Shown here piece by piece: positions 1 to 64,000 of a stretch of DNA of 64,000 bases; positions within the stretch are counted from its first letter, which is position 1, and the number at the start of each line of letters is the position of its first letter. The stretch lies in IMG/VR virus record IMGVR_UViG_3300043372_000294, positions 1-64,000 of that record. One strand, written 5' to 3'. Under the pieces are notes generated by a model. That model ran no database searches, was not told the origin of the DNA, and saw only the letters and a program-made list of their open reading frames with translations. A program made the translations under genes and the position numbers. Source of the DNA: a virus (taxonomy: Duplodnaviria; Caudoviricetes).

Positions 1-296
1 AAATACCACTGGTAACTGCGCTGAGAAATACTAGCATCCCAACCAATCCTTCGAAGAAACTCGTTAATCCTTTTCTTAGTCGTCGCACTAAACCAACCTC
101 CATTATTGATGAAATAACTTCCATCTTCCTTAATACCAGCAATAACAGTACGATGATACTGAATACCGTACACAACATTATCGAAAGCATCAACAGTTTT
201 TACATACCAAGTATTATGCGCAATCTTACGAAAATCATTACTCCTACCAGCTTCGATAAAAGACTTGATATCTTCAAGATAATCTTTAGAGTTCAT
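1..296 (-). CDS. phage hypothetical protein, 3' end runs off the window
   Basis: Hand translation from ATG at 296: MNSKDYLEDIKSFIEAGRSNDFRKIAHNTWYVK...NNGGWFSATTKKRINEFLRRIG..., open to position 1. Not in the ORF track. Confidence 0.75.
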   Translation of the reverse strand, partial: MNSKDYLEDIKSFIEAGRSNDFRKIAHNTWYVKTVDAFDNVVYGIQYHRTVIAGIKEDGSYFINNGGWFSATTKKRINEFLRRIGWDASISQRSYQWY

Positions 297-501
297 TGAC
301 AATCTCCATATGGTCTGCATTAACAAAAACTGAAATAGAGTACACTTTATCTCCAACATCACATGAAGATAAAGCTTCATCATGAGAAAGATAAACTTTG
401 CCAAACAGAGAATTAAGCTGAGACAAGCCATCTCGCTTATCAATTCCAGCTACAAAAAATATAAACTCTGCCTCATAACCTTCACAACTATCATCAATCA
501 T
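286..501 (-). CDS. small acidic hypothetical protein
   Basis: 3' part of ORF 286..636. The likely start is MIDDSCEG at 501, which overlaps the upstream stop. Confidence 0.6.
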   Translation of the reverse strand: MIDDSCEGYEAEFIFFVAGIDKRDGLSQLNSLFGKVYLSHDEALSSCDVGDKVYSISVFVNADHMEIVNEL

Positions 502-748
502 TACAACCTCCGCTAATGTAACCACTTCTAGCAATCTCAGCACACTTCTGACAAAGAGGAAACTTATCAGGATCTCTAGTTGGAACAAACACATGACCAC
601 AAACAGCAGTAATAGCAACACCATTAATGTAACCATTCATGGCATCTTCTTTAGAAATAAGATGAGAAACAACAGGCTCTTCGAAATCAAGCTCCTCATT
701 CACATCTTCAATAATATCCAAAATAGGATCTAGAACAATAGTAGACAT
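494..748 (-). CDS. DUF3039-family protein (actinobacterial, Cys-containing)
   Basis: SH..K......G....A.CG.VFVP.RDP..FPLC..C pattern. Confidence 0.75.
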   Translation of the reverse strand: MSTIVLDPILDIIEDVNEELDFEEPVVSHLISKEDAMNGYINGVAITAVCGHVFVPTRDPDKFPLCQKCAEIARSGYISGGCND

Positions 749-749
749 A

Positions 750-1508
750 TCAAACCTCCAACTTCAATTGTCCAGCTTCTTCCCAACGTCGATTCTTACG
801 TTTAGCAGCAATCGTAGGATTATTCCTTTCATAAGAAAACCAGAAAACACTAGCATCATCATCACCATGAATATCAGCATCTTCCTCATCCATACGCATA
901 TCGAAACCTAGATCATAAATAGCTTCTAGAATCTCTTGTTCGTTATACATAGGGACACCCTGATCGTCATAATTATCACAATCAAAATCATTCTCAGCAA
1001 GCCAAGACTGAATCTCACCACCAATGCCAACAAAATTCTCTACATACTGACACCAATGGAAAACATTGTTATCAAAACACCACTCAATATTATCAGCACC
1101 GGCTTTCCATTGACGCTCAGAATAATCTTCTTCATCAAGAATAGGATATTCATACGCAAGGAAAGTCGCAATATCAACAACAGCTTTGAACTCATCAGTA
1201 ATATCTTCTTCGGTAATCAAAGCATGAGGAACTTCAGACTTCAAAACCTTAACACAAAGCTGATCAGCATGACCAACAAGCCAATGCTCAAGACCAACTT
1301 CAGAAAAACATTCATCATAAGTATCTGGGAATAGCCGCTTCATCTCAGCAATAGTGCAATACCAGTTAGAAACGTCGCTAATAATATCTCGGGCATCTTT
1401 ATTAATACCAGCAAAACCCCAAGTAACAAACATTTCATCAAAACCAAACCACCCAAAATCATCAGGATGCTTTAGTGATTGCTTTGCAAGATCAACATAC
1501 TCAGACAT
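750..1508 (-). CDS. acidic phage hypothetical protein
   Basis: Long ORF with HWLVG and YPILDE motifs. An AGGAG RBS precedes the ATG run at 1506-1514. Confidence 0.7.
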   Translation of the reverse strand: MSEYVDLAKQSLKHPDDFGWFGFDEMFVTWGFAGINKDARDIISDVSNWYCTIAEMKRLFPDTYDECFSEVGLEHWLVGHADQLCVKVLKSEVPHALITEEDITDEFKAVVDIATFLAYEYPILDEEDYSERQWKAGADNIEWCFDNNVFHWCQYVENFVGIGGEIQSWLAENDFDCDNYDDQGVPMYNEQEILEAIYDLGFDMRMDEEDADIHGDDDASVFWFSYERNNPTIAAKRKNRRWEEAGQLKLEV

Positions 1509-1722
1509 CATCATTCTCCTTAATATCGGAACCATAACCAACAACTTGTTGGAAGATAATCTCATACAAATTCAGAAAATCAACTTCGTCATCACTAAGA
1601 TTGATATCATATGCCAACTGAATAACACTCAACAAAGCAAGAATATCTTTCAAGGGAGCATCAATAGTAATGCTCACATCAATATCAGAACTACCATCAA
1701 AAGAAATATACTCACTCATCAA
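1501..1722 (-). CDS. hypothetical protein
   Basis: Tiles with neighbouring genes; AGGAG RBS. Confidence 0.6.
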   Translation of the reverse strand: MMSEYISFDGSSDIDVSITIDAPLKDILALLSVIQLAYDINLSDDEVDFLNLYEIIFQQVVGYGSDIKENDDV

Positions 1723-2131
1723 TAGTCTCCTTATCCAAAGACTTCAAATAATTACGAAAACCACGCTTAGCATCTTCAGAAGAAGTATCAAACATACGCT
1801 TACGAAACTGAGCAACAGTAAAAGAAGAAGCATTAGTCCAAAGACCAATATGATCATAAACATCTTTTTCACTGATGTAAATACGCTCAGTAGTACCATC
1901 CTCATGCCAAATACTTTGCATTGACTTATTGATCTTCTCATAAAGAACAACACGAGAATAAAACTCATCTGCATTAGCTTCGGTGATACGATTAATACCA
2001 ATACCCATAGTCAACCAAATCAAACTATTGGTAACTGTATTAAGCTTATGAGTACCATCTTCATTCTCTAACCAACAAAGTTCTTCATAATTGTTGATCT
2101 TATCAAGCTGCCAATCAAGAGACATAATCAT
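1712..2131 (-). CDS. hypothetical protein
   Basis: AAGGA RBS; tiles with neighbouring genes. Confidence 0.7.
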   Translation of the reverse strand: MIMSLDWQLDKINNYEELCWLENEDGTHKLNTVTNSLIWLTMGIGINRITEANADEFYSRVVLYEKINKSMQSIWHEDGTTERIYISEKDVYDHIGLWTNASSFTVAQFRKRMFDTSSEDAKRGFRNYLKSLDKETIDE

Positions 2132-2140
2132 TTATCCTTT

Positions 2141-2407
2141 TTAGAGTGCTTCGTACATTAAAACTTCAACCCAACGATTACTGACATACTTCTCAATAGT
2201 GACGGCGTTATCATAAGGCATACCATCATCAATACCGACTCTAGAAAGCCAAATCTTATGACCATTGCCATGAGCAAAATCATGAACATAAAGATCACAA
2301 GTCCAACCTGAATCAATAATATTCATACTCTCAAAATCAGCAAGAGTAAGATTACACATCCAATCATCAAGAGTGATCGGAACAGTTACTTCAACTTCAA
2401 CAGTCAT
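2141..2407 (-). CDS. hypothetical protein
   Basis: Start/stop coupling with the KTSC gene; GGAGG RBS. Confidence 0.65.
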   Translation of the reverse strand: MTVEVEVTVPITLDDWMCNLTLADFESMNIIDSGWTCDLYVHDFAHGNGHKIWLSRVGIDDGMPYDNAVTIEKYVSNRWVEVLMYEAL

Positions 2408-2652
2408 TACTTAGCCTCCAATTTATCATAACGGAACTCACGACGAGAAACAAAAACATTAAAAGCTTTACCAATAGAAGGAGCGGTAACAACACTACCA
2501 AAAACATCAACTGGAACATCATAATACTGATATGTAGAACCAGTATTAAAAGTAACTACTAAAACTTTGTGATCATAGTTATACCCAACTGTATCAATAT
2601 TATCGGAATTGTAAAACTCACAAATCCTATCACAATCTATTGTCTTTATCAT
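2407..2652 (-). CDS. KTSC-domain protein
   Basis: S.NI..VGY......L.V.F..GSTY.YYDVP..VF.....APS.GK.FN motif. Confidence 0.85.
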   Translation of the reverse strand: MIKTIDCDRICEFYNSDNIDTVGYNYDHKVLVVTFNTGSTYQYYDVPVDVFGSVVTAPSIGKAFNVFVSRREFRYDKLEAK

Positions 2653-2864
2653 TACTTAACCTTTCCGGAACGATCAACAATGGGAAGCAAACGATACTCA
2701 ACACCAATATAATTGGAGAAACACTTCTTATTACAGAATGGACCTAAGCCATTGAAAAAACTAAGATAACGTCCTTTCGGAGAACCAAAGCATTCAAAAC
2801 AATAAGCACCTTCAACAACATCATACTCCTGCTTAATAGGAACTGATAGATCAATAGTATACAT
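2652..2864 (-). CDS. small Cys-rich (putative Zn-finger) protein
   Basis: CFEC...FCNKKC. Confidence 0.6.
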   Translation of the reverse strand: MYTIDLSVPIKQEYDVVEGAYCFECFGSPKGRYLSFFNGLGPFCNKKCFSNYIGVEYRLLPIVDRSGKVK

Positions 2865-2878
2865 TACAAACTTTCTGA

Positions 2879-3112
2879 TTAGATGAATCTACGACAATTG
2901 ATACGCTTACCATTATCAAGAATGGCAAACACATTATCATGCTGATAACCGTCACGGCTATAGTCAATATCAACAATAGTACCGACTACGAAATAATTAC
3001 CGTCACGCATAACGGCACCAATTAGGTGATCGAAACTACGACTCTCATGATTATATGGAAGCTCAATAAAATCACAACCTTGGACTTTATTATCTAAACC
3101 TACATTTTTCAT
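2879..3112 (-). CDS. hypothetical protein, first gene after promoter cassette A
   Basis: ORF track; AGGGG RBS-like sequence. Confidence 0.6.
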   Translation of the reverse strand: MKNVGLDNKVQGCDFIELPYNHESRSFDHLIGAVMRDGNYFVVGTIVDIDYSRDGYQHDNVFAILDNGKRINCRRFI

Positions 3113-3159
3113 AATAACTAACCCCTATCGGAAGGTAATGGGTTCCTGCTGATATGACT

Positions 3160-3188
3160 ATCTTAGGTGCGATAAGTGGTGCAGTCAA
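3160..3188 (-). promoter_or_regulatory. sigmaA-type promoter (cassette A)
   Basis: TTGACT (3188-3183), 17-bp spacer, TAAGAT (3165-3160). Confidence 0.75.
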
Positions 3189-3305
3189 ATTGAGAACCTA
3201 GTTTTACAAAACGAGTTATTTGAGTCACGGGAAAAATGAGCCGATAAAATGAGAGCCAGCCAAGCTAATTATGCAGCCAAGTATGTCCACGAAATTAGGT
3301 ACATA
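3184..3305. repeat. dispersed ~120-bp intergenic repeat, copy A
   Basis: Aligns with 8520-8639 at about 80% identity by hand count. Confidence 0.9.
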
Positions 3306-3316
3306 CTTGGCTGCAT
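3271..3316. repeat. perfect 16-bp inverted repeat (stem-loop)
   Basis: ATGCAGCCAAGTATGT-N14-ACATACTTGGCTGCAT. Confidence 0.9.
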
Positions 3317-3349
3317 CTTTAGTAAAAATTATTCCAACAATAAACGATA

Positions 3350-3586
3350 TTACTTACGAACCCCAAAAGGAATAGAGTTAATAATAACAAACAAAATAAA
3401 CCAACCAAATGTTACAAACTTATTTTCCCAAGCCAAATGCCAAGCATCAGAAAAATTGCCACCTATAATCCATGCATTAGCAGAGCCAATCATAAGACCA
3501 GCAATGCTAACGCAAATGAAGAAAGATACCAAAACAATAGCTACCATAAAGATAAACAAAAATATGGAACCAGAAAATGATTTCAT
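3350..3586 (-). CDS. small membrane protein
   Basis: Two long hydrophobic stretches. The likely start is MKSFSG after a GGAG RBS. Confidence 0.65.
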   Translation of the reverse strand: MKSFSGSIFLFIFMVAIVLVSFFICVSIAGLMIGSANAWIIGGNFSDAWHLAWENKFVTFGWFILFVIINSIPFGVRK

Positions 3587-3587
3587 T

Positions 3588-3815
3588 TTATTCTCCATCA
3601 TACCAAGCATAAAGTTTCTCATCAGAGATATCATACTTTTCATATGAATCATCTACAATGTCTATAATAGGAATCTGAAACTCCTGACCATGAAAATCTC
3701 CATGCTCAATAACAACAAGAACAGTGGAATCATTCTCTTCCACTACATATCCATTCTGAGGCAAAGGACTATTCTCAAAATAGAACTCCACAACAGAATT
3801 GAGATACTTATACAT
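3588..3815 (-). CDS. hypothetical protein
   Basis: GGAG RBS; own upstream promoter. Confidence 0.65.
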   Translation of the reverse strand: MYKYLNSVVEFYFENSPLPQNGYVVEENDSTVLVVIEHGDFHGQEFQIPIIDIVDDSYEKYDISDEKLYAWYDGE

Positions 3816-3856
3816 TTTTGACTATCTCCACTTCTCCCGATTAGGGGTAGACAGCC

Positions 3857-3865
3857 ATTATACCA
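3857..3865 (-). promoter_or_regulatory. extended -10 promoter
   Basis: TGGTATAAT in the intergenic gap. Confidence 0.7.
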
Positions 3866-3868
3866 TGA

Positions 3869-4276
3869 CTATTCGTCATCTTCATCTTCATCCTGACATT
3901 CGCCATCACAATCGACATGGCAACAATAAAAACACTCTTCATCTTCATCTTCTTCGTCATCACCAATGAAAACAATTCTCATTTCCGAAATACGTTTACC
4001 CCAAGATCCTTCATCAGAGTAAGTAACATACACATTGTAACTACCATCACCAAAACCAGTAGCACAAACAGCACCAATACCATCTTCAAGAATACCTGCA
4101 CTCTTATCAGAAAGAGTAGCTTGACAGGCACCACCATAATTAAACTTACCGGCATACTGATCAATATTCTGGAAGTCAGCATCAATCTTTTCCCAAGATG
4201 AATTAATGTAGCATGGATCACATAACATCATTTGGCCCGAATCAACACCGATACTGCCAATTAATACTTCAGACAT
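3869..4276 (-). CDS. DUF4241-like protein with acidic/Cys tail
   Basis: IGVDSGQ...CDPCY and TGFGDGSY.V motifs. Confidence 0.65.
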   Translation of the reverse strand: MSEVLIGSIGVDSGQMMLCDPCYINSSWEKIDADFQNIDQYAGKFNYGGACQATLSDKSAGILEDGIGAVCATGFGDGSYNVYVTYSDEGSWGKRISEMRIVFIGDDEEDEDEECFYCCHVDCDGECQDEDEDDE

Positions 4277-4467
4277 CAGCTCTCCTCGTATTCTGTCTCA
4301 TAAATATCCCAATCATTATCCCAATCATTATTCCAATCAGAATTCTTATACTTCTCAAGCACCTTTGCTTCAATAATGAAATCAACGTCAGGATGTTTCA
4401 ATTCTTCTTCAGTAACATCGACATAAAGATAAACCGGAACCTGAATGATATGACTCTTAGCTTTCAT
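4276..4467 (-). CDS. small acidic hypothetical protein
   Basis: Contains a short 12-bp repeat encoding DWNNDWDNDWD. Confidence 0.6.
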   Translation of the reverse strand: MKAKSHIIQVPVYLYVDVTEEELKHPDVDFIIEAKVLEKYKNSDWNNDWDNDWDIYETEYEES

Positions 4468-4478
4468 AACAACTCCAA

Positions 4479-4874
4479 TCAGAAAATCTGGTTATAGGAT
4501 TCTTCATGCAACACATACTTACGAGGATTCAATTTCCAGTAATCAAATCCACTCCAATAATACTCATCACTATCCTCATACTTAGTCCAATTTTCTGGAT
4601 CATCGTCAGGATTACTAATATCAATGCAGTCAGCATCTTCAGAATAGTAGATGTGACTCGGAAGATCTTGCAAAATATCTGCAATATCTTCACAAGCTTT
4701 CTCCCAACCATTCCATTCATAATAATCAAGAGGCTCACACTCAGTCCAATAATCAGAAGGCAAAGGACCATGCCAAAGCTCCCAATTTAAAGCACGATCA
4801 GCATCACTCAACTTATTCCAATCAATAGAAGGAAAAGCTTCTTTGATTAAAGTAAAAACTCTAGCATCATTCAT
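4479..4874 (-). CDS. acidic Trp-rich hypothetical protein
   Basis: ORF track; tiles with neighbouring genes. Confidence 0.65.
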   Translation of the reverse strand: MNDARVFTLIKEAFPSIDWNKLSDADRALNWELWHGPLPSDYWTECEPLDYYEWNGWEKACEDIADILQDLPSHIYYSEDADCIDISNPDDDPENWTKYEDSDEYYWSGFDYWKLNPRKYVLHEESYNQIF

Positions 4875-5089
4875 TAGATGTAATCCGCCAATCCAATACT
4901 CTGAAGAGTTTCAAATTGCATATCATTATGGTCATACAAAGCATAAGCACAAGCTGCTTCTACTTCCAACTCATCCATGCAATAATCATACCAAGGAGCA
5001 TCAGCAATAGAATGAGAAGTAAGACCAAGCTTACTCAAAAGCAAAGCATCAACTTTTTCCATGAACTTATCAAAATCAGGCATATTCAT
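4874..5089 (-). CDS. small acidic hypothetical protein
   Basis: GGAGG RBS; tiles with neighbouring genes. Confidence 0.65.
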   Translation of the reverse strand: MNMPDFDKFMEKVDALLLSKLGLTSHSIADAPWYDYCMDELEVEAACAYALYDHNDMQFETLQSIGLADYI

Positions 5090-5270
5090 CCTCCGAAGTT
5101 AAAATTTTCAATCCTTCTTCTAAGCAACGAGACTTAAACAACTTAATAGCTTCAGCTTTAGTGTAGTCATAAAATCTCATAGTATGAAGAAAAGTTTCGT
5201 AACCATCAAAGCACATAGCATCAAGAATCCATGCACCTTCATGATTTTTAGAAACAGTAATATCAGGCAT
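5076..5270 (-). CDS. hypothetical protein
   Basis: Tiles with neighbouring genes. Confidence 0.6.
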   Translation of the reverse strand: MPDITVSKNHEGAWILDAMCFDGYETFLHTMRFYDYTKAEAIKLFKSRCLEEGLKILTSEDEYA

Positions 5271-5452
5271 CAGATCTCACTCCAAACAAAATCATCAAGA
5301 TCTTTTAGTTTGCTAATAATAATAGCCCTAGTTTCGACAGGATTAATATCTACAATCCGAGCATACTCATCATACTTCTCAATGCCGAGAATAATAGAAA
5401 CAATCAAATCCTGCACCTCAGCATCATTCTTCACAAGCATATCTTCACTCAA
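5270..5452 (-). CDS. hypothetical protein
   Basis: Tiles with neighbouring genes. Confidence 0.55.
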   Translation of the reverse strand: MSEDMLVKNDAEVQDLIVSIILGIEKYDEYARIVDINPVETRAIIISKLKDLDDFVWSEI

Positions 5453-5627
5453 AAGGATTCATCCAATTCTCATATTGACGCTGAGTAATCTCTCCAGACT
5501 TACACAAACCGTCAGTCCAATCATTCCAAGCAGTTCTAATCGCAACCTTATCAGATTCACTGTAAGCAGCAATTACACCGGGTAATACAACATTCTCAAA
5601 CAGAGATACTGCTGTACTCTTTAACAA
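5445..5627 (-). CDS. hypothetical protein (AWNDWTD.LCK.G.IT..QY motif)
   Basis: TTG start at 5627 after AAGGAG, in the frame of ORF 5445..5669. Confidence 0.6.
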   Translation of the reverse strand: MLKSTAVSLFENVVLPGVIAAYSESDKVAIRTAWNDWTDGLCKSGEITQRQYENWMNPFE

Positions 5628-5751
5628 CTCTAATCTCCTTGTTATGTCGATCCCATTCCATATGAACAATAGACATCGCTTGCTTCAAAGCATCACGATA
5701 ACCTTGCTCATAACCAGTACGATAATCTTTCTCACGCAACTTCTTACCCAT
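5596..5751 (-). CDS. small hypothetical protein (GYEQGY)
   Basis: 3' part of ORF 5596..5832. The start at 5751 overlaps the previous stop. Confidence 0.5.
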   Translation of the reverse strand: MGKKLREKDYRTGYEQGYRDALKQAMSIVHMEWDRHNKEIRVVKEYSSISV

Positions 5752-6139
5752 AAACCAACTCACCAAAAATTGCAAACTGAATAACAAAATCAGCATCCCA
5801 AGCATCATAATCATCAAAGATATTATTGGCATTAGGCATATTCATAAAACACTTGATACCAAAGATAAGATTATCGAGAGTAAGGATATGACTTTTACCC
5901 TTATTGCCATCTTCATCAGACTCTTCAACAAGAACAATATCTCTACCCCGAGTCAGACAATCAGAAACATAAGTTGCCCCTTCGGGATAAATATTATCAA
6001 CAGGATGAGCGTCACAACACCAATAAGTAATGCCACCCTCAAAAGCTGTGACAAGAAGATCATCAACAAACTGGCGAGTCAAAGGATAGTTAACCTTAAT
6101 ACTACCAATCACTTCATGACTTGTATCAGTAATAGACAT
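5744..6139 (-). CDS. phage hypothetical protein (AFEGGI.YW...DAD...Q...FGE..YG)
   Basis: AGGAG RBS; motif-rich ORF. Confidence 0.7.
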   Translation of the reverse strand: MSITDTSHEVIGSIKVNYPLTRQFVDDLLVTAFEGGITYWCCDAHPVDNIYPEGATYVSDCLTRGRDIVLVEESDEDGNKGKSHILTLDNLIFGIKCFMNMPNANNIFDDYDAWDADFVIQFAIFGELVYG

Positions 6140-6141
6140 TT

Positions 6142-6417
6142 CTAACTCCTAATTCTTGATTCGGAAATAAGGACATAATAACCATTGTAAGGATGAAACA
6201 ATGTAACTTCATCAGGATAAGGCAAATCGACATTAGGAATCCAATTAACATCTTTATTCTTAAACGCAGGATTCATCTTACGCAACTCATCAATAGTAAA
6301 CCAGCCATTGAAAATAGAAGGCTTATACTTCTTCTTCTGCTCATTCTCATAAGGAAAAGGAGAATGTAAAAAGCTAACAGTAGTTTTGTACTCAAGCATC
6401 AAAAAACCTGCTCCCAA
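6142..6417 (-). CDS. hypothetical protein
   Basis: ORF track; the real start may be MLEYK near 6399. Confidence 0.55.
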   Translation of the reverse strand: MGAGFLMLEYKTTVSFLHSPFPYENEQKKKYKPSIFNGWFTIDELRKMNPAFKNKDVNWIPNVDLPYPDEVTLFHPYNGYYVLISESRIRS

Positions 6418-6617
6418 TCTTTGTAGTCAATACCAAACTCATAAATAGAATTCTCGCAACCACAACTGCAAGAAATACAAATTTCCCAAATCTCATCTTT
6501 TGGTTTCCAATCAGGTCCAAAAGGAGAAGCACCATTGCATCCCTCAATAAAGCATGGACGAATTAAAACAAGATTTTCATAACTGGGATAACTGAATGTT
6601 GGATCACTCATTCTCAA
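6399..6617 (-). CDS. small Cys-rich protein
   Basis: C...GC...CISCSCGC. Confidence 0.55.
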   Translation of the reverse strand: MRMSDPTFSYPSYENLVLIRPCFIEGCNGASPFGPDWKPKDEIWEICISCSCGCENSIYEFGIDYKDWEQVF

Positions 6618-6891
6618 TCATTTCCTTTCTAAGCTTTTCATCATGCTCAGCAATATTCTGATCAATCCTACGAAACTTCGAACCGGAAGGATTACCAAAA
6701 TACTCATTAACAGGGCCAACTTCTTCGCCAGCACCATACTCAAAAACACGAAGATACCAATTACTGATATCTACACCATAAGTATTTTCTATAATCCTAG
6801 CCGCTTTTCTAGCAGCTTCATCAACAGACAGAGCTTCCGAAATATAAATCGGCAACCTAGCTTCTACGACATAGTAATTTTCATTAGCCAT
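6604..6891 (-). CDS. hypothetical protein
   Basis: ORF track. Confidence 0.65.
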   Translation of the reverse strand: MANENYYVVEARLPIYISEALSVDEAARKAARIIENTYGVDISNWYLRVFEYGAGEEVGPVNEYFGNPSGSKFRRIDQNIAEHDEKLRKEMIENE

Positions 6892-6905
6892 GAAACAACT
6901 TTCTA

Positions 6906-7037
6906 CTAAAGACAGACGGCAATCAAAACAGGAACTGCAATAAAGAGCAGAATAATCGGAGCAAAAACCATGAATACTCCGACAATTACAATTGTAGCCA
7001 AGATGATTGCAATAGATGCCATGATAATTTCGTACAT
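6906..7037 (-). CDS. 43-aa very hydrophobic membrane peptide
   Basis: Hand translation: MYEIIMASIAIILATIVIVGVFMVFAPIILLFIAVPVLIAVCL*. GGAGG RBS. Below the ORF-track length cutoff. Confidence 0.7.
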   Translation of the reverse strand: MYEIIMASIAIILATIVIVGVFMVFAPIILLFIAVPVLIAVCL

Positions 7038-7070
7038 ATACTTCCTCCAGTCTACCTTATGGTAGTCTCA

Positions 7071-8447
7071 TCAAGCCTCCCAACCACTAAGTTTAATGAG
7101 AAGCTTACCGATATGATCATCAGCAGTGCTACGAAAAGCAGAATCATCATCACCAAGACCAGTTCTAAGATGATCATACTCATGAACAATAGTACCAACT
7201 AAAGTCTCTAATGTATTGAGAGCATTAATCGAAAGATACACACTATTCTTATTCATGTTGGCCACACCAAGAATAGAATCTTGCTCACCTTGAGGAATAA
7301 AAAATCTGAACTCCTTAACGTAACTATCAAGATCTTTGATGTAACTCCTAACAATATTAGCAGCAGTATCAAACTTATTCTGCTGACGTTCAGCGAGAGA
7401 AACAAACTCATATTGAACCTCATCACCAAGAATTGAATCAGCACAAGGAACACCACAACGCTGAAGAATAGCGTAAAGAAAAGGACTTTTGATTTCAACA
7501 GTCTGAACATTACGCAAAGCGAATTGCGCTCTAAAACGCATAAGTTCAGGTGTTACGGCAATAGCTTCGCCGTGAATATTACTCCAAGCAACACCGAAAG
7601 CACTAGACGCATTATATCCATCAAACCAAGTCTGAACATTATGAACAGGAATATCCCACTCCCAACGATCCTCATTAGCGTTATGAATAAGGTTTTCAGC
7701 AACACTAACATGATCAGGATAAGTACTACTAAGATAACTGAAGACTCTAGTAATCCTAGTATTCAGTTCATAAGTATTACGAACACGACGTTCCTCATTC
7801 AAAGTGATAGCAGGAATCTCATAGTTAAACATTGGCAACTTAGTTGAATCATTATGAACAAGAACACCCTTGTAATAAAAGTTACACTCATGATCATAAG
7901 GTGCATAAATCTTATCTTTATCATTAACAACAGCAATAGGCTCACGATTGATAGAGAAATACTTATCAAAACTATTGAGAATATTGATAAGAGCAGGATC
8001 AGCAGTCAAATAAACTGCAAAAACACCTGCCTCATACTTAACCTCATCAACAATATCGATCGAATAACTATTGCTAAACTCTGTGAACTCATCAAGAGCA
8101 TTCGAAAAAGCCTCACGAAAAATCTGAAACTCATTATCCCAAGAAAGCACACCCGCTTCAGCAACAAAAGAAGAAGGCTTCAAATACTCATCATCATAAA
8201 GATAATAAACACAATTGATACCGCCTTCTTCCTTGATAACATATTCCATCTTATATGGGCCAAGATCATCTTCACCAACATTAATCCATTCCCAATCATT
8301 ACGCAATGCAGCAATTGGAGCAAACTTTGAACCCGAACCAAATTGGCCAATTGTAATCTCATTATCACGTTTAGTTGAAAGACCCAACTTCTCAAGATAA
8401 AGACGATTTACACCATCAGCTTTATTCGCAATCCTAATATATGACAT
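7071..8447 (-). CDS. GHKL-type ATPase (permuted motif order) fused to a C-terminal HExxH zincin-like motif
   Basis: LGLSTK...IGQFGSGSK (ATP lid/G2 box), REAFSNALDE (N box), TIVHEYDH. Confidence 0.7.
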   Translation of the reverse strand: MSYIRIANKADGVNRLYLEKLGLSTKRDNEITIGQFGSGSKFAPIAALRNDWEWINVGEDDLGPYKMEYVIKEEGGINCVYYLYDDEYLKPSSFVAEAGVLSWDNEFQIFREAFSNALDEFTEFSNSYSIDIVDEVKYEAGVFAVYLTADPALINILNSFDKYFSINREPIAVVNDKDKIYAPYDHECNFYYKGVLVHNDSTKLPMFNYEIPAITLNEERRVRNTYELNTRITRVFSYLSSTYPDHVSVAENLIHNANEDRWEWDIPVHNVQTWFDGYNASSAFGVAWSNIHGEAIAVTPELMRFRAQFALRNVQTVEIKSPFLYAILQRCGVPCADSILGDEVQYEFVSLAERQQNKFDTAANIVRSYIKDLDSYVKEFRFFIPQGEQDSILGVANMNKNSVYLSINALNTLETLVGTIVHEYDHLRTGLGDDDSAFRSTADDHIGKLLIKLSGWEA

Positions 8448-8495
8448 CTAATGACCCTTTCTAGGGGCGATAATTGGGGACTTCGGAGTAAGACC

Positions 8496-8524
8496 AAATT
8501 ATCAGAGATTAGTGTCACCGTCAA
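8496..8524 (-). promoter_or_regulatory. sigmaA-type promoter (cassette B)
   Basis: TTGACG, 17-bp spacer, TG-A-TAATTT. Confidence 0.7.
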
Positions 8525-8639
8525 ATTGATGACCTAGTTTTTCAAAATGATTTTTTTGAGTCACGGAAAGAATGAGCCGCCAAAATGAGCACCCCTACCT
8601 AATTATGCAGCCAATCATGCCCAGCAAATTAGGTACATA
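8520..8639. repeat. dispersed ~120-bp intergenic repeat, copy B
   Basis: Aligns with 3184-3305. Confidence 0.9.
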
Positions 8640-8659
8640 AATACGTCAATATTTAACAT

Positions 8660-8696
8660 AAAAAAATGGGCACCTAATTAGGATGCCCATCTTTTT
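8660..8696. terminator. bidirectional intrinsic terminator after rpf
   Basis: A7-TGGGCACCTAATTAGGATGCCCAT-C-T5. Confidence 0.8.
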
Positions 8697-8729
8697 GAAA
8701 AAAGTATTCAGTTTTTAATTAAAGGAAGT

Positions 8730-9266
<537 letters not shown>

Positions 9267-9461
9267 CTACAGTCTCCTCTCTATGAAGGAAATGGCTCTA
9301 TAACAGGTATATTTCATGCCCCGCATAGCTGGCTCTTGCCAGTCGCCCATCTTCATATATGTAAAAATGCCATTAGTATCAATGACTTGAACATACTCTA
9401 TATATGTCCTATTTGCATGGGAGAATTTCAAAAAATCAAGATAGTCCTTAAATATCTTGAT
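9267..9461 (-). other. 64-codon open frame with no ATG at the expected start (possible uORF, decayed gene or leader)
   Basis: ATC AAG ATA TTT AAG...CTG TAG; begins 5 nt after TATAAT. Confidence 0.4.
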
Positions 9462-9466
9462 AGTCT

Positions 9467-9475
9467 ATTATACCA
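9467..9475 (-). promoter_or_regulatory. extended -10 promoter upstream of rpf
   Basis: TGGTATAAT followed by the inverted repeat ATCAAGATA-N9-TATCTTGAT. Confidence 0.7.
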
Positions 9476-9491
9476 ATAATAGACCTACTTG

Positions 9492-9743
9492 TCACTCTTC
9501 ATCAACGATATCGAAGACAACATCACCAATGAAAAGACTTCCGGGCCTATTGGCCTCCATATCAGAATATACCTCAACCTGATGAATATTTTGTTCTCTA
9601 TCAAGAACAATCAATACAGGCCAAACATCTCCATCATCAACAATTGTTTGACAATCAAGAATAGTTCCACCAATAAGTTGATCAAGGTATTTCTGCAAAC
9701 CTTCCTTATAAGCCCCCATATTATATGCCCCGTCCGTCGTCAT
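9492..9743 (-). CDS. hypothetical protein
   Basis: GGAG RBS. Confidence 0.65.
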   Translation of the reverse strand: MTTDGAYNMGAYKEGLQKYLDQLIGGTILDCQTIVDDGDVWPVLIVLDREQNIHQVEVYSDMEANRPGSLFIGDVVFDIVDEE

Positions 9744-9921
9744 TATTTTTCTCCATATCTTTTGTGATTACATTACGAAGATCAAGACAAAAGTCTTGGA
9801 TCTCATTACTGCTTATAAGGCTCACATTTGATGCCCGAGCCAAGAATGTATCAATGATAGAGAGGAACTCTCCGTAAGCTTCTACGGAGAGTTCCTCTTC
9901 ATCAATAGAAATAGCGCTCAA
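9721..9921 (-). CDS. hypothetical protein
   Basis: Tiles with neighbouring genes. Confidence 0.6.
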   Translation of the reverse strand: MSAISIDEEELSVEAYGEFLSIIDTFLARASNVSLISSNEIQDFCLDLRNVITKDMEKNNDDGRGI

Positions 9922-10253
9922 TCTTTAGTCTTAACGTCACTCTTTACTGCACGACGAACTGAACTCTTCTTGTCATCAGATTCCGAAGCCGGAACTCCAA
10001 CGAAGTAAACATCACCAATCTGGTGATCATCTTCATGGCGAGAAAATACGATACTAACTCCCAAGCCCATGCTATGTGCAGCCTGACGAATACGCTGCTG
10101 CAAAGCGTTATACTTATTGCCAAACTCAATGTCCTTGATCATCTGGGCGGAACCAGAAGCAAGAGCATTCTGAATCTGAATACGCTCCTCAGACGGACGA
10201 GCACCACCACGGCGCACGCTGGGGATAGATTCTGCTGACTCAATATTAAGCAT
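9918..10253 (-). CDS. hypothetical protein, possibly DNA-binding
   Basis: AGGAG RBS; upstream TATACT -10; basic RRGG patch. Confidence 0.65.
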   Translation of the reverse strand: MLNIESAESIPSVRRGGARPSEERIQIQNALASGSAQMIKDIEFGNKYNALQQRIRQAAHSMGLGVSIVFSRHEDDHQIGDVYFVGVPASESDDKKSSVRRAVKSDVKTKD

Positions 10254-10327
10254 TTTTTCTCCTAATGTAAAAGGGTGAATAAACCGCAGCGTCCTGCTGC
10301 TCCGACCAGTATAGCGGCCCTGCGCCG

Positions 10328-10356
10328 AAAACCTACCTTCGGGCAGGATTTTTTCT
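10328..10356 (-). terminator. putative terminator after whiB
   Basis: CCTGCC-CGAA-GGTAGG-TTTT on the minus strand. Confidence 0.5.
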
Positions 10357-10392
10357 AATCGCTCATTCTAACCGAGCATATCTATAAGCAAC

Positions 10393-10638
10393 CTATTTGA
10401 CAGCAACCGGATTTTTAATCTCACGGCCTTTCTTGAAGAAACTTCCTCCCCATACACCATAACAATCTTTCTGCTCCAATCCCGCCTCACGACACTGCTT
10501 TTTAATCTCGCATCTATTGCACACAGAAAGCACAACAAGCTTGTTCTTCGGTGTCATCTCTTCAAATTCTTCAAAAAACATAGAAGTATCCATACCCCTC
10601 TTCTTACAAAGGGCTTTGTTTAAATCAATATTAATCAT
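10393..10638 (-). CDS. whiB: WhiB-family Fe-S transcription factor
   Basis: C..FF..C-x2-C-x5-C and YGVWGG. Confidence 0.9.
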   Translation of the reverse strand: MINIDLNKALCKKRGMDTSMFFEEFEEMTPKNKLVVLSVCNRCEIKKQCREAGLEQKDCYGVWGGSFFKKGREIKNPVAVK

Positions 10639-10645
10639 TAGTCTC

Positions 10646-12430
10646 CTAGATTATTTCAAGCCATCCCATAATATCATTAGGGATCTCTTTTACTAATTCA
10701 TTATTTTTATTATCTGCGTTAATTCTTTTTATTACTTCCTCATCAGCGTCGCTATACATGACATTATAATTCTCTTCATCAAGGATTTCTATGTCAATCT
10801 CAAAATCTGATACTAAATTAGAAACGCACATAAACGCTGCGCCAGCAACAGAATCCGCAAGATCCTTGCTGCCAGTAGTAGGATGGTCAACCTTAGTATT
10901 ATTGATAAGTTTCAGTTTAAGAAGCTCATCCTCGACAAGAATCTCATTCCAATATCCTCTAAGTCTACCATCATAAATAGCAGTAGACAACGTGTCGTAA
11001 TCTTTTTTAGCAACAGTATGAAGATCAGCATTAATATTCAAAGCACGCAATGACTGAATCATATCAGCACTATTCCATTGATCGAAAGTAACCGAAACAA
11101 CAGTGAACTTTCTAGTCAGATCTGAAATCGTTGAGCGGATCTCAGCAAAAGGAATCTCAGAATTATCTTCGGCCTTCCAGCTTTGAATATAATCCATCTC
11201 TATAACAGGAAGATTTTCTACCCCGCCAAGAGTCTTGATCTTTTTGAAACCCGGACAGTGAACCATACACAAAGCAGCCCTATCCCGCTTAAGGCCTAAA
11301 TCGATATGAATATACCTAGGGTGAGTATCAGCACCGTTGAACCAAGTCTTGAAGCGCCCCTCATCATCCATAGGATTCTCTTTGAAGCGGAAAGCAGAAC
11401 GAACAGACTCTGGATCACGGAAGTACGCATCAACCATCTCAGGAGGCTCGCACATGAAACGAGCCCTAGCCATAATCGGATCACGACGGAACTCATTCTC
11501 AAACTCCTCACGATGACGAGTAGGGTTAACGTCCCAAGTTGCGGCCTTCAGGCACCAAGATGTAGCCTCCCGGTAAAGCCCGGTATTGCCAAGCTTCTCA
11601 TCAAGCATCACACCACCATGCTCATGTAGATCATCAATTACGGACTTATATCTCTGCTGGATAAAGTCGCCCTTGAAACGAGGGAAGGAAAGTAAAACCA
11701 CTTTCCCAACACTAGGGAAACGAGAAGTAATTGAAGCTCTAGCCATGTCATAAATCTCAGAAGCAGAACCTTTATTTCGAAGCTGCCCCTTAAGTTCGAC
11801 ATCAGTCTTGAAAGCACTGATCTCATCAAGTACAACAGTCAGAACCTCATAACCCTCCCAGCCTTCAGCCTCAGAGTGACCAGAGAACATTCGGACAGGA
11901 CGATCAAACCAAAATATCTCCTGAACTCTAGGCTCAAATCCAACATCATTTGCCCAAGGTGAAGCCAGCAAAAGATTCTTCAGCGGATCAAAGAAAACCT
12001 GCTGAGCCTGCTTAGCATTAACAGCAAGATTCACAAGATCAATGTAAACACCATTAGCTTTGCCGTAGTAACCAAGAGGGTCGCGAAGGCAATGAAGAAG
12101 ATAAGAAATATAAGCAAGCGAAACTCTAGACACATGATCCTTGCCCGAGCCTTTACCAAGCTGACAGATAACCTCGTTCACAGTATACTGCTTATAATAA
12201 GCAAGGCCTGCTTCTTCACCCATAAGTTGAGCAAGAGTCTCTGGTTTGAAAATCTGTGTAATACGACGAGCAATCTCAAGCTGAATGTCGCTCAAAGGGG
12301 GAAGACCAAGAAACTTCTTATCAGTAACAAATCTTTGAATAGGAATAGGTTCATCATTCAAATCTTCATTCTTAAGAAGTCTTTCAAAATCTTCGAAGTC
12401 AATATTAGCTCCGTAATAATCTTCACCCAT
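10646..12430 (-). CDS. terL: terminase large subunit
   Basis: Walker A GKGSGKD, Walker B VVLDE, nuclease motifs HIDLG...DHP...SKDLAD. Confidence 0.92.
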   Translation of the reverse strand: MGEDYYGANIDFEDFERLLKNEDLNDEPIPIQRFVTDKKFLGLPPLSDIQLEIARRITQIFKPETLAQLMGEEAGLAYYKQYTVNEVICQLGKGSGKDHVSRVSLAYISYLLHCLRDPLGYYGKANGVYIDLVNLAVNAKQAQQVFFDPLKNLLLASPWANDVGFEPRVQEIFWFDRPVRMFSGHSEAEGWEGYEVLTVVLDEISAFKTDVELKGQLRNKGSASEIYDMARASITSRFPSVGKVVLLSFPRFKGDFIQQRYKSVIDDLHEHGGVMLDEKLGNTGLYREATSWCLKAATWDVNPTRHREEFENEFRRDPIMARARFMCEPPEMVDAYFRDPESVRSAFRFKENPMDDEGRFKTWFNGADTHPRYIHIDLGLKRDRAALCMVHCPGFKKIKTLGGVENLPVIEMDYIQSWKAEDNSEIPFAEIRSTISDLTRKFTVVSVTFDQWNSADMIQSLRALNINADLHTVAKKDYDTLSTAIYDGRLRGYWNEILVEDELLKLKLINNTKVDHPTTGSKDLADSVAGAAFMCVSNLVSDFEIDIEILDEENYNVMYSDADEEVIKRINADNKNNELVKEIPNDIMGWLEII

Positions 12431-12761
12431 GATTCAACTTCTTTCGAAAATAATGAACAACATACCCAATAACTCTGATTGGATCATACTTCTGCAAAAA
12501 GCTTGGAGCAGCCAAATGTTTTGCAATAACAACTATCGCAGCCCAGACAGGCCATCTCGCTACTGGATGATCAACTGCTTTCCAGCATCTATCAGAAAAG
12601 GTTTCGTAAGTAACTTTTCCAGCACCATCATCTGAAGAGTGATTTAATATAATTGCAATGATGTCGTAAATTAAAATATAAAGGCCCAGAAAAATCCAAG
12701 CCTTCACTGCTCTCTTAGGAAAAACTTCACTCAACAATCTCTGCGTCTTCAATGTCATCAT
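12423..12761 (-). CDS. membrane protein
   Basis: Two hydrophobic helices; ET.S...HP..RW...HL...YDP. Confidence 0.6.
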   Translation of the reverse strand: MMTLKTQRLLSEVFPKRAVKAWIFLGLYILIYDIIAIILNHSSDDGAGKVTYETFSDRCWKAVDHPVARWPVWAAIVVIAKHLAAPSFLQKYDPIRVIGYVVHYFRKKLNHG

Positions 12762-13329
12762 CGTCTTTATCGCCAGTAGGATCGAAGTCTTCTTCGTTCA
12801 TCATAGCAAATGCTTCTCTGAGCATGACTCTAGCTTTCGGCTTACAAACTTCACAATCAGCAACAATATCTTTGATAACTTTGGAAATAATCTGATTTAC
12901 AGTTTCAGCTTTCTGCATTCGGGCAATATATTCGCCATCAGTCTTTGTTCCACCCATAAGCTGATGAAGTTGAGCTTTCTTAGTTGCGATGTCAAGACAA
13001 AGCTTCAGAGCCTGATTTCTAGCAGAAACCATACCCTCTCTTGTTGCAATCTCAACACTCTCCCAAGACTCCTTGGAGATCTCGTCAAACTCAGCCAAAG
13101 CCTTGACAGTATTGTACTGAACTTTCTCAAGGAAATAAGGATCGTCTTCAGCCCGAGTTTCTAAATATGTTTTATACTGCCCAATATAAGTCTGGACAGT
13201 ATTAGGTGAAAGCTGTTCGAGTTCAGCAATCTCAGAAAGAGAATAGCCTTTTAGATGAAGCAAACCTACTTGCTCAACTTTATTGGCTTTATCAAAATAT
13301 GTTTCTGCTTTTTCTAGCTTTTCACCCAT
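12727..13329 (-). CDS. putative terminase small subunit (HTH)
   Basis: N-terminal HTH (GYSLSEIA), helical body, position near terL. Leaderless ATG at 13329, 7 nt after TATAAT. Confidence 0.6.
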   Translation of the reverse strand: MGEKLEKAETYFDKANKVEQVGLLHLKGYSLSEIAELEQLSPNTVQTYIGQYKTYLETRAEDDPYFLEKVQYNTVKALAEFDEISKESWESVEIATREGMVSARNQALKLCLDIATKKAQLHQLMGGTKTDGEYIARMQKAETVNQIISKVIKDIVADCEVCKPKARVMLREAFAMMNEEDFDPTGDKDDDDIEDAEIVE

Positions 13330-13336
13330 GACATAC

Positions 13337-13345
13337 ATTATACCA
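13337..13345 (-). promoter_or_regulatory. extended -10 promoter (leaderless)
   Basis: TGGTATAAT. Confidence 0.75.
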
Positions 13346-13358
13346 CAAAGACTATAAC

Positions 13359-13634
13359 TTAAATCTTCATGCTTCTGCGCCCACGCGCTCCGGTGGCTTT
13401 GCGCTCAACAACAGCAGCAGCCTCAGTATCATCATCAGGAAGATTCCCACTAAGCTTCTCAATCTCATGACGAAACTCAGCAACAAGAATTACAAGAATC
13501 TTCTCAACCATTTCCTGATTATAATCAGAACCAATCATATATTTATTCAACAACTTCTTGGCGTGTTCGTAAGAGCCGAACTTCAGCAGTTCACGCTCAA
13601 CGACTCGCAGCGTTTCTTTCGCAGTCTTAGACAT
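13359..13634 (-). CDS. hypothetical protein
   Basis: AGGAG RBS; TGGTACAAT promoter at 13676-13684. Confidence 0.65.
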   Translation of the reverse strand: MSKTAKETLRVVERELLKFGSYEHAKKLLNKYMIGSDYNQEMVEKILVILVAEFRHEIEKLSGNLPDDDTEAAAVVERKATGARGRRSMKI

Positions 13635-13706
13635 TTAGATCTCCTATGCATCTAGTTAACATGTGCAACGTAGGCATTGTACCACGACAAAACGAAAAGC
13701 GGACAA

Positions 13707-14009
13707 TCATTTTCCCTTTTTTCTGGCCTTGGCCATAGCACGCATTCTTTCCTCACGCTCTCGTGATGGACGCTTACCCATAGAAGCAGCCTTATTGGGC
13801 CCCTGGGTATTAGCGCCCATCTTCCTGCCCTTTCCTCTGAACTTCAGAAGATCAAATTTTACCAGCCAGTTATAAACAGCCTGTGGGGTAACTTTAATGT
13901 TATACTTCTTCTCAAGAATTTCAACAATGTCCTTGAGATTCAAACGCTTCTTAACATAATGGTGATACAACCATTCACGATCTTTATAAGGTTCAAGCGC
14001 CATCATCAA
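13707..14009 (-). CDS. HTH DNA-binding protein with basic tail
   Basis: YK..EWL...Y......L.DI......VTPQAVYNWL.KF.L. Confidence 0.7.
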   Translation of the reverse strand: MMMALEPYKDREWLYHHYVKKRLNLKDIVEILEKKYNIKVTPQAVYNWLVKFDLLKFRGKGRKMGANTQGPNKAASMGKRPSREREERMRAMAKARKKGK

Positions 14010-14592
14010 CTCCCTTGTTGAGTAAATTTAATCCATAAAGACTTATACCAATAGCATCGCAGATGTCATTGTCATTAATATGACTTAAATCTGGAATTTT
14101 TCTATGGATGATATTAATCGTTCTTTGCTTTCTTTCAAAAGCAGCCATCTTTTTTGATTCTTTTTCCCCAAATTGCTTTGTCCAAGAATCTTTCTCAGCC
14201 TTACTAACATTCTTATATCCTATAAAACTTTTCCAATTAGCAATAGTTACTTCTGAGACACTACTGCATTCTTTAAGGCATTCTCCCAGCAGATGACCTG
14301 ATACTTGAGAAAGAATTCTACTAGTAGCAGGATTTTGGATATAAATAGGTTGTTCAATAAAAATATTATCAATAATAGTCGTACCAAAAATCTTTGGTAC
14401 AGCAGTAGAGATAATCATGAGTTTAGAATTTAAAGGAAAGTTATTGAGATTAATCTTGGCAATCTTGATCAACCTAGTTCGCTCCGGAGTCTGCTCTATA
14501 ATAGAAAAAGCAATAACCGTAGACGAAGCATCTATCCCAACAACAGTCCTAGCCTTCAAGCGACCAATTTTCAAAGTCCTGACGAGGCTCAT
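13993..14592 (-). CDS. RuvC-like Holliday junction resolvase
   Basis: VGIDAS, IFIEQP, WK...G...K, D.CDAIGI. Confidence 0.8.
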   Translation of the reverse strand: MSLVRTLKIGRLKARTVVGIDASSTVIAFSIIEQTPERTRLIKIAKINLNNFPLNSKLMIISTAVPKIFGTTIIDNIFIEQPIYIQNPATSRILSQVSGHLLGECLKECSSVSEVTIANWKSFIGYKNVSKAEKDSWTKQFGEKESKKMAAFERKQRTINIIHRKIPDLSHINDNDICDAIGISLYGLNLLNKGVDDGA

Positions 14593-14921
14593 CAGTAGCT
14601 CCAGTCGTCACGAAGCTTATTTTCATCCCAGCCCCAACCTGCGAGTCTGTTAATAAGTCTCTCAGTCTTGCAGGCTTCGCAAATATTTTCCTCATTATAT
14701 GAGGAGAGAATAGTCTGGCAAGACTTTGTTTTGCAAACTCTAGTCTTATCAGCCCTTCGCTCTTTCTTCTCATAATACCTATTCAGAACATTTTTATTTG
14801 TAACAATCTTTCGGCACTCTATACTGCAATAAACAGAATTATGAACATTAGGCACATAGACACTAAGGCACTCTGAGTTAGCACATATTCTTGGAGCTAA
14901 TGTCATAACAATCCTCAACAA
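14592..14921 (-). CDS. Zn-finger hypothetical protein
   Basis: C....C...YCS.EC and C....C...CEAC; TGATATACT promoter at 14937-14945. Confidence 0.65.
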   Translation of the reverse strand: MLRIVMTLAPRICANSECLSVYVPNVHNSVYCSIECRKIVTNKNVLNRYYEKKERRADKTRVCKTKSCQTILSSYNEENICEACKTERLINRLAGWGWDENKLRDDWSY

Positions 14922-14956
14922 TATACTTTCTATAGAAGTATATCATATCTTAGATA

Positions 14957-15739
14957 TTATTTCTTAAAAGACACTGGAACTCCATCTTCCTGATCACTCC
15001 AGCAGTGATTAAACGCATCGCACCTCTGACAAGCCTGAGAAGTCATCTTGTGAGGTCTAGCAGGAATATTGCCCTGCTTATGAATCTCCCAGATCTTAGC
15101 GTACTTCTCAAAAATAGTGTCAATAAACTTATCATCCCGCTTCACAAGAAGCGGTAAAAGCTCAGAGCTATTCTTCGAATAATAAAGAAGAAAACCCGAA
15201 TCAGAATTAGTGCCATAAAGATAAAACTGAATCTGTCTAAAATGCTCATCCTTAGGCTTATGATAGGCTTTACGATAAGCAAAACCGGCCTCATTGATAG
15301 ACTTGCACTCAACAGGCTTAGGGCCATCCCAATCGATCATAAAGTCAATAAAACCCTTGACTGGAGCAGGTTCAGTGATATTCAACTCAATCTGAGAATC
15401 AAGAAGAATGCCCAGATCACTAAAGAATGAGCCAACAGCATCCTCAACTCTATTCCCAAGATCAAAAATACGTCTAGTCTGACCAAGGAACTTACTGTGC
15501 TGCTCATAACCCCTCATGCGGTACACAGCGAACCTAGCACACTGATTAGGATTAGAAGGAGCAAAACTATCACTCTGCTTCCAATACGTCCCATTACTAG
15601 CCTCAAGCTTCGCATCGATAGCCTTCACTAAAGACTGCTCAAGATCCAAAGAATCAGCAGGGACAACAGTCTCAACCTTCTTCACCGGCTTAACTTCAAC
15701 CTTAGAAGTAGTTTTTAAAGTACCAATAATACTCTTCAT
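14957..15739 (-). CDS. Cas4-like PD-(D/E)xK exonuclease
   Basis: PS....C.R, G.ID, ECKS, QIQFY, C-x2-C-x5-C. Confidence 0.8.
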   Translation of the reverse strand: MKSIIGTLKTTSKVEVKPVKKVETVVPADSLDLEQSLVKAIDAKLEASNGTYWKQSDSFAPSNPNQCARFAVYRMRGYEQHSKFLGQTRRIFDLGNRVEDAVGSFFSDLGILLDSQIELNITEPAPVKGFIDFMIDWDGPKPVECKSINEAGFAYRKAYHKPKDEHFRQIQFYLYGTNSDSGFLLYYSKNSSELLPLLVKRDDKFIDTIFEKYAKIWEIHKQGNIPARPHKMTSQACQRCDAFNHCWSDQEDGVPVSFKK

Positions 15740-16098
15740 CGGAAATCACTCATACTACGCTCCACGCGTCCGAGAAGCTTAAGCGTATTAATATTCTCCT
15801 CAAGAGCAGTAAACATAAGCATCAAAAGATCCTTACGCCTACGCTGCAAAATAGACTTATCACTAGTCTTATAATACTGCGCCCGTGCGCCCAGCTTAGT
15901 TCTAAGAGCAGCAAGCTTCGCAGCAGCAATAAGAGCCTCAGAGCCCATCATCGCATTAGGCTGATCAAGAATACGCTGAACAATCTCCATGCAGCCGGAA
16001 AATTCAGCATACTCCTCGGCGCTCAAAGCACCAGCAACCTCATCAAGATCAACCTCAACATTTGTATCCACATAATTTCTAGCTCTAGTAATCGTCAT
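15736..16098 (-). CDS. helical hypothetical protein in the recombination cluster
   Basis: GGAGG RBS. Confidence 0.65.
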   Translation of the reverse strand: MTITRARNYVDTNVEVDLDEVAGALSAEEYAEFSGCMEIVQRILDQPNAMMGSEALIAAAKLAALRTKLGARAQYYKTSDKSILQRRRKDLLMLMFTALEENINTLKLLGRVERSMSDFR

Positions 16099-16351
16099 CC
16101 AAATCCTCCTTCAAAGATTTAATACTATCCTCATCGGTCATAACATCAACAATCTCACGAATTGTATCCTCATCAGTCCAATTTTCAAACAAAATTAAAT
16201 GATGTGGACACAAAGGAAGATCATCTATCTCAAAAGGCATTCGCAAAGCCTTAAGAGCCATCTCACCACAAAATTCCATTGTAACATGATTCATGGCACG
16301 ACAAAAATCAACATCAATATCAGCAAACTCAGACTTCGTTGTCGGTTCCAA
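16085..16351 (-). CDS. hypothetical protein (C...C...CPHH)
   Basis: TTG start at 16351 after AAGGAG, in the frame of ORF 16085..16459. Confidence 0.55.
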   Translation of the reverse strand: MEPTTKSEFADIDVDFCRAMNHVTMEFCGEMALKALRMPFEIDDLPLCPHHLILFENWTDEDTIREIVDVMTDEDSIKSLKEDLDDDY

Positions 16352-16631
16352 CTCTCTCCTTGAGTTCAAGAAAATCATCCCAATCGACAATAGCCACCAT
16401 TCTACCATCGCCAAAAATAACTTTAATAAGCGGTTTATAATGCCCATCGTTCCATGCATCCTTACTGTGCTTAGCCCAAGCGGTAGACTTCAAAGTAAAA
16501 GTAAACTCATTATGCTTATAATCAACAAGCCATTCACCATCTTGGACAGAATCGCCCTTCTTGAAGCCACGGCCAGAATTCTTCACTGGCACAGCGCCAT
16601 CACGCTTGGCCTCCCTCTTCTCACCCCTCAT
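16329..16631 (-). CDS. small PD-(D/E)xK nuclease, resolvase-like
   Basis: E......G....NSGRG..KGD......VDYK. Confidence 0.65.
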   Translation of the reverse strand: MRGEKREAKRDGAVPVKNSGRGFKKGDSVQDGEWLVDYKHNEFTFTLKSTAWAKHSKDAWNDGHYKPLIKVIFGDGRMVAIVDWDDFLELKERVGTDNEV

Positions 16632-17580
16632 CGGCAACATCTTCACTATCAAAACTCAAAGTAAGCTCATTCAACTGGCCCAAAATAAGCTCCATATCCT
16701 CATCAGACAAAGCATTCACAAGCTTCTCAGCCCCATGATAACTCTCACCATTCCACTCAAACCAAGCACCCTTCTTATTAATCAAACCATGACGCACAGC
16801 AATATGGAACGCCTCACGCTTCAAATCAATATGAGCAGACTCCGGCGAAAACCAATAATCGCCCTTCGTGCCCTGAATAGACTTCTGCTTAGACTTATCA
16901 ATACGCCAAGTCACCTTGCGGGAGGTAATACGCTCATCGCTATCGCGGTCAACATCAGCAGAAGCATCACCAGCATTAAGACGGACAATATTAGTAGCCC
17001 AATGATACGCAGCATTACCATACTTACCTTGAGTAACAAAATACTGACCCTTAGCAGCAATCGTCTGCTGCGCAATAAACACGACACAATGATTCACCCC
17101 CGAAATAAGCTCATCAGCAACCTTCTGAATAAGGACGCCCTGAGAACGAGCATAGATGCCAATGCCACCCATACCATCATCATTCTTATAAAACTGCTCC
17201 ATCACAATCGTATTAATCGAATCAAAAATAAAGAAATACTTTGAATCCTTCTCCCGAAACATCGGCATGATCACATTCAAAATATCCTCAAGAATAGTAG
17301 AACGAATCACAATACGATTATCAATATCAATACCACAATGCTCCATCCACTCATCAGTAGACGAACCCTCAGCATCAACAATCACCGGAGTATAACCAAG
17401 CTTCTGAGCCTCAGCAGCAGCATGAAAACAAAGCGTAGACTTACCAGCCTGAGGATTACCCCAAACAATATGATAACGGCCCGTCCACAAACCACCACCC
17501 AAAATATAATTCAACCCAAACGAAGGAGTCGGAATGATATCCGGCTTCGGAATCTTCTCTCCACCCTTAATTACCAGCAT
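16621..17580 (-). CDS. RecA-like recombinase
   Basis: TPS.GLN..LGGG, Walker A GNPQAGKST, VDAEG, FDS, KKGAWF; start MLVIK at 17580. Confidence 0.88.
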   Translation of the reverse strand: MLVIKGGEKIPKPDIIPTPSFGLNYILGGGLWTGRYHIVWGNPQAGKSTLCFHAAAEAQKLGYTPVIVDAEGSSTDEWMEHCGIDIDNRIVIRSTILEDILNVIMPMFREKDSKYFFIFDSINTIVMEQFYKNDDGMGGIGIYARSQGVLIQKVADELISGVNHCVVFIAQQTIAAKGQYFVTQGKYGNAAYHWATNIVRLNAGDASADVDRDSDERITSRKVTWRIDKSKQKSIQGTKGDYWFSPESAHIDLKREAFHIAVRHGLINKKGAWFEWNGESYHGAEKLVNALSDEDMELILGQLNELTLSFDSEDVADEG

Positions 17581-20500
17581 ACTTTGCTCTCTCTTTCTCA
17601 ATATCTATAAGATTCATTTTACACCATTTCTCAGCAGAAATTACATTAGAAAGCGTAATCTGCCCATTTTTTCCACGATTCGTCTTAATAACCTTCCAAT
17701 CAAAAAGATTGGTCAACTCAGACAAATTGCCCTTCACACTCTCCCCAAACATCGTAGTCTTAATCCAACCCGACGCAGGAACATAAAAATACGAAGACGA
17801 CATATCACGATCAGTACGAGTCTTAAACTTCACAGTATTAATCAAATAAGCCAAAGACAAAGCCTTCCCATCAGGAAAAACATCACGCTTCAACCCAAGA
17901 CCATAAAGAAAATCAAACTCATCATTCTCAACACCATCAATCTGATTCCGCAAAAACCTACAAAACTTAGAATCAGACTTCCCAGTCTCAACAACATTAA
18001 AATCCTCAACATGATGAATCGTCTGATCACCAACAATCGCAATCACATAATCACGCTTATTAATCGCAGCCTCAGCATCAGCAAACGAAGACACAACACC
18101 AGTCGCATCCTCAATCTCAGCACGAAAATAGCGAGAAGTCCGCTTCGTAGACTTAACCACACCACGAACAATATACAAATTGATATCCTCCTTATTATCC
18201 TGCGCCATATTACACGGCATAATAATATCATCAAACGGAGACTTATCATTCATAGTTACAGGATAATTCAAAAGTGGACCGTAGTAACGACGAGACTCGT
18301 AAGGAGAATCAAAACCAAGGCAATCAAAAGCACCAACCTTCTGCAACGCATCAAGATTATTTACCTTAACCCTAGAGCGAGCAACAGTATTCACAAAATG
18401 ATCATAGTCCTCAAACGGGCGCTTCTCAAGAATCTCATTGACAGTCGTAGCACCACACCCTGCGATGTTAGAAATACCAAACCTGAGAGCATCATCCTCA
18501 AGGGAAAACGAAGCCTCAGACTTATTCACATCAGGGCCAAGGATTTCAACACCGAGCCTCTGAGTCTCAAAGAGATAAGTAGTGATCTTCTCTCCTTCAG
18601 TCTCATTAGACAAGGTAGCCCAAATAAACTCAGTAGGATAATTAACCTTCAACCACATTGTCTGATACGAGACAAGAGAGTAAGCAGTCGCATGAGACTT
18701 ATTGAACATATAAAGAGAAGCCTTCTCAATATCTGCCCACAGATTCTTAGCCTTAAACTCAGAAATATAACGTGACGCACCAGTAACAAACTCTGCTTTG
18801 TACTTATCAAACTGGACAGCATCCTGCTTCTTCGAAATAATCTTGCGAAGCTTGTCAGCATCAGCCCAACTGAAACCAGCAAGCTCAACGGCAATCTTCA
18901 TGACCTGCTCTTCGAAGATAAACGTCCCATATGTCTCACCAAGAATATCCTTCAGGATCTGATGATCATAAGATGTAACCTCTGTACCATCACGCCTAGC
19001 AAGATACTTCTTGCCCTGAGTAACATAAGATCCCGGACGAACTAGAGCGTTCGAAACAGCGAGATCATTGAAGCTAGAAACACCCATCTCACCAATGAGA
19101 GCAGCATAACCAGCCCCTTCAGCTTGGAAGATGCCGACGACGTTACCTGCTGTGAACTCGGCAAAAACTCTTGCATCAGGATTGTCAATATCAATACTAT
19201 CCTTTGATACGTCTCTACCTGTCCGCTGTTGAATCGCTGCGATGCAGTCTTTAATAACAGTAATCGCACGTACCCCAAGAGCATCAAATTTAATGAGGCC
19301 AAACTCTCCGGTTTCATCTTTATCATAAGCTACGACATTAATCTTTCTCTTAGTAACCGCCTCCTCACGAACCTCAATGGGAACAATAGTCTCAAGAGGA
19401 ACATTGGAAACAACAACTCCGGCAGCATGAGCAGATGCATTCTTGTATCTTCCAGCAAGACGCTCCGCAACCTTAATCACATCAGGGTGCTTCTTCCTAA
19501 ACTTTGCAAGACTATCTTTTGTCTTGTACTCATCGAAAGTCTCAAACATAGGAGAAATAGCATTAGCTTCAATATAAGGAATAGCGAAAGCGCTAGATAC
19601 AGCCTTAATCGAACCCTTGGGCTGGAAAGTGCCATACGCAGAAATACCAGCAACATTCTCCCCGCCCCAACGATTCCTCAGGTATTCCTTCGCCTCATCA
19701 CGGCGACGATCTTCGAAATCCAAGTCAATATCCGGGAAATCGTTTCTTTCAGGATTGATAAACCGAAAAAAGAGGAGTCCATGCTTGACCGGATCGATAT
19801 TCGTAATACCAAGAACATAAGACAATAAAGATCCACCAGCGCTACCACGGGCAGGCCCACGGGCAATGCCGTCACTATCAGCCCAACTAATAAGATCCCA
19901 AAGGACCAAAAAGTAGTCAGAGAAATTTTTTCCTGCAATAACTTCAAGCTCTTCATTAAGCCTGTCTTTATATTCCTGATTGTTACCAAATCCTTTCTGA
20001 TCAAGCATAAAGAAAGAAATATCACGAAGATAGTCATTAGATGACATATCAACCTTGATATCTTTTGTATAAGACGGGAGGAACATATTATTCATCTTGA
20101 TTTCAGCATTACACTTTTCAGCGATCTCCATGCTATTCTCAAGGATATCCATTCGATCAATACCAGCATTCTGAAAATGCTCAACTACCTCATTGGCATC
20201 CATGAGATACAAAGGAAGATCTTTGAATGAGAGCCTGCGATCAGGATACAAGATATCCATCTTGTGAATCAAATCATGCACACCACAAGCATGATCAAAG
20301 TTATCCTTAGCATGACGCTTCTGAGCAGCGTTCATTGATGATGTCTGCCCAATAGCAAGCAGCACCTCTTCGACACCCCAGTCTTGCTTAGTAGGGAAAT
20401 GGCAATCTAAAGTGCCAACCAAAGGAATGTTATAGGAGTCACCATAGTCAATAAGCTTAGCGTTAAGCTCAGGAGGATTGTGAGGCTGAACCTCAAGGTA

Positions 20501-21007
20501 ATAGTCATCCTTGAAGATCCCAGTGAAACGATTGAGAAGGTACTCAGACCGCTCCTCATCGCCCCGTAGAATCGCCTGAGACAGGGCGCTACCCATGCAG
20601 CCGGACAAACAGACCAGTCCCTCGCCAAACTGCTCAAGGTTAGAGAAATCAATGCGAGGCTTGTAATAGAACTGCTCAGTCCAAGCAACATTATTGATAC
20701 GGAAAAGATTCTCCAAGCCCTTATCATTCTTAGCGAGGAGAATCAGATGAAAGCGTTCTGCCTTCTTGTCCTGATCATCTTTGGATACGTCATCAACAAA
20801 GTATGCTTCCACGCCAAAGATCGGCTTCACGCCCTGACTCTTGCAGGCTTTCTGAAAGCGGATAAATCCGCCCATAGTGCCATGATCAGTAATAGCAGAT
20901 GCAATCTGACCATTAGTGCTTACAATCTGAGCAATCTCCTCTGGCGTAGTCATACCGTCAAGAAGAGAATACTCGCTATGATTATGAAGATGTGTAAACT
21001 GTGGCAA
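17567..21007 (-). CDS. dnaE: DNA polymerase III alpha subunit (DnaE-like)
   Basis: HLHNHSEYSLLDG, ITDHG, RGSAGGS, PDIDLDF, HAAGVV, FNKSHA. Confidence 0.96.
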   Translation of the reverse strand: MPQFTHLHNHSEYSLLDGMTTPEEIAQIVSTNGQIASAITDHGTMGGFIRFQKACKSQGVKPIFGVEAYFVDDVSKDDQDKKAERFHLILLAKNDKGLENLFRINNVAWTEQFYYKPRIDFSNLEQFGEGLVCLSGCMGSALSQAILRGDEERSEYLLNRFTGIFKDDYYLEVQPHNPPELNAKLIDYGDSYNIPLVGTLDCHFPTKQDWGVEEVLLAIGQTSSMNAAQKRHAKDNFDHACGVHDLIHKMDILYPDRRLSFKDLPLYLMDANEVVEHFQNAGIDRMDILENSMEIAEKCNAEIKMNNMFLPSYTKDIKVDMSSNDYLRDISFFMLDQKGFGNNQEYKDRLNEELEVIAGKNFSDYFLVLWDLISWADSDGIARGPARGSAGGSLLSYVLGITNIDPVKHGLLFFRFINPERNDFPDIDLDFEDRRRDEAKEYLRNRWGGENVAGISAYGTFQPKGSIKAVSSAFAIPYIEANAISPMFETFDEYKTKDSLAKFRKKHPDVIKVAERLAGRYKNASAHAAGVVVSNVPLETIVPIEVREEAVTKRKINVVAYDKDETGEFGLIKFDALGVRAITVIKDCIAAIQQRTGRDVSKDSIDIDNPDARVFAEFTAGNVVGIFQAEGAGYAALIGEMGVSSFNDLAVSNALVRPGSYVTQGKKYLARRDGTEVTSYDHQILKDILGETYGTFIFEEQVMKIAVELAGFSWADADKLRKIISKKQDAVQFDKYKAEFVTGASRYISEFKAKNLWADIEKASLYMFNKSHATAYSLVSYQTMWLKVNYPTEFIWATLSNETEGEKITTYLFETQRLGVEILGPDVNKSEASFSLEDDALRFGISNIAGCGATTVNEILEKRPFEDYDHFVNTVARSRVKVNNLDALQKVGAFDCLGFDSPYESRRYYGPLLNYPVTMNDKSPFDDIIMPCNMAQDNKEDINLYIVRGVVKSTKRTSRYFRAEIEDATGVVSSFADAEAAINKRDYVIAIVGDQTIHHVEDFNVVETGKSDSKFCRFLRNQIDGVENDEFDFLYGLGLKRDVFPDGKALSLAYLINTVKFKTRTDRDMSSSYFYVPASGWIKTTMFGESVKGNLSELTNLFDWKVIKTNRGKNGQITLSNVISAEKWCKMNLIDIEKERAKYAGN

Positions 21008-21018
21008 CTAAATTCCTA

Positions 21019-21228
21019 TCAATCCCTAGAGTAAAAAACACCAACAACACCGAACTCAATATTCTCCCAATTCGCATCATCATAAAGATCAACTTCTGCG
21101 AGATACTCGGCATACTTCTCGTAAGTATGGTTACTGCCCGGACTAGAAAACTTCCATGCAGTAAAATCTTCTTCTGTAAACTCAATCTTAATGTTTTGAG
21201 TTTTTTGAACTAATGCAATATACATCAC
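21019..21228 (-). CDS. hypothetical protein
   Basis: Tiles with neighbouring genes. Confidence 0.55.
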   Translation of the reverse strand: MMYIALVQKTQNIKIEFTEEDFTAWKFSSPGSNHTYEKYAEYLAEVDLYDDANWENIEFGVVGVFYSRD

Positions 21229-21701
21229 TTCTCCAAAAATAATGAGGGAATACTGTCACTATTAATGACATAAACATCAACGCCACCCTCTTGGAGAAGT
21301 TCAATAGCTTCCTTCTGAGGATAGAAAGTGTCGGCAATTACTTTCCTAATTCCTGCGTTAATTATAGTCCTAGAGCAGAACAGGCAGGGAGTTGTCGTCA
21401 AGTACATTGTAGCGCCGTTGGTGCTAGTTCCGTTCATCGCAGCCGAAATAACCGCATTGAGCTCCGCATGGATTGCATTACACTTCCTCCAGCCCTTGCC
21501 GCTCTCCCTTATGAGGCAGTCCTCGGTACAATGAGAAGTGCCTCGGGCAGCGCCATTGTAGCCCATAGAAATTACCTGATTAGTTTCAGGATTCACAACA
21601 ACACAACCAACTTTACGACTAGGACAAGTTGATCTTTGTGCAGCAGCTTTGGCGAGACTAATAAAGTATTCATCCCACGTTGGTCTATCAAGTTTAATCA
21701 T
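21225..21701 (-). CDS. dCMP deaminase
   Basis: RPTWDEYF, RSTC, GYNG, HAELNA, PCxxC. Confidence 0.92.
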   Translation of the reverse strand: MIKLDRPTWDEYFISLAKAAAQRSTCPSRKVGCVVVNPETNQVISMGYNGAARGTSHCTEDCLIRESGKGWRKCNAIHAELNAVISAAMNGTSTNGATMYLTTTPCLFCSRTIINAGIRKVIADTFYPQKEAIELLQEGGVDVYVINSDSIPSLFLEK

Positions 21702-22071
21702 TTTTACTCACTATATATAAGGGTATACTACTATACCGAGCATATCTTTTATAATCTAAAGAAGAACCACCAAAAATAAAAATAAGATCTGGCTTATAAT
21801 CCTCTATAAAAATATCTGCGAAATCCCTCTCTTTGGGATTCTCATCAAGCAAACCTCTATAAAGCCAATCTGCATTAAACGATCTTCTAACAGAAGAGCT
21901 CCCAAAAGTTTTATCACTCCACTTCTCAGCTATTTTTGATACATAGCCTATCCCTCTATACGCAATATGAAGAGTATCTTTATATTGTATATAAAGACCA
22001 TTAAGCATTGTTTTAATGACTATTTCATTTATTTTAAATGATTCACCACCATCAACAATTACACGCATTTG
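21694..22071 (-). CDS. divergent SLOG/DUF2493-like protein
   Basis: MRVIV.GG.SF...A..W...ADW...KPDLI..F.G. Confidence 0.45.
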   Translation of the reverse strand, partial: QMRVIVDGGESFKINEIVIKTMLNGLYIQYKDTLHIAYRGIGYVSKIAEKWSDKTFGSSSVRRSFNADWLYRGLLDENPKERDFADIFIEDYKPDLIFIFGGSSLDYKRYARYSSIPLYIVSKND

Positions 22072-22586
22072 ATGTCCCACAAAGAATCAATCCTGATCTT
22101 TGGATCAACATCTGCATTGAGATTGTAAGGACGATTGAGAAGGTACGATGGGATACCGGCCTCATGAGCGCCCTGAGCCATCTCAGGGTTATCATCAACG
22201 AATACACTCACTTCAAGTTGTTGAAGAAACTCTACCTTATTTTCCTCAAAAACAACAAAGTCTACAGGCACATCCCATTCATAGAACCAGTCCCAAGTAT
22301 ATTTATCTAAAGACTTATCTCTTGCAGTTAAATACATGATGTCATAATTTGAAGAATGGTGATTTATCCAATACCATGCATCAGAAAATGCTTTTGCATT
22401 TTTGACAGTCAAAGGGTTCTTCAAAATACTATCGATAATATCTAAAGATATATCAGGATATGCTTCACTCCAAGCATAGCCTGACCAATTCTTCCAATGA
22501 TTAGCACTATGACCATCTTTTTTTAAGCGATAGTCAAGCTCTTCAAACAAGTCTACAACAACACCATCAATATCAAGAATAATCAT
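22059..22586 (-). CDS. HAD-family 5'(3')-deoxyribonucleotidase-like protein
   Basis: DIDGV, LTAR, K, FVDD.P, RPYN. Confidence 0.82.
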   Translation of the reverse strand: MIILDIDGVVVDLFEELDYRLKKDGHSANHWKNWSGYAWSEAYPDISLDIIDSILKNPLTVKNAKAFSDAWYWINHHSSNYDIMYLTARDKSLDKYTWDWFYEWDVPVDFVVFEENKVEFLQQLEVSVFVDDNPEMAQGAHEAGIPSYLLNRPYNLNADVDPKIRIDSLWDIKCV

Positions 22587-22612
22587 TATGCTCCATAGAT
22601 AGAATTTAAACT

Positions 22613-22645
22613 AAAAATATGAGTGCCGGGGATCTCTCCCCGGCA
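22613..22645 (-). terminator. intrinsic terminator after ssb
   Basis: TGCCGGGGA-GAGA-TCCCCGGCA followed by a T-rich tract. Confidence 0.75.
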
Positions 22646-22652
22646 AACACAC

Positions 22653-23318
22653 TCAAGCCCAATCGCTAGAACCTGATGAATCATCCTCAGCAATATAATA
22701 GCCAGCCTGCTCTGCGGGATTCATGATCTTATAAACCCTAGTAAGATCATGCACCGGAAGATCAGCAATACTTCCATGAGCATCCTTCGGAGCAAGAGGA
22801 ATCAGATTATACTTAGTCTGCTGCTTCTGACCAGTACGAGAGATCTTGAAATCACGATCCATAATCGTACCATACTCACTAGCATACGTTACAACAGTTT
22901 CTGCAACGTGAGCACCAGTAAACTTCTGATCAAGAACACGGGGTTCCCAAACATCAGTCTCAGAGTTAAACACAGCAACATTGACGAGAAGATGCTGCTT
23001 GGCCTTCCAGCCACGATCACGAACAACCTGTTCGCAACCAAAACAACGGTAACCGAACTCCTCATGATCCCCCGTGCAAACTGCACTCTTACGAAAATCA
23101 TTAGGGTTGGTATGGACAGAGACAACATGAGCGACACCGGCTTCGTCAGCAAAGTTTGCTGAATCCTCGGTAAGCTCCTGACGGAAGCGAATCAGATATG
23201 ACTCACCAGACTTGATGGTGAAATACCGCTGCACCCTCTCGCCATCACCGGGGCCTGAATTGCCCTTGTTTTCAATTGTATTCTTTCTGAGATCAGAAAG
23301 AGTCTTGAACATACTCAT
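22653..23318 (-). CDS. single-stranded DNA-binding protein (gp32-like)
   Basis: IRF...H...C...C..C Zn site, FKISRTG...TKY.L.P, acidic tail ending DW. Confidence 0.78.
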   Translation of the reverse strand: MSMFKTLSDLRKNTIENKGNSGPGDGERVQRYFTIKSGESYLIRFRQELTEDSANFADEAGVAHVVSVHTNPNDFRKSAVCTGDHEEFGYRCFGCEQVVRDRGWKAKQHLLVNVAVFNSETDVWEPRVLDQKFTGAHVAETVVTYASEYGTIMDRDFKISRTGQKQQTKYNLIPLAPKDAHGSIADLPVHDLTRVYKIMNPAEQAGYYIAEDDSSGSSDWA

Positions 23319-23383
23319 AATTTTTCCTTACCTTTCGACGTTATAAACGTACATATTTGGTCTAGCTTACGCACTTAGGCGTC

Positions 23384-23560
23384 CTAGTTATTATACCACC
23401 TGTCAATGGACTCCGACAACCCGAGGGCAGGGAAGCCCTCAAGAACTTCCTCCAGAAGCGAAATCTCTTTCGCACTCAGGAGTATGTTTGATGTCATAGA
23501 TGAGTCCATGAAATCAAGTTGGAATACATCATCAGTGAGATGTGTGAGGCGAAAATACAT
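23384..23560 (-). CDS. 58-aa hypothetical protein whose 3' end contains the ssb promoter
   Basis: Hand translation: MYFRLTHLTDDVFQLDFMDSS...SIDRWYNN*. TGGTATAAT at 23390-23398. Confidence 0.5.
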   Translation of the reverse strand: MYFRLTHLTDDVFQLDFMDSSMTSNILLSAKEISLLEEVLEGFPALGLSESIDRWYNN

Positions 23561-24461
23561 TTTCGAAACTCCAAGTAAAATAGCTTACTGCGTTATTAAT
23601 ATGCTCTGCTATCTGCTGCTCATCCATCTCACCCGGATCTTTATAATTCGGATCTTGAAATTTGACGAGATGCAGATCTTGATTATAACAGCTTTTTATA
23701 ATTTCATCACGCATTGCATTGCCAGCAGCATCATTGTCAGAGAAGATGACGATCTTATCAAAGTACTTAGACAAGAGCTCCATGTGGTTAGTAGTAATCG
23801 TTGCTCCGAGAGAAGATACGACATTCGGGAAACCTGCTTGATGAACTTTCATAGCATCAAGACTACCTTCGACAATGATACATGAATCATACTTCTTCGC
23901 ATTATTCAGATTAAATAAGACACTCTTTCTGGGAAATCCCTTTGAGTACAAATATTTGGGCTGAATATTTTGATCAATAGCCCTCCCGATGAAACCAATC
24001 ACACGATGCTTGATATCTCTAGCTGGAATAACTATGCGCTTTTTGCTTTCAGAAAAGGCAATATCAAAATACGATAAAGTCTCAACCGAGAACCCCCGAT
24101 CTACAAGATATTGAACTTTGTAGGTATCCTCAGGATAGTTCATTCTTATGCTATCAAGGGTTTCGTCCCATGAGTGATCAATTGGAGCTTCATCTTTAAA
24201 GATGAGATTCTTTTGGATATCATCTAAAGTGTAGTCTTTTACAAAAGAACCAGTCTCCCCGAAGAACTCCATAAGATCTCTCATAGATCCTGTTTTACCG
24301 CACGATGGATTGAAGCAGATCCAAAGTCCAGTTGACTTATTGATATAGAAGGCCGGAGTATCCGCATTATTATGAAAGGGACAATAGCAAGCTAACTCGC
24401 TACCATCATCACGAATAATCTGAACACCCTTCGCTTCTACGTAAGCATAGACATCAAGCAT
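23532..24461 (-). CDS. DNA primase (CHC2 Zn finger + TOPRIM)
   Basis: CPFH...C...C, GR, PKY, VEG.LD, DND.AG, KDP. Confidence 0.92.
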   Translation of the reverse strand: MLDVYAYVEAKGVQIIRDDGSELACYCPFHNNADTPAFYINKSTGLWICFNPSCGKTGSMRDLMEFFGETGSFVKDYTLDDIQKNLIFKDEAPIDHSWDETLDSIRMNYPEDTYKVQYLVDRGFSVETLSYFDIAFSESKKRIVIPARDIKHRVIGFIGRAIDQNIQPKYLYSKGFPRKSVLFNLNNAKKYDSCIIVEGSLDAMKVHQAGFPNVVSSLGATITTNHMELLSKYFDKIVIFSDNDAAGNAMRDEIIKSCYNQDLHLVKFQDPNYKDPGEMDEQQIAEHINNAVSYFTWSFENVFSPHTSH

Positions 24462-24651
24462 AAAAGAAAACTTTGAAGTTAAAGTTGCCCTTTTCGTTCA
24501 TATCCCATGTTACATTTGTCTTACGAAACTTCTTTCCGGACTGACGAACATAGTCTTCAATCTGAGGGCGCAGCCTAATAACTGCCTCCTGATCAATTGC
24601 CTCTCCATCAACAACATGAACAATTTTCTTGCTCTTATACTTCGTGTTCAT
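24454..24651 (-). CDS. hypothetical protein
   Basis: Tiles between helicase and primase. Confidence 0.6.
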   Translation of the reverse strand: MNTKYKSKKIVHVVDGEAIDQEAVIRLRPQIEDYVRQSGKKFRKTNVTWDMNEKGNFNFKVFFYA

Positions 24652-25855
24652 AAATTTCCTTCCACTCTCCCGAGTCTAAATTCCAACGAAGATAGAAGGC
24701 AAAAGGAGCACACCTTCTAGTCTTACGAGTTACAACCTGAAAAACATCACTGCCCATTGCACGATGAACAGCAAGCACCATATCAGCATCATAAGAAAGC
24801 TGTTTACTCCAAGCAATCTCATTAAGTTCGGGAGGACGCTCATCATGGCCATCATCCATAGTGACACCTGAAACGTCGATGACAGGCACACGATTTCTGA
24901 CAGCAATACGCTTGAATGCCTTAGAGAGATTCTTGGCACGCTCAGTCTCCGATCCGCCCTTATTGGCATCATCAAAGAGTGTATGATAATCAAGAATTAC
25001 AAGGTCAGGCTTGTACTGTTCAATCTTAGACTGAACAAAATGCTGATCAGCAGTCTCAATGCCATCTGAAGTAACAAGATGGATCGGAGGCTTTCCGTTA
25101 AACATCTCTTTAGCCCATCCCTCATAATCATCCATCTGAATACCCTTGCCGTTAGTAAGTTGAGTATTCGTAAATACTTCGCCACCATTGAGAATGGTAT
25201 CCATTCGGAATTCTTCCTGAAGACGATCCATCTCAAGAGAGATAATAAGAGGAACATATCCTGCACGCCAAGCATTAGCAGCCATAAGGCGAGTCAATGC
25301 TGACTTACCAACACCAGTCCACCCAATAACAACCACAAAATCACCGGGCTGGAATCCTCCGAAATGAGCGTCGATAACTTTGATCCCACTAGTAACTCCA
25401 ACAATCTTGCTATCAGGATTATCAATGCGGTCCTTGAGGATCTCAGCCCTCTCAGAATATTCCGCAATATTAGAATCCTTAAGCCTTCCCGAATCACGAA
25501 TCAACTGTGCTGACTCATTCTGAATAAGCGTAAGAATCTTTGCCGGATCTTCATTATTCTTCAATGCCTCAGAAGCCTTATAAAGAGCAGTTCTCACGCC
25601 CCGCCCAAGACTCTGCTTCTTCGCATCATCAATATAAAATTGGATCGGAGAGTCTGAGACGAAAAACTCAAAGCTCTTGAAGTTGCTCTTCACCACATCT
25701 TTAGATGGTGCCTGACCATATTCATTGTTAAACTCTACAATAAAGTTCCAAACATCTGAATGCTCAGCAAAAACATAGTCAACACCTTGTTCGATACAGA
25801 GCTTAACTTCCCCTGTCTTAATAATGCTATTCAACAAATTCAGCTCATAGTTCAT
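24635..25855 (-). CDS. DnaB-like replicative helicase
   Basis: GWTGVGKS, SLEM, ILDY, DAD. Confidence 0.9.
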   Translation of the reverse strand: MNYELNLLNSIIKTGEVKLCIEQGVDYVFAEHSDVWNFIVEFNNEYGQAPSKDVVKSNFKSFEFFVSDSPIQFYIDDAKKQSLGRGVRTALYKASEALKNNEDPAKILTLIQNESAQLIRDSGRLKDSNIAEYSERAEILKDRIDNPDSKIVGVTSGIKVIDAHFGGFQPGDFVVVIGWTGVGKSALTRLMAANAWRAGYVPLIISLEMDRLQEEFRMDTILNGGEVFTNTQLTNGKGIQMDDYEGWAKEMFNGKPPIHLVTSDGIETADQHFVQSKIEQYKPDLVILDYHTLFDDANKGGSETERAKNLSKAFKRIAVRNRVPVIDVSGVTMDDGHDERPPELNEIAWSKQLSYDADMVLAVHRAMGSDVFQVVTRKTRRCAPFAFYLRWNLDSGEWKEIYEHEV

Positions 25856-26180
25856 CGAACTGTCGCATCCTTTTTTCTGTCTCTTTGACTAAACGGTTAA
25901 AATCCTCCTTGGACTTCTTTGACTCAATAACTCTATCCCGGATCTTACTACTATCCAAGGCAAAGTTGTAAACGAGAATAGGGTCCGATGTTGCTTTCAC
26001 ATACTCACGAATACATTCAAGCAGAATATCAATTGAATGATACTTGCTATAAAATACTGTGAGACTGTGAATAATGTCACTCTGACGAGGTTCGGGGAGG
26101 AAAAGCTTCCCGTTCTCGTCGCATGACGACTGAAACGTAGAGAGAACTATCTCCGAAGTTTCTTTCACTTGTATTCTCAA
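25845..26180 (-). CDS. hypothetical protein upstream of the helicase
   Basis: ORF track. Confidence 0.6.
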   Translation of the reverse strand: MRIQVKETSEIVLSTFQSSCDENGKLFLPEPRQSDIIHSLTVFYSKYHSIDILLECIREYVKATSDPILVYNFALDSSKIRDRVIESKKSKEDFNRLVKETEKRMRQFDEL

Positions 26181-26403
26181 CTCGCTTCCATTGTATCAAT
26201 AAACGATCATATTTGGATAAACCTGCGGATGTAAAGCTGCCATCAGTATCTTCATTCGCTAGAATACATGGTATCTGAACTGAACACTCAGCGCACAAGC
26301 TTTTTGCTTCATTTACATCATCAATATAAAACGACGTAAACTTTTTGTCGAACTTGCAAAGAGCATCTTTAGTCCAATGAACTCTAGAAAGATTCCTAGA
26401 CAT
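26077..26403 (-). CDS. divergent WhiB-like protein
   Basis: W...A.C...F...AK.LC..C.V...C. GxWGG is replaced by TSAGLS..DR. Confidence 0.65.
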   Translation of the reverse strand: MSRNLSRVHWTKDALCKFDKKFTSFYIDDVNEAKSLCAECSVQIPCILANEDTDGSFTSAGLSKYDRLLIQWKRVENTSERNFGDSSLYVSVVMRREREAFPPRTSSE

Positions 26404-26630
26404 CAGGACTCCGCAAGTCCCCGATCTGCCTCAAGAAGTTGACCCTCAATCTGAGCCTGAACATCTTCCCACAGATTCGTCCATGCCTGATCCTTATCTT
26501 GCAAAGGATCGACATTAATGCGAGCGCCAGCATCAATACGAAGCGACTCATAGTTTCCAAGATTCTTAGTGATCCCAACGGAACACCAAATCATATTCTG
26601 ATCATCCTTTTCAGGAATCAAATTTGCCAT
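26403..26630 (-). CDS. phage hypothetical protein (G.T.NLGNYESLRID)
   Basis: Start MANL at 26630 after GAGGA. Confidence 0.7.
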   Translation of the reverse strand: MANLIPEKDDQNMIWCSVGITKNLGNYESLRIDAGARINVDPLQDKDQAWTNLWEDVQAQIEGQLLEADRGLAES

Positions 26631-26637
26631 AACTTCC

Positions 26638-27063
26638 TCAATCTTTCTGATTAAGTCTAATGTTTCTATTCTTATAGTCAAGAGGACGGCCAGCAGACCT
26701 CCTCCTGCGGAAGAACTCAGCGAGCTCCTCCACCTGCCTTTCCGAGTATACACGGGTTTCCAGCTTTCCACCACCATGAAGGGAAATTTTCTCACCGGCA
26801 GGGATGAGCCCCATGTTTTCATATTTTCTGATGGTGGAAGTTTTTTTGCCAAACATCTTGGCAACCTCGCCAATCTTATAAACTCTTTTAAAAAGAATCG
26901 GCGTTATTTTAAAATCAACTACTTCATTGCTGTGAGAGTGATAATTATGAACGATAACATTCTCACGAATCTTGTCCACTCTTATCACCCTCACAACATT
27001 ACCACTTGGTAGTTTGTAAAATTTCTTTAATTGAATTTTGGAAAGCAAAGAGTCATTATACAT
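26638..27063 (-). CDS. MerR-like HTH DNA-binding protein
   Basis: YKIGEVAK......TIRKYE..GLIP...R.YS. Confidence 0.82.
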   Translation of the reverse strand: MYNDSLLSKIQLKKFYKLPSGNVVRVIRVDKIRENVIVHNYHSHSNEVVDFKITPILFKRVYKIGEVAKMFGKKTSTIRKYENMGLIPAGEKISLHGGGKLETRVYSERQVEELAEFFRRRRSAGRPLDYKNRNIRLNQKD

Positions 27064-27247
27064 TACTCTTTACCGCTTCAGAAAGCTTTTTCTTGAAATT
27101 TTTCCAATCACTAAATTTTACATAAGCTTTATGAGAACAAATATAGCATCCAAGTTGCATAATCTTAGTATCATTGTCGTCAACAAAAGTTTCTTCTTCA
27201 CAGACAAGTCCACCACAATTTTTACACTTTAACATATAAGTTTTCAC
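27056..27247 (-). CDS. Zn-ribbon protein
   Basis: CKNCGG...CYIC. Confidence 0.65.
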   Translation of the reverse strand: MKTYMLKCKNCGGLVCEEETFVDDNDTKIMQLGCYICSHKAYVKFSDWKNFKKKLSEAVKSNV

Positions 27248-27537
27248 TTTGCGCCTACACCTGCGTTCTCAAGCCTTGCATTCAAAGCAGTTCCACCAAA
27301 ATACTGCTGGTAGACAACCTGAGCCACCGAAAAGACTACAGTGACATTTGCAAGAAGAACCTTCCAATCTGAAAGGTTAACGCCATTGTCAAGAGCAGTA
27401 ATGCCCAAAGCAACAACGGCAGAAGTCCCGATAGCAACCCCCTGCTTAACCTTGGCTGACCAAGAAATATTCTTCAAAAAAGAAACAAGAAGGGGGACAA
27501 AGATACCGGCTAAAGCTGCAATTCCAATATTACCCAT
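27244..27537 (-). CDS. putative holin
   Basis: 97 aa, three hydrophobic segments; GGAGG RBS. Confidence 0.6.
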   Translation of the reverse strand: MGNIGIAALAGIFVPLLVSFLKNISWSAKVKQGVAIGTSAVVALGITALDNGVNLSDWKVLLANVTVVFSVAQVVYQQYFGGTALNARLENAGVGAK

Positions 27538-27552
27538 TTAATTCACCTCCAA

Positions 27553-28788
27553 TCAAATTATCTCTAAGTCGCGGTAAGGACGATCGGAATCATCCACCAC
27601 AAAAGTAAGAGTACCAGTTCTAGAACTAGTGCCCGTTAAATCTTCAAACCATTCGCTACCACCATCCATCGTGGGACACTGCATATGAATTTTGCTATCA
27701 TCATGCTCAATTACCGAGAAGTGATGATAGTGGCCGGTTACAAGAATATTTGCGTGCCCAATGGGGCTGCCGTTGAAAGTTTGAGACTTCCACCACTCCT
27801 TAATCTTCTTCTGAGGATCAGATCCACCAGAAGTAATATGTCCGTGAGTAAAGCCAATATAACTATCAGCAACCTTAACCATCATATAAACTTCATCCTC
27901 TGGGATAAGAAAGTTAACATGACCATAAGCCTCTTCATTTGCAGCAAGAATTTCAGCAACCATTTCAAAAACAGCAACATCATCATTATCACCACGGGTA
28001 GTAAAGCTCTTGCCTGCTGCATTTCTATTTTCGCCATGATTGCCCGGAACAGCAAGAACGACTACCTCATTGAACATCTTAGACCAAGTAGTGACTGCTT
28101 TTGTCAGAAGGCGACGCAGGACACGCATCTGCTGCCTGCGATTAAGTTGGACGGTAAATGTTTGTGTTGCGTAATGCCCACCACAATTTTCCACCATATC
28201 ACCAATACCAGCGATCACAAGGGTATTCATCTTACGTCCTGAGCGTTGCAATTCGCGGATGCGCTCAGTTACATTGTCAATCATAGTCAAGATGCGACGA
28301 ATAGTGCCATCAGTACCATCGCCATCTGCCTTGCCCAACTGCCAATCAGAAAGACAAACGACAAACGTCGAACTCCCACCCTTGACCTTCTCAGTCATAG
28401 GGCGATGCTTCTTGATCAGATTAACCAAGTCCTTATAATCTTCATCACGGTATTGCGTAGTCCGCTTGGCTCTAACTCCGACTTTGTATGAATAAAGTCT
28501 TTTCGTCTCACCCTCACCGGCATTCGCATCCCAAGAAGAAATCTTCACGGGCTCAATAACCTCATAAAGCTCTGGGTCATAACCAAGCTCCGAAAGAAGC
28601 TCATCCCAGTCTCTAACAGGTTCACTATAGACTTCCGAGGTTACTTGCACCTCATCGCCATCCCATTCAATACCCGGCTTCAAAGCCGCAGGTGGCTTGA
28701 ATGCCGGTTCTTTCTTAGGGGGAACAGCACTCTGCCCCTCAGACGGAAGATTTAAAGATGCATCTTCCTCGTACTCAAAATGTTTCAT
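27553..28788 (-). CDS. calcineurin-like metallophosphoesterase (Mre11-like)
   Basis: SDWQ.GK, GD..E, GNHG, HGH, GHYHH. Confidence 0.85.
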   Translation of the reverse strand: MKHFEYEEDASLNLPSEGQSAVPPKKEPAFKPPAALKPGIEWDGDEVQVTSEVYSEPVRDWDELLSELGYDPELYEVIEPVKISSWDANAGEGETKRLYSYKVGVRAKRTTQYRDEDYKDLVNLIKKHRPMTEKVKGGSSTFVVCLSDWQLGKADGDGTDGTIRRILTMIDNVTERIRELQRSGRKMNTLVIAGIGDMVENCGGHYATQTFTVQLNRRQQMRVLRRLLTKAVTTWSKMFNEVVVLAVPGNHGENRNAAGKSFTTRGDNDDVAVFEMVAEILAANEEAYGHVNFLIPEDEVYMMVKVADSYIGFTHGHITSGGSDPQKKIKEWWKSQTFNGSPIGHANILVTGHYHHFSVIEHDDSKIHMQCPTMDGGSEWFEDLTGTSSRTGTLTFVVDDSDRPYRDLEII

Positions 28789-29243
28789 TATTCGTTACTC
28801 TCCAATTTCATTGGCTCTAGTATATCACCCTCTGTGGGGTTTTTCACAAACTTCCCGCCTTTTGTTCGATTTCCTTTTCTAATTCTTTCTTTAGCAAGAG
28901 CACCAGTCTTTTTGCGACGTTCAGCGCTCTGCTTCTTGCCTTCTCTGTGGATAGAACTATGCTCTGGGATTGTTGTCAAAAACAAATTAGCTGGACGATT
29001 ATCTAGCTTTATTTCGTTTATATGATGGATAGTCTCCCAAGGATGCAATATCCTGCCTAAAAACTTTTCTATAACAAGTCTGTGTTCATATACATAACCT
29101 TTGTTAGCATATCTATGACTTGAATTCAATACTCTAACATAACCTTTGTCGTCAATATAACGGCCACCATTGAAATTGGGATTTCTCTGGCCGTTCTTAT
29201 CATTACTCCAAGTAATAGTCTGTCTTCTTGACGCCAATCCCAT
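28788..29243 (-). CDS. free-standing HNH endonuclease
   Basis: YEHRL..E..LGR.L...E.IHH.N..K.DN...NL. Confidence 0.85.
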   Translation of the reverse strand: MGLASRRQTITWSNDKNGQRNPNFNGGRYIDDKGYVRVLNSSHRYANKGYVYEHRLVIEKFLGRILHPWETIHHINEIKLDNRPANLFLTTIPEHSSIHREGKKQSAERRKKTGALAKERIRKGNRTKGGKFVKNPTEGDILEPMKLESNE

Positions 29244-29247
29244 TTTA

Positions 29248-29784
29248 CTAGATAGAAGATCCTATATCTTCAACAATACAATTGATAGGAGCCTTCAAAA
29301 TCTGGGCAGTAGGACTTGCATCCAGACTAAAGAGCGCAGCCTGAACTTTTAGTGTATGAGTGCCAGCACTAAGGGCTGTTGGGGTTGCGTAAATAAGGGT
29401 AGGGAAGGTGGCTCTTTTTTGAATATTATTATAACACTGTGTCGTGAAGGATGCCGTTCCCGAGCCATCAAGATAGATTGCCAACAAAGTAAGATAATCA
29501 CTTGTCGTATCAGGATTATCAACATAGTTTCCATTAACAGTAATTTTAACAATTCTGCTGGCATCCACAGTAAATGATATAGCGTCCATATTGGTGATAG
29601 ATGTATAAACTAAAGAAGTTGATGAAGTAGAAAAATCGCTAGTAGTTGAAGCCTGAGCCAGAATGCCTCTGGGCGAAACGTCTGCAATATCCTTCAAGTA
29701 CTGCTCATTAAGCATCATAGCATTAAGTCTCTGATAATCAACGGGAACACCCTTGCCCCATTGAACAAATTTAAATTCTGACAT
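29248..29784 (-). CDS. putative minor tail protein
   Basis: Beta-rich, ends VEDIG, follows the tail hub gene. Confidence 0.55.
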   Translation of the reverse strand: MSEFKFVQWGKGVPVDYQRLNAMMLNEQYLKDIADVSPRGILAQASTTSDFSTSSTSLVYTSITNMDAISFTVDASRIVKITVNGNYVDNPDTTSDYLTLLAIYLDGSGTASFTTQCYNNIQKRATFPTLIYATPTALSAGTHTLKVQAALFSLDASPTAQILKAPINCIVEDIGSSI

Positions 29785-29794
29785 TATATTCCTT

Positions 29795-32700
29795 TCAATA
29801 CGTTGTAAACTTTAATTCCGGATTATCTATTGACTCAGAATATTGGCGAAGAACAAGATCTTGTTTTATGCCACCATCATAAGTTATTTTATTTTCAATA
29901 ATCCAATATTTTTCATTAGAAATGCCGAGAGCATCGAAATTAATGATCGTAACCAGATCTCCAAGTTCGAGATGAGGCACTCCAAGGCAAGAGATATTGA
30001 TGATTTTAACTGGATTAGAAAAATATCCAATAATTGTATCAGCAACTATTTGTGCATAATTTTTATTAGCTATAAACTCATTATCAATTGTTATCTCTTT
30101 AAGTCTAAACCTTCTAATATTATCTGCAAGATCGGCGGAAAGTGTATTCACAACTTCTTTGCTTTGAGAAGTATTGATAGGCACCCCTGATATTTCAAAT
30201 ATATTGTCATCCCCCGAAAGAGGATCTTGCCCTTGAAGTATTATAACACTAGAATAACCAGTTCCACGCTTAAAATAATAATCAATATTATTTACAGATG
30301 TAAGCGCAACACCCGGATCGTTCGCTGAAACAACAATCTCTGCACCAAAATTATTTGAAATAAAATAGTCAATAGAGACTGCTTTTTCAAATTTTTCTTG
30401 AGTAATAGCAGGATAATTAACTACGCTAACAGGTGATGCTGAATATTCAACCTCATAATACCTCACCTCTCTTGCCCGGCTCTGTGACTGATGCCAAGCA
30501 GGAGTTGTTCCGAACATACCACGCTCAATATTGACAAGTTTCTTTTTATTAATGGCACTATATTTAATAATTTCATCGTCAATTTTGACATATCCAGATG
30601 GAACCCATACAGGATCATCGACATTGCTCAATGGTATATAATTAGATGTTGGAGAAATATCTGCGGTAATTTTAGAAATAACTAAAGATTCCATTGTTTC
30701 AGCAGACCATATCTGTTCAGTCTTAGAGGCATCGAAGCTAGACTTATTTACTTTAACATTGATTTTATTAGTCTGAACTTCTGTTACAAAACTTCCAGTA
30801 ACAATATTGACATTATCAGAAAAATTATATTGACTTACCTGATATCTATTGTCTTCACTTTGATGCAAAGTATTTCTATACTCATAATAAAAATCACCAT
30901 ACTCATTAATATAAAACATTCCAAGATCAGCAGTAGCGATCTTCAACATAGCATCCCAATAAGTTGAATCTTTGGCATAAAGATATTTAAAATTAGGTAC
31001 AATAGAAATAGAAGAAGTTCTGTGATGATTCAAAATATCTTGATCACTCAAAACATAATCATAATATGCAAAATTGCTTACATAAGTTTTGAATCCATCG
31101 TAATAAGAACGACATTTTAATTGCAAAAAAGCTCCAACATCGGCCATCATGACAGATGGATTTCCGAAAGTCCCCGCCGCTTTAATCCCGTCAACATAAA
31201 GACGGAAATATCCGCCGCCAGTATCCAAAGGATCAGAGTTTACCACAGTAATTAAATGAGGATTCACTGAATCAACTGCATTGGCAGTTATAGTGTAAAC
31301 AGTAGAGCTTATAGTAGATTGAAATTTATATATAAATTGACTAGAAGAATTTTTTCTAACTAAAACTTTGTAAATACTTGGAAAAGAAATAATTTCATAG
31401 TCAGCATCAACCGTCATAAGGTCTGGAGATTCAATATAATGAAAAAACTCTGTTGTGTAATTAGAATATTCTAAATCCTTCCAATAATCAGAACTTGTTA
31501 AAGACTCATACTGTGATTCTTCAACATTATTGTAAAACGTAGGGCCACCCAATATGCCATCAAAAGATGCTGAACCATTTCGATACTTTGGTTCAAAAGT
31601 TTTAATAGCAAGATCATCAACCTGCCTTTTAATATCATCTTGAACAGAAAGAATATCTGAATACACAAGCCCACTTCCAAAGTCATCTCCAAAAGGAGCA
31701 ATAGTTCTCAATAAAACTTCTCCAAATTCGTCTTTGAAGAAACCAGCAAAATCACTCAAAGAAGGTGAGTACATACTGCTATCTAATGCATCTAAATAAA
31801 AGAATACAGAAGGCTTATCCCTGAAAACAAGATCAACATATTTTTGTTCAAAATAAATTTTTCTTCTAGGAAAACCACTAAGCATAAGAATATCAGCAAT
31901 ACTTTTCCCAGCACTATACCCCCTAGAAATATAGCCATCAATATTTTGCTCTTGCAAATATTTGGAGTAATCTCTAAAAGTCACCGTTACCTGCATAGAA
32001 GAGTCATCAAAGCTCCAACTATCAGCATACATTTCTTCTGCAACAGTAACATCCTCAAAATTTTGGGTCTTAGTTATTTCATGACTGAAATATAAGAAAA
32101 ACTTTGTATCAGGATTGACATATTTACTATATGCAGAATTAGAGTATGGACTAAAAATTATATCGGTATTATCTAGTACAACACTCGCAGAGTTAGACGC
32201 TGTTGCGCCAATTGGAAGAGAAGCATCGTAATTATCTCTAACTTTAGATACATCAAAAGAAATAACATGATCACTTAAATCAACTTCCCAAATTGGATTT
32301 ATAGTAAAAATTCTAGCGTAATCATAAGCATTACAAGTGTAATTTGGAGTTATTCTTATAGAAATAATATTATAGACATCATCAAGATCAATAGCTAAAT
32401 AAGAAAAACAATTTCCATCTATATCAGCAAATTGCAAAGTGCTTGATGATTCGGGATAAGCAGTAGAAGGCAATGTACTGCCATCACTTTTAGTTATCAC
32501 ACAATTTGCAGAAAATACGCCACCGGAGAGATATCCAGTTGAAATAAAGATCTTGTTACATTTCAGCGAATCAAAACGCATTTCAATAAAATCTGGACTA
32601 GCAAAATTACTAGATATATCAGATTGGACTCTAGACATCCAGCCATAGTTTGTATCAACTGATACCTTTGACTCAGGACAATAATAATCGCCATTAGTTT

Positions 32701-35158
32701 GGATGACATTATTTTTGTTATCCAAAAAATTAGTAAAAGCATAAGTTAATGTTTCTTCATGAAACATATCAGCAACACGTTGGGGAACAAAAAATTCATC
32801 AGAAAGTTGAGAATTTAAAGTTGCACCATTAGTTATAGATTTGCTCAAACACTCTCTTTCAGTAGTTGAAAGCGCATAGTTAAATACAGAGAAGTTGGAG
32901 ATGGTGCCATTGAAAATATCATAGTCGGAGACTGCCTTCCCCGCTCCAATCATAAGCATAGGAGTAAGGCCAGTAGATACATCTCTCAGAGGCAGAGAAA
33001 TAATAGCGTCATTAGATGAGACTGGCGACCCATTATTTATATATAACGAAAGAACTCCATTATTTTTTACAATTTGCACATTATATAATGTATTATCAGA
33101 TAAAGTTGCGCTGCTTATCTGCACAGAAGCTCCAGATGTATTTACATATGTTACATAAATTTTATCATCAGTAGTGTTCCAGTAACAATCTATTGATTTA
33201 GTATTAGCTGTATTGCCAATCCAAAATATTCCATTAATACCAGTTGTCGTAGAGTCTTTTTTTACAAGAAAAGAATAAGTAAAATTAGTCAAATCGCTTG
33301 AAATATTTTTAAACTGCTCCCGAGTAGTATTGGGCATATTTGTTGAAGAAAAACAATAGCCAGTTCCGTCAAAAACATGGCCACCCGTAATATAATTAAA
33401 ACCTTTAACTGCCAAGTAATCAATTGCTGCACCATTACTGATGGCGCTAGTATTCCCAGCACCAACATATGTCGCATCTAAAGATTTCAAACTATCATCA
33501 TCACGATATACAGATACAACAATATCGCCCGACCCCGGACTAGTGGCATCGTCTGGTTTGACAGTACCAAGATCATACAATGTAAATGTATTATATTTTG
33601 CTTCAAATCTATAATAATGACTAGTACTAAAACTTCCAGCAACAGAGGTTATAGGATAAGCAGTTCCATCTTTGACAAGACGAATAAATATTGTTCCCCC
33701 ACTAATAGTGGAATACCAAGCTGAAATATAATTATCATCATCAATATATCTAACAACCGCCCCAGATCCAGCATATAAAGTTGAAAACTTAAAATCAACA
33801 TAGTGATCTAGAGAATTAAGATTATAAAGAAGGTAGCCTACTCCAGACCTACTTGAGTCGCACACAGCAGATCCCACTGGAATAGTCCAAATATCTTTTG
33901 CATTACTTATCCTCCAAGAATACATATCATTGGGGCCAAACTGCCCAAGATTAAAATCTCCAGAGCGAGTCGCGGTAATAGTAAATGTATCTTCAATTCT
34001 CTCTGGCTCCAATACTTCTTTAGTTAAAGTGTTGCTAATATTATAAGAAGGAATACTGTAATTAGTATTGAGTAGAGGGTTTGGAGTAACTTCGAAGTCA
34101 TCAAGTCTTCTGTAAGCAACCTCCATCTTCTCAGATCCATAATCAAATACTCTATGGCCACCATTGCGAAGAGAAGTAAAGTCAATAACACCCGTAGATG
34201 CTCCAGTATAAGGAACTGACGTAGAAGCTACTCCGCTATTTGAATCAGCAAAACTTGTATTTAATTGAAATGTATTAGCAGCTTTATTTTGAACATAATA
34301 AACTACGCCTCTAGAATCAGGGGACTCTGTTATATCAGTCAAGGTTCCTGTTGTAGAAAACCAAACTGCAGCCCCGTTCTCCAGCCCATGAGCAATAGAG
34401 TTGATCTGAGTTCTTCGATAATGAAAACTATGTGTACCAGTACCAGTTGTAGTGATATTTACAGCAGAACCACCGGAAGTCGTTGAGACTTGAAAAGTAT
34501 TAGTGGCTTTATTTACAACATAATAATTAGTATCAACAGTAAGAGGTGAAGGTAAAGTTGTAGTAGTTGTAAACCCAATTACATCTCCATTATTTAAACC
34601 ATGAGCACTTTTTGTTATAGTATCCGCACCAGTCTGGACTGAAGTAACAGTCTGAGAGTTTGATTGAACTAAAGATATAGTGACACTAGTATAATAAAAA
34701 CTAAGAACACCCGTCCCCGGAGTTGTAATATCTATGGGAGAGCCACCAGAAGTCGCTGAGACTTGAAAAGTATCTGTAGTTTTGTTTACTACATAATAAG
34801 TGGTGTTTACAGCAAGAGGTTGTGGCAACAGCTTTGTGCTTTTAAATTTAATAACATTACCATTTGATAAACCGTGTGTATTTTTTGTTATAAAATCTGT
34901 GTCAATATTAACAGAAGTAACAGTTTTTGTAACACTGTTAGTGCTGGAAACAGTCAAAGCATCATAGTTAGTTTTATCCATCTTGATATGAACAAGAGGA
35001 CTACGAGAAGAAATTTGTTTCTCATAAGTCATGCTTGGGCTATGAAACTTCAAATTATCGGCATAACGAATATCAGACATCCAAGCTTTAACCTTGGGCA
35101 GAATCCTCTGAGAATCGCTCTCAAGTTCATTCTTAAGATCATCCGAAATTGTTATCAT
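29795..35158 (-). CDS. large minor tail (hub/tip) protein with repeated HGL-x-GD modules and LamG/ConA-like domains
   Basis: Position after tape measure and Dit; LamG-like F.G.I....VFN.ALS; C-terminal PHLELGD.V. Confidence 0.75.
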   Translation of the reverse strand: MITISDDLKNELESDSQRILPKVKAWMSDIRYADNLKFHSPSMTYEKQISSRSPLVHIKMDKTNYDALTVSSTNSVTKTVTSVNIDTDFITKNTHGLSNGNVIKFKSTKLLPQPLAVNTTYYVVNKTTDTFQVSATSGGSPIDITTPGTGVLSFYYTSVTISLVQSNSQTVTSVQTGADTITKSAHGLNNGDVIGFTTTTTLPSPLTVDTNYYVVNKATNTFQVSTTSGGSAVNITTTGTGTHSFHYRRTQINSIAHGLENGAAVWFSTTGTLTDITESPDSRGVVYYVQNKAANTFQLNTSFADSNSGVASTSVPYTGASTGVIDFTSLRNGGHRVFDYGSEKMEVAYRRLDDFEVTPNPLLNTNYSIPSYNISNTLTKEVLEPERIEDTFTITATRSGDFNLGQFGPNDMYSWRISNAKDIWTIPVGSAVCDSSRSGVGYLLYNLNSLDHYVDFKFSTLYAGSGAVVRYIDDDNYISAWYSTISGGTIFIRLVKDGTAYPITSVAGSFSTSHYYRFEAKYNTFTLYDLGTVKPDDATSPGSGDIVVSVYRDDDSLKSLDATYVGAGNTSAISNGAAIDYLAVKGFNYITGGHVFDGTGYCFSSTNMPNTTREQFKNISSDLTNFTYSFLVKKDSTTTGINGIFWIGNTANTKSIDCYWNTTDDKIYVTYVNTSGASVQISSATLSDNTLYNVQIVKNNGVLSLYINNGSPVSSNDAIISLPLRDVSTGLTPMLMIGAGKAVSDYDIFNGTISNFSVFNYALSTTERECLSKSITNGATLNSQLSDEFFVPQRVADMFHEETLTYAFTNFLDNKNNVIQTNGDYYCPESKVSVDTNYGWMSRVQSDISSNFASPDFIEMRFDSLKCNKIFISTGYLSGGVFSANCVITKSDGSTLPSTAYPESSSTLQFADIDGNCFSYLAIDLDDVYNIISIRITPNYTCNAYDYARIFTINPIWEVDLSDHVISFDVSKVRDNYDASLPIGATASNSASVVLDNTDIIFSPYSNSAYSKYVNPDTKFFLYFSHEITKTQNFEDVTVAEEMYADSWSFDDSSMQVTVTFRDYSKYLQEQNIDGYISRGYSAGKSIADILMLSGFPRRKIYFEQKYVDLVFRDKPSVFFYLDALDSSMYSPSLSDFAGFFKDEFGEVLLRTIAPFGDDFGSGLVYSDILSVQDDIKRQVDDLAIKTFEPKYRNGSASFDGILGGPTFYNNVEESQYESLTSSDYWKDLEYSNYTTEFFHYIESPDLMTVDADYEIISFPSIYKVLVRKNSSSQFIYKFQSTISSTVYTITANAVDSVNPHLITVVNSDPLDTGGGYFRLYVDGIKAAGTFGNPSVMMADVGAFLQLKCRSYYDGFKTYVSNFAYYDYVLSDQDILNHHRTSSISIVPNFKYLYAKDSTYWDAMLKIATADLGMFYINEYGDFYYEYRNTLHQSEDNRYQVSQYNFSDNVNIVTGSFVTEVQTNKINVKVNKSSFDASKTEQIWSAETMESLVISKITADISPTSNYIPLSNVDDPVWVPSGYVKIDDEIIKYSAINKKKLVNIERGMFGTTPAWHQSQSRAREVRYYEVEYSASPVSVVNYPAITQEKFEKAVSIDYFISNNFGAEIVVSANDPGVALTSVNNIDYYFKRGTGYSSVIILQGQDPLSGDDNIFEISGVPINTSQSKEVVNTLSADLADNIRRFRLKEITIDNEFIANKNYAQIVADTIIGYFSNPVKIINISCLGVPHLELGDLVTIINFDALGISNEKYWIIENKITYDGGIKQDLVLRQYSESIDNPELKFTTY

Positions 35159-35571
35159 GATTCCTCAAAAGCTACATCAACAGTCCAAATAAATACCCCG
35201 GAAGGAGCATCTCTTTTTATCAAAGACTCCTTATAGTCAGTCACAAAAACTGTGAACTCCTCATATTTGCCATTTTGATAAAAAAATCTTAAAGTGTGGG
35301 AATCAGAACTATCCCCAAACAATTTTACCATAGTATCACGGGCAGCGTATCCATCAATAGTGCAAGTGCTATCATCCGGCAAATAATCCCATTTTGTAGA
35401 AAAAGTATGCTTAACAGACTTGACATACTTCTTTCTAGTGCCATTTGCCAGATCAATAGTAACAGATCTTTCATCACGCGATCGATCAACAGCCGAACGC
35501 CCCTGATCAGTTAACTGAACATTATCAATCCAAATAGCTGCCGGATAAAAGAGTGTATTCCCTGATGTCAT
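35155..35571 (-). CDS. distal-tail-like minor tail protein
   Basis: Position after tape measure; LANG..K.YV...K..F...W..LP; ends FEES. Confidence 0.65.
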   Translation of the reverse strand: MTSGNTLFYPAAIWIDNVQLTDQGRSAVDRSRDERSVTIDLANGTRKKYVKSVKHTFSTKWDYLPDDSTCTIDGYAARDTMVKLFGDSSDSHTLRFFYQNGKYEEFTVFVTDYKESLIKRDAPSGVFIWTVDVAFEES

Positions 35572-38500
35572 TTTATACTATACCTATCGTTATAGGAAGA
35601 AATAGTTCTTCTCTGCTGCCCGATCTTCTTACGTTCCTGAGGAGTAATCTTCATATCATATTTCTTCATAAGCTCATTAAACCATGCTTCTTCGCCAACA
35701 AAGGTTTCAACGCAGATATAAACGTCACCAGATTGCCCTCCGCCACCTCCGCCACCAGAAGACCTCGAAGAACCTGAGAACCCCATACTGTAGCCAGCAG
35801 CAGCCCTTATTGCAGCCCCCGCTTGCGCTCTGACGCCAAGCTGGGCAGAAGCGGCAGCGAGGTATCCGACATTAGCGGCACGATACTTGGGGTCAGTAGT
35901 AATAACATACTCATCATAACCACCCTCGCCAATATTAGCAAGAATACCATTCTTTCTATTTTCTACAAGACTACCGCCACCGGCATACTGCACAACTCCG
36001 CCCATAGCCATCTTGAAAGCTCCAGCATTAGCGTTATACATACCACCAGTAGCAGCTTTAACCCATATACCAGCCTCATTCTGTTTGTAAGCAGGGTTAT
36101 CGGCAAGACCAGCGGCTGTATAAATCATAGGCTTGCCATTGATCCATATAGTTTCACCAAAATTTGCTCCAGTTGTATCTATAGAATTCAATGTTTTGAC
36201 AACATGATTAGGATCGTTCAAATCAATATTAATCAATACTGTTTTTCCATTTACCTGAAGGACTTCAAATCCAAGATCTTTAATCTTCTGAATAAGCGCT
36301 TCTGCCTCAGCGGTGCCCGGCCTAATGCCTTCAGTCGTTAATTGCTTAAAAATCTCCTCAGCCTTGCCAATATTGCTAATCGTGACATCTCTAACCTGAT
36401 TAGTGCCAATAATTTGAACGCCTGTGACTTCTCCGCTTTCATTTTTTATAAATTCAGCAGCAGCACCAAACTGATCCTGCAAAACCCCATTAACTACTTT
36501 CCACTGACTTCCCATTTTATCTGTATACACAGTAAAGTTTCTATTTATATTGTCACCGTGTCTAATTATTTCTTTCTCACTTACGCCAAAAGCTGTGCTA
36601 ATTCTTGTTGTAGTTTTGCCCCAACTATCTTCAACACTCTGCGAAGTTACCGTCGCTTGCCTAGCGCCTCTCTTGTAAATATTGAGCGCAGCCGTAATTG
36701 TTTCATCAGTAAACCCTAAATAAAGAGCCTTATCTTTAATCTGATTTTCACTTACACCTTTATCAAGTAATGCAAGAATTTTGAAAACTTCACCAAAATT
36801 ATGAAGAGGTTCACTTTCAATATAACTTGACTTATTGCTATTTTCATCCCTATAACTAGCAGTGCTGCCACTATATTTTGTGATTGCATTATCAACTTCA
36901 TTTGCAGTGACGCTCTTAGCTTCAGGCCGGATGGTATTCATCCCAGCAGTAGTTCCGCTAGCCCCAACTGAGCCCATACCAGCACCAGAGCCAACCCACC
37001 TCAGAATGTCCCTTTGACTTGGCTCTCGCTCTGGCGGCATATTGGCGCGTGTAATAAAACTATCAAAAGCAGCTTTTTCCTCTGGATTGAGGGAAGCAAG
37101 CGCTTTTGCTGCACCAGTCGTGCCACCAGTTGGACCGCCAGTAGGAGTTCCAGCTTGAGTAGCAATGATTGCAACACTATTAGCTGAAGCAAAGCCAATC
37201 ATCCAAGCGCTACGAGAGTCCTTCCCGGCCCTTAGGAACTCATCTGCAATTTGGCCATTAGTCTCCTTAAAGACTTCGAGCATACGATTCATAGCATCCT
37301 GAGCTACAGCAGGCAACTCTCCACCATTATCGACAACGATTTGATTAATCTGATCCATCATGCTCTGGAATTCACCAATCGTTGCCGGAGCATACTTAAT
37401 AATTAAATCAATGTGATCCTCAAGAGATTGCTTCTGAATGTCGAAGGCCTCTTTTGCAGCCTCTTTCTCAAGATTAATCTGATCTTTCTTAGTAGCTCTT
37501 TCTTCTTTGAGTAAATCTTTATTACGATCATTATCAATGTCATTGATAGCTTTATTGTTTTCAGCAACAGTCTTAGAATGCTCAAGATCAAGTTTGCGAG
37601 CATCATCATAACGCCCCTCGTAAACAGCAGCAAAACGTGCTTTTTTATAGTTATTATTATCAAGCTCTCTCTTGTCAAGAGCTTCTCTTCTTTTGGCAAG
37701 ATACTCCTGAGTTTTGAACAATTTCTCTTCAGCTTTTTCCTGATCGTCAATGGCTTTAATACGAGCATCATAAACTTTCATTGCAGCATCTTGAGCTTTT
37801 TGCAACGATGCCATAGCGGACTTTTTGATTTTTTCAAGCTCTTTATCTAGATTACTATAAACTTTGCTAATCCAAGTTTCAACCCAACTGGTACCACTAG
37901 CAGAATCAGCAACCCCCTCATTCATAGCCTCGCCAACATCAGTGCCCAAATCATTACCAGCTTTTTGAGCATCAGGCTTAGCCGCATTCGCTCCTTCATT
38001 AACAGCTCTACCAAAAGCTCCACCAAGACCGCTTCTGAATGTCTTGTCAAGATCACTTACCCACGAAGGATTATTCGCAAAATCCCTCATGCTATCGCCC
38101 CAACCATCAAGACTTCTACCGACATCACCAAGGCCGATAGCCTTCAAGATTGCAGAAGATCCACCAAGAATTTTGTCAACCAATCTAGCAAAAACACCGG
38201 CAACAAACTGAGCAACTGAAACAACAGGTCTACCAAGCAACTCATACAACATCGCTCCCGCATAATTAAGCGCATTAACCCAATCGCCAGTAAAAAGAGC
38301 GAAAACAAAGCCTACCATATCTTTCACAGTATAAAAAATCAACTCAAAAGCAGGCATCAGCCAGCCGATAAGATTGCCAAGCCAACCTAAAGCAGTACCG
38401 ATGATTTCGGCAACCTTGCCAGCAGCAGCGCCAATACCCTCCCAGACACTTGAAGCCTTTTCCCCCTCAGACCCACCAGTACCAAGCTGACCAATAATTG

Positions 38501-41327
38501 ACTTAAAACGATCAATAATAGCAGAGAAAGCTTCCTTGACCCTTTCGAAGCCAGCTTTTAAGGCATCAAGACCCGGCTTCATCGTAGCCATTATCTGACC
38601 CCAATGACTCTTTATACCCTTGAACAAAGTAATGAGAATAAATACTGCAGCAATAATTGCTGCAACAATTAAAGCAATCCAGCTAAACGCAACTACCCCC
38701 GCTGAAAGAACGCCACCAATTCCAGTAGCAAGTGAGGTAAACGCTGCCTTGAAACCACCGGAAAATATAGTGGCAATTCTTGGACCAAGCCCCGCGATGC
38801 CATTAACTGCACCAGTGGCACCAGTTTTGATGGCACCACCAATTTTCTTGGCAATAACAACAGGAGCAAGTTGAGAAACAAGACCGCCTTTCTGGGCGGC
38901 AGCAGTAGTCGCCAGACCAGCGGCCTGCTGCTCGGCAGCCACAAGATCCCCGTGCCTTGCTGCGGCATTAGTGAACTGCGCTGCAGTATTTGCATTAATA
39001 GCTATAGTTTCGTCTATCAACTCTAGTGCATTCAACTTCTCGGCAGTGGTTAAGCCGGTTGTCGTAGAAATAAGTAAATCTCTTGAAGCTATCAGATTTG
39101 CGTTAGTAATATGCTGACCATTTGACAATGTAATGTCAATAGGCTTCAACGCTAAACTTGCAGCTTCTGCATCAAATAGAGCCGTAGTTGCAGCAGCATT
39201 AGCCAACTTCGCTTGAGCCACACTAAGATTATTGCCAACTTGCATTTTGTCAAACTGACCCAGTTTACCAAAAACAGCATTCTTTATACCTCCGCCACCA
39301 AGCATAAAAGTTTTACTACCAAGTTGCATAACTCTATTAGTAGCTAAAAGTTGTGTATTCATCAAGGCTTGAGCATTAGTGATATTAGTAATACCCGGAA
39401 TCATAAAGGTAACAACTTTAAGCAAAGACATCAAAGAGTACTGAGCCATTGCTGCAGTATATTTAATTGGGCCCATAGCTGCAGCAAAAGCGCCAACAGC
39501 AAGTGCTACCTTATAAAAAATGGGGGGAGCATCTTGAAGTTTCTGCAGGAAAGCAAGAAGCTTCTCACCGACAGCAACAAGAGTTGGGGCAATATTAGCG
39601 CCAATCTGAATAAACAACTGATTCATTGCCGTTTTTAATCTTGCAATAGCAGTTGTGGGATCTTTCTTGTACATCTCAACTGCGTGCTTATATCTTTCGC
39701 TTGGATCATCAATATCAATTCCTTCGATCTTAATTTCACCAGAATAAATCATACCCTTAATAAAATCGGAAGTAACATTTTCAAGTGTTATTGTTCCAGC
39801 AGCAAGTCGATCTAATTCAATTTTACCTGCAGCAAGATCATTGAAATACGAGTTCATACGAGCAGCTTGGCGAGTACCGAAAAGCTCAGGTGCGACAGAT
39901 GCTCTCTGTTTATCACTCATACCATCAAACTGAGCACCAAGTGCAAGCATCTTCGCTGATGCATCAGACATATTGCCATTAGCATTGAAAAAAGTAAAAC
40001 CTAAATCTGCAATGTGTTCTTTTGCTTTTTTAGTAGGATTAACAAGCCTCTGAAGAGCAAACTTAAGACCATGAGCAGCTTCAGTCGCAGGAATACCGCG
40101 ATTATACATACCAGCAAGAGACGAAGCAGTAGCGGCAGCAGAAAAGCCCATCTGAGACATAACAGGGGCAACCTCGGGAATACCGGCAGCAAGATCTGCA
40201 AGCTTCACGGAAGTATTATCAGCAATAGCATTCAACTGACTCATGACCACATTGGTCTTTTCGATAGACTCCATCATGGTCAGATCAGGATCATCAGAAA
40301 AAAGCGCCTTAGTGGTTCTGAAGAACTGGAATGCTGCATCAGTATCCATATTACCAAGAAGGGAAAGATTCTGGACACTCTTGACATATTCATCAATATT
40401 CTTAGAACCACGAACACCTAACTGAACAACTTCCTGATAAGTATGAGCAACAGCTTTAGTGCTAGCGCCATAAGCTAAAGCAGTAGCATTAATTTCTTTG
40501 CGTAACTTGTCATACTTAACATCGTTCATGCCAGCAGCATTTTTATCTAATCCTTTGAAATCCGTAACTTTTTTAATACTAAGAATTTCAGTCTCAACAG
40601 ATCTCCAAGAAGAGATAGCCCTACTAGCCATCAAACCAAGAGGGAGGCTGATACCTTGAATCATCTGCCTGCCAGCCCACTGCTGCTCCTTTACCGCTGC
40701 ACCCCAAGCCTGCGTGTAACCATCTAGGTTAGATTTAGCAAGCCGAATCATCGAAGAGACTCTCTGCATACCAGAAAGTCCCTGCACTAAAGTGGGAGCA
40801 CCGCCAGCAGCAGCCCGAATGCTTCTCTCGGTAGCAATGCCCGCCAAAGAAGTATCCTTCAAAGCAGAATTGGCTGTACGCATATTAGTTATAAAATGGC
40901 CAAGAGTCTTGGGCGTCGCCATGACAGCATAGCCAACTCTGTCCATACTCTCGGCAAAAAGTTTGGCGCCGTCTTGGCCATATTTGGTTTGCATATCAAA
41001 TGCTTTACCAAACTGATTTCTAGTTACATTTGTAAGAACAGCACCAAGCTTTGATGTCTCCATACTTAGAGCATTAGTGCTTGCAATATTTTTATTACTA
41101 ATTATTTGGTGTTTAGCCTGCTGCTGCTCAATTTTTGTTAATGTAGATAAATATTTTTTAGCCAAAGCATCAGCTTGAGCGAAAACAGAAACACTATTAG
41201 TAGTTTTTGCCATTTGACTAATTTTTTCAAGAGCAAATTTAATTTGGTTTAAGCTATCTATAACCGAAGAATTGTTACCCGGAATAGCATTAAACCTTAG
41301 AGTAATTAGCTCATCACTATTTGCCAT
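35568..41327 (-). CDS. tape measure protein
   Basis: 1919 aa, Ala/Gly-rich, TP901-type core, hydrophobic middle segment, GEGG.DE.V near the C terminus; follows the tail chaperones. Confidence 0.92.
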   Translation of the reverse strand: MANSDELITLRFNAIPGNNSSVIDSLNQIKFALEKISQMAKTTNSVSVFAQADALAKKYLSTLTKIEQQQAKHQIISNKNIASTNALSMETSKLGAVLTNVTRNQFGKAFDMQTKYGQDGAKLFAESMDRVGYAVMATPKTLGHFITNMRTANSALKDTSLAGIATERSIRAAAGGAPTLVQGLSGMQRVSSMIRLAKSNLDGYTQAWGAAVKEQQWAGRQMIQGISLPLGLMASRAISSWRSVETEILSIKKVTDFKGLDKNAAGMNDVKYDKLRKEINATALAYGASTKAVAHTYQEVVQLGVRGSKNIDEYVKSVQNLSLLGNMDTDAAFQFFRTTKALFSDDPDLTMMESIEKTNVVMSQLNAIADNTSVKLADLAAGIPEVAPVMSQMGFSAAATASSLAGMYNRGIPATEAAHGLKFALQRLVNPTKKAKEHIADLGFTFFNANGNMSDASAKMLALGAQFDGMSDKQRASVAPELFGTRQAARMNSYFNDLAAGKIELDRLAAGTITLENVTSDFIKGMIYSGEIKIEGIDIDDPSERYKHAVEMYKKDPTTAIARLKTAMNQLFIQIGANIAPTLVAVGEKLLAFLQKLQDAPPIFYKVALAVGAFAAAMGPIKYTAAMAQYSLMSLLKVVTFMIPGITNITNAQALMNTQLLATNRVMQLGSKTFMLGGGGIKNAVFGKLGQFDKMQVGNNLSVAQAKLANAAATTALFDAEAASLALKPIDITLSNGQHITNANLIASRDLLISTTTGLTTAEKLNALELIDETIAINANTAAQFTNAAARHGDLVAAEQQAAGLATTAAAQKGGLVSQLAPVVIAKKIGGAIKTGATGAVNGIAGLGPRIATIFSGGFKAAFTSLATGIGGVLSAGVVAFSWIALIVAAIIAAVFILITLFKGIKSHWGQIMATMKPGLDALKAGFERVKEAFSAIIDRFKSIIGQLGTGGSEGEKASSVWEGIGAAAGKVAEIIGTALGWLGNLIGWLMPAFELIFYTVKDMVGFVFALFTGDWVNALNYAGAMLYELLGRPVVSVAQFVAGVFARLVDKILGGSSAILKAIGLGDVGRSLDGWGDSMRDFANNPSWVSDLDKTFRSGLGGAFGRAVNEGANAAKPDAQKAGNDLGTDVGEAMNEGVADSASGTSWVETWISKVYSNLDKELEKIKKSAMASLQKAQDAAMKVYDARIKAIDDQEKAEEKLFKTQEYLAKRREALDKRELDNNNYKKARFAAVYEGRYDDARKLDLEHSKTVAENNKAINDIDNDRNKDLLKEERATKKDQINLEKEAAKEAFDIQKQSLEDHIDLIIKYAPATIGEFQSMMDQINQIVVDNGGELPAVAQDAMNRMLEVFKETNGQIADEFLRAGKDSRSAWMIGFASANSVAIIATQAGTPTGGPTGGTTGAAKALASLNPEEKAAFDSFITRANMPPEREPSQRDILRWVGSGAGMGSVGASGTTAGMNTIRPEAKSVTANEVDNAITKYSGSTASYRDENSNKSSYIESEPLHNFGEVFKILALLDKGVSENQIKDKALYLGFTDETITAALNIYKRGARQATVTSQSVEDSWGKTTTRISTAFGVSEKEIIRHGDNINRNFTVYTDKMGSQWKVVNGVLQDQFGAAAEFIKNESGEVTGVQIIGTNQVRDVTISNIGKAEEIFKQLTTEGIRPGTAEAEALIQKIKDLGFEVLQVNGKTVLINIDLNDPNHVVKTLNSIDTTGANFGETIWINGKPMIYTAAGLADNPAYKQNEAGIWVKAATGGMYNANAGAFKMAMGGVVQYAGGGSLVENRKNGILANIGEGGYDEYVITTDPKYRAANVGYLAAASAQLGVRAQAGAAIRAAAGYSMGFSGSSRSSGGGGGGGQSGDVYICVETFVGEEAWFNELMKKYDMKITPQERKKIGQQRRTISSYNDRYSIK

Positions 41328-41356
41328 GCTTTAGTCTCCACACTCACTAAACTGCT

Positions 41357-41737
41357 CTATTCCATTATAGAATAACCTAGATTTATAGGCAACCTAGAAA
41401 CCTGCTCTTGGCCATAAATAGGTTCTACTTCACCGCTCTTGCCGGAATTCGCCTCCCAAGGCTGAACGTACTCAGGATCGACAGTTTGCCTCCTTGACGG
41501 AGGCTCATCTTCTTCAACATCTGCACCCATAGCCGCAGCGACAGTCTTTGCAAGACGATTTTGGCGAATCATAGTGGCCTCATAAATTTCAATAAGCTCA
41601 TCAAGACTAAGAGAGTCCTCAAGCTCAAAAAAATTTTTCCACGAACCACATTCACAGAAAATCTCTCGCTCTAAATCTATAAGAGGAATATCATCCAGAG
41701 TAGTCCCTGAATCATCATCCCCGCTTACGCGTTTGGG
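41357..41737 (-). CDS. tail assembly chaperone, -1 frameshift extension (gpT-like)
   Basis: Frame is open from CCC AAA C (41737) to 41357 and bounded by TGA directly upstream; WKNFFELEDSLSLDEL. Confidence 0.85.
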   Translation of the reverse strand, partial: PKRVSGDDDSGTTLDDIPLIDLEREIFCECGSWKNFFELEDSLSLDELIEIYEATMIRQNRLAKTVAAAMGADVEEDEPPSRRQTVDPEYVQPWEANSGKSGEVEPIYGQEQVSRLPINLGYSIME

Positions 41738-42033
41738 TCAGTGCCCATTCCAGCAGCAATAAGCTGATTGAACGACTTGATGTCAAGAAGAGTCTCAAGC
41801 TCATCAAGATCTGCTGCAAGCTCAGGCTCAATGCTCTCAAGAATAATTGAGGCAGCCTGAACCATAAGGTCAACAGACTCCTCGTCATCAGAGGAAGCCT
41901 CCATAGACTTCATAACAGAATTCAGTTTACGAAGTTGACGAAGAGAAACAGGATAAATAGTTCTAGTCTTGTCAGAAAAAACAATATCCATACCCGGACG
42001 TACATTATTACTAGCTTTTGGCATTACACACAC
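41725..42033 (-). CDS. tail assembly chaperone (gpG-like)
   Basis: Between major tail and tape measure; ends DPNA. Confidence 0.8.
   Translation of the reverse strand: MCVMPKASNNVRPGMDIVFSDKTRTIYPVSLRQLRKLNSVMKSMEASSDDEESVDLMVQAASIILESIEPELAADLDELETLLDIKSFNQLIAAGMGTDPNA
41731..41737 (-). other. -1 ribosomal slippery heptamer C CCA AAC
   Basis: XXXYYYZ in the correct phase, one codon before the chaperone stop. Confidence 0.85.
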
Positions 42034-42052
42034 TCCTATAAGGTAAAAGGCT

Positions 42053-42094
42053 ATTATAGCACAAAAAGGAGCGGATTTCTCCGCTCCCCTTTGT
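42053..42094 (-). terminator. terminator after major tail gene, running directly into a TGCTATAAT promoter
   Basis: GGAGCGGA-GAAA-TCCGCTCC-TTTTTG-TGCTATAAT. Confidence 0.8.
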
Positions 42095-42114
42095 ATTGCT
42101 ATTAATTCTTAAGA

Positions 42115-42684
42115 TCAGACCTGATCAACGATGGTGCCATATTCCCGGCCAGTAGAGCCTTGATCGGGAAGCAGACGGAAGGTAACCGGGAACGAAATGT
42201 TCTCAGCACGCTTCAGCATATGTGCGCTTGAATCATACTGAACAACTCGGTTGCAAGTATAAACGCGGGTCTTGGTTACAAGGCCACTGGAACCGGGGGC
42301 GGTGCCGGTGATCCTAATCGAACGCTCAACCGGATAAACTGACTGAAGGCCAATACGAAGAGTAGTGGACCCAGCAGCAGGCGTACTAGTCAGAATCTCA
42401 TTTCCGGCGCCCGATGTCTCAAGGTTCCAAGCGTAAGCAAGGTTTTGAAGCGTAGCTTCAGCAAGCTTAGTCTTTACGGTAACCTTAATCTTCGAAACAA
42501 TAACGCGAGCGGCATCACCGAACTGATCAACCTCAATGTCAACCATATCTGGCTCCCAAGAGATTTCAGCGCCATCCTGCGTAGCGCCAATATCAGCGTA
42601 AGTGCCGATAACACCTGCAGTGCTGATCTGGGCGATCTCAAGAACACCCTCGCCAGTAATAATATTTGAAAAGTTAACTGCCAT
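42115..42684 (-). CDS. major tail (tube) protein
   Basis: GATQDG.E......D.EVDQ, LAEATL.NL, FRLLPD...YG.I.D. Confidence 0.85.
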   Translation of the reverse strand: MAVNFSNIITGEGVLEIAQISTAGVIGTYADIGATQDGAEISWEPDMVDIEVDQFGDAARVIVSKIKVTVKTKLAEATLQNLAYAWNLETSGAGNEILTSTPAAGSTTLRIGLQSVYPVERSIRITGTAPGSSGLVTKTRVYTCNRVVQYDSSAHMLKRAENISFPVTFRLLPDQGSTGREYGTIVDQV

Positions 42685-42793
42685 TTCATTCTCCTATTCT
42701 AGAATAAATTAAAGTGAGTATTAAACTCAACAACATAGACCTTTAGAACACACGTTTGTGGAGATTTTACCTTATAGCCACTGCTCCATATAT

Positions 42794-42822
42794 AGATTAA
42801 CTGAATTTTACTTATAAAGCAA
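42794..42822 (-). promoter_or_regulatory. sigmaA-type promoter for the major tail gene
   Basis: TTGCTT, 17-bp spacer, TAATCT. Confidence 0.6.
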
Positions 42823-42824
42823 AA

Positions 42825-43232
42825 TTAGATTTCTATATATCCAACCTCAAAATTGCGTGTAACACTAGCAAATCCATCACGCTCAATGGCTGGATACATC
42901 TCGCCTCCCGCTAATCTTGACCAGCAGAGCCTATAATCTGGTGTGGTGAACAACGCTTTTAAAGAATCTACGCTATCACCGATATTAAGAAATCCATCTA
43001 TTAACTTCGCAATATCTTTAGCCCTAGAGAGATTTGTATCAAAAACATAATAAGTCAAAATTGATTCTCTCAACCAATATTGCTCAACGCTACGAGTGGC
43101 CACAGACTCATCCCAAGTGATAAAAGGCGCAACAGAGTCATCATAGCCATAAAGAGGAGTTATATCAATTTCTGTATAACCATTAGTTACCAGATATTGT
43201 TTTAACACTGGATTAATATATACACCTATCAT
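42825..43232 (-). CDS. tail terminator-like protein
   Basis: Size and position upstream of major tail. Confidence 0.55.
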   Translation of the reverse strand: MIGVYINPVLKQYLVTNGYTEIDITPLYGYDDSVAPFITWDESVATRSVEQYWLRESILTYYVFDTNLSRAKDIAKLIDGFLNIGDSVDSLKALFTTPDYRLCWSRLAGGEMYPAIERDGFASVTRNFEVGYIEI

Positions 43233-43645
43233 TTTAACATCCTATAATAAGCTCTAGCTTGACGCTGCGCTCTTCTGATCGCACTATCTATCAACTCTTT
43301 ATGAGATTTTGACCCCGGATGATCAACACTTCCCGCAAATTGTCCGCCACCAATCGGCATTGGGCCTGAGGATGCAATGTGATGCCTTTTAGTCCCATGA
43401 TATATAAAAAGACCAATATTATCTCTGGCACGAACAGAAACATTTTGAACATGACTACCACCAGAAACTTGAACAATAAAATGTTTACTTTTTTCCCCAA
43501 TAGCTTGATATAAATTTGCAATAATCAAAGTTTTCACCATATGAGATAATTGCATATTTCTTATATACAACAAGGAATTTCTTTGAATTAGTCTTTGCTC
43601 TACTTTTTTCATAGCTTGCAGATTTTTGATTTCAACAGTAATCAT
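43229..43645 (-). CDS. neck / HK97 gp10-like protein
   Basis: GT..H.I...F...V.HPG motif. Confidence 0.6.
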   Translation of the reverse strand: MITVEIKNLQAMKKVEQRLIQRNSLLYIRNMQLSHMVKTLIIANLYQAIGEKSKHFIVQVSGGSHVQNVSVRARDNIGLFIYHGTKRHHIASSGPMPIGGGQFAGSVDHPGSKSHKELIDSAIRRAQRQARAYYRMLK

Positions 43646-44019
43646 TCTATCACCGTCTTAACTCTAACCTGAATATGCTGAACTCTTCCAGAGAATCCAA
43701 CGTGCTTATCAATCTGCATAATCTGAAGCCACCTAGAGTCAACAACTTCCCCGCCAACAGCAACTCTTAAATTCTTAAGCCTTGTAGTGTATGAAATATC
43801 GGCATCATGGGGAAAAAAGATAGTAAAATAATCTGCCTGCTCAATAGTAGGCGAAGTGCGGATCGCAGTACTAGATGCTGAAGGAACATATGAACAGTAC
43901 TGATTTTCAGTCTGCAAGTTCCAGGAAGCATTCTCCTGACCCATATCATTACGGGTGGATACTCTGCTATAAACATCAACTTTATGGGCAAAAGAGATAT
44001 GGGATCGGCTAGATAACAT
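43642..44019 (-). CDS. head-tail stopper/joining protein
   Basis: N..GQ....W motif; synteny. Confidence 0.6.
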   Translation of the reverse strand: MLSSRSHISFAHKVDVYSRVSTRNDMGQENASWNLQTENQYCSYVPSASSTAIRTSPTIEQADYFTIFFPHDADISYTTRLKNLRVAVGGEVVDSRWLQIMQIDKHVGFSGRVQHIQVRVKTVIE

Positions 44020-44881
44020 AATCCATCGTCCAGAGCACAAAGTCCATTAACAAAGTATCAACATCAATGTTGCCAGTGGAGTTTAAGATAGAAGGATCAA
44101 ATTGAATTCTCAAAGAATCTTGCTCAATTTTTGTCACCCCATAACGACGATTTTCACGCTTAACGTCATTCAGAAGATCACAGATTAGAAGTTCAGTTGC
44201 CTGCTTGATTTCCCAAGGAACACTGAACCATCCCCAGTCGCCCGTAACCTTAACAATTGTATACAAAGGAAAGGTATATCGAACTAAGTCGTCTCTGCGG
44301 CTATCAAAGTAAGGATAATCAGTATTTAACTTAATAAAATATTTTGATCGAAGATCTATCGCAGCACGTTCTGTGAAATCTGACTCATCAATAAGAACTT
44401 CGGATACATTATTTAACCTCGCCCCAAGATAAATTTTTTCTCGTCCATTGCCATCATAAGAGATACTTTTATTTTTAATAAATTGAAAATCTTGCCCACA
44501 ATAAGTGTCAATGATTCTTCTAGCAAGCTTCTCGTTTGCATCAAATTTTGCAGTATATTCGGGATAATCAAACTCGGGGTTATTATCAAAAAATTCTGTG
44601 CTAGTAATATAAATATCTTCTAACTTAAATTCAGTATAAGCATAGAAGGATTTTGTTGAAAACGTACAAGACCACTTAATTCTATATACACCTGCTGCGC
44701 CAAGCAAGTCGTCACTAATAGCGACAGAGTACCTATTCCCAGAAACAAGAGTTGGGGCTGCAGCAGCAACTACAACATCACCAAAATCATAATAAACAAC
44801 AACAGAAACACTCCCATTATCCGGGGTGCTTGGGTAAGTAAAACTCTCAGTTACAGAAGAATAAAGAGGATAAGTGTTCAT
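44009..44881 (-). CDS. head-tail adaptor
   Basis: AR..ID.YC.Q.F, G.WG...VP..IKQA..LL. Leaderless ATG 5 nt after TGTTATAAT (44887-44895). Confidence 0.75.
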   Translation of the reverse strand: MNTYPLYSSVTESFTYPSTPDNGSVSVVVYYDFGDVVVAAAAPTLVSGNRYSVAISDDLLGAAGVYRIKWSCTFSTKSFYAYTEFKLEDIYITSTEFFDNNPEFDYPEYTAKFDANEKLARRIIDTYCGQDFQFIKNKSISYDGNGREKIYLGARLNNVSEVLIDESDFTERAAIDLRSKYFIKLNTDYPYFDSRRDDLVRYTFPLYTIVKVTGDWGWFSVPWEIKQATELLICDLLNDVKRENRRYGVTKIEQDSLRIQFDPSILNSTGNIDVDTLLMDFVLWTMDYVI

Positions 44882-44907
44882 AACAAATTATAACACTTAG
44901 CATTTTA

Positions 44908-45228
44908 TTAGCCAAGTTTATAAAACTCTTCAACCATCTGCTTGGTAGCATAAGCAAAGTTATAAGGCTGAGTTTGCACTAAGTTATTAGCAACTCCTCC
45001 ATCAAGAAGCTGAAAAGGGTCTTCCTTAGTAAAGATAACATCTTCCGCATGATAAGAATGTCCACCGACCATTTTCACCATGATCTTCTCAAGCATCAAA
45101 GCGGTGGTAGCATCAACTGTAGGGTCCGGAGAGGCCTCTAGAATCGTCTCTGCCGTCTTCTTCTTTCGTTGTGCAGTAGTTTTAGCTACTTCTCTTTTAA
45201 CTTCATTCTCAACAACTTCTTCTGTCAT
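44908..45228 (-). CDS. small virion-associated hypothetical protein
   Basis: Start MTEEVV after AGGAG. Confidence 0.6.
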   Translation of the reverse strand: MTEEVVENEVKREVAKTTAQRKKKTAETILEASPDPTVDATTALMLEKIMVKMVGGHSYHAEDVIFTKEDPFQLLDGGVANNLVQTQPYNFAYATKQMVEEFYKLG

Positions 45229-45241
45229 TTTATCTCCTAAA

Positions 45242-45277
45242 ATACTAAAGCCGGGGATTTCTCCCCGGCTAAAGTAT
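45242..45277 (-). terminator. hairpin/terminator after the major capsid gene
   Basis: AGCCGGGGA-GAAA-TCCCCGGCT; TGGTATACT overlaps its 5' side. Confidence 0.7.
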
Positions 45278-45301
45278 ACCACATTTTAAAGGCTACTCAG
45301 A

Positions 45302-46384
45302 TTACGACCGGACTTTGACATTTCTTACGTGCACATAGCTAGCACCATTCTCAATTGCGTTAGCAACACGAATGAACTGCGTGTACTCAATGGTGTCCTT
45401 CTTGGGCTTGAACTCACGATAGACAACGATGTCACGCTGAATGCCGATGATACGGTTCTGCGGGAACGTAAGCTCAACAATGCCGTGGTTGCCAGAGGCG
45501 GCAGTATAAGTGCCAGTCTCAGTCTCAGAGTAGAGTGGAACCTCAAGCAGCGGAATGCCGAACGGACGAATCCCACCGACATAAGCCGTACCAGCACCAC
45601 CCTGAGCGCCACCCATACCCTGATTGACGATAGCATCGCCCAGAGTTGAACCAAAAGCAGCACCAAGGCCAGAGCCAGTCGTACCAGCACCAGCGCCGGG
45701 ATTGTAAGTAGCGTTAGCGGAAGCATCAAGAGAAAGACTCCAGATGTAGTCCTGAAGCAGCGAGCTAGAGGTAGAGAAAGCAAGCTGCGAACGACGCTGC
45801 AGGTACTTGTTCGGAAGGGCACGAAGAGCCTTGTCGAAAACTGAGCGAGTAAGGTTAGCGCCAGCAGCGTCGACAACAACACCGACACCAGCAAGACCCG
45901 AACGGCCACGGGAAAGCGACTTGAAGCCATCAAGGGCAACAAGAAGCTGATCAGCCGATGACTTATCACCGTTAACCATAAGATCCTCAAGGTCATTTGA
46001 AGTCTGGCGAGCCATCATTGAAGCGATATGATCCTCAAGAGAATCACCCTCAATGTTGTCCTCAAGACCCTCAGTGGTAAGCTCCCAATCAAGACGAAGC
46101 TTAACAGTCGTCATCGAAACCTTCGAAAAGGTAGGAGTAGCATCAGTCTGATTGGTGGTAGCGCCTTCAGTGGCAACCTTCATAATACGAGTGCCAAGAT
46201 CAACCTTATCAATCTCAACGGTCGGAGCGTTCATACGAACAATACGGGCCGTCTTCATAAGGACAGACTGGTCAAACAGGTAATCGATAAAACGATTTGA
46301 CTGTCTGGGCTTCAGAATACCACCGCTACCGGCACCGATAGCACTATTATTTACAACTTTTTCTAAAAGATCTCTCTTATCCAT
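45302..46384 (-). CDS. major capsid protein (HK97 fold)
   Basis: GG.L.P.Q..RFIDY, LEDNIEG, DLEDL..NGD, FKPKKDTIEYT; GGAGG RBS; strong codon bias. Confidence 0.92.
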   Translation of the reverse strand: MDKRDLLEKVVNNSAIGAGSGGILKPRQSNRFIDYLFDQSVLMKTARIVRMNAPTVEIDKVDLGTRIMKVATEGATTNQTDATPTFSKVSMTTVKLRLDWELTTEGLEDNIEGDSLEDHIASMMARQTSNDLEDLMVNGDKSSADQLLVALDGFKSLSRGRSGLAGVGVVVDAAGANLTRSVFDKALRALPNKYLQRRSQLAFSTSSSLLQDYIWSLSLDASANATYNPGAGAGTTGSGLGAAFGSTLGDAIVNQGMGGAQGGAGTAYVGGIRPFGIPLLEVPLYSETETGTYTAASGNHGIVELTFPQNRIIGIQRDIVVYREFKPKKDTIEYTQFIRVANAIENGASYVHVRNVKVRS

Positions 46385-46400
46385 TATTCACCTCCACTAA

Positions 46401-47111
46401 TCACGAATCATAACCGAGGGCTTTTACGACCTCGGTAGGGACGAACATTCCGCCCCAAAAGCTTTCAGATTCGGCACTCTTGGCGAGAACCTCATCCTCC
46501 GCAAAACCATCGGCCTCTATGTCAGCCGACTTCTTCCCTGCACCTGAATTTGCAACCTTCTCAAGTTCACCCGAAAGCTCATCAGCAGCATCCTTAGCCT
46601 CAGAAACGGACTTTTCGATAGCATCGATCTTCCCGTCAACTTCGGCTGTGATATCGGCCTTGACCTTCTCAAGCTTCTCATCAAGAAGAGCGCCCAGTCC
46701 TTCAAGAACTTTCTCGAAATCCATTTCTTCTTCTCCTTCTGTTACAGACAGTTCAATGTCTGTCTGACTATCTACTGACTTAATCGTGACTTCCTCAAGA
46801 GCGAACTCCCCCGGACCCTGACCAGTCAGAGAACTATCGCCACTGACAGTTTCAGCGCGCGTTGCATTGGTGATATCTGCCTTCGGCGTAGTGCTTCCGA
46901 CAGACTCCTCAAGCATTCCTCCGCCAACATTGATAGTTACTCTAGGAGCATTATCCATGTTGCCTTCAGAAACAATTTTAAGGTTGTGATTCATACTAAC
47001 AACATCAACAACCTGACCCTTTTCAACAGAAGAATCTTTCCCAAACAGGAAAGATCCAAGCTTTGACAAAATATTTTGTTTTTGAGTATCTGTAAAATCT
47101 TCGTTGGCCAT
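46401..47111 (-). CDS. predicted nested in-frame scaffolding protein
   Basis: Internal TTGCAT-17-TAATAT promoter with an in-frame ATG 7 nt downstream. Confidence 0.55.
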   Translation of the reverse strand: MANEDFTDTQKQNILSKLGSFLFGKDSSVEKGQVVDVVSMNHNLKIVSEGNMDNAPRVTINVGGGMLEESVGSTTPKADITNATRAETVSGDSSLTGQGPGEFALEEVTIKSVDSQTDIELSVTEGEEEMDFEKVLEGLGALLDEKLEKVKADITAEVDGKIDAIEKSVSEAKDAADELSGELEKVANSGAGKKSADIEADGFAEDEVLAKSAESESFWGGMFVPTEVVKALGYDS

Positions 47112-49049
47112 ATCACTCATATTATCATAATTTTTATTCATATGCAAATCACCTTCTTTTTCATTTTTAGAAACCATTGACTCCTCCATAGTGTCGGGTG
47201 TTTCGTAAATATCATCAGTAACTATTGCTGCTGCCTCGGAAACAGTTCTGCGAAGAACCTGAATCACAATCTCCTGAGTAGGTGTAGGTTCAGGCATGAT
47301 CTTGCTCATACGGTCTTCAGGTTTAATACCCTGTTGTGGCTTCTTAATACCACCACCGCCAGAGCCAATTTCTCCAGTCCCAATGGCTTTGCAATAAACG
47401 CAGTAAGAGTCTTTCATCATGACTCCTTCGCCATTGCAATATTCACAATCAGCACCATCAGACATCTTTCCCTCGCCGTCACATTCCGGGCAGGACATAT
47501 CTTTCATCAAATACTCTGTATCATCACAATACTTGCACATATAATCATTTTTATTCATTTCTTCTGCGCTTTCATTTGAATCAAAATAAACTTTTTTAGA
47601 ACTAGAAGACTTTGGATGATCAGAGTCCAGAAGGTCATAGTCAGTTATATACTTACTATTTTCTGGTCTACCAGTGCGAGAAAGGTATAGGAAAGCATTA
47701 ACGCGAGCAATTGCCCACTGATTACGATTCATTCCGGGGCGATGCGAAGTAGAAAAAGCCCCCGCTCCGCGACGGTAAACTGCTTTCAATTGCCCAAGAG
47801 TCACCCGAGTCCACTCAGGGCGACCTTCCATTTTATCATTGTGCTCTTTAGCCTTATTTCGCAAAGCCTGCTCCGTAGCAGCAGAGACTGTAATGCCACC
47901 AGTTCTGCCAGATGCAGATCCGGGTTCATTAGCATCAGAACCACGAATCTGCTCAGAAGGAGCAGCAGGAGCTTTGCTTATCTCAGATATAATTTGGCTC
48001 GGGCCATCAACACTCATGCCTTCGACATCTGTTCCGACACCTTTATCCATAGCTTTAATTCTATTAGTAATAGCGCGCGCCCAAGTTTGGCCGGGATCTC
48101 CGCCCCACAAAGCCCAAGCAATTCTTCCAGCGCTAGGATAGCCATCGCCGGGAGTGAATCCCTTTCCTTGTTTATCAACCTCATGACGGGAAAAGAACGA
48201 GTGCATTCTTCGAACAGTTGAAATGCTCAGAGTATCTTTATTCATAATGTCTCTAGCTCTAGCTACACCGACAGGAGTTCCGCCACGATTGAATTCTTTT
48301 CTCCACTCAAGACCGCGCTTGGCCTCTGCTGCCATAGCGTCTGTCGGGACAGTATTGATATCAGAAAGAGCTTTCTCAAAAGAATCATTAATAGTCTCAA
48401 TGAATTTATTAATCAGAATTTTGTCGTATTCTTCGGAGCGCCCAATGATAATCATTTCTTCAGAACATACTGCACAAGTGCTATCGCCACCGACAGCAGC
48501 ATATCTATCATCTTCGCAGTAGAAGACATCCTGAACACTCTCAGCGACATATTCAAGCTGACCATCAACACTTTTGATCATTGCAAACATCCCTGCAGGA
48601 TTGCAAGGATTATCAACAACACTTAATTCTCCAAGAGTATATTGCGTAATCTCATTGATCTGTCTATTCAGCTTTTCAGAAAGTTTTTTCTTACTATCTT
48701 TAACATAACCACCAATAGAGAAGCCGCGCAAAGTTCCATCAAGAATCTTCTGCCAAGTGCTTTCTGCACCCTTAGAAATATAAACCGAAACCTCAATGCC
48801 TTGATAAGTTTCGCCCTCATGCTGAACAGGAACTTTCTTCCAATCAACAAGTTTACCAACCGCAACAGGAGAATGCATCTCCCTAATATTTCCCACCCAA
48901 TTAGAAAAAGCCTCAACGGAGGCATCAAAATTGACAACATCATCTACAAGATCGGGGTTATCAGCGGTAGCAATACCAGTGACAATCCTCTGCTCCTGAT
49001 TGATCTTCTGAAATGGGAAAGTGAAGTTAAGTCCAGATTGCATAAACAA
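46401..49049 (-). CDS. multidomain prohead protease-scaffold protein
   Basis: N-terminal HK97-type protease (REMH...GK, GFSIGG, ELSVVDNP.N), extra domains, acidic coiled-coil C terminus. Confidence 0.85.
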   Translation of the reverse strand: MFMQSGLNFTFPFQKINQEQRIVTGIATADNPDLVDDVVNFDASVEAFSNWVGNIREMHSPVAVGKLVDWKKVPVQHEGETYQGIEVSVYISKGAESTWQKILDGTLRGFSIGGYVKDSKKKLSEKLNRQINEITQYTLGELSVVDNPCNPAGMFAMIKSVDGQLEYVAESVQDVFYCEDDRYAAVGGDSTCAVCSEEMIIIGRSEEYDKILINKFIETINDSFEKALSDINTVPTDAMAAEAKRGLEWRKEFNRGGTPVGVARARDIMNKDTLSISTVRRMHSFFSRHEVDKQGKGFTPGDGYPSAGRIAWALWGGDPGQTWARAITNRIKAMDKGVGTDVEGMSVDGPSQIISEISKAPAAPSEQIRGSDANEPGSASGRTGGITVSAATEQALRNKAKEHNDKMEGRPEWTRVTLGQLKAVYRRGAGAFSTSHRPGMNRNQWAIARVNAFLYLSRTGRPENSKYITDYDLLDSDHPKSSSSKKVYFDSNESAEEMNKNDYMCKYCDDTEYLMKDMSCPECDGEGKMSDGADCEYCNGEGVMMKDSYCVYCKAIGTGEIGSGGGGIKKPQQGIKPEDRMSKIMPEPTPTQEIVIQVLRRTVSEAAAIVTDDIYETPDTMEESMVSKNEKEGDLHMNKNYDNMSDMANEDFTDTQKQNILSKLGSFLFGKDSSVEKGQVVDVVSMNHNLKIVSEGNMDNAPRVTINVGGGMLEESVGSTTPKADITNATRAETVSGDSSLTGQGPGEFALEEVTIKSVDSQTDIELSVTEGEEEMDFEKVLEGLGALLDEKLEKVKADITAEVDGKIDAIEKSVSEAKDAADELSGELEKVANSGAGKKSADIEADGFAEDEVLAKSAESESFWGGMFVPTEVVKALGYDS
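47119..47147 (-). promoter_or_regulatory. internal sigmaA promoter inside the protease gene
   Basis: TTGCAT ATGAATAAAAATTATGA TAATAT. Confidence 0.65.
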
Positions 49050-49065
49050 TCCTCCGATCCTATTA

Positions 49066-49094
49066 ATTGTAGATAAGATTTACTAAAAAGTCAA
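49066..49094 (-). promoter_or_regulatory. sigmaA promoter for protease/capsid
   Basis: TTGACT, 17-bp spacer, TACAAT; GGAGG RBS downstream. Confidence 0.8.
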
Positions 49095-49095
49095 A

Positions 49096-49863
49096 TTATC
49101 TAACTCTTAATAAATACCAACCATTTATAGTCGCTGTTGCAGTAGCGCTTGCAGTACCCATTTGCACAGTAAAGTCTATATATGTAGTTCCAGACATATC
49201 AGTAGCTGAAGAGCCATACCCAACTTGCGTTTGAGCGACAGTAATAGCATTCCATGTTGCACCACCAGCACCATTGTAAAGCATACCTGAAGCTAATTGA
49301 GAAGGAGAAGATGGACCAATTGCTGCAACATTTAAATCTACCTCAATCCTCCAAGGTCTATTATTAGCGGAAACGCCTATAGATATAGCTCCAGTAGCTA
49401 TGACTGCAGCCGTAGAAGACGTAGACCCAATTTTGTATCTCCATGTATATGTAGTAGCTGCTGCAGCATTACTTAATAATGTTCCATAAGCAACTAGTTT
49501 ATACAAATCTTGATTTTGAGCACCAGTGAAGTTTGTAGAAAGCAAAGCAGTTTCTGTCGTTGAATTAGATACAGTTGAGCTAGAACTTGATGAAGACAGG
49601 CGAATTGTTCCAGCCGGTCCAATAAGCGAAACTCCACCACCCCATGCCCCGGATGCTTTTGGGCCATAAATACGGGAAGCAGTTGTATCAATGTAAAAAT
49701 CACCATTGACTCCAAGGCCAGAAGATGGAACGCCAGACCCGTTAAGGATTGTCTTGCCATCGATACCATTAGTGCCATTAGTTCCTGTAGCACCTGTTGG
49801 ACCTTGAGCACCAATAGCAGTCTCAACCCAAGCAGAGCCATCCCAAATCTTAAGAACAGTCAT
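49096..49863 (-). CDS. short collagen-like fibre protein
   Basis: N-terminal LKIWDGSAW, GxY triplets, GDFYIDT...YGPK..G.W, beta-rich C terminus. Confidence 0.7.
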   Translation of the reverse strand: MTVLKIWDGSAWVETAIGAQGPTGATGTNGTNGIDGKTILNGSGVPSSGLGVNGDFYIDTTASRIYGPKASGAWGGGVSLIGPAGTIRLSSSSSSSTVSNSTTETALLSTNFTGAQNQDLYKLVAYGTLLSNAAAATTYTWRYKIGSTSSTAAVIATGAISIGVSANNRPWRIEVDLNVAAIGPSSPSQLASGMLYNGAGGATWNAITVAQTQVGYGSSATDMSGTTYIDFTVQMGTASATATATINGWYLLRVR

Positions 49864-50417
49864 ATTTTACTCCTATATAAATTAGGATCAATAGTAGATG
49901 CAGCAATTTCTGGATCAATAGGCCATTTATTATCTAATAATAAATTGAAAGTATTTAATGTATTATTAATTAAATCAGAATAATTTACAATAGAAAGATT
50001 GACATCACTACGCTCCGCTAAATCTTCTTCAATTTGGGTTCTAAAATTTATAAATGACTGTCCTATCAAACCACCAAAAGAGCTAGAATAAGAAAGTTGT
50101 ATTTCATCTATAGATCTACTAGTTAAAACAATAGTCCATTCGCCATCTGGAAGATCAGTTAAATTATATACAGACATTTTTAAAATATTATTGTCTGGGA
50201 CAATATCAATCCACTCAGATGCTGGGCGGGTGAGATAATTGTGAGCATAATAATCAGTATTAGGATTTGGATTATATCCAACGGAGTCAACTTCGCGACT
50301 TCTAATAACTGACTCAAGTTCCTGATTATACCAAATAGGCATTTGAGATGCTAAAGCAAGAGCATGAATTAAAGCAGTAGTTCCAGTTCTATTAAGCCCA
50401 CCAATAATATATTTCAC
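49860..50417 (-). CDS. sulfotransferase-family protein
   Basis: N-terminal IIGGLNRTGTTAL (PAPS-binding P-loop), NP...YY, R...I..S, Y.DL. Confidence 0.6.
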   Translation of the reverse strand: MKYIIGGLNRTGTTALIHALALASQMPIWYNQELESVIRSREVDSVGYNPNPNTDYYAHNYLTRPASEWIDIVPDNNILKMSVYNLTDLPDGEWTIVLTSRSIDEIQLSYSSSFGGLIGQSFINFRTQIEEDLAERSDVNLSIVNYSDLINNTLNTFNLLLDNKWPIDPEIAASTIDPNLYRSKI

Positions 50418-51094
50418 TATTTCACCGCCAAAAGCGTAGAAGCTGGATAATAAATAAGAGTTCCGCTAGTAGTAGCAGTTCTACTCCCAGTAGCGCCAGA
50501 AGCTATGAGGTTTTCAGTAGTCATAAGTGTATTTGTATAAAAATTATGAACAGGACTATAAATATTTATGTTAGATCTTTCTGTCATAGATGCAGGTTTA
50601 ATTAAAATATCTGAAGTGGCGCTCCAATTCCACCAACAACCAACTAGTATATCTGAAGAAGTAGTTGTGGTAATTGAGTTCGCTGTCAGAGAACCGGCAA
50701 CGGGAGCGCCAACTACATCTATTGCTGTCCCCCCAGATATTGCCATTATTGACATTGCCCCAGAATACCAATTGACACCGGGCCAAGTAAGTGATGTCTC
50801 AGAACCTGTTGCAGTTTTTGTAAAAATAAGCCTTTCATAATAATCTCCACTAAAATTAGAAAAACCATACTGAGCAATCCATCCTGAAGGGGGATTATAG
50901 TAATTATATGTAGTACTTCCAGTTTTTGCATCAATATCAAGATTAACTTGCATAATAAGAATATCACCTGCAGCGAAACCAGCAGGCATAGCACAAGTCA
51001 TACTAGAAGTAGTTGTTGAAGCAGTAGCAACAGATCTGAATTGTGGACCCGCAGCAGCAGTAATACGACTAGAAGCAGTTATTCCAAGAATCAT
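50417..51094 (-). CDS. putative fibre-tip adhesin
   Basis: MILGITASS N terminus, P.G..AGD.L, P.GW; Ser/Thr-rich. Confidence 0.55.
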   Translation of the reverse strand: MILGITASSRITAAAGPQFRSVATASTTTSSMTCAMPAGFAAGDILIMQVNLDIDAKTGSTTYNYYNPPSGWIAQYGFSNFSGDYYERLIFTKTATGSETSLTWPGVNWYSGAMSIMAISGGTAIDVVGAPVAGSLTANSITTTTSSDILVGCWWNWSATSDILIKPASMTERSNINIYSPVHNFYTNTLMTTENLIASGATGSRTATTSGTLIYYPASTLLAVK

Positions 51095-51660
51095 GTTAAA
51101 TCACCAACCAAAACCCATGTATTAGTAGCTCTCTTAATAAGTGTAGCAGAAGACCACTGCGCTCTCAAAATCAAACTTGGAGTAGCATTAATAGTTACCC
51201 CGCCAGCAGGAGCGATAGTTACAGATCCAGTACCAGTTGCCAAAAGATTAATTTGAGTCCCAATAGCAAAAGCAACAGATGCATTTGTCGGAACAGTTAT
51301 TGTAGCAGCAGCAGAAACTTCAATCAAAGTTTGTTCATCTGTCAATGCCAAAGTATAATTGGCAGATTTAATAGAAGTATTCAATCTATATGGTGCAAAA
51401 AGTGAACCAGTAGAACTTGTATCAGCCCAAACTACAGAAGTATCGGACGGGGCTGTTGACTGAATTACTATCCCCGCTGGACCTTGCGGGCCAATCATAC
51501 CAACTGAAGCTTCGCTAGCAATAGCAGAAGGACTCACAGAAATATTCTGCAAACCTCTATTGACAGTAACATTAGGGCCAGCAGCAGTTGGAGTGACACT
51601 AACAGTCGTATCAGTACCACTTACAGTAATTTCATTAGTGGTCTGATTAACCTCAGTCAT
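51091..51660 (-). CDS. short fibre protein with C-terminal GDL domain
   Basis: GPQGP, APSDTSVVWADT, YTL...D...F.IG.QI...LR.QWS.ATL.K...W.LVGDL. Confidence 0.7.
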   Translation of the reverse strand: MTEVNQTTNEITVSGTDTTVSVTPTAAGPNVTVNRGLQNISVSPSAIASEASVGMIGPQGPAGIVIQSTAPSDTSVVWADTSSTGSLFAPYRLNTSIKSANYTLALTDEQTLIEVSAAATITVPTNASVAFAIGTQINLLATGTGSVTIAPAGGVTINATPSLILRAQWSSATLIKRATNTWVLVGDLT

Positions 51661-52337
51661 TAGTAGGTAATCTCCTGCCTAACTTCAAATAACCCGCGAA
51701 TAATTTTGATGGTATCTCCAGCAGTTCCTACGCCGGGAGAAGTACCAAGAGTTACTTCAAGATCATAATCATAAATACCAGCGGCAACAGCGGCCATAGT
51801 TGTAGAGGGAATTTTGATATCAATAATGCCCGTCGAAGGAGTTAAGTCAAGAGTTGATGTAAAGAGACTATGACCTGTTCCCGCAGATCCTGAGGTAGTA
51901 ATACCTGAACCATTTAAAGTAGAAGTTACGTTAAATGTGGTTGCAGTTAAATAGATTACATAATAAGAAGTTCCGGCAGTTAATCCGGTTGGCAGTGTTC
52001 CAGTGGTTGTGAACTTCACAACATCGTTAAGCAAAAGATTGTGGGCAGAAGGCGTAGTAAAAACTCCCGGAGCAGCAATAGTTACAGTCACAGTAGAAGC
52101 GAAAACTGAAGGATCTGACGTACCAATAGATATAACAGGTGCATCTCTGTAAGCAGCAGCCTTAAGTCGCTCTGGATAAGACTTTCGAACCTTCATAGAA
52201 GCAGTAGCGCCAGTGCCAAGATTAATCGCAGTCCCAGCCGAATTCTTGTAGACAATTTGACGGATAAAGGTTGTACCTTGATCCGCCACAATATTATAAA
52301 TGCCAACATCAGAAACATCATTAACAATCGTCGTCAT
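51660..52337 (-). CDS. fibre adaptor (BppU-like) with an inserted HGL/GD module
   Basis: QG.TF...INL.G..A.M.VR...G.I...YDLE...G.F.V..EIT. Confidence 0.6.
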   Translation of the reverse strand: MTTIVNDVSDVGIYNIVADQGTTFIRQIVYKNSAGTAINLGTGATASMKVRKSYPERLKAAAYRDAPVISIGTSDPSVFASTVTVTIAAPGVFTTPSAHNLLLNDVVKFTTTGTLPTGLTAGTSYYVIYLTATTFNVTSTLNGSGITTSGSAGTGHSLFTSTLDLTPSTGIIDIKIPSTTMAAVAAGIYDYDLEVTLGTSPGVGTAGDTIKIIRGLFEVRQEITY

Positions 52338-52391
52338 TTTTCCTCCAAATATATAACCATTTTATCATCATATTAACTTAAAGGCATAAAG

Positions 52392-52823
52392 TTATGCAAT
52401 TAAATCTCCAACTAAAATATAAATATTAGATCCAGTACAAACTAATGTTGCCCCAGAGTACTGAGTCCTAAACTTCTTCCCCGAAGAAGAGTTTACAGTC
52501 GCTGTCCCAGCAATAGTTACTTGCCCCAATCCAGTTTGGATCATATCAATTCTTTGTCCAACAGTAATGCCAATACCTATATTTACGTTTAGCGTCATCG
52601 CTACAGAACTGTTATTTAGCAAAAGTACTTTGCCATTATCTCCCGAATTAATAGAGTAAGAGTTTGCTGTGATTGTAGGAGTAGATACTGCCTGAGCAGT
52701 TGCCCAGTCTCCAGTGCTACCTTGAGGGCCCTGTGGCCCCTGTGGCCCCTGTGGACCTTGTTTTCCTACTACAATGACTTCCCATTGGCTTGTTGCTGGA
52801 TTCCAGCTTTTGATTGTACTCAT
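52392..52823 (-). CDS. short collagen fibre protein with C-terminal GDL domain
   Basis: IKSWNPATSQW, (GPQ)n, ends LVGDLIA. Confidence 0.7.
   Translation of the reverse strand: MSTIKSWNPATSQWEVIVVGKQGPQGPQGPQGPQGSTGDWATAQAVSTPTITANSYSINSGDNGKVLLLNNSSVAMTLNVNIGIGITVGQRIDMIQTGLGQVTIAGTATVNSSSGKKFRTQYSGATLVCTGSNIYILVGDLIA
52727..52760. repeat. 9-bp tandem repeat (collagen GPQ)
   Basis: (ccctgtggc)n. Confidence 0.85.
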
Positions 52824-52853
52824 TATCTTTTCTGCACTGTTCTATTCATAAAA

Positions 52854-55800
52854 TCAACCAATCTGAGTGAACATAAAGCTTGATCCCGCTTTTATTCTTG
52901 TTTCATCGCTACCTGATGCTAAGTTTCTTCCAAAAGCCAAATTCAAGATAGGTACAGAAGCGCCACTAGTAAACGAACCTTTTATTATTATGACATTGGG
53001 GGTTCCAAGGGACTTCACACCCATAGATAAAGCATTTGTGCCTGTTATTACATCACTAGTAAAAGCCGCCCCGCTGGTGTCTATCCCGCTTGCATACCAA
53101 GACAAGTCTGAGATGTTATTAACATTGAATTTTAATTTTATGTCCGCAGCGGAATTCCCTGTTACATACAAAGTCCCCTCAAATATATATTTTGCATTCT
53201 GTTTTCCGTTATCAAATGTAGCGGCAACGACATACGCTGAACCTGTAGAGGCCGTAGATACATCCCCATTGAAAAGGTATGGGGTCTGTTTGATGACGGT
53301 TTGATAGTTGGGACCTAGGGCAGGATTTTTGTTAAATGATGTAATACCCCCTACTGCTATCTCCACACTCGTATCTTCTATCTTGACCACTTCATTATCA
53401 CAAATCCCGTCAAACAAAATGTCTTGCAAGCTACAAGGGCCTCTTTCAAGACTGGCATGATACCGCTGCGTTTTAAAAGTGCATGACCCTGACGCGCTAG
53501 GGAATGCTACAAGGCGGGAAGTATCGGAAGGGTTTTTTGCGGAATATTCTGCATCCGCAATGGAACCTGCTGCTCGGAAAGTGGTAGGGCTGTTAGCAAG
53601 TTCTCCCCACCAATAGCTATTTGCTGGAGCGGCTCCATCCTTATTGGGTTCAGGGGTTATGCCCCAGTCGGCCCAATACACTTTTTGACGAGTGGTGGGG
53701 ACAACGGCATAATAATCAATACCAGTAGAAAGGCCTGTAGGGAGAGGCCCTGTAACAGTCCAAGACGAATATGTTCCAGCACCGGCACCGGAATAGGCAC
53801 TGCCTGTTATGACACCAGTAGTAGAATTGTAAGAGCTGACCAAAATATTTATGTAGTTGGTGGAATCATACGAGACAGTTATTGTCTGGGATGGTGTGCA
53901 AAAGAAAGGAGTTGCAACAGTGAAAGACTTCTCACCAAAAGAAATCTCTAGTGAACTAGAGGAAGTGGTTTCATTACTAAAACGTATTCTAGCCCCTGTT
54001 GTCAACAGGTGCTTATTACTGCCATTTATAACTTTAGCATTTACAAGATGAGTACTTGCCGTCGTATCAAACTTCCCTCGAATGACAGTAAGAGTAGTTC
54101 CTGATACTGCAGTTACTAACATTATTTCTAAATCAACCAGCAGAAGTGATCCAGCCGCTATACCTGTAGCAGAGGTAACTGTAATCGAAGTAGCACCAGT
54201 ACTGGTTATTGCAGCACTGAGGTTAGTACCACTACCAACGACATAAGGCTCCTCATCTGTATTAGCTACTACTGAACTTGAGGTAATATCATAAGATCCG
54301 TTAAAAGTGGCAATACCGCTTAGAGCATGAGTGTTTCCGATATGGCCTTGGTTAAGGGAGACATTGTTGATAGCGCCCTGATTTGAGTAGGGCTGGATAG
54401 TTCCCGAAAGCGTGCTGGCACTCGTATAAGAAATTGCAACACCGTTTATGGCGTCAATATACGTTGCAGCTAACTTCAAGTTGGGGGAAGAGTCTATTGC
54501 AAAATAGTATGTGCTATTTGAAAACGGAGGATCAAGTGGGTGGCGATTATTATTAGAGTCATCCACAATAGCAGGAGAAGTAATCTTTACGCGTGTGCCG
54601 GTGACAATAGTATTAGTTCCGGGAACAGGAATTGTCGTAGTATTAGTCCCAGTAAACTGCACAGTTACAGCTGTTGTTGAATTCGGGCTAGTCGCTTTAG
54701 AATAGCCGGTGCTTATATCAAAATCACATTCTCTGATCGAAGGTTTGCCATATGATCCATTGACAAATCTAACACCGCTAAAAAACACCCCGCGATTTCC
54801 CGCCACGGTAAGAGTGGTTCCCCCTCTCATAGCAGGCGAAGGTACATAACTATACCCATCAAACTTTAAGAACTGTTGTCCAATTGCTTCCTGAGGATTA
54901 TGCAGCATGGACTGTGAGAAATAACTATTCCTTGAATAAAGCGAGTTTGCTGTAGGATCAGGTTGAAGCCAAATATTGTCACCAAATGGATATATAGAAA
55001 AGAAGTTTTTGAAATGCATATTGTTGGTATCGTCAGCAACAACTGTGTCCGACATATCAAACTGGGGATACGAACTCCCATCCCCACTTGCAAACAAATA
55101 CACAAAATCAATTACCGCCTCCCGAATGCTCTGGTTCAACTTCAAAGCAGTACGAGCAAAATGATGGATACGAACATTACGCAGCAAGAACCTATTCTGG
55201 TACTGATACTCAAGCCCCCCAATATCAATCATCCTTCCTCGTCCATCTAGGAAGAGATTTTCTATGAACGAACCGTCAACATGGTTGCTTTGGATGTAGG
55301 AGGTGTCTGTTGGACCTCTTTTTACGGTTATGAACTGATTAGCAATAGTGCCGTTTACATGGTAGGCGGCAGTGACTCCGGAAACCGTAGTCTCTATGGG
55401 AGCAAGGCGGGTCAAGTTTTGACCGGCACCCGTAATATGCATAGGAAAATTGTAAGAGAATGGTTGACACTTGTAAAAGCCTTTTGGCAGTACGAGGGTA
55501 TCTCCTCTGGTTAGCTCAGGCGTTTGGCCTGAAATATAAACAGTGCCGTTATTATTCAACACCCCAAAAGCCCTCTTTATGGCAGGGGTGATATCCGTAA
55601 CAGAAGCATATGTTGGATCAAACACGCCAACCGCAATGTTGTCCTGAAACTCTCGGATATCAACAGCATTCTTATACTGTCGATCTGTCCAGCCAGTGTC
55701 GTAGTCGCTGTTTGAAATTTTTGATAAAATTTGCCCTTTCAGCCCGCCTGTTGGAAAAATTGTAGCATTACCCGGATCATCCGTATCAACCCAAAGTAAA

Positions 55801-56018
55801 TTTGTAGAAGACGGAGCCTCATTTTGAAATACAACATTGCTCGGTCCTGCCGCTCCCTGTGGTCCCTGTGGTCCCTGTGGTCCCTGTGGTCCAACAGGAC
55901 CAGAATTGCTAGAACCTACAGCAATAATAGTATTATCTGCTGACTGAACTAATGTAATATTATTATCTTCTTTTAATATAATATTATTATTTTCTCTTAA
56001 AATAATAGACTGGTTCAT
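52854..56018 (-). CDS. large fibre/tailspike with pectate-lyase-like beta-helix (putative depolymerase)
   Basis: Collagen, APSSTNLLWVDT, GG.KGQIL.K, D.TPAI..A...G..L.LPKG.Y, beta-helix-like strands. Confidence 0.72.
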   Translation of the reverse strand: MNQSIILRENNNIILKEDNNITLVQSADNTIIAVGSSNSGPVGPQGPQGPQGPQGAAGPSNVVFQNEAPSSTNLLWVDTDDPGNATIFPTGGLKGQILSKISNSDYDTGWTDRQYKNAVDIREFQDNIAVGVFDPTYASVTDITPAIKRAFGVLNNNGTVYISGQTPELTRGDTLVLPKGFYKCQPFSYNFPMHITGAGQNLTRLAPIETTVSGVTAAYHVNGTIANQFITVKRGPTDTSYIQSNHVDGSFIENLFLDGRGRMIDIGGLEYQYQNRFLLRNVRIHHFARTALKLNQSIREAVIDFVYLFASGDGSSYPQFDMSDTVVADDTNNMHFKNFFSIYPFGDNIWLQPDPTANSLYSRNSYFSQSMLHNPQEAIGQQFLKFDGYSYVPSPAMRGGTTLTVAGNRGVFFSGVRFVNGSYGKPSIRECDFDISTGYSKATSPNSTTAVTVQFTGTNTTTIPVPGTNTIVTGTRVKITSPAIVDDSNNNRHPLDPPFSNSTYYFAIDSSPNLKLAATYIDAINGVAISYTSASTLSGTIQPYSNQGAINNVSLNQGHIGNTHALSGIATFNGSYDITSSSVVANTDEEPYVVGSGTNLSAAITSTGATSITVTSATGIAAGSLLLVDLEIMLVTAVSGTTLTVIRGKFDTTASTHLVNAKVINGSNKHLLTTGARIRFSNETTSSSSLEISFGEKSFTVATPFFCTPSQTITVSYDSTNYINILVSSYNSTTGVITGSAYSGAGAGTYSSWTVTGPLPTGLSTGIDYYAVVPTTRQKVYWADWGITPEPNKDGAAPANSYWWGELANSPTTFRAAGSIADAEYSAKNPSDTSRLVAFPSASGSCTFKTQRYHASLERGPCSLQDILFDGICDNEVVKIEDTSVEIAVGGITSFNKNPALGPNYQTVIKQTPYLFNGDVSTASTGSAYVVAATFDNGKQNAKYIFEGTLYVTGNSAADIKLKFNVNNISDLSWYASGIDTSGAAFTSDVITGTNALSMGVKSLGTPNVIIIKGSFTSGASVPILNLAFGRNLASGSDETRIKAGSSFMFTQIG
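55854..55892. repeat. 9-bp tandem repeat (collagen GPQ)
   Basis: (tccctgtgg)x4. Confidence 0.85.
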
Positions 56019-56353
56019 CTAGTAATATCCTTCTCAATATAGGCAGGGCCGGTGAGAAGCGTAGTCACAACAGATCCATTGACTTCTTGTAAATCCCAAA
56101 CTGCATTAGCAGGAGAAAGAGCAGCAGTAGTAGTAGCTGATAGCGTACAAGCAAAAATGCCGTTAGCAGCATTGACGATTGCACAACTAAAAGTAGCAAG
56201 AGGAGCAGAAGAACTAGCCTTAGCTCTGACCTGCGCTGAGTAAGTTCTACCCGTAATGTTAATCGGAGTGCCAGTAGAATTTTGACGAGTCACAGTAACT
56301 GTCTCAGTATCGCCAATCTTAATATTTAATGGATAATTTGTAGGCTTACTCAT
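56015..56353 (-). CDS. fibre adaptor (BppU-like), without insertion
   Basis: GDT...G.PIN.TG....QVR...G...LS...T..L...WDL...G......DITR. Confidence 0.6.
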   Translation of the reverse strand: MSKPTNYPLNIKIGDTETVTVTRQNSTGTPINITGRTYSAQVRAKASSSAPLATFSCAIVNAANGIFACTLSATTTAALSPANAVWDLQEVNGSVVTTLLTGPAYIEKDITR

Positions 56354-56362
56354 CTCTCTCCT

Positions 56363-56875
56363 TTATTCAAAGAAAACACTTCCACTAACAGCACCAGCAG
56401 AAACGTCAATATAAATACCTGTATTGAATGGGATCTGCCCCCATGCAATTGATTGGTTCTCAGTTAATCCAAGATGGATGTGGAAAACAACAATTGGACC
56501 TCTGTAAACAGTATGGACACCAGAACCTGCGCTAGTAGTATTAATAGCTGCACTGCCCTTATTAAAGGAAAGTTGGAATGTATTAATGTCCACATATTTT
56601 ACATAATAAACGGTATTGACTGCAAGACCAGCAGGAAGTGAACCAGTAGAACTGAAGATAACAGTGTCGCCTTCAACGAAACCATGACCATTCGCTGTAA
56701 CTACAGCAGGGGCAGCATTTGAAATAGTGCAAGTGCCTACAGATGCACCATAAGCACTAAGGCCATCAATGATATTTATAATTGTCCCATCAAGACCGCC
56801 AGCGACATAGTAGCCGTTCATAACTACTCTGCCATTAACTACTAGACCATCACCTACAAAAGTTTTATATTGCAT
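56363..56875 (-). CDS. virion decoration-like protein with an inserted HGF/GD module
   Basis: Paralog of 56879..57142 plus an ~80-aa insert. Confidence 0.6.
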   Translation of the reverse strand: MQYKTFVGDGLVVNGRVVMNGYYVAGGLDGTIINIIDGLSAYGASVGTCTISNAAPAVVTANGHGFVEGDTVIFSSTGSLPAGLAVNTVYYVKYVDINTFQLSFNKGSAAINTTSAGSGVHTVYRGPIVVFHIHLGLTENQSIAWGQIPFNTGIYIDVSAGAVSGSVFFE

Positions 56876-56878
56876 ATT

Positions 56879-57142
56879 TTACTCCCAAAAAATACTGCCA
56901 GTAGCAGTGCCAGAAACAACTTCCACAAAAATTCCTTCATTAAAAGGAACTCCTTTGAAAGAGTCATAAAGAGCAGTGCTAGTAGTTGCCACTGCAATTC
57001 TGAACACAGGATTTCCCGCACCAGTTGCATTATCATGAATATGAACTACAGCAGTCGCTGTTGCTCTAATTGAAAAACCATGAATAATTGCAGGACTAGA
57101 GACAATAATAGTATTTCCGGTATTAAATGTTGTATATTGCAT
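56879..57142 (-). CDS. small virion decoration-like protein
   Basis: MQY.TF...D...G...PFN.GI.V.V..G...GS.F.E; directly after portal. Confidence 0.6.
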   Translation of the reverse strand: MQYTTFNTGNTIIVSSPAIIHGFSIRATATAVVHIHDNATGAGNPVFRIAVATTSTALYDSFKGVPFNEGIFVEVVSGTATGSIFWE

Positions 57143-57154
57143 TTTTAATTCTCC

Positions 57155-58843
57155 TTAAACTGGCGGATTGGAATCTTGCTTAGATCCTCTTTCCGCTCTT
57201 CCTGTAGTTGCATCTGCCGGTGACGATTCTCCAGCAGCACTATCTTGACTACCCTTTGGCGGACTTCCCGCTGCTGAATTAGAGTTCCCAACCGGAGCGC
57301 CCTCAGCCTTCGGCGTCTGTTCCCCGCCAACCATAACCTGACCCATATCAAAGCGATTCTTCTCTTGAGCAATCTTGGTGGGATAAGGAAGAACAATGTC
57401 TCCCTCTTCAAGCGCAGTAAGTCCAACCTTAAGGCGAACCTCATTAGGAGTCATAACTTCAGTACGAAGATAACGATCCCAAATTCTAGAACGAAGATCT
57501 TCATCAATAACATCGATCTCATCAAACTTGAAAACTTTTTTGTCAGAAAACTCTTGAACAATACGATTGATTTTTTTTTCAAGGATTTTCTGATCCGGTC
57601 CTACAACCTGATTTTTAAACGTCTTATCTGCATCTCTAGATACGGCAAGATTAGCATTGTCATAAATGCCAATCTTAGGAGCAGGCACTCTATTCGCAAC
57701 AGTGATCTCATCGCGATTAGCTTTGCGATATTTATCAAAAGAACTATCTTGAACTGTATTCTCAAGTTTTTCAAACTTAATATCTACATCACGGCCAAGA
57801 GTGGCAGGAAGAGGGATGAAAAGAGTTCCGTGATTATTTCCTTTAATTTCATTCTTAAAATAATTGACAATTTCAGTTTTTGATTTTTGAGAAAGATTTG
57901 CACCTTTAAGAATAATTGCATAACGAGGAATGCTTTTATTTTCAAAATAATCAATGTTATATTCTTTAGCAAACTTATCGCCAATAATAGCACTAAGCGC
58001 ACCTACCGCAGAAGGAATACCATAGTAAGTATTAGTTGGTGAATACTGTCTAAAGTGAATAATTTCATTAGGATTTGGATCACTGCCAATTGGATCTTTA
58101 GTATCCATATCTTGAAAATTTCTAAAGAAAATAAAACGAGCAGCAGAGCGTTGAACGAAACCATCTCTTGCTCTTCTAATTCTAATATGAGTCGCTGGGA
58201 TATGTCCTACATAACCAATTGTGCCATTTCTATTTCGGCCAATTTCAAGATATCCATTGCCAATAGTAAGATAGTCAACCCAAACTTTAATAAGTACTTC
58301 AATAAAACTTTCGTCAATATTGAAGGCATCAAAAAGTTCGTTCAAACGATCTTCTTCTCTTTGAAGTTCATCACGAAGTCTTGCTAACGTATCGCTATTC
58401 TTTCCGGATGCTTTCTCAACTCTTTTACGACTTTTGGAAGTGTCTTCCCATCGATATCCAAGAGCAACAGTATTCATAGTCCTAGCAAGAATACTTGCAT
58501 TATGAGTAGCGCTTTCTTCATAAAGAGAAGCAAGAATTTCTAGATTATAGGGAGGTTGAACAAGATCAAACATCCCATAACCATTAACAACTTCTGGATC
58601 GACATACTTAGATCCAGTCCCGCTTTTGCCAGAGTTATATTGCGGAGCACTATATTTTTTATTAATTTTACTTAATTGATTTTTAATCTTTCGACTTTGA
58701 AAAGCAGGATCAATCGGTTTACTAAAAATATCTTTATCTTCAGTAATTATTTTTGAAATATTTCCAGTATAAGAACTAGTTACATCATCAATTTCGATAA
58801 TATCATTTCTTTCTTCAACCAATGAAGCGGCAATTCTTCTCAT
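57155..58843 (-). CDS. portal protein
   Basis: PPY.L..L, GNGYLE, E.IH...YSP...YYG.P, YF.N...P, TPNEVR...GL. Confidence 0.92.
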   Translation of the reverse strand: MRRIAASLVEERNDIIEIDDVTSSYTGNISKIITEDKDIFSKPIDPAFQSRKIKNQLSKINKKYSAPQYNSGKSGTGSKYVDPEVVNGYGMFDLVQPPYNLEILASLYEESATHNASILARTMNTVALGYRWEDTSKSRKRVEKASGKNSDTLARLRDELQREEDRLNELFDAFNIDESFIEVLIKVWVDYLTIGNGYLEIGRNRNGTIGYVGHIPATHIRIRRARDGFVQRSAARFIFFRNFQDMDTKDPIGSDPNPNEIIHFRQYSPTNTYYGIPSAVGALSAIIGDKFAKEYNIDYFENKSIPRYAIILKGANLSQKSKTEIVNYFKNEIKGNNHGTLFIPLPATLGRDVDIKFEKLENTVQDSSFDKYRKANRDEITVANRVPAPKIGIYDNANLAVSRDADKTFKNQVVGPDQKILEKKINRIVQEFSDKKVFKFDEIDVIDEDLRSRIWDRYLRTEVMTPNEVRLKVGLTALEEGDIVLPYPTKIAQEKNRFDMGQVMVGGEQTPKAEGAPVGNSNSAAGSPPKGSQDSAAGESSPADATTGRAERGSKQDSNPPV

Positions 58844-59175
58844 ACTAAACCTTTACGTTTTAACTGTTTTGCAACATCAACAGGATCGGGAATATGTCCA
58901 TCTAAGAATCTTTCCATATGATCATCTGATTCATTATCAGTGACTTTCCTACTGCCAGAAGACCAGAATGCACTTCCGAGCAGAGCATCTCCACCGATAT
59001 AATGAACTGCTGCGTCCAACATCTTTCTTTCAACAATTGGGTCATCCAGATAACCTTCCATTGAAAGAAAACGATTATATTCGTCGCCAATAAAGTCGCC
59101 ATTTGGCATACGCCAGAGGCAGACGCCACGTATATCTTCTTTTATAACTTCGATTCTCTTAAGTCTTTTTCCCAT
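58840..59175 (-). CDS. conserved-type hypothetical protein preceding the portal
   Basis: GV..W.MP.G..IGD...G.IPDP. Leaderless ATG 7 nt after TGATAATAT. Confidence 0.7.
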   Translation of the reverse strand: MGKRLKRIEVIKEDIRGVCLWRMPNGDFIGDEYNRFLSMEGYLDDPIVERKMLDAAVHYIGGDALLGSAFWSSGSRKVTDNESDDHMERFLDGHIPDPVDVAKQLKRKGLV

Positions 59176-59228
59176 ACCACTAATATTATCACAGATAATA
59201 CGTTATCAAGCAAGAAGTACTACCAAAA

Positions 59229-59266
59229 ATGACAAAACTATACCAGTTTTGGTATAGTTTTGTCAT
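59229..59266. repeat. perfect 17-bp inverted repeat
   Basis: ATGACAAAACTATACCA-GTTT-TGGTATAGTTTTGTCAT. Confidence 0.9.
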
Positions 59267-59283
59267 AAAATGGTACTTTTTTG

Positions 59284-61305
59284 TTAAATTTCGCAAGTAT
59301 CGTTGCTACAGTACTTCTCACCTTCTGCATCAAGCGAATTCCCTGCGTACAAACCTGACCACCCAATGCCCTTAATCTTCTTCACTGAGGTATTCCAAGT
59401 ATCAATGTCAATGCGCTCATAAGGCATTTGAGCATAAGCTCCACCAACCTCAAGCAGAGGAAGCATGGAGACTGATTTTAACTGACCATCAATCGAACGC
59501 AGTAAGGCACTGATCTGACTCTTCTCATCATCAGTAAACGTCACAGTGACTGACACCTGATTATCCGCCCAATAACGCTGAGCAAGAATTGCCAGAGATG
59601 CCTTTTCCCACATTGATACCTCACGCTCAGTGCGAACATCAGGACCGACAGTAGGAAGTTCAACTACTACGCTATGAGTCGGGTCCATAACATCAGGCTC
59701 CGACTTATACCCAGCCTTGGCCAGAGCATCAAGAAGAGGATCGTTTGAAGCAAAGCGCATACGACGAATATAAACATCTGCAGTAGGCCAATGAACACCG
59801 GGGGTCACTCCAAAGAGCAATGAGACGGTCCCAGAGGGCTTCACAGACGTTGTTTTGATAGAAGAGCGACATCCAAGCCACTCTGAGTATTTATTGTCCA
59901 AAACCTGAATATTATTGTATCCGGTATCAAGCCAAGTACGAAGTTCAGTCCATCCATGCATCTCAGCAAAATGAGCAAGACCAGACACTGAGCAACCAAT
60001 GCGACGATTACGCTGCATGATAGCATTCGTCTCAGGCCAATGGGTGGGAAGCAAAGTTACAGACTTGGCATAAAGATACGAAACCTTCAGAGTCTTATTG
60101 AAATCTTCCAGCGAATCATGGCGAGAAATGAAATTCTCAACAAGAGTACAGCACTCTCCAGACTCAAGGGTCTGCTCAGAGCAGGGGTTAGTACCAGCAG
60201 CACGCCAATCCTTGTGATCTGCAGGATCAACAAGACGGCCAAACTCACGACAAAGATCAAGCCAAACAATTCCCGGCTCTCCATTATCAGCAATCAATGT
60301 GGCAATATTATCAAAATTATCACCAACATTTGCAACAATAGAATTGTTCGAAGTATGACCCCAACCATTTGCCCCCATACGTTCAGGATTGATCTCCCAG
60401 TTCTTCAGATTAAGGAACTCTTCATCATCTGCGCTACCAAGGGCAATCTCAGCAGAACGACGAACATTGCCGGAGACAACACACTTACCAATCTTATTCT
60501 GGATATCTACAATGTCAGTGGCAGTAATTCTTTCACCCGCACGGTTATCAAACTGCTTCTTGAGAGAAAAATGAAGGTCAATTAGCGGACCCGGACCAGC
60601 AGCGACTCCGCCAAACCCCTTGATAGGCTCACCCGAAGGCCTCACCTGACTATAGTCAAACTCAATAGTATTTCTATTAGCAAAGAAGTATGACTCAAGA
60701 AGAATCGAGACAGACTCAAACCATCCTTCACGAGAATCAGGAACAATAAAAGTTTTGATTTCAGAATTAGGCTGATGGATCTCAAGCTTCCCCGCACCCT
60801 TAGTATCGAAGCCAACACCCACGCCAAGCATTGACATCTCCATAAGACGAACAAAAGGCCAAACAGCATCATGGACGCTACGAGACGAAATGCTTTCCGT
60901 AGAAAGGAAAGAGCAATTCTGAAGTGCTGCAGAATTCTTGCCAGCATGAACAAACTCAGTGCCCATCATCCAAAGGCCACGACCGGGCGGAGTCCACTTA
61001 CCAACAAAAAGACGCTCATAAGCATCCTGCGCAGTTGCCTGAGCCTTACGCTCATTCCACGGAAGACGATTCTCCTTGCACCAATCCTTCTGGATAGTGA
61101 AAGTTCCTTCGATAACTCTCCTACAAGTTTCCAGCCAACGCTCTTTCGTGCCATCAGATTTGCGACGAGAATATTTAGTTAAGAATGTAAGTTCTCCAAG
61201 AGAATTACCACCACCAATCGGAAATCCCCAAGGAACCTGTCGATCCTCATAAGATGAAACAAAATCATCAGCCAATTTGAAACTAAGAAAATCTGTATTG
61301 CCCAC
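59284..61305 (-). CDS. nrdJ: class II (adenosylcobalamin-dependent) ribonucleotide reductase
   Basis: PPGRGLW, LQNC, VRRSA, TNPCSEQ, VKPSGT, C-terminal C-x4-C; no small subunit nearby. Confidence 0.92.
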   Translation of the reverse strand: MGNTDFLSFKLADDFVSSYEDRQVPWGFPIGGGNSLGELTFLTKYSRRKSDGTKERWLETCRRVIEGTFTIQKDWCKENRLPWNERKAQATAQDAYERLFVGKWTPPGRGLWMMGTEFVHAGKNSAALQNCSFLSTESISSRSVHDAVWPFVRLMEMSMLGVGVGFDTKGAGKLEIHQPNSEIKTFIVPDSREGWFESVSILLESYFFANRNTIEFDYSQVRPSGEPIKGFGGVAAGPGPLIDLHFSLKKQFDNRAGERITATDIVDIQNKIGKCVVSGNVRRSAEIALGSADDEEFLNLKNWEINPERMGANGWGHTSNNSIVANVGDNFDNIATLIADNGEPGIVWLDLCREFGRLVDPADHKDWRAAGTNPCSEQTLESGECCTLVENFISRHDSLEDFNKTLKVSYLYAKSVTLLPTHWPETNAIMQRNRRIGCSVSGLAHFAEMHGWTELRTWLDTGYNNIQVLDNKYSEWLGCRSSIKTTSVKPSGTVSLLFGVTPGVHWPTADVYIRRMRFASNDPLLDALAKAGYKSEPDVMDPTHSVVVELPTVGPDVRTEREVSMWEKASLAILAQRYWADNQVSVTVTFTDDEKSQISALLRSIDGQLKSVSMLPLLEVGGAYAQMPYERIDIDTWNTSVKKIKGIGWSGLYAGNSLDAEGEKYCSNDTCEI

Positions 61306-61386
61306 TATCTCTCCTAAACTAAGTGTCGCATTAAGCGCTTGCTCGTATCTTGATCATACCATCTATCGGAGGCTTTCCTCCTGATA

Positions 61387-62373
61387 TCAGATGGTTTCGT
61401 TAATCTTTTCACCAAGAATATCTATTATTTTTCTACCGATATGATCCCACGTTTGTTTTTCGTGGAGAATATTTGCTGAATGAAGAGTCTTCTGCTTGAC
61501 TTCTTCAAAATTATTATACACATATTTCATTTTATCTCTCAGATCATCAAGATCCGGATTAACCCAATCGCCTAAATGAATCCCTTCACCGGGAGCGGGA
61601 TGGGAATTAAGTGGCACTGACATTTCAGCGAAATCAGCGCAAGCAGTTGCGTTTGTAACAATAGTCGGAAGACCAGTAGCAATACCCTGAAAAGGAATCA
61701 ACCCAAAGCCCTCTCCGTTTGTAGGATAAACTAAACAATGTGCAGTATTATATAATCTAACTAAATCTTCAACATCAATCTTATGATCAATATTATGAAT
61801 CTGAGGATGATGAGCAGCGCTCTTGAAATCAACGCCACGTTCCCAGTATCTTGTTTCAGTTGCATCGTTAGACTTCAAGATCAATCTAACATCATCATTG
61901 CCATCAAAAAGATCCAAGAAAGCGTCTACAACTCGCTGTCCACCTTTTCTTTCAGTTGGGCCACCAATATGTAGGAAAACAAATTTATCTGTTAAATATC
62001 GATTTTCTATTTTCCAAAGATTATTGTCAATTCCATGTGGAACTAATCTAATAATCTTGTTCACATTGAATGACTCAAAGACATCAACACAATATTGCGA
62101 AGTAGTCCAGATTTCGTCCATCTCATTCATTGTATACGGCCAACTCTCGGGAATGATAGAAGACTCCCAAGGCGTATAGCCAATTCTATACTGCCTAAAA
62201 TCGCCGCTATAAAATTCAGGTTGAACAAATGAAATATGAGCTTTAGTATCTCTAACATCATACGCAACTTGTACACCAGCATTTTGCATTGCCTTGATTG
62301 TCATTATGGCAGCGTAGCCATAACCCATTCCGTCACCAAGTCCCGGTGGACTAAACCAGCTTATTCTGCTCAT
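61387..62373 (-). CDS. glycosyltransferase (GT4 / GT-B)
   Basis: PWES, DEIW..S, HG.D, RKG, EGFGL.P...A.GLP.I. Confidence 0.88.
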   Translation of the reverse strand: MSRISWFSPPGLGDGMGYGYAAIMTIKAMQNAGVQVAYDVRDTKAHISFVQPEFYSGDFRQYRIGYTPWESSIIPESWPYTMNEMDEIWTTSQYCVDVFESFNVNKIIRLVPHGIDNNLWKIENRYLTDKFVFLHIGGPTERKGGQRVVDAFLDLFDGNDDVRLILKSNDATETRYWERGVDFKSAAHHPQIHNIDHKIDVEDLVRLYNTAHCLVYPTNGEGFGLIPFQGIATGLPTIVTNATACADFAEMSVPLNSHPAPGEGIHLGDWVNPDLDDLRDKMKYVYNNFEEVKQKTLHSANILHEKQTWDHIGRKIIDILGEKINETI

Positions 62374-62416
62374 ATTATCTCTCTTGATTATTCCTAGATA
62401 ATCAGTTTACCATAAA

Positions 62417-62821
62417 TTAGAAAAGACCTTCCCAGAAACCTTCAATTTTTGAAATAGTTTTGGGAAGACTTGATGGATTTTTTGTAGCAATACCAAGATT
62501 AGAATAAACACTTCTAGCATCGGCATCATTATCAATAGCTAAGACTATATTATCTGCTTTAAGTAATTTTTCAGCATGATTCTTTTTAGACTCTAAAGTA
62601 AATTTATGCCCATCTCCAAGGCTATTCATATACAATCTATTAAACTTTACACCAGCATTTCTGAGTGCTTTTGTGGTGGAAGATCGTTCCGACTCTGGTC
62701 TACCAGTTGAAATATAAACTTTATATTTTTTTGATTTTTCATTTACCCAAACAATAGTATTATCAATACCATTATTGCCACTGAGTAAAGTTCCATCAAT
62801 ATCTACAATAATTCCAGCCAT
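62417..62821 (-). CDS. HAD-family phosphatase (PNK-phosphatase-like)
   Basis: DIDGT, STGR, K, IDND. Leaderless ATG 5 nt after TGCTATAAT. Confidence 0.8.
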   Translation of the reverse strand: MAGIIVDIDGTLLSGNNGIDNTIVWVNEKSKKYKVYISTGRPESERSSTTKALRNAGVKFNRLYMNSLGDGHKFTLESKKNHAEKLLKADNIVLAIDNDADARSVYSNLGIATKNPSSLPKTISKIEGFWEGLF

Positions 62822-62850
62822 CTAATATTATAGCATAACTTACTTATTAG

Positions 62851-62924
62851 CGCCCCCGGTAGGAATCGAACCTACGACCTAGTGGGTAGAAACCACTTGC
62901 TCTAATCCGCTGAGCTACAGGGGC
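62851..62924 (-). tRNA. tRNA-Arg(TCT)
   Basis: GCCCCTG...AGTGG-TT TCT AC-CCACT...GGTTCGATTCC...CGGGGGC G; no encoded CCA. Confidence 0.92.
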
Positions 62925-63028
62925 AATTATATTACTACACTACCATTTATCGGATCACTACGCTACCATCTATCAGGAAATTTCTACACAGTTCATACTA
63001 TGGTGCATAGATAATTCACGTTATAGAC

Positions 63029-63244
63029 CTATCGCCCGACCGCCTGACGGAGCGCGACGACCGCACTGCGATCTCTGAGATCCGGATCGGGGTAGGCGTC
63101 CCATGCGTCTGAGGCGTCGGCCCATTCGGTGATGAGGGAACGCAAACGCTTGATCTCGTCGGCGGCACGTTTGTACAACGTCTCATCCCACGGGCTTGGA
63201 TCATTGGAAATAGCGTAATGAAGATCATCTACAATATTTCTCAT
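63029..63244 (-). CDS. small hypothetical protein, high-GC paralog of the next gene
   Basis: AADEIKRLRSLITEWADA...LRQAVGR. Confidence 0.65.
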   Translation of the reverse strand: MRNIVDDLHYAISNDPSPWDETLYKRAADEIKRLRSLITEWADASDAWDAYPDPDLRDRSAVVALRQAVGR

Positions 63245-63486
63245 CTTCCAACCTCCGCACGAAGAACATCATAAGCAGCCTCAAGAGCATCATGCTGCTT
63301 ATTAGTCAAACCCTCAGTATAAATATCATCTGCATCAGCCCATGCTTCAATAAGAGAACGAAGATTATAAATCTCATCAGCAAGAAGTGCAATAGCACAA
63401 GTAGGATGCCACTGCCAACAATCTGCTGAATGAGTACGAACTAGATCGTCTCCCCATTTTTCAATAATGCTATCTACAGCATTCAT
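63241..63486 (-). CDS. small hypothetical protein
   Basis: H...C...HP.C, LADEIYNLRSLIEAWADA...LRAEVGR; AGGAG RBS. Confidence 0.7.
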   Translation of the reverse strand: MNAVDSIIEKWGDDLVRTHSADCWQWHPTCAIALLADEIYNLRSLIEAWADADDIYTEGLTNKQHDALEAAYDVLRAEVGR

Positions 63487-63548
63487 ACTTTCTCCTTTTG
63501 ATCATAATACTATCCATAAGATACTTTATGGTTATCATACTATCCAAG

Positions 63549-63622
63549 TGCGGGTAGTGGGACTCGAACCCACACTGAAGCGGGTTTAAGCCGCCGCCCT
63601 CTGCCAGTTGGGGTATACCCGC
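63549..63622 (-). tRNA. tRNA-Leu(TAA), short variable loop
   Basis: GCGGGTA...GGCGG-CT TAA AC-CCGCT TCAGT GTGGG-TTCGAGT-CCCAC TACCCGC A. Confidence 0.88.
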
Positions 63623-63630
63623 TAAATGTT

Positions 63631-63660
63631 TGTGGGGGAGAGATTGCCCTCTCCCCCACA
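63631..63660. other. strong hairpin with GNRA loop
   Basis: Minus strand TGTGGGGGAGAGG-GCAA-TCTCTCCCCCACA. Confidence 0.75.
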
Positions 63661-63695
63661 GCACTGCCTTCACACGGTTTTGCGCTTCGTTCGGA

Positions 63696-63995
63696 CTATG
63701 ACATCATATCATTAAGACGGACAATACCATCAGGAATTGCAGCAAGTCTACAAAGACCTTCCGGCTCAACCGTCTGTAGTACAATGTGACAGACGCCTTC
63801 TCCATCGTAATGAGCGCAATTGAAGCACTTGATTCCCCTAGAGGAAACTTCATTCTCAGATGCCTCAGTATAGCCAACCCATATTCCCTTGCCGTCATTA
63901 TTCGCAAGTTTTCCATGACGCTCTACAATATTCATCATAGCTTGAACAAACTCTTTTTCGGGCTGAGGCATAATATTCATAAGCTCATGCGCCAT
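63696..63995 (-). CDS. protein with HiPIP-like four-Cys motif (may extend past the window edge)
   Basis: CFNCAHY.....CHIV...VEPEGLC. Confidence 0.55.
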   Translation of the reverse strand: MAHELMNIMPQPEKEFVQAMMNIVERHGKLANNDGKGIWVGYTEASENEVSSRGIKCFNCAHYDGEGVCHIVLQTVEPEGLCRLAAIPDGIVRLNDMMS

Positions 63996-64000
63996 CTTAT

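Follow-up and report, generated by a model that had tools for sequence, protein, structure and literature searches.

Two candidate lateral-fibre cassettes of a siphovirus, with a small knot domain that may be split between primary and secondary fibres

Background

Two parallel fibre cassettes were found as an 8-kb insert with the portal gene on one side and the protease gene on the other, in a phage whose host is probably an actinobacterium. In each cassette a primary fibre carries the first half of a motif, here called socket, and the last gene starts with its second half, here called plug. Do these halves join two fibres, and where on the virion would such fibres be attached? The window considered was a stretch of 64,000 nucleotides from this caudovirus (IMG/VR record IMGVR_UViG_3300043372_000294). 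No published description of a socket-plug joint was found in the literature.

Organization of the two cassettes

All ten ORFs in the range 49096-57142 were located on the minus strand. The genes, coordinates, collagen triplets, both half-motifs and both matching N-termini reported in the first-pass annotation were confirmed from the sequence. Genes and their parts are given below in order of transcription, cassette 1 running from ad112 to plug143 and cassette 2 from ad225 to plug255.

56363..57142, minus strand: p87 and p170, two paralogues right after the portal gene, with shared termini
56015..56353, minus strand: ad112, Ig-like adaptor of cassette 1 (PHROG 1084, E 3e-25)
52854..56018, minus strand: fib1054, primary fibre 1, with leader, short collagen, socket, GG module and ~940 aa of distal domains
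55902..56018, minus strand: strand-rich leader of fib1054, aa 1-39 (read from sequence)
55845..55901, minus strand: collagen of fib1054, six G-X-Y triplets, aa 40-58 (sequence)
55776..55835, minus strand: socket 1 of fib1054, VVFQNEAPSSTNLLWVDTDD, aa 62-81 (conserved in alignment A4)
55689..55748, minus strand: GG..GQ.L.K.S..DYD..W module of fib1054 (conserved after socket 1)
52392..52823, minus strand: plug143, secondary fibre 1, with plug hairpin, collagen and C-terminal knob
52776-52823, minus strand: N-terminal plug hairpin of plug143, MSTIKSWNPATSQWEV (sequence)
52704-52766, minus strand: collagen of plug143, six to seven G-X-Y triplets (sequence)
51660..52337, minus strand: ad225, cassette 2 adaptor (two stretches matching PHROG 1084)
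51091..51660, minus strand: fib189, primary fibre 2, with leader (aa 1-53), collagen, socket 2 and knob
51472-51501, minus strand: collagen of fib189, three G-X-Y triplets, aa 54-63 (sequence)
51418..51471, minus strand: socket 2 of fib189, IVIQSTAPSDTSVVWADT, aa 64-81 (sequence)
50417..51094, minus strand: adh225, accessory protein, predicted lectin-like beta-sandwich
49860..50417, minus strand: sulf185, possibly sulfotransferase-like accessory protein (Pfam Sulfotransfer_3, E 0.046, under the cut-off)
49096..49863, minus strand: plug255, secondary fibre 2, with plug hairpin, collagen, complete knot and C-terminal part
49822-49863, minus strand: N-terminal plug hairpin of plug255, MTVLKIWDGSAWVE (sequence)
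49750-49812, minus strand: collagen of plug255, six to seven G-X-Y triplets (sequence)
49636-49755, minus strand: complete knot of plug255 (sequence and AF2 model)

Start and stop codons overlapped by 1 or 4 nt at the ad112/fib1054 junction and at every junction of cassette 2, while plug143 was preceded by a 30-nt spacer. The paralogues p87 and p170, the latter being p87 with the inserted module described below for ad225, fell within the initially annotated range and outside both cassettes. Pfam and PHROG searches with adh225 gave no match; its structural neighbours in the ESM Atlas were LamG, PKD and WxL surface proteins (TM 0.8), a lead towards a lectin-like fold. Some neighbouring Atlas clusters of sulf185 displayed Sulfotransfer_1/3.

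Adaptors and location of the fibres

Adaptor ad225 corresponded to the ad112 family with an inserted module of ~100 aa, which displayed TG.LP.GL....YYV. Profile A1, built from 24 sequences of the adaptor family, matched 8hqz_Q (DT57C LtfC, E 3.8e-9), 7qg9_R (T5 p132, E 1.5e-6) and 26dk_M (E 2e-9); on these profile matches, both adaptors are homologues of the T5 p132/DT57C LtfC collar protein. The latter constitutes the tail-tip collar and anchors the lateral tail fibres (PMC10038345). The succession of adaptor, socket fibre and plug gene was encountered in at least 15 further contigs, and its order mirrors ltfC-ltfA-ltfB. The proximity of the portal gene had initially suggested head or collar rather than tail fibres. 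Because both adaptors are homologous to p132/LtfC, this placement is not supported and tail-tip fibres appear likelier than head fibres.

Fibres attached to the head or neck, on the capsid or portal vertex, are accordingly considered unlikely. The cassettes do lie between the portal and protease genes, and in distant relatives the cassette is found among head genes. Gene position is nevertheless weak evidence, since T5 fibre and collar genes are also located apart from the other tail genes. Another argument for a head location, and one that runs counter to tail placement, is the fib189 knob: its closest fold was that of the knob at the C-terminus of the Pa223 capsid spike gp52 (Z 14.0, rmsd 1.9 Å, 94 residues; bioRxiv 10.1101/2025.06.11.659172). 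However, the same fold was also recovered in the tail proteins CBA120 TSP4 (Z 9.2) and T4 gp9/gp10 (about Z 8), and in the KP1 baseplate. The tail module, moreover, included no other fibre genes, none being present behind the tail-tip protein, which is the usual site.

The resemblance to T5 and DT57C extends to the adjacency of adaptor, primary and secondary fibre genes and to the primary fibre, which begins with a strand-rich leader. Branching is known from the DT57C fibre, where LtfB is attached via LtfA (PMC4728585, PMC10713586). A similar role may be proposed for the fib1054 leader because the N-terminus of DT57C LtfA donates strands to LtfC (PMC10713586). Unlike the fibres considered here, T5-like fibres display neither collagen nor a split knot, and LtfB docks through a phiEco32 gp14/gp15-like region where a split knot is proposed here. 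Two adaptor paralogues and two cassettes further distinguish the present phage. An adaptor ring is proposed here by analogy with the T5 type, and no p140-like partner ring was identified.

Sockets, plugs and the contiguous knot

According to the first-pass annotation, each primary fibre possessed only the first half of the motif. This held for fib189: in its AF2 model, socket 2 forms strands at aa 65-67 and aa 78-80 with a pLDDT of about 70, and the chain reaches the knob (aa 94-189, pLDDT 87-98) with no closing hairpin in between. It became uncertain for cassette 1: the half-motif of fib1054 is followed, at constant distance, by the GG module, with 11 invariant columns in an alignment of 19 sequences, and this module may complete socket 1 in cis. 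Elsewhere the GG module was found by itself, behind collagen or behind a plug. Beyond its collagen, fib1054 yielded neither Pfam nor PDB sequence matches. Both sockets are located mid-chain, as fib1054 and fib189 run on beyond them; this continuation of the primary chain poses a steric problem for a co-axial plug trimer.

Ahead of their collagen, the secondary fibres had nothing but a 14-residue hairpin. In the AF2 model of plug255, the hairpin (aa 3-7 and 12-16) reached a pLDDT of 83 and the complete knot 96, with strands in the order socket then plug, while the C-terminal part remained under 50. The first 33 residues of plug255 were 82% conserved in the related contig L004, where the remainder was a different domain, and a third kind of distal part followed the plug in L155. 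The plug is a conserved handle, and the parts behind it are swapped between relatives. The plug143 knob belonged to one family with that of fib189 (PHROG 18179/8780/21978), both displaying the TSP4/gp10/gp9 fold (Z 7.9-9.2).

When all six frames of the complete 96.7-kb genome were scanned, socket or plug motifs appeared in no further real gene. Uninterrupted versions were encountered in related and unrelated phage contigs (e.g. ...TAPSSPVVGDIWYKTDVGTTLIYYDSSWIEI in L026). The knot pattern, G.G.P....G..GDFYIDT....IYGPK..G.W, was present in bacterial and phage collagen-like proteins, and 118 out of 120 plug255 homologues contained one to three copies alternating with collagen segments. These modules share the strand order of socket plus plug but are uninterrupted.

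The domain had been described as Mtd-N-like. Neither socket, plug nor complete knot matched Pfam Mtd_N (PF18454), no Pfam model fitted the knot, and its fold comparison with Mtd (1yu0 residues 7-49) gave a Z of only 2.4; the absent HMM match and this low score do not support an Mtd_N identity. The N-terminal domain of Mtd, from Bordetella phage BPP-1, resembles the motif in its sequence pattern of strand, loop, strand and hairpin. Distant relatives display a second joint type, with true Mtd_N-type N-termini (MANTIRIKRR...) behind proteins ending in ...DGGN[FY]. No solved structure of the knot was found by sequence. Over the whole domain, its fold came closest to the collagen XV/XVIII trimerisation domain, a weak match with 49-52 residues aligned and a Z of 4.4-4.5, which is in the range of common arrangements. 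Like the knot, these multiplexin domains (3n3f, 9bnb) are small beta-rich units beside a collagen helix, but they display no sequence similarity to it and are not split between proteins. The T4 fibritin foldon is another such unit.

Socket-plug gene order across phages

The two halves were encountered in hundreds of other phage contigs with the socket gene ahead of the plug gene. Searching IMG/VR for plugs yielded at least 88 matches that were true ORF starts, at least 78 of them unique. Among the matches listed, a socket-only gene, in which no closing hairpin completes the socket, lay immediately upstream and on the same strand in 39 out of 78 plug genes, and these pairs represented 30 plug-protein clusters; the immediate downstream neighbour was never of this type (0/66). 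A socket-only gene was present within 3 kb upstream of 36 out of 49 listed plug genes and within 5 kb of 27 out of 32, against none downstream (0/34 and 0/17, respectively). In 14 of the 39 listed pairs the socket lay at the very C-terminus of its protein, whose stop codon overlapped the start codon of the plug gene; because the socket ends at the stop codon, the domain is cut exactly at the gene boundary. In printed examples of such cuts, the spacing, counted by hand, was that of the contiguous loop.

In socket-ascertained loci, 20 out of 32 plug-starting ORFs followed a socket-only gene, versus 83 out of 2234 other ORFs (odds ratio 43; Fisher p 3e-20, which overstates independence as the loci are related). 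The link between socket and plug is far beyond chance. None of 14 contiguous-motif genes in socket-ascertained loci, and two of nine in plug-ascertained loci, were followed by a plug gene. Among 125 collagen-type ORFs picked regardless of either motif, no plug and at most one convincing socket were found. Thus, instead of being distributed independently across genomes, plug genes trailed socket-only genes and never preceded them in the matches listed. Together with the 14 listed boundary cuts, these counts give good, though not conclusive, support to a domain split across two genes, as initially proposed. Sockets and plug genes were both present in the window phage, L004 and L155, and both absent from the close relatives L005, L009 and L011. 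In contig L256, the adaptor is followed by the socket fibre, an accessory gene, the plug gene and then the protease.

About half of the listed plug genes had no socket in the adjacent gene. Sockets were also encountered between two collagen segments of one chain (L221, L256), and plug hairpins as tandem repeats among the matches listed (L097, L178), so that each half may be stable alone. Sockets and plugs could then be independent trimerisation caps, the socket at the C-terminal end of a collagen and the plug hairpin, presumably like the T4 fibritin foldon, nucleating the N-terminal end. Secondary fibres would be held otherwise (e.g. by the adaptor ring, a gp10-like knob or the GG module), and the gene order would only reflect a conserved operon of primary then secondary fibres. 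Such caps, a tentative but serious alternative, would agree with the isolated folding of the plug hairpin in the AF2 model, with the collagen trimerisation domain as best fold match of the knot, with socket and GG module forming one conserved unit in the fib1054 type, and with knobs whose T4 gp10/TSP4 fold elsewhere provides docking platforms. They leave unexplained the 14 listed cuts exactly at a gene boundary, with the contiguous-loop spacing of the examples counted, the contiguous motifs without a following plug gene in socket-ascertained loci, and the absence of sockets downstream of listed plug genes. An attachment role is also hard to place elsewhere than in the hairpin, given the lack of any other non-collagen N-terminal element.

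Non-virion assembly chaperones, comparable to tail fibre assembly proteins, would be a far-fetched identity for plug143 and plug255. Only their place right behind fibre genes, together with translational coupling, points to it, while collagen triple-helix repeats, a knob recurring as fibre terminal domain and distal parts varying among relatives as receptor-binding domains do all argue against it.

Proposed assembly

The reading preferred here, credited with about an even chance, is that the phage is a siphovirus whose insert encodes two sets of lateral fibres, in which a split knot joins primary and secondary fibres. By analogy with p132/LtfC, an adaptor ring would be located at the tail tip and would grip the strand-rich leader of fib1054 or fib189 through beta-sheet augmentation. 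The primary fibre would continue as a short collagen stalk, followed by the first two strands of the knot, which in other proteins is uninterrupted and caps collagen segments. A plug143 or plug255 trimer would most likely dock by giving the missing hairpin to the socket, and gene order would mirror assembly order.

In chaperone-usher pili, the beta fold of a subunit is incomplete, and the subunit that comes next supplies an N-terminal extension that fills the gap, leading to ordered polymers. The completion principle would be the same, but pili are not homologous: their subunits are monomers with the Ig-like pilin fold that donate one strand each, and their assembly depends on a chaperone and an usher. 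Branched systems of receptor-binding proteins containing T4 gp10-like domains, such as CBA120 TSP4, G7C gp66/gp63.1 and those of K1-type podophages, likewise involve a primary fibre bearing a secondary one with a short conserved N-terminal handle. There, docking takes place between two folded domains, one N-terminal and one branching, whereas the contact proposed here would be a small domain completed by strands of two proteins.

The outcome would be two-headed fibres, branching at the mid-chain socket, with a large distal domain and a small knob in set 1, and a knob and a variable distal domain in set 2. In view of the recurrent gene order of the two halves, the components probably fit together as host-binding fibres of several parts.

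Gene layout between portal and protease

All structural genes of the 64-kb window, which belongs to a 96.7-kb phage contig, lay on the minus strand. Glycosyltransferase, ribonucleotide reductase, a small gene, portal, protease and major capsid protein succeeded each other in the order of Stanwilliamsviridae (Streptomyces phages), whose portals were 40-45 % identical to that of the window.

Structural landmarks of the window
57155-58843, minus strand: portal
46401-49049, minus strand: protease
45302-46384, minus strand: major capsid protein

The interval between portal and protease, occupied by a single gene of ~150 aa in Stanwilliamsviridae, extended over ~8 kb in the window. Its ORFs agreed with those listed in the first-pass annotation: p87 and p170; a first cassette composed of ad112 (adaptor), fib1054 (primary fibre) and plug143 (secondary fibre); and a second one composed of ad225 (adaptor), fib189 (primary fibre), adh225, sulf185 and plug255 (secondary fibre). 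Stop and start codons overlapped at ad112/fib1054 and across the whole of cassette 2, which indicates translational coupling of these genes. adh225, with a predicted lectin-like fold, and sulf185, with a weak sulfotransferase likeness, are co-translated within cassette 2.

Several other features of the region were recorded. p87 and p170 were paralogues located directly after the portal gene (56363-57142), with a conserved C-terminus (G[IV]Y[VI].V.SG...GS[IV]F[WF]E), and relatives carried one or two copies of this type at the same position. A module of ~80 aa with signature TG.LP.GL....YYV was inserted in p170 (56600-56647), ad225 (51957-52004) and fib1054 (53706-53753), and was present in two copies in the 1787-aa tail protein (29795-35158); p87 and ad112 were paralogues devoid of this insertion and adjoining the inserted ones. 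The prohead protease (882 aa, 46401-49049) displayed a DnaJ-type zinc-finger-like cluster, CKYC..CPECDGEG..CEYCNGEG..CVYC, at aa 505-553 (47391-47537, minus strand), together with a long acidic C-terminal extension.

A small domain probably split over two genes

The first-pass annotation had described half-motifs in the primary fibres and matching N-termini in the last gene of each cassette, and reading of the sequences bore this out for both cassettes. In fib1054, a strand-rich leader and six G-X-Y triplets preceded the first half-motif, here called socket (VVFQNEAPSSTNLLWVDTDD, aa 62-81); in fib189, a leader and three triplets preceded IVIQSTAPSDTSVVWADT (aa 64-81). The second half, or plug, formed the very N-terminus of plug143 (MSTIKSWNPATSQWEV) and plug255 (MTVLKIWDGSAWVE), each directly followed by six to seven G-X-Y triplets. 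A whole-genome scan found neither motif in any other real gene of the phage. The triplet runs (6, 3, 6-7 and 6-7) were uninterrupted, as in collagen triple-helix repeats (PF01391); their Pfam scores remained under the gathering score (E 0.0018 and 0.09) because the runs are short.

Both halves were contiguous in related contigs, e.g. TAPSSPVVGDIWYKTDVGTTLIYYDSSWIEI and PANPFEGQVIYETDTNNIRFWSGSAWES in L026, and plug255 itself contained a complete domain, or knot, of a sister type (GDFYIDTTASRIYGPKASGAW), which alternated with collagen in 118 of 120 plug255 homologues. AlphaFold2, run on single chains, predicted this complete knot with a pLDDT of 96 and its strands ordered from socket to plug, the plug255 model being unusable past residue 95. 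The N-terminal plug of plug255 was predicted as a hairpin (pLDDT 83). The fib189 model gave the socket two strands (pLDDT about 70) and no hairpin that would close it ahead of the knob. Each cassette comprised a socket-only gene and, further on, a same-strand gene starting with the closing hairpin. Relative to the contiguous domain, the cut fell in the loop that joins strands two and three, in agreement with the strand order of the modelled knot. DT-to-hairpin spacing, counted by hand on printed examples, was 3-5 residues across the gene boundary versus 4-5 in contiguous copies. Among the loci examined, contiguous knots of the AP..LW.DT type never had collagen on both sides; knots of the GDFYIDT type did occur with collagen on both flanks. 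No specificity code was evident, since plug loop length (W[DN]G..W versus N..TS.W) did not sort by eye with socket subtype in the compared listings.

Some proteins (from L083, L088, L130, L166 and L181) carried an N-terminal plug and also a socket behind the collagen of the same chain, an arrangement that would in principle permit head-to-tail concatenation.

Association of sockets and plugs across phage genomes

Searched against IMG/VR, a nucleotide pattern representing the N-terminus of the plug retrieved more than 118 stretches, ~10 being estimated by chance. At least 88 of the matches listed were true ORF starts, most of them running on into collagen. Among the matches listed, 39 of 78 unique plug genes had, as immediate upstream gene on the same strand, one with a socket and no closing hairpin, and in 14 of these 39 the socket was the very end of the upstream protein; in L097, for example, ...GIWIDT is followed by the stop, an overlapping ATG and then MSILKRWNGSSWV. 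The 39 pairs corresponded to 30 plug-protein clusters. Sockets were encountered in none of the 66 downstream neighbours of the listed plug genes. Considering listed matches with enough flanking sequence, no socket lay downstream within 3 kb (0/34) or 5 kb (0/17), and a socket lay upstream within 5 kb in 27 of 32. Independent occurrence of the half-motifs, which the first-pass annotation had named as evidence against its reading when proposing such a survey, was not what was found: the halves co-occurred across phage genomes, with a socket upstream within 3 kb in 36 of 49 listed matches, and in a converse scan that started from sockets, a socket-only gene preceded 20 of 32 plug-starting ORFs versus 83 of 2234 other ORFs (odds ratio 43, p 3e-20; the loci being phylogenetically related, p-values are upper bounds on significance). 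In that same scan, no plug gene followed a gene with a contiguous motif (0/14).

Plugs were absent and sockets nearly absent from a sample ascertained by collagen, which shows that collagen genes do not carry these motifs as a rule; a conditional association within collagen fibres is beyond the reach of this sample. The polarity of the pairs and the splits falling exactly at gene boundaries are difficult to account for unless socket and plug are functionally linked.

Close relatives

The portal of L004 was 80 % identical to that of the window and its architecture was the same; its last gene shared with plug255 only the first 33 residues (82 %), followed by a different domain. L155 retained fib189, adh225, sulf185, plug and protease with a third distal part, and L256 retained adaptor, socket fibre, accessory gene, plug protein and protease. 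L005, L009 and L011 displayed primary fibres without sockets in genomes without plug genes, and in L005 the plug143 knob was fused straight onto the primary fibre. From this comparison, the plug acts as a conserved handle that can bear different tips, and it occurred only in the company of a socket.

In more distant relatives, the leader was a separate small protein ending in ...DGGN[FY]; the next fibre started with MANTIRIKRR (Mtd_N type) and ended in ...DGGTF, and the protein after it started with MANTIKIK. Judged from the sequences, this arrangement is probably a second kind of joint at gene boundaries within this phage group.

Loci with a separate leader protein
L026: 11350-13697
L037: 18606-20636
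L070: 11930-13598
L081: 18302-19991

Possible docking or local completion

Other observations bear on whether the halves meet between proteins in this phage. Both window sockets are located mid-chain. That of fib1054 forms, together with the following GG..GQ.L.K.S..DYD..W, a conserved unit of ~50 aa with fixed spacing and 11 invariant columns (19 sequences, alignment A4), and this hairpin-like GG module could close the fib1054 knot in cis.

Module following the fib1054 socket
55689-55748, minus strand: GG module (alignment A4)

The sole PDB match of a profile of socket plus GG module was to residues 17-37 of a C-terminal construct of Legionella Lcl (8q4e, E 1.9e-4). According to our own mapping, these residues fall in the N-terminus (Glu252-Val270) that is reported to be disordered in the Lcl crystal (PMC11162425), and the match is therefore structurally mute on completion in cis. 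The GG module was widespread, following collagen, plug or socket, and stood alone after collagen or plug in other proteins.

In other contigs, single chains were also encountered in which a socket separated two collagen segments, and plug hairpins recurred in tandem, so each half may be stable on its own. In fold, the complete knot came closest to the trimerisation domain of collagen XV/XVIII (Z 4.4-4.5); this match, weak but spanning the whole domain, fits a trimerising cap as well as a joint. As regards a joint, we infer that plugs may dock onto sockets, and that fibres may branch and might pair combinatorially.

The label "Mtd-N-like" given to the motif by the first-pass annotation was not retained. 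The Pfam Mtd_N HMM (PF18454) scored 42.3 bits with the control protein P0126 and found no match at E up to 10 in the knot (49624-49764), the plug or either socket; structurally, the alignment of the knot with residues 7-49 of 1yu0_A, in the N-terminal beta-prism of Mtd (Z 2.4, rmsd 2.6 A, 42 residues), was too weak to speak for or against this fold. Pfam offered no model for socket, plug or knot; DUF2510 was rejected for the plug (E 0.03, below any threshold). PDB sequence searches returned collagen peptides or noise only with the fib1054 N-terminus and a contiguous-motif protein, and no match with full fib1054, which we presume, as an impression only, to resemble a pectate-lyase-like depolymerase. 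No published description of a split joint was found, in a literature coverage that was incomplete and hence gives no proof of absence.

Adaptors and place on the virion

Profile A1, built from 24 adaptor sequences and searched against the PDB, matched the "L-shaped tail fiber assembly" protein of DT57C (8hqz_Q, E 3.8e-9) and T5 p132 (7qg9_R, E 1.5e-6), its best solved match being 26dk_M ("Structural protein", 197 aa, E 2e-9). A single adaptor sequence instead of the profile gave E 0.021, and PHROG 3304/15373 ("L-shaped tail fiber protein assembly") matched the adaptor at 9e-5 and 3e-4. The adaptors are thus homologous to p132/LtfC, a single Ig-like domain of about 110-140 aa. 26dk_M carried an insertion at the same place as ad225.

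At the tail tip of T5 and DT57C, p132/LtfC builds a dodecameric collar that surrounds a tube-like, decoration-less ring (p140/TTMP); the N-terminal ~40-50 residues of the lateral fibres thread into this collar (PMC10038345, PMC10713586), those of DT57C donating strands to the collar sheets (PMC10713586). Such a collar was described as a landmark restricted to the T5-like family (PMC10038345). Both ad112/fib1054 and ad225/fib189 displayed the corresponding adjacency, with a leader of short beta strands at the fibre N-terminus, and the triplet of adaptor, socket fibre and plug gene recurred in at least 15 further contigs. The tail module ended with a 138-aa gene and a 1787-aa minor tail/tip protein, behind which came an HNH endonuclease and an exonuclease (27553-35571), with no fibre genes at their usual place behind the tail tip. 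By homology, the fibres would sit at a tail-tip collar; the first-pass annotation had favoured head or collar fibres rather than tail fibres, a placement made less likely by the adaptor match to tail-tip collar proteins. No homologue of T5 p140 was found; the 138-aa gene after the tape measure (35155-35571) had no PDB sequence match and PHROG 1194 (function unknown) as its sole match.

The knob common to fib189 and plug143 provided a hint in the opposite direction, as the closest fold (Z 14.0) was that of the knob at the C-terminus of the Pa223 capsid spike. The predicted fib189 knob adopted the gp10/gp9/TSP4 XD beta-sandwich fold, its best match being a terminal knob; further matches, at Z 8-10, were a baseplate protein of a Klebsiella phage, CBA120 TSP4 and T4 gp9/gp10, with aa 93-189 aligning to 7rfo_B residues 80-178 (Z 9.2), 1qex_A residues 66-165 (Z 8.1) and 5iv5_AC (Z 7.9).

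DT57C fibres are branched, LtfB being attached via LtfA (PMC4728585). The window system resembles these branched lateral fibres and uses the same collar protein, whereas the joint proposed here between primary and secondary fibres differs in kind.

Significance

Phage host range is set by multi-protein or branched receptor-binding fibres. To our knowledge, the joints known so far are folded domains docking on other folded domains; multi-protein, branched fibres are of a known kind, and we rate the proposed type of connector as new. Tentatively, and at somewhat less than even chances, we propose a general snap-joint grammar in viral collagen fibres: a small trimerising knot would be split such that its first two strands end or interrupt one protein and its closing hairpin begins the next, fibres would chain or branch in gene order, and host-binding tips would swap via the gene bearing a 14-residue handle, here combined with a T5-type collar mounting two different two-headed fibres.

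If true, completion of a domain by two proteins, recognisable from ~14 residues at a gene start, would provide a sequence rule for fibre partners in uncultivated phages. It would also explain the swapping of distal tips between relatives (one handle and three tips in the window, L004 and L155) and offer laboratory phage work a compact handle for adding new tips. The p132/LtfC link would carry the T5-type collar over to freshwater relatives of Streptomyces phages, which form a large group.
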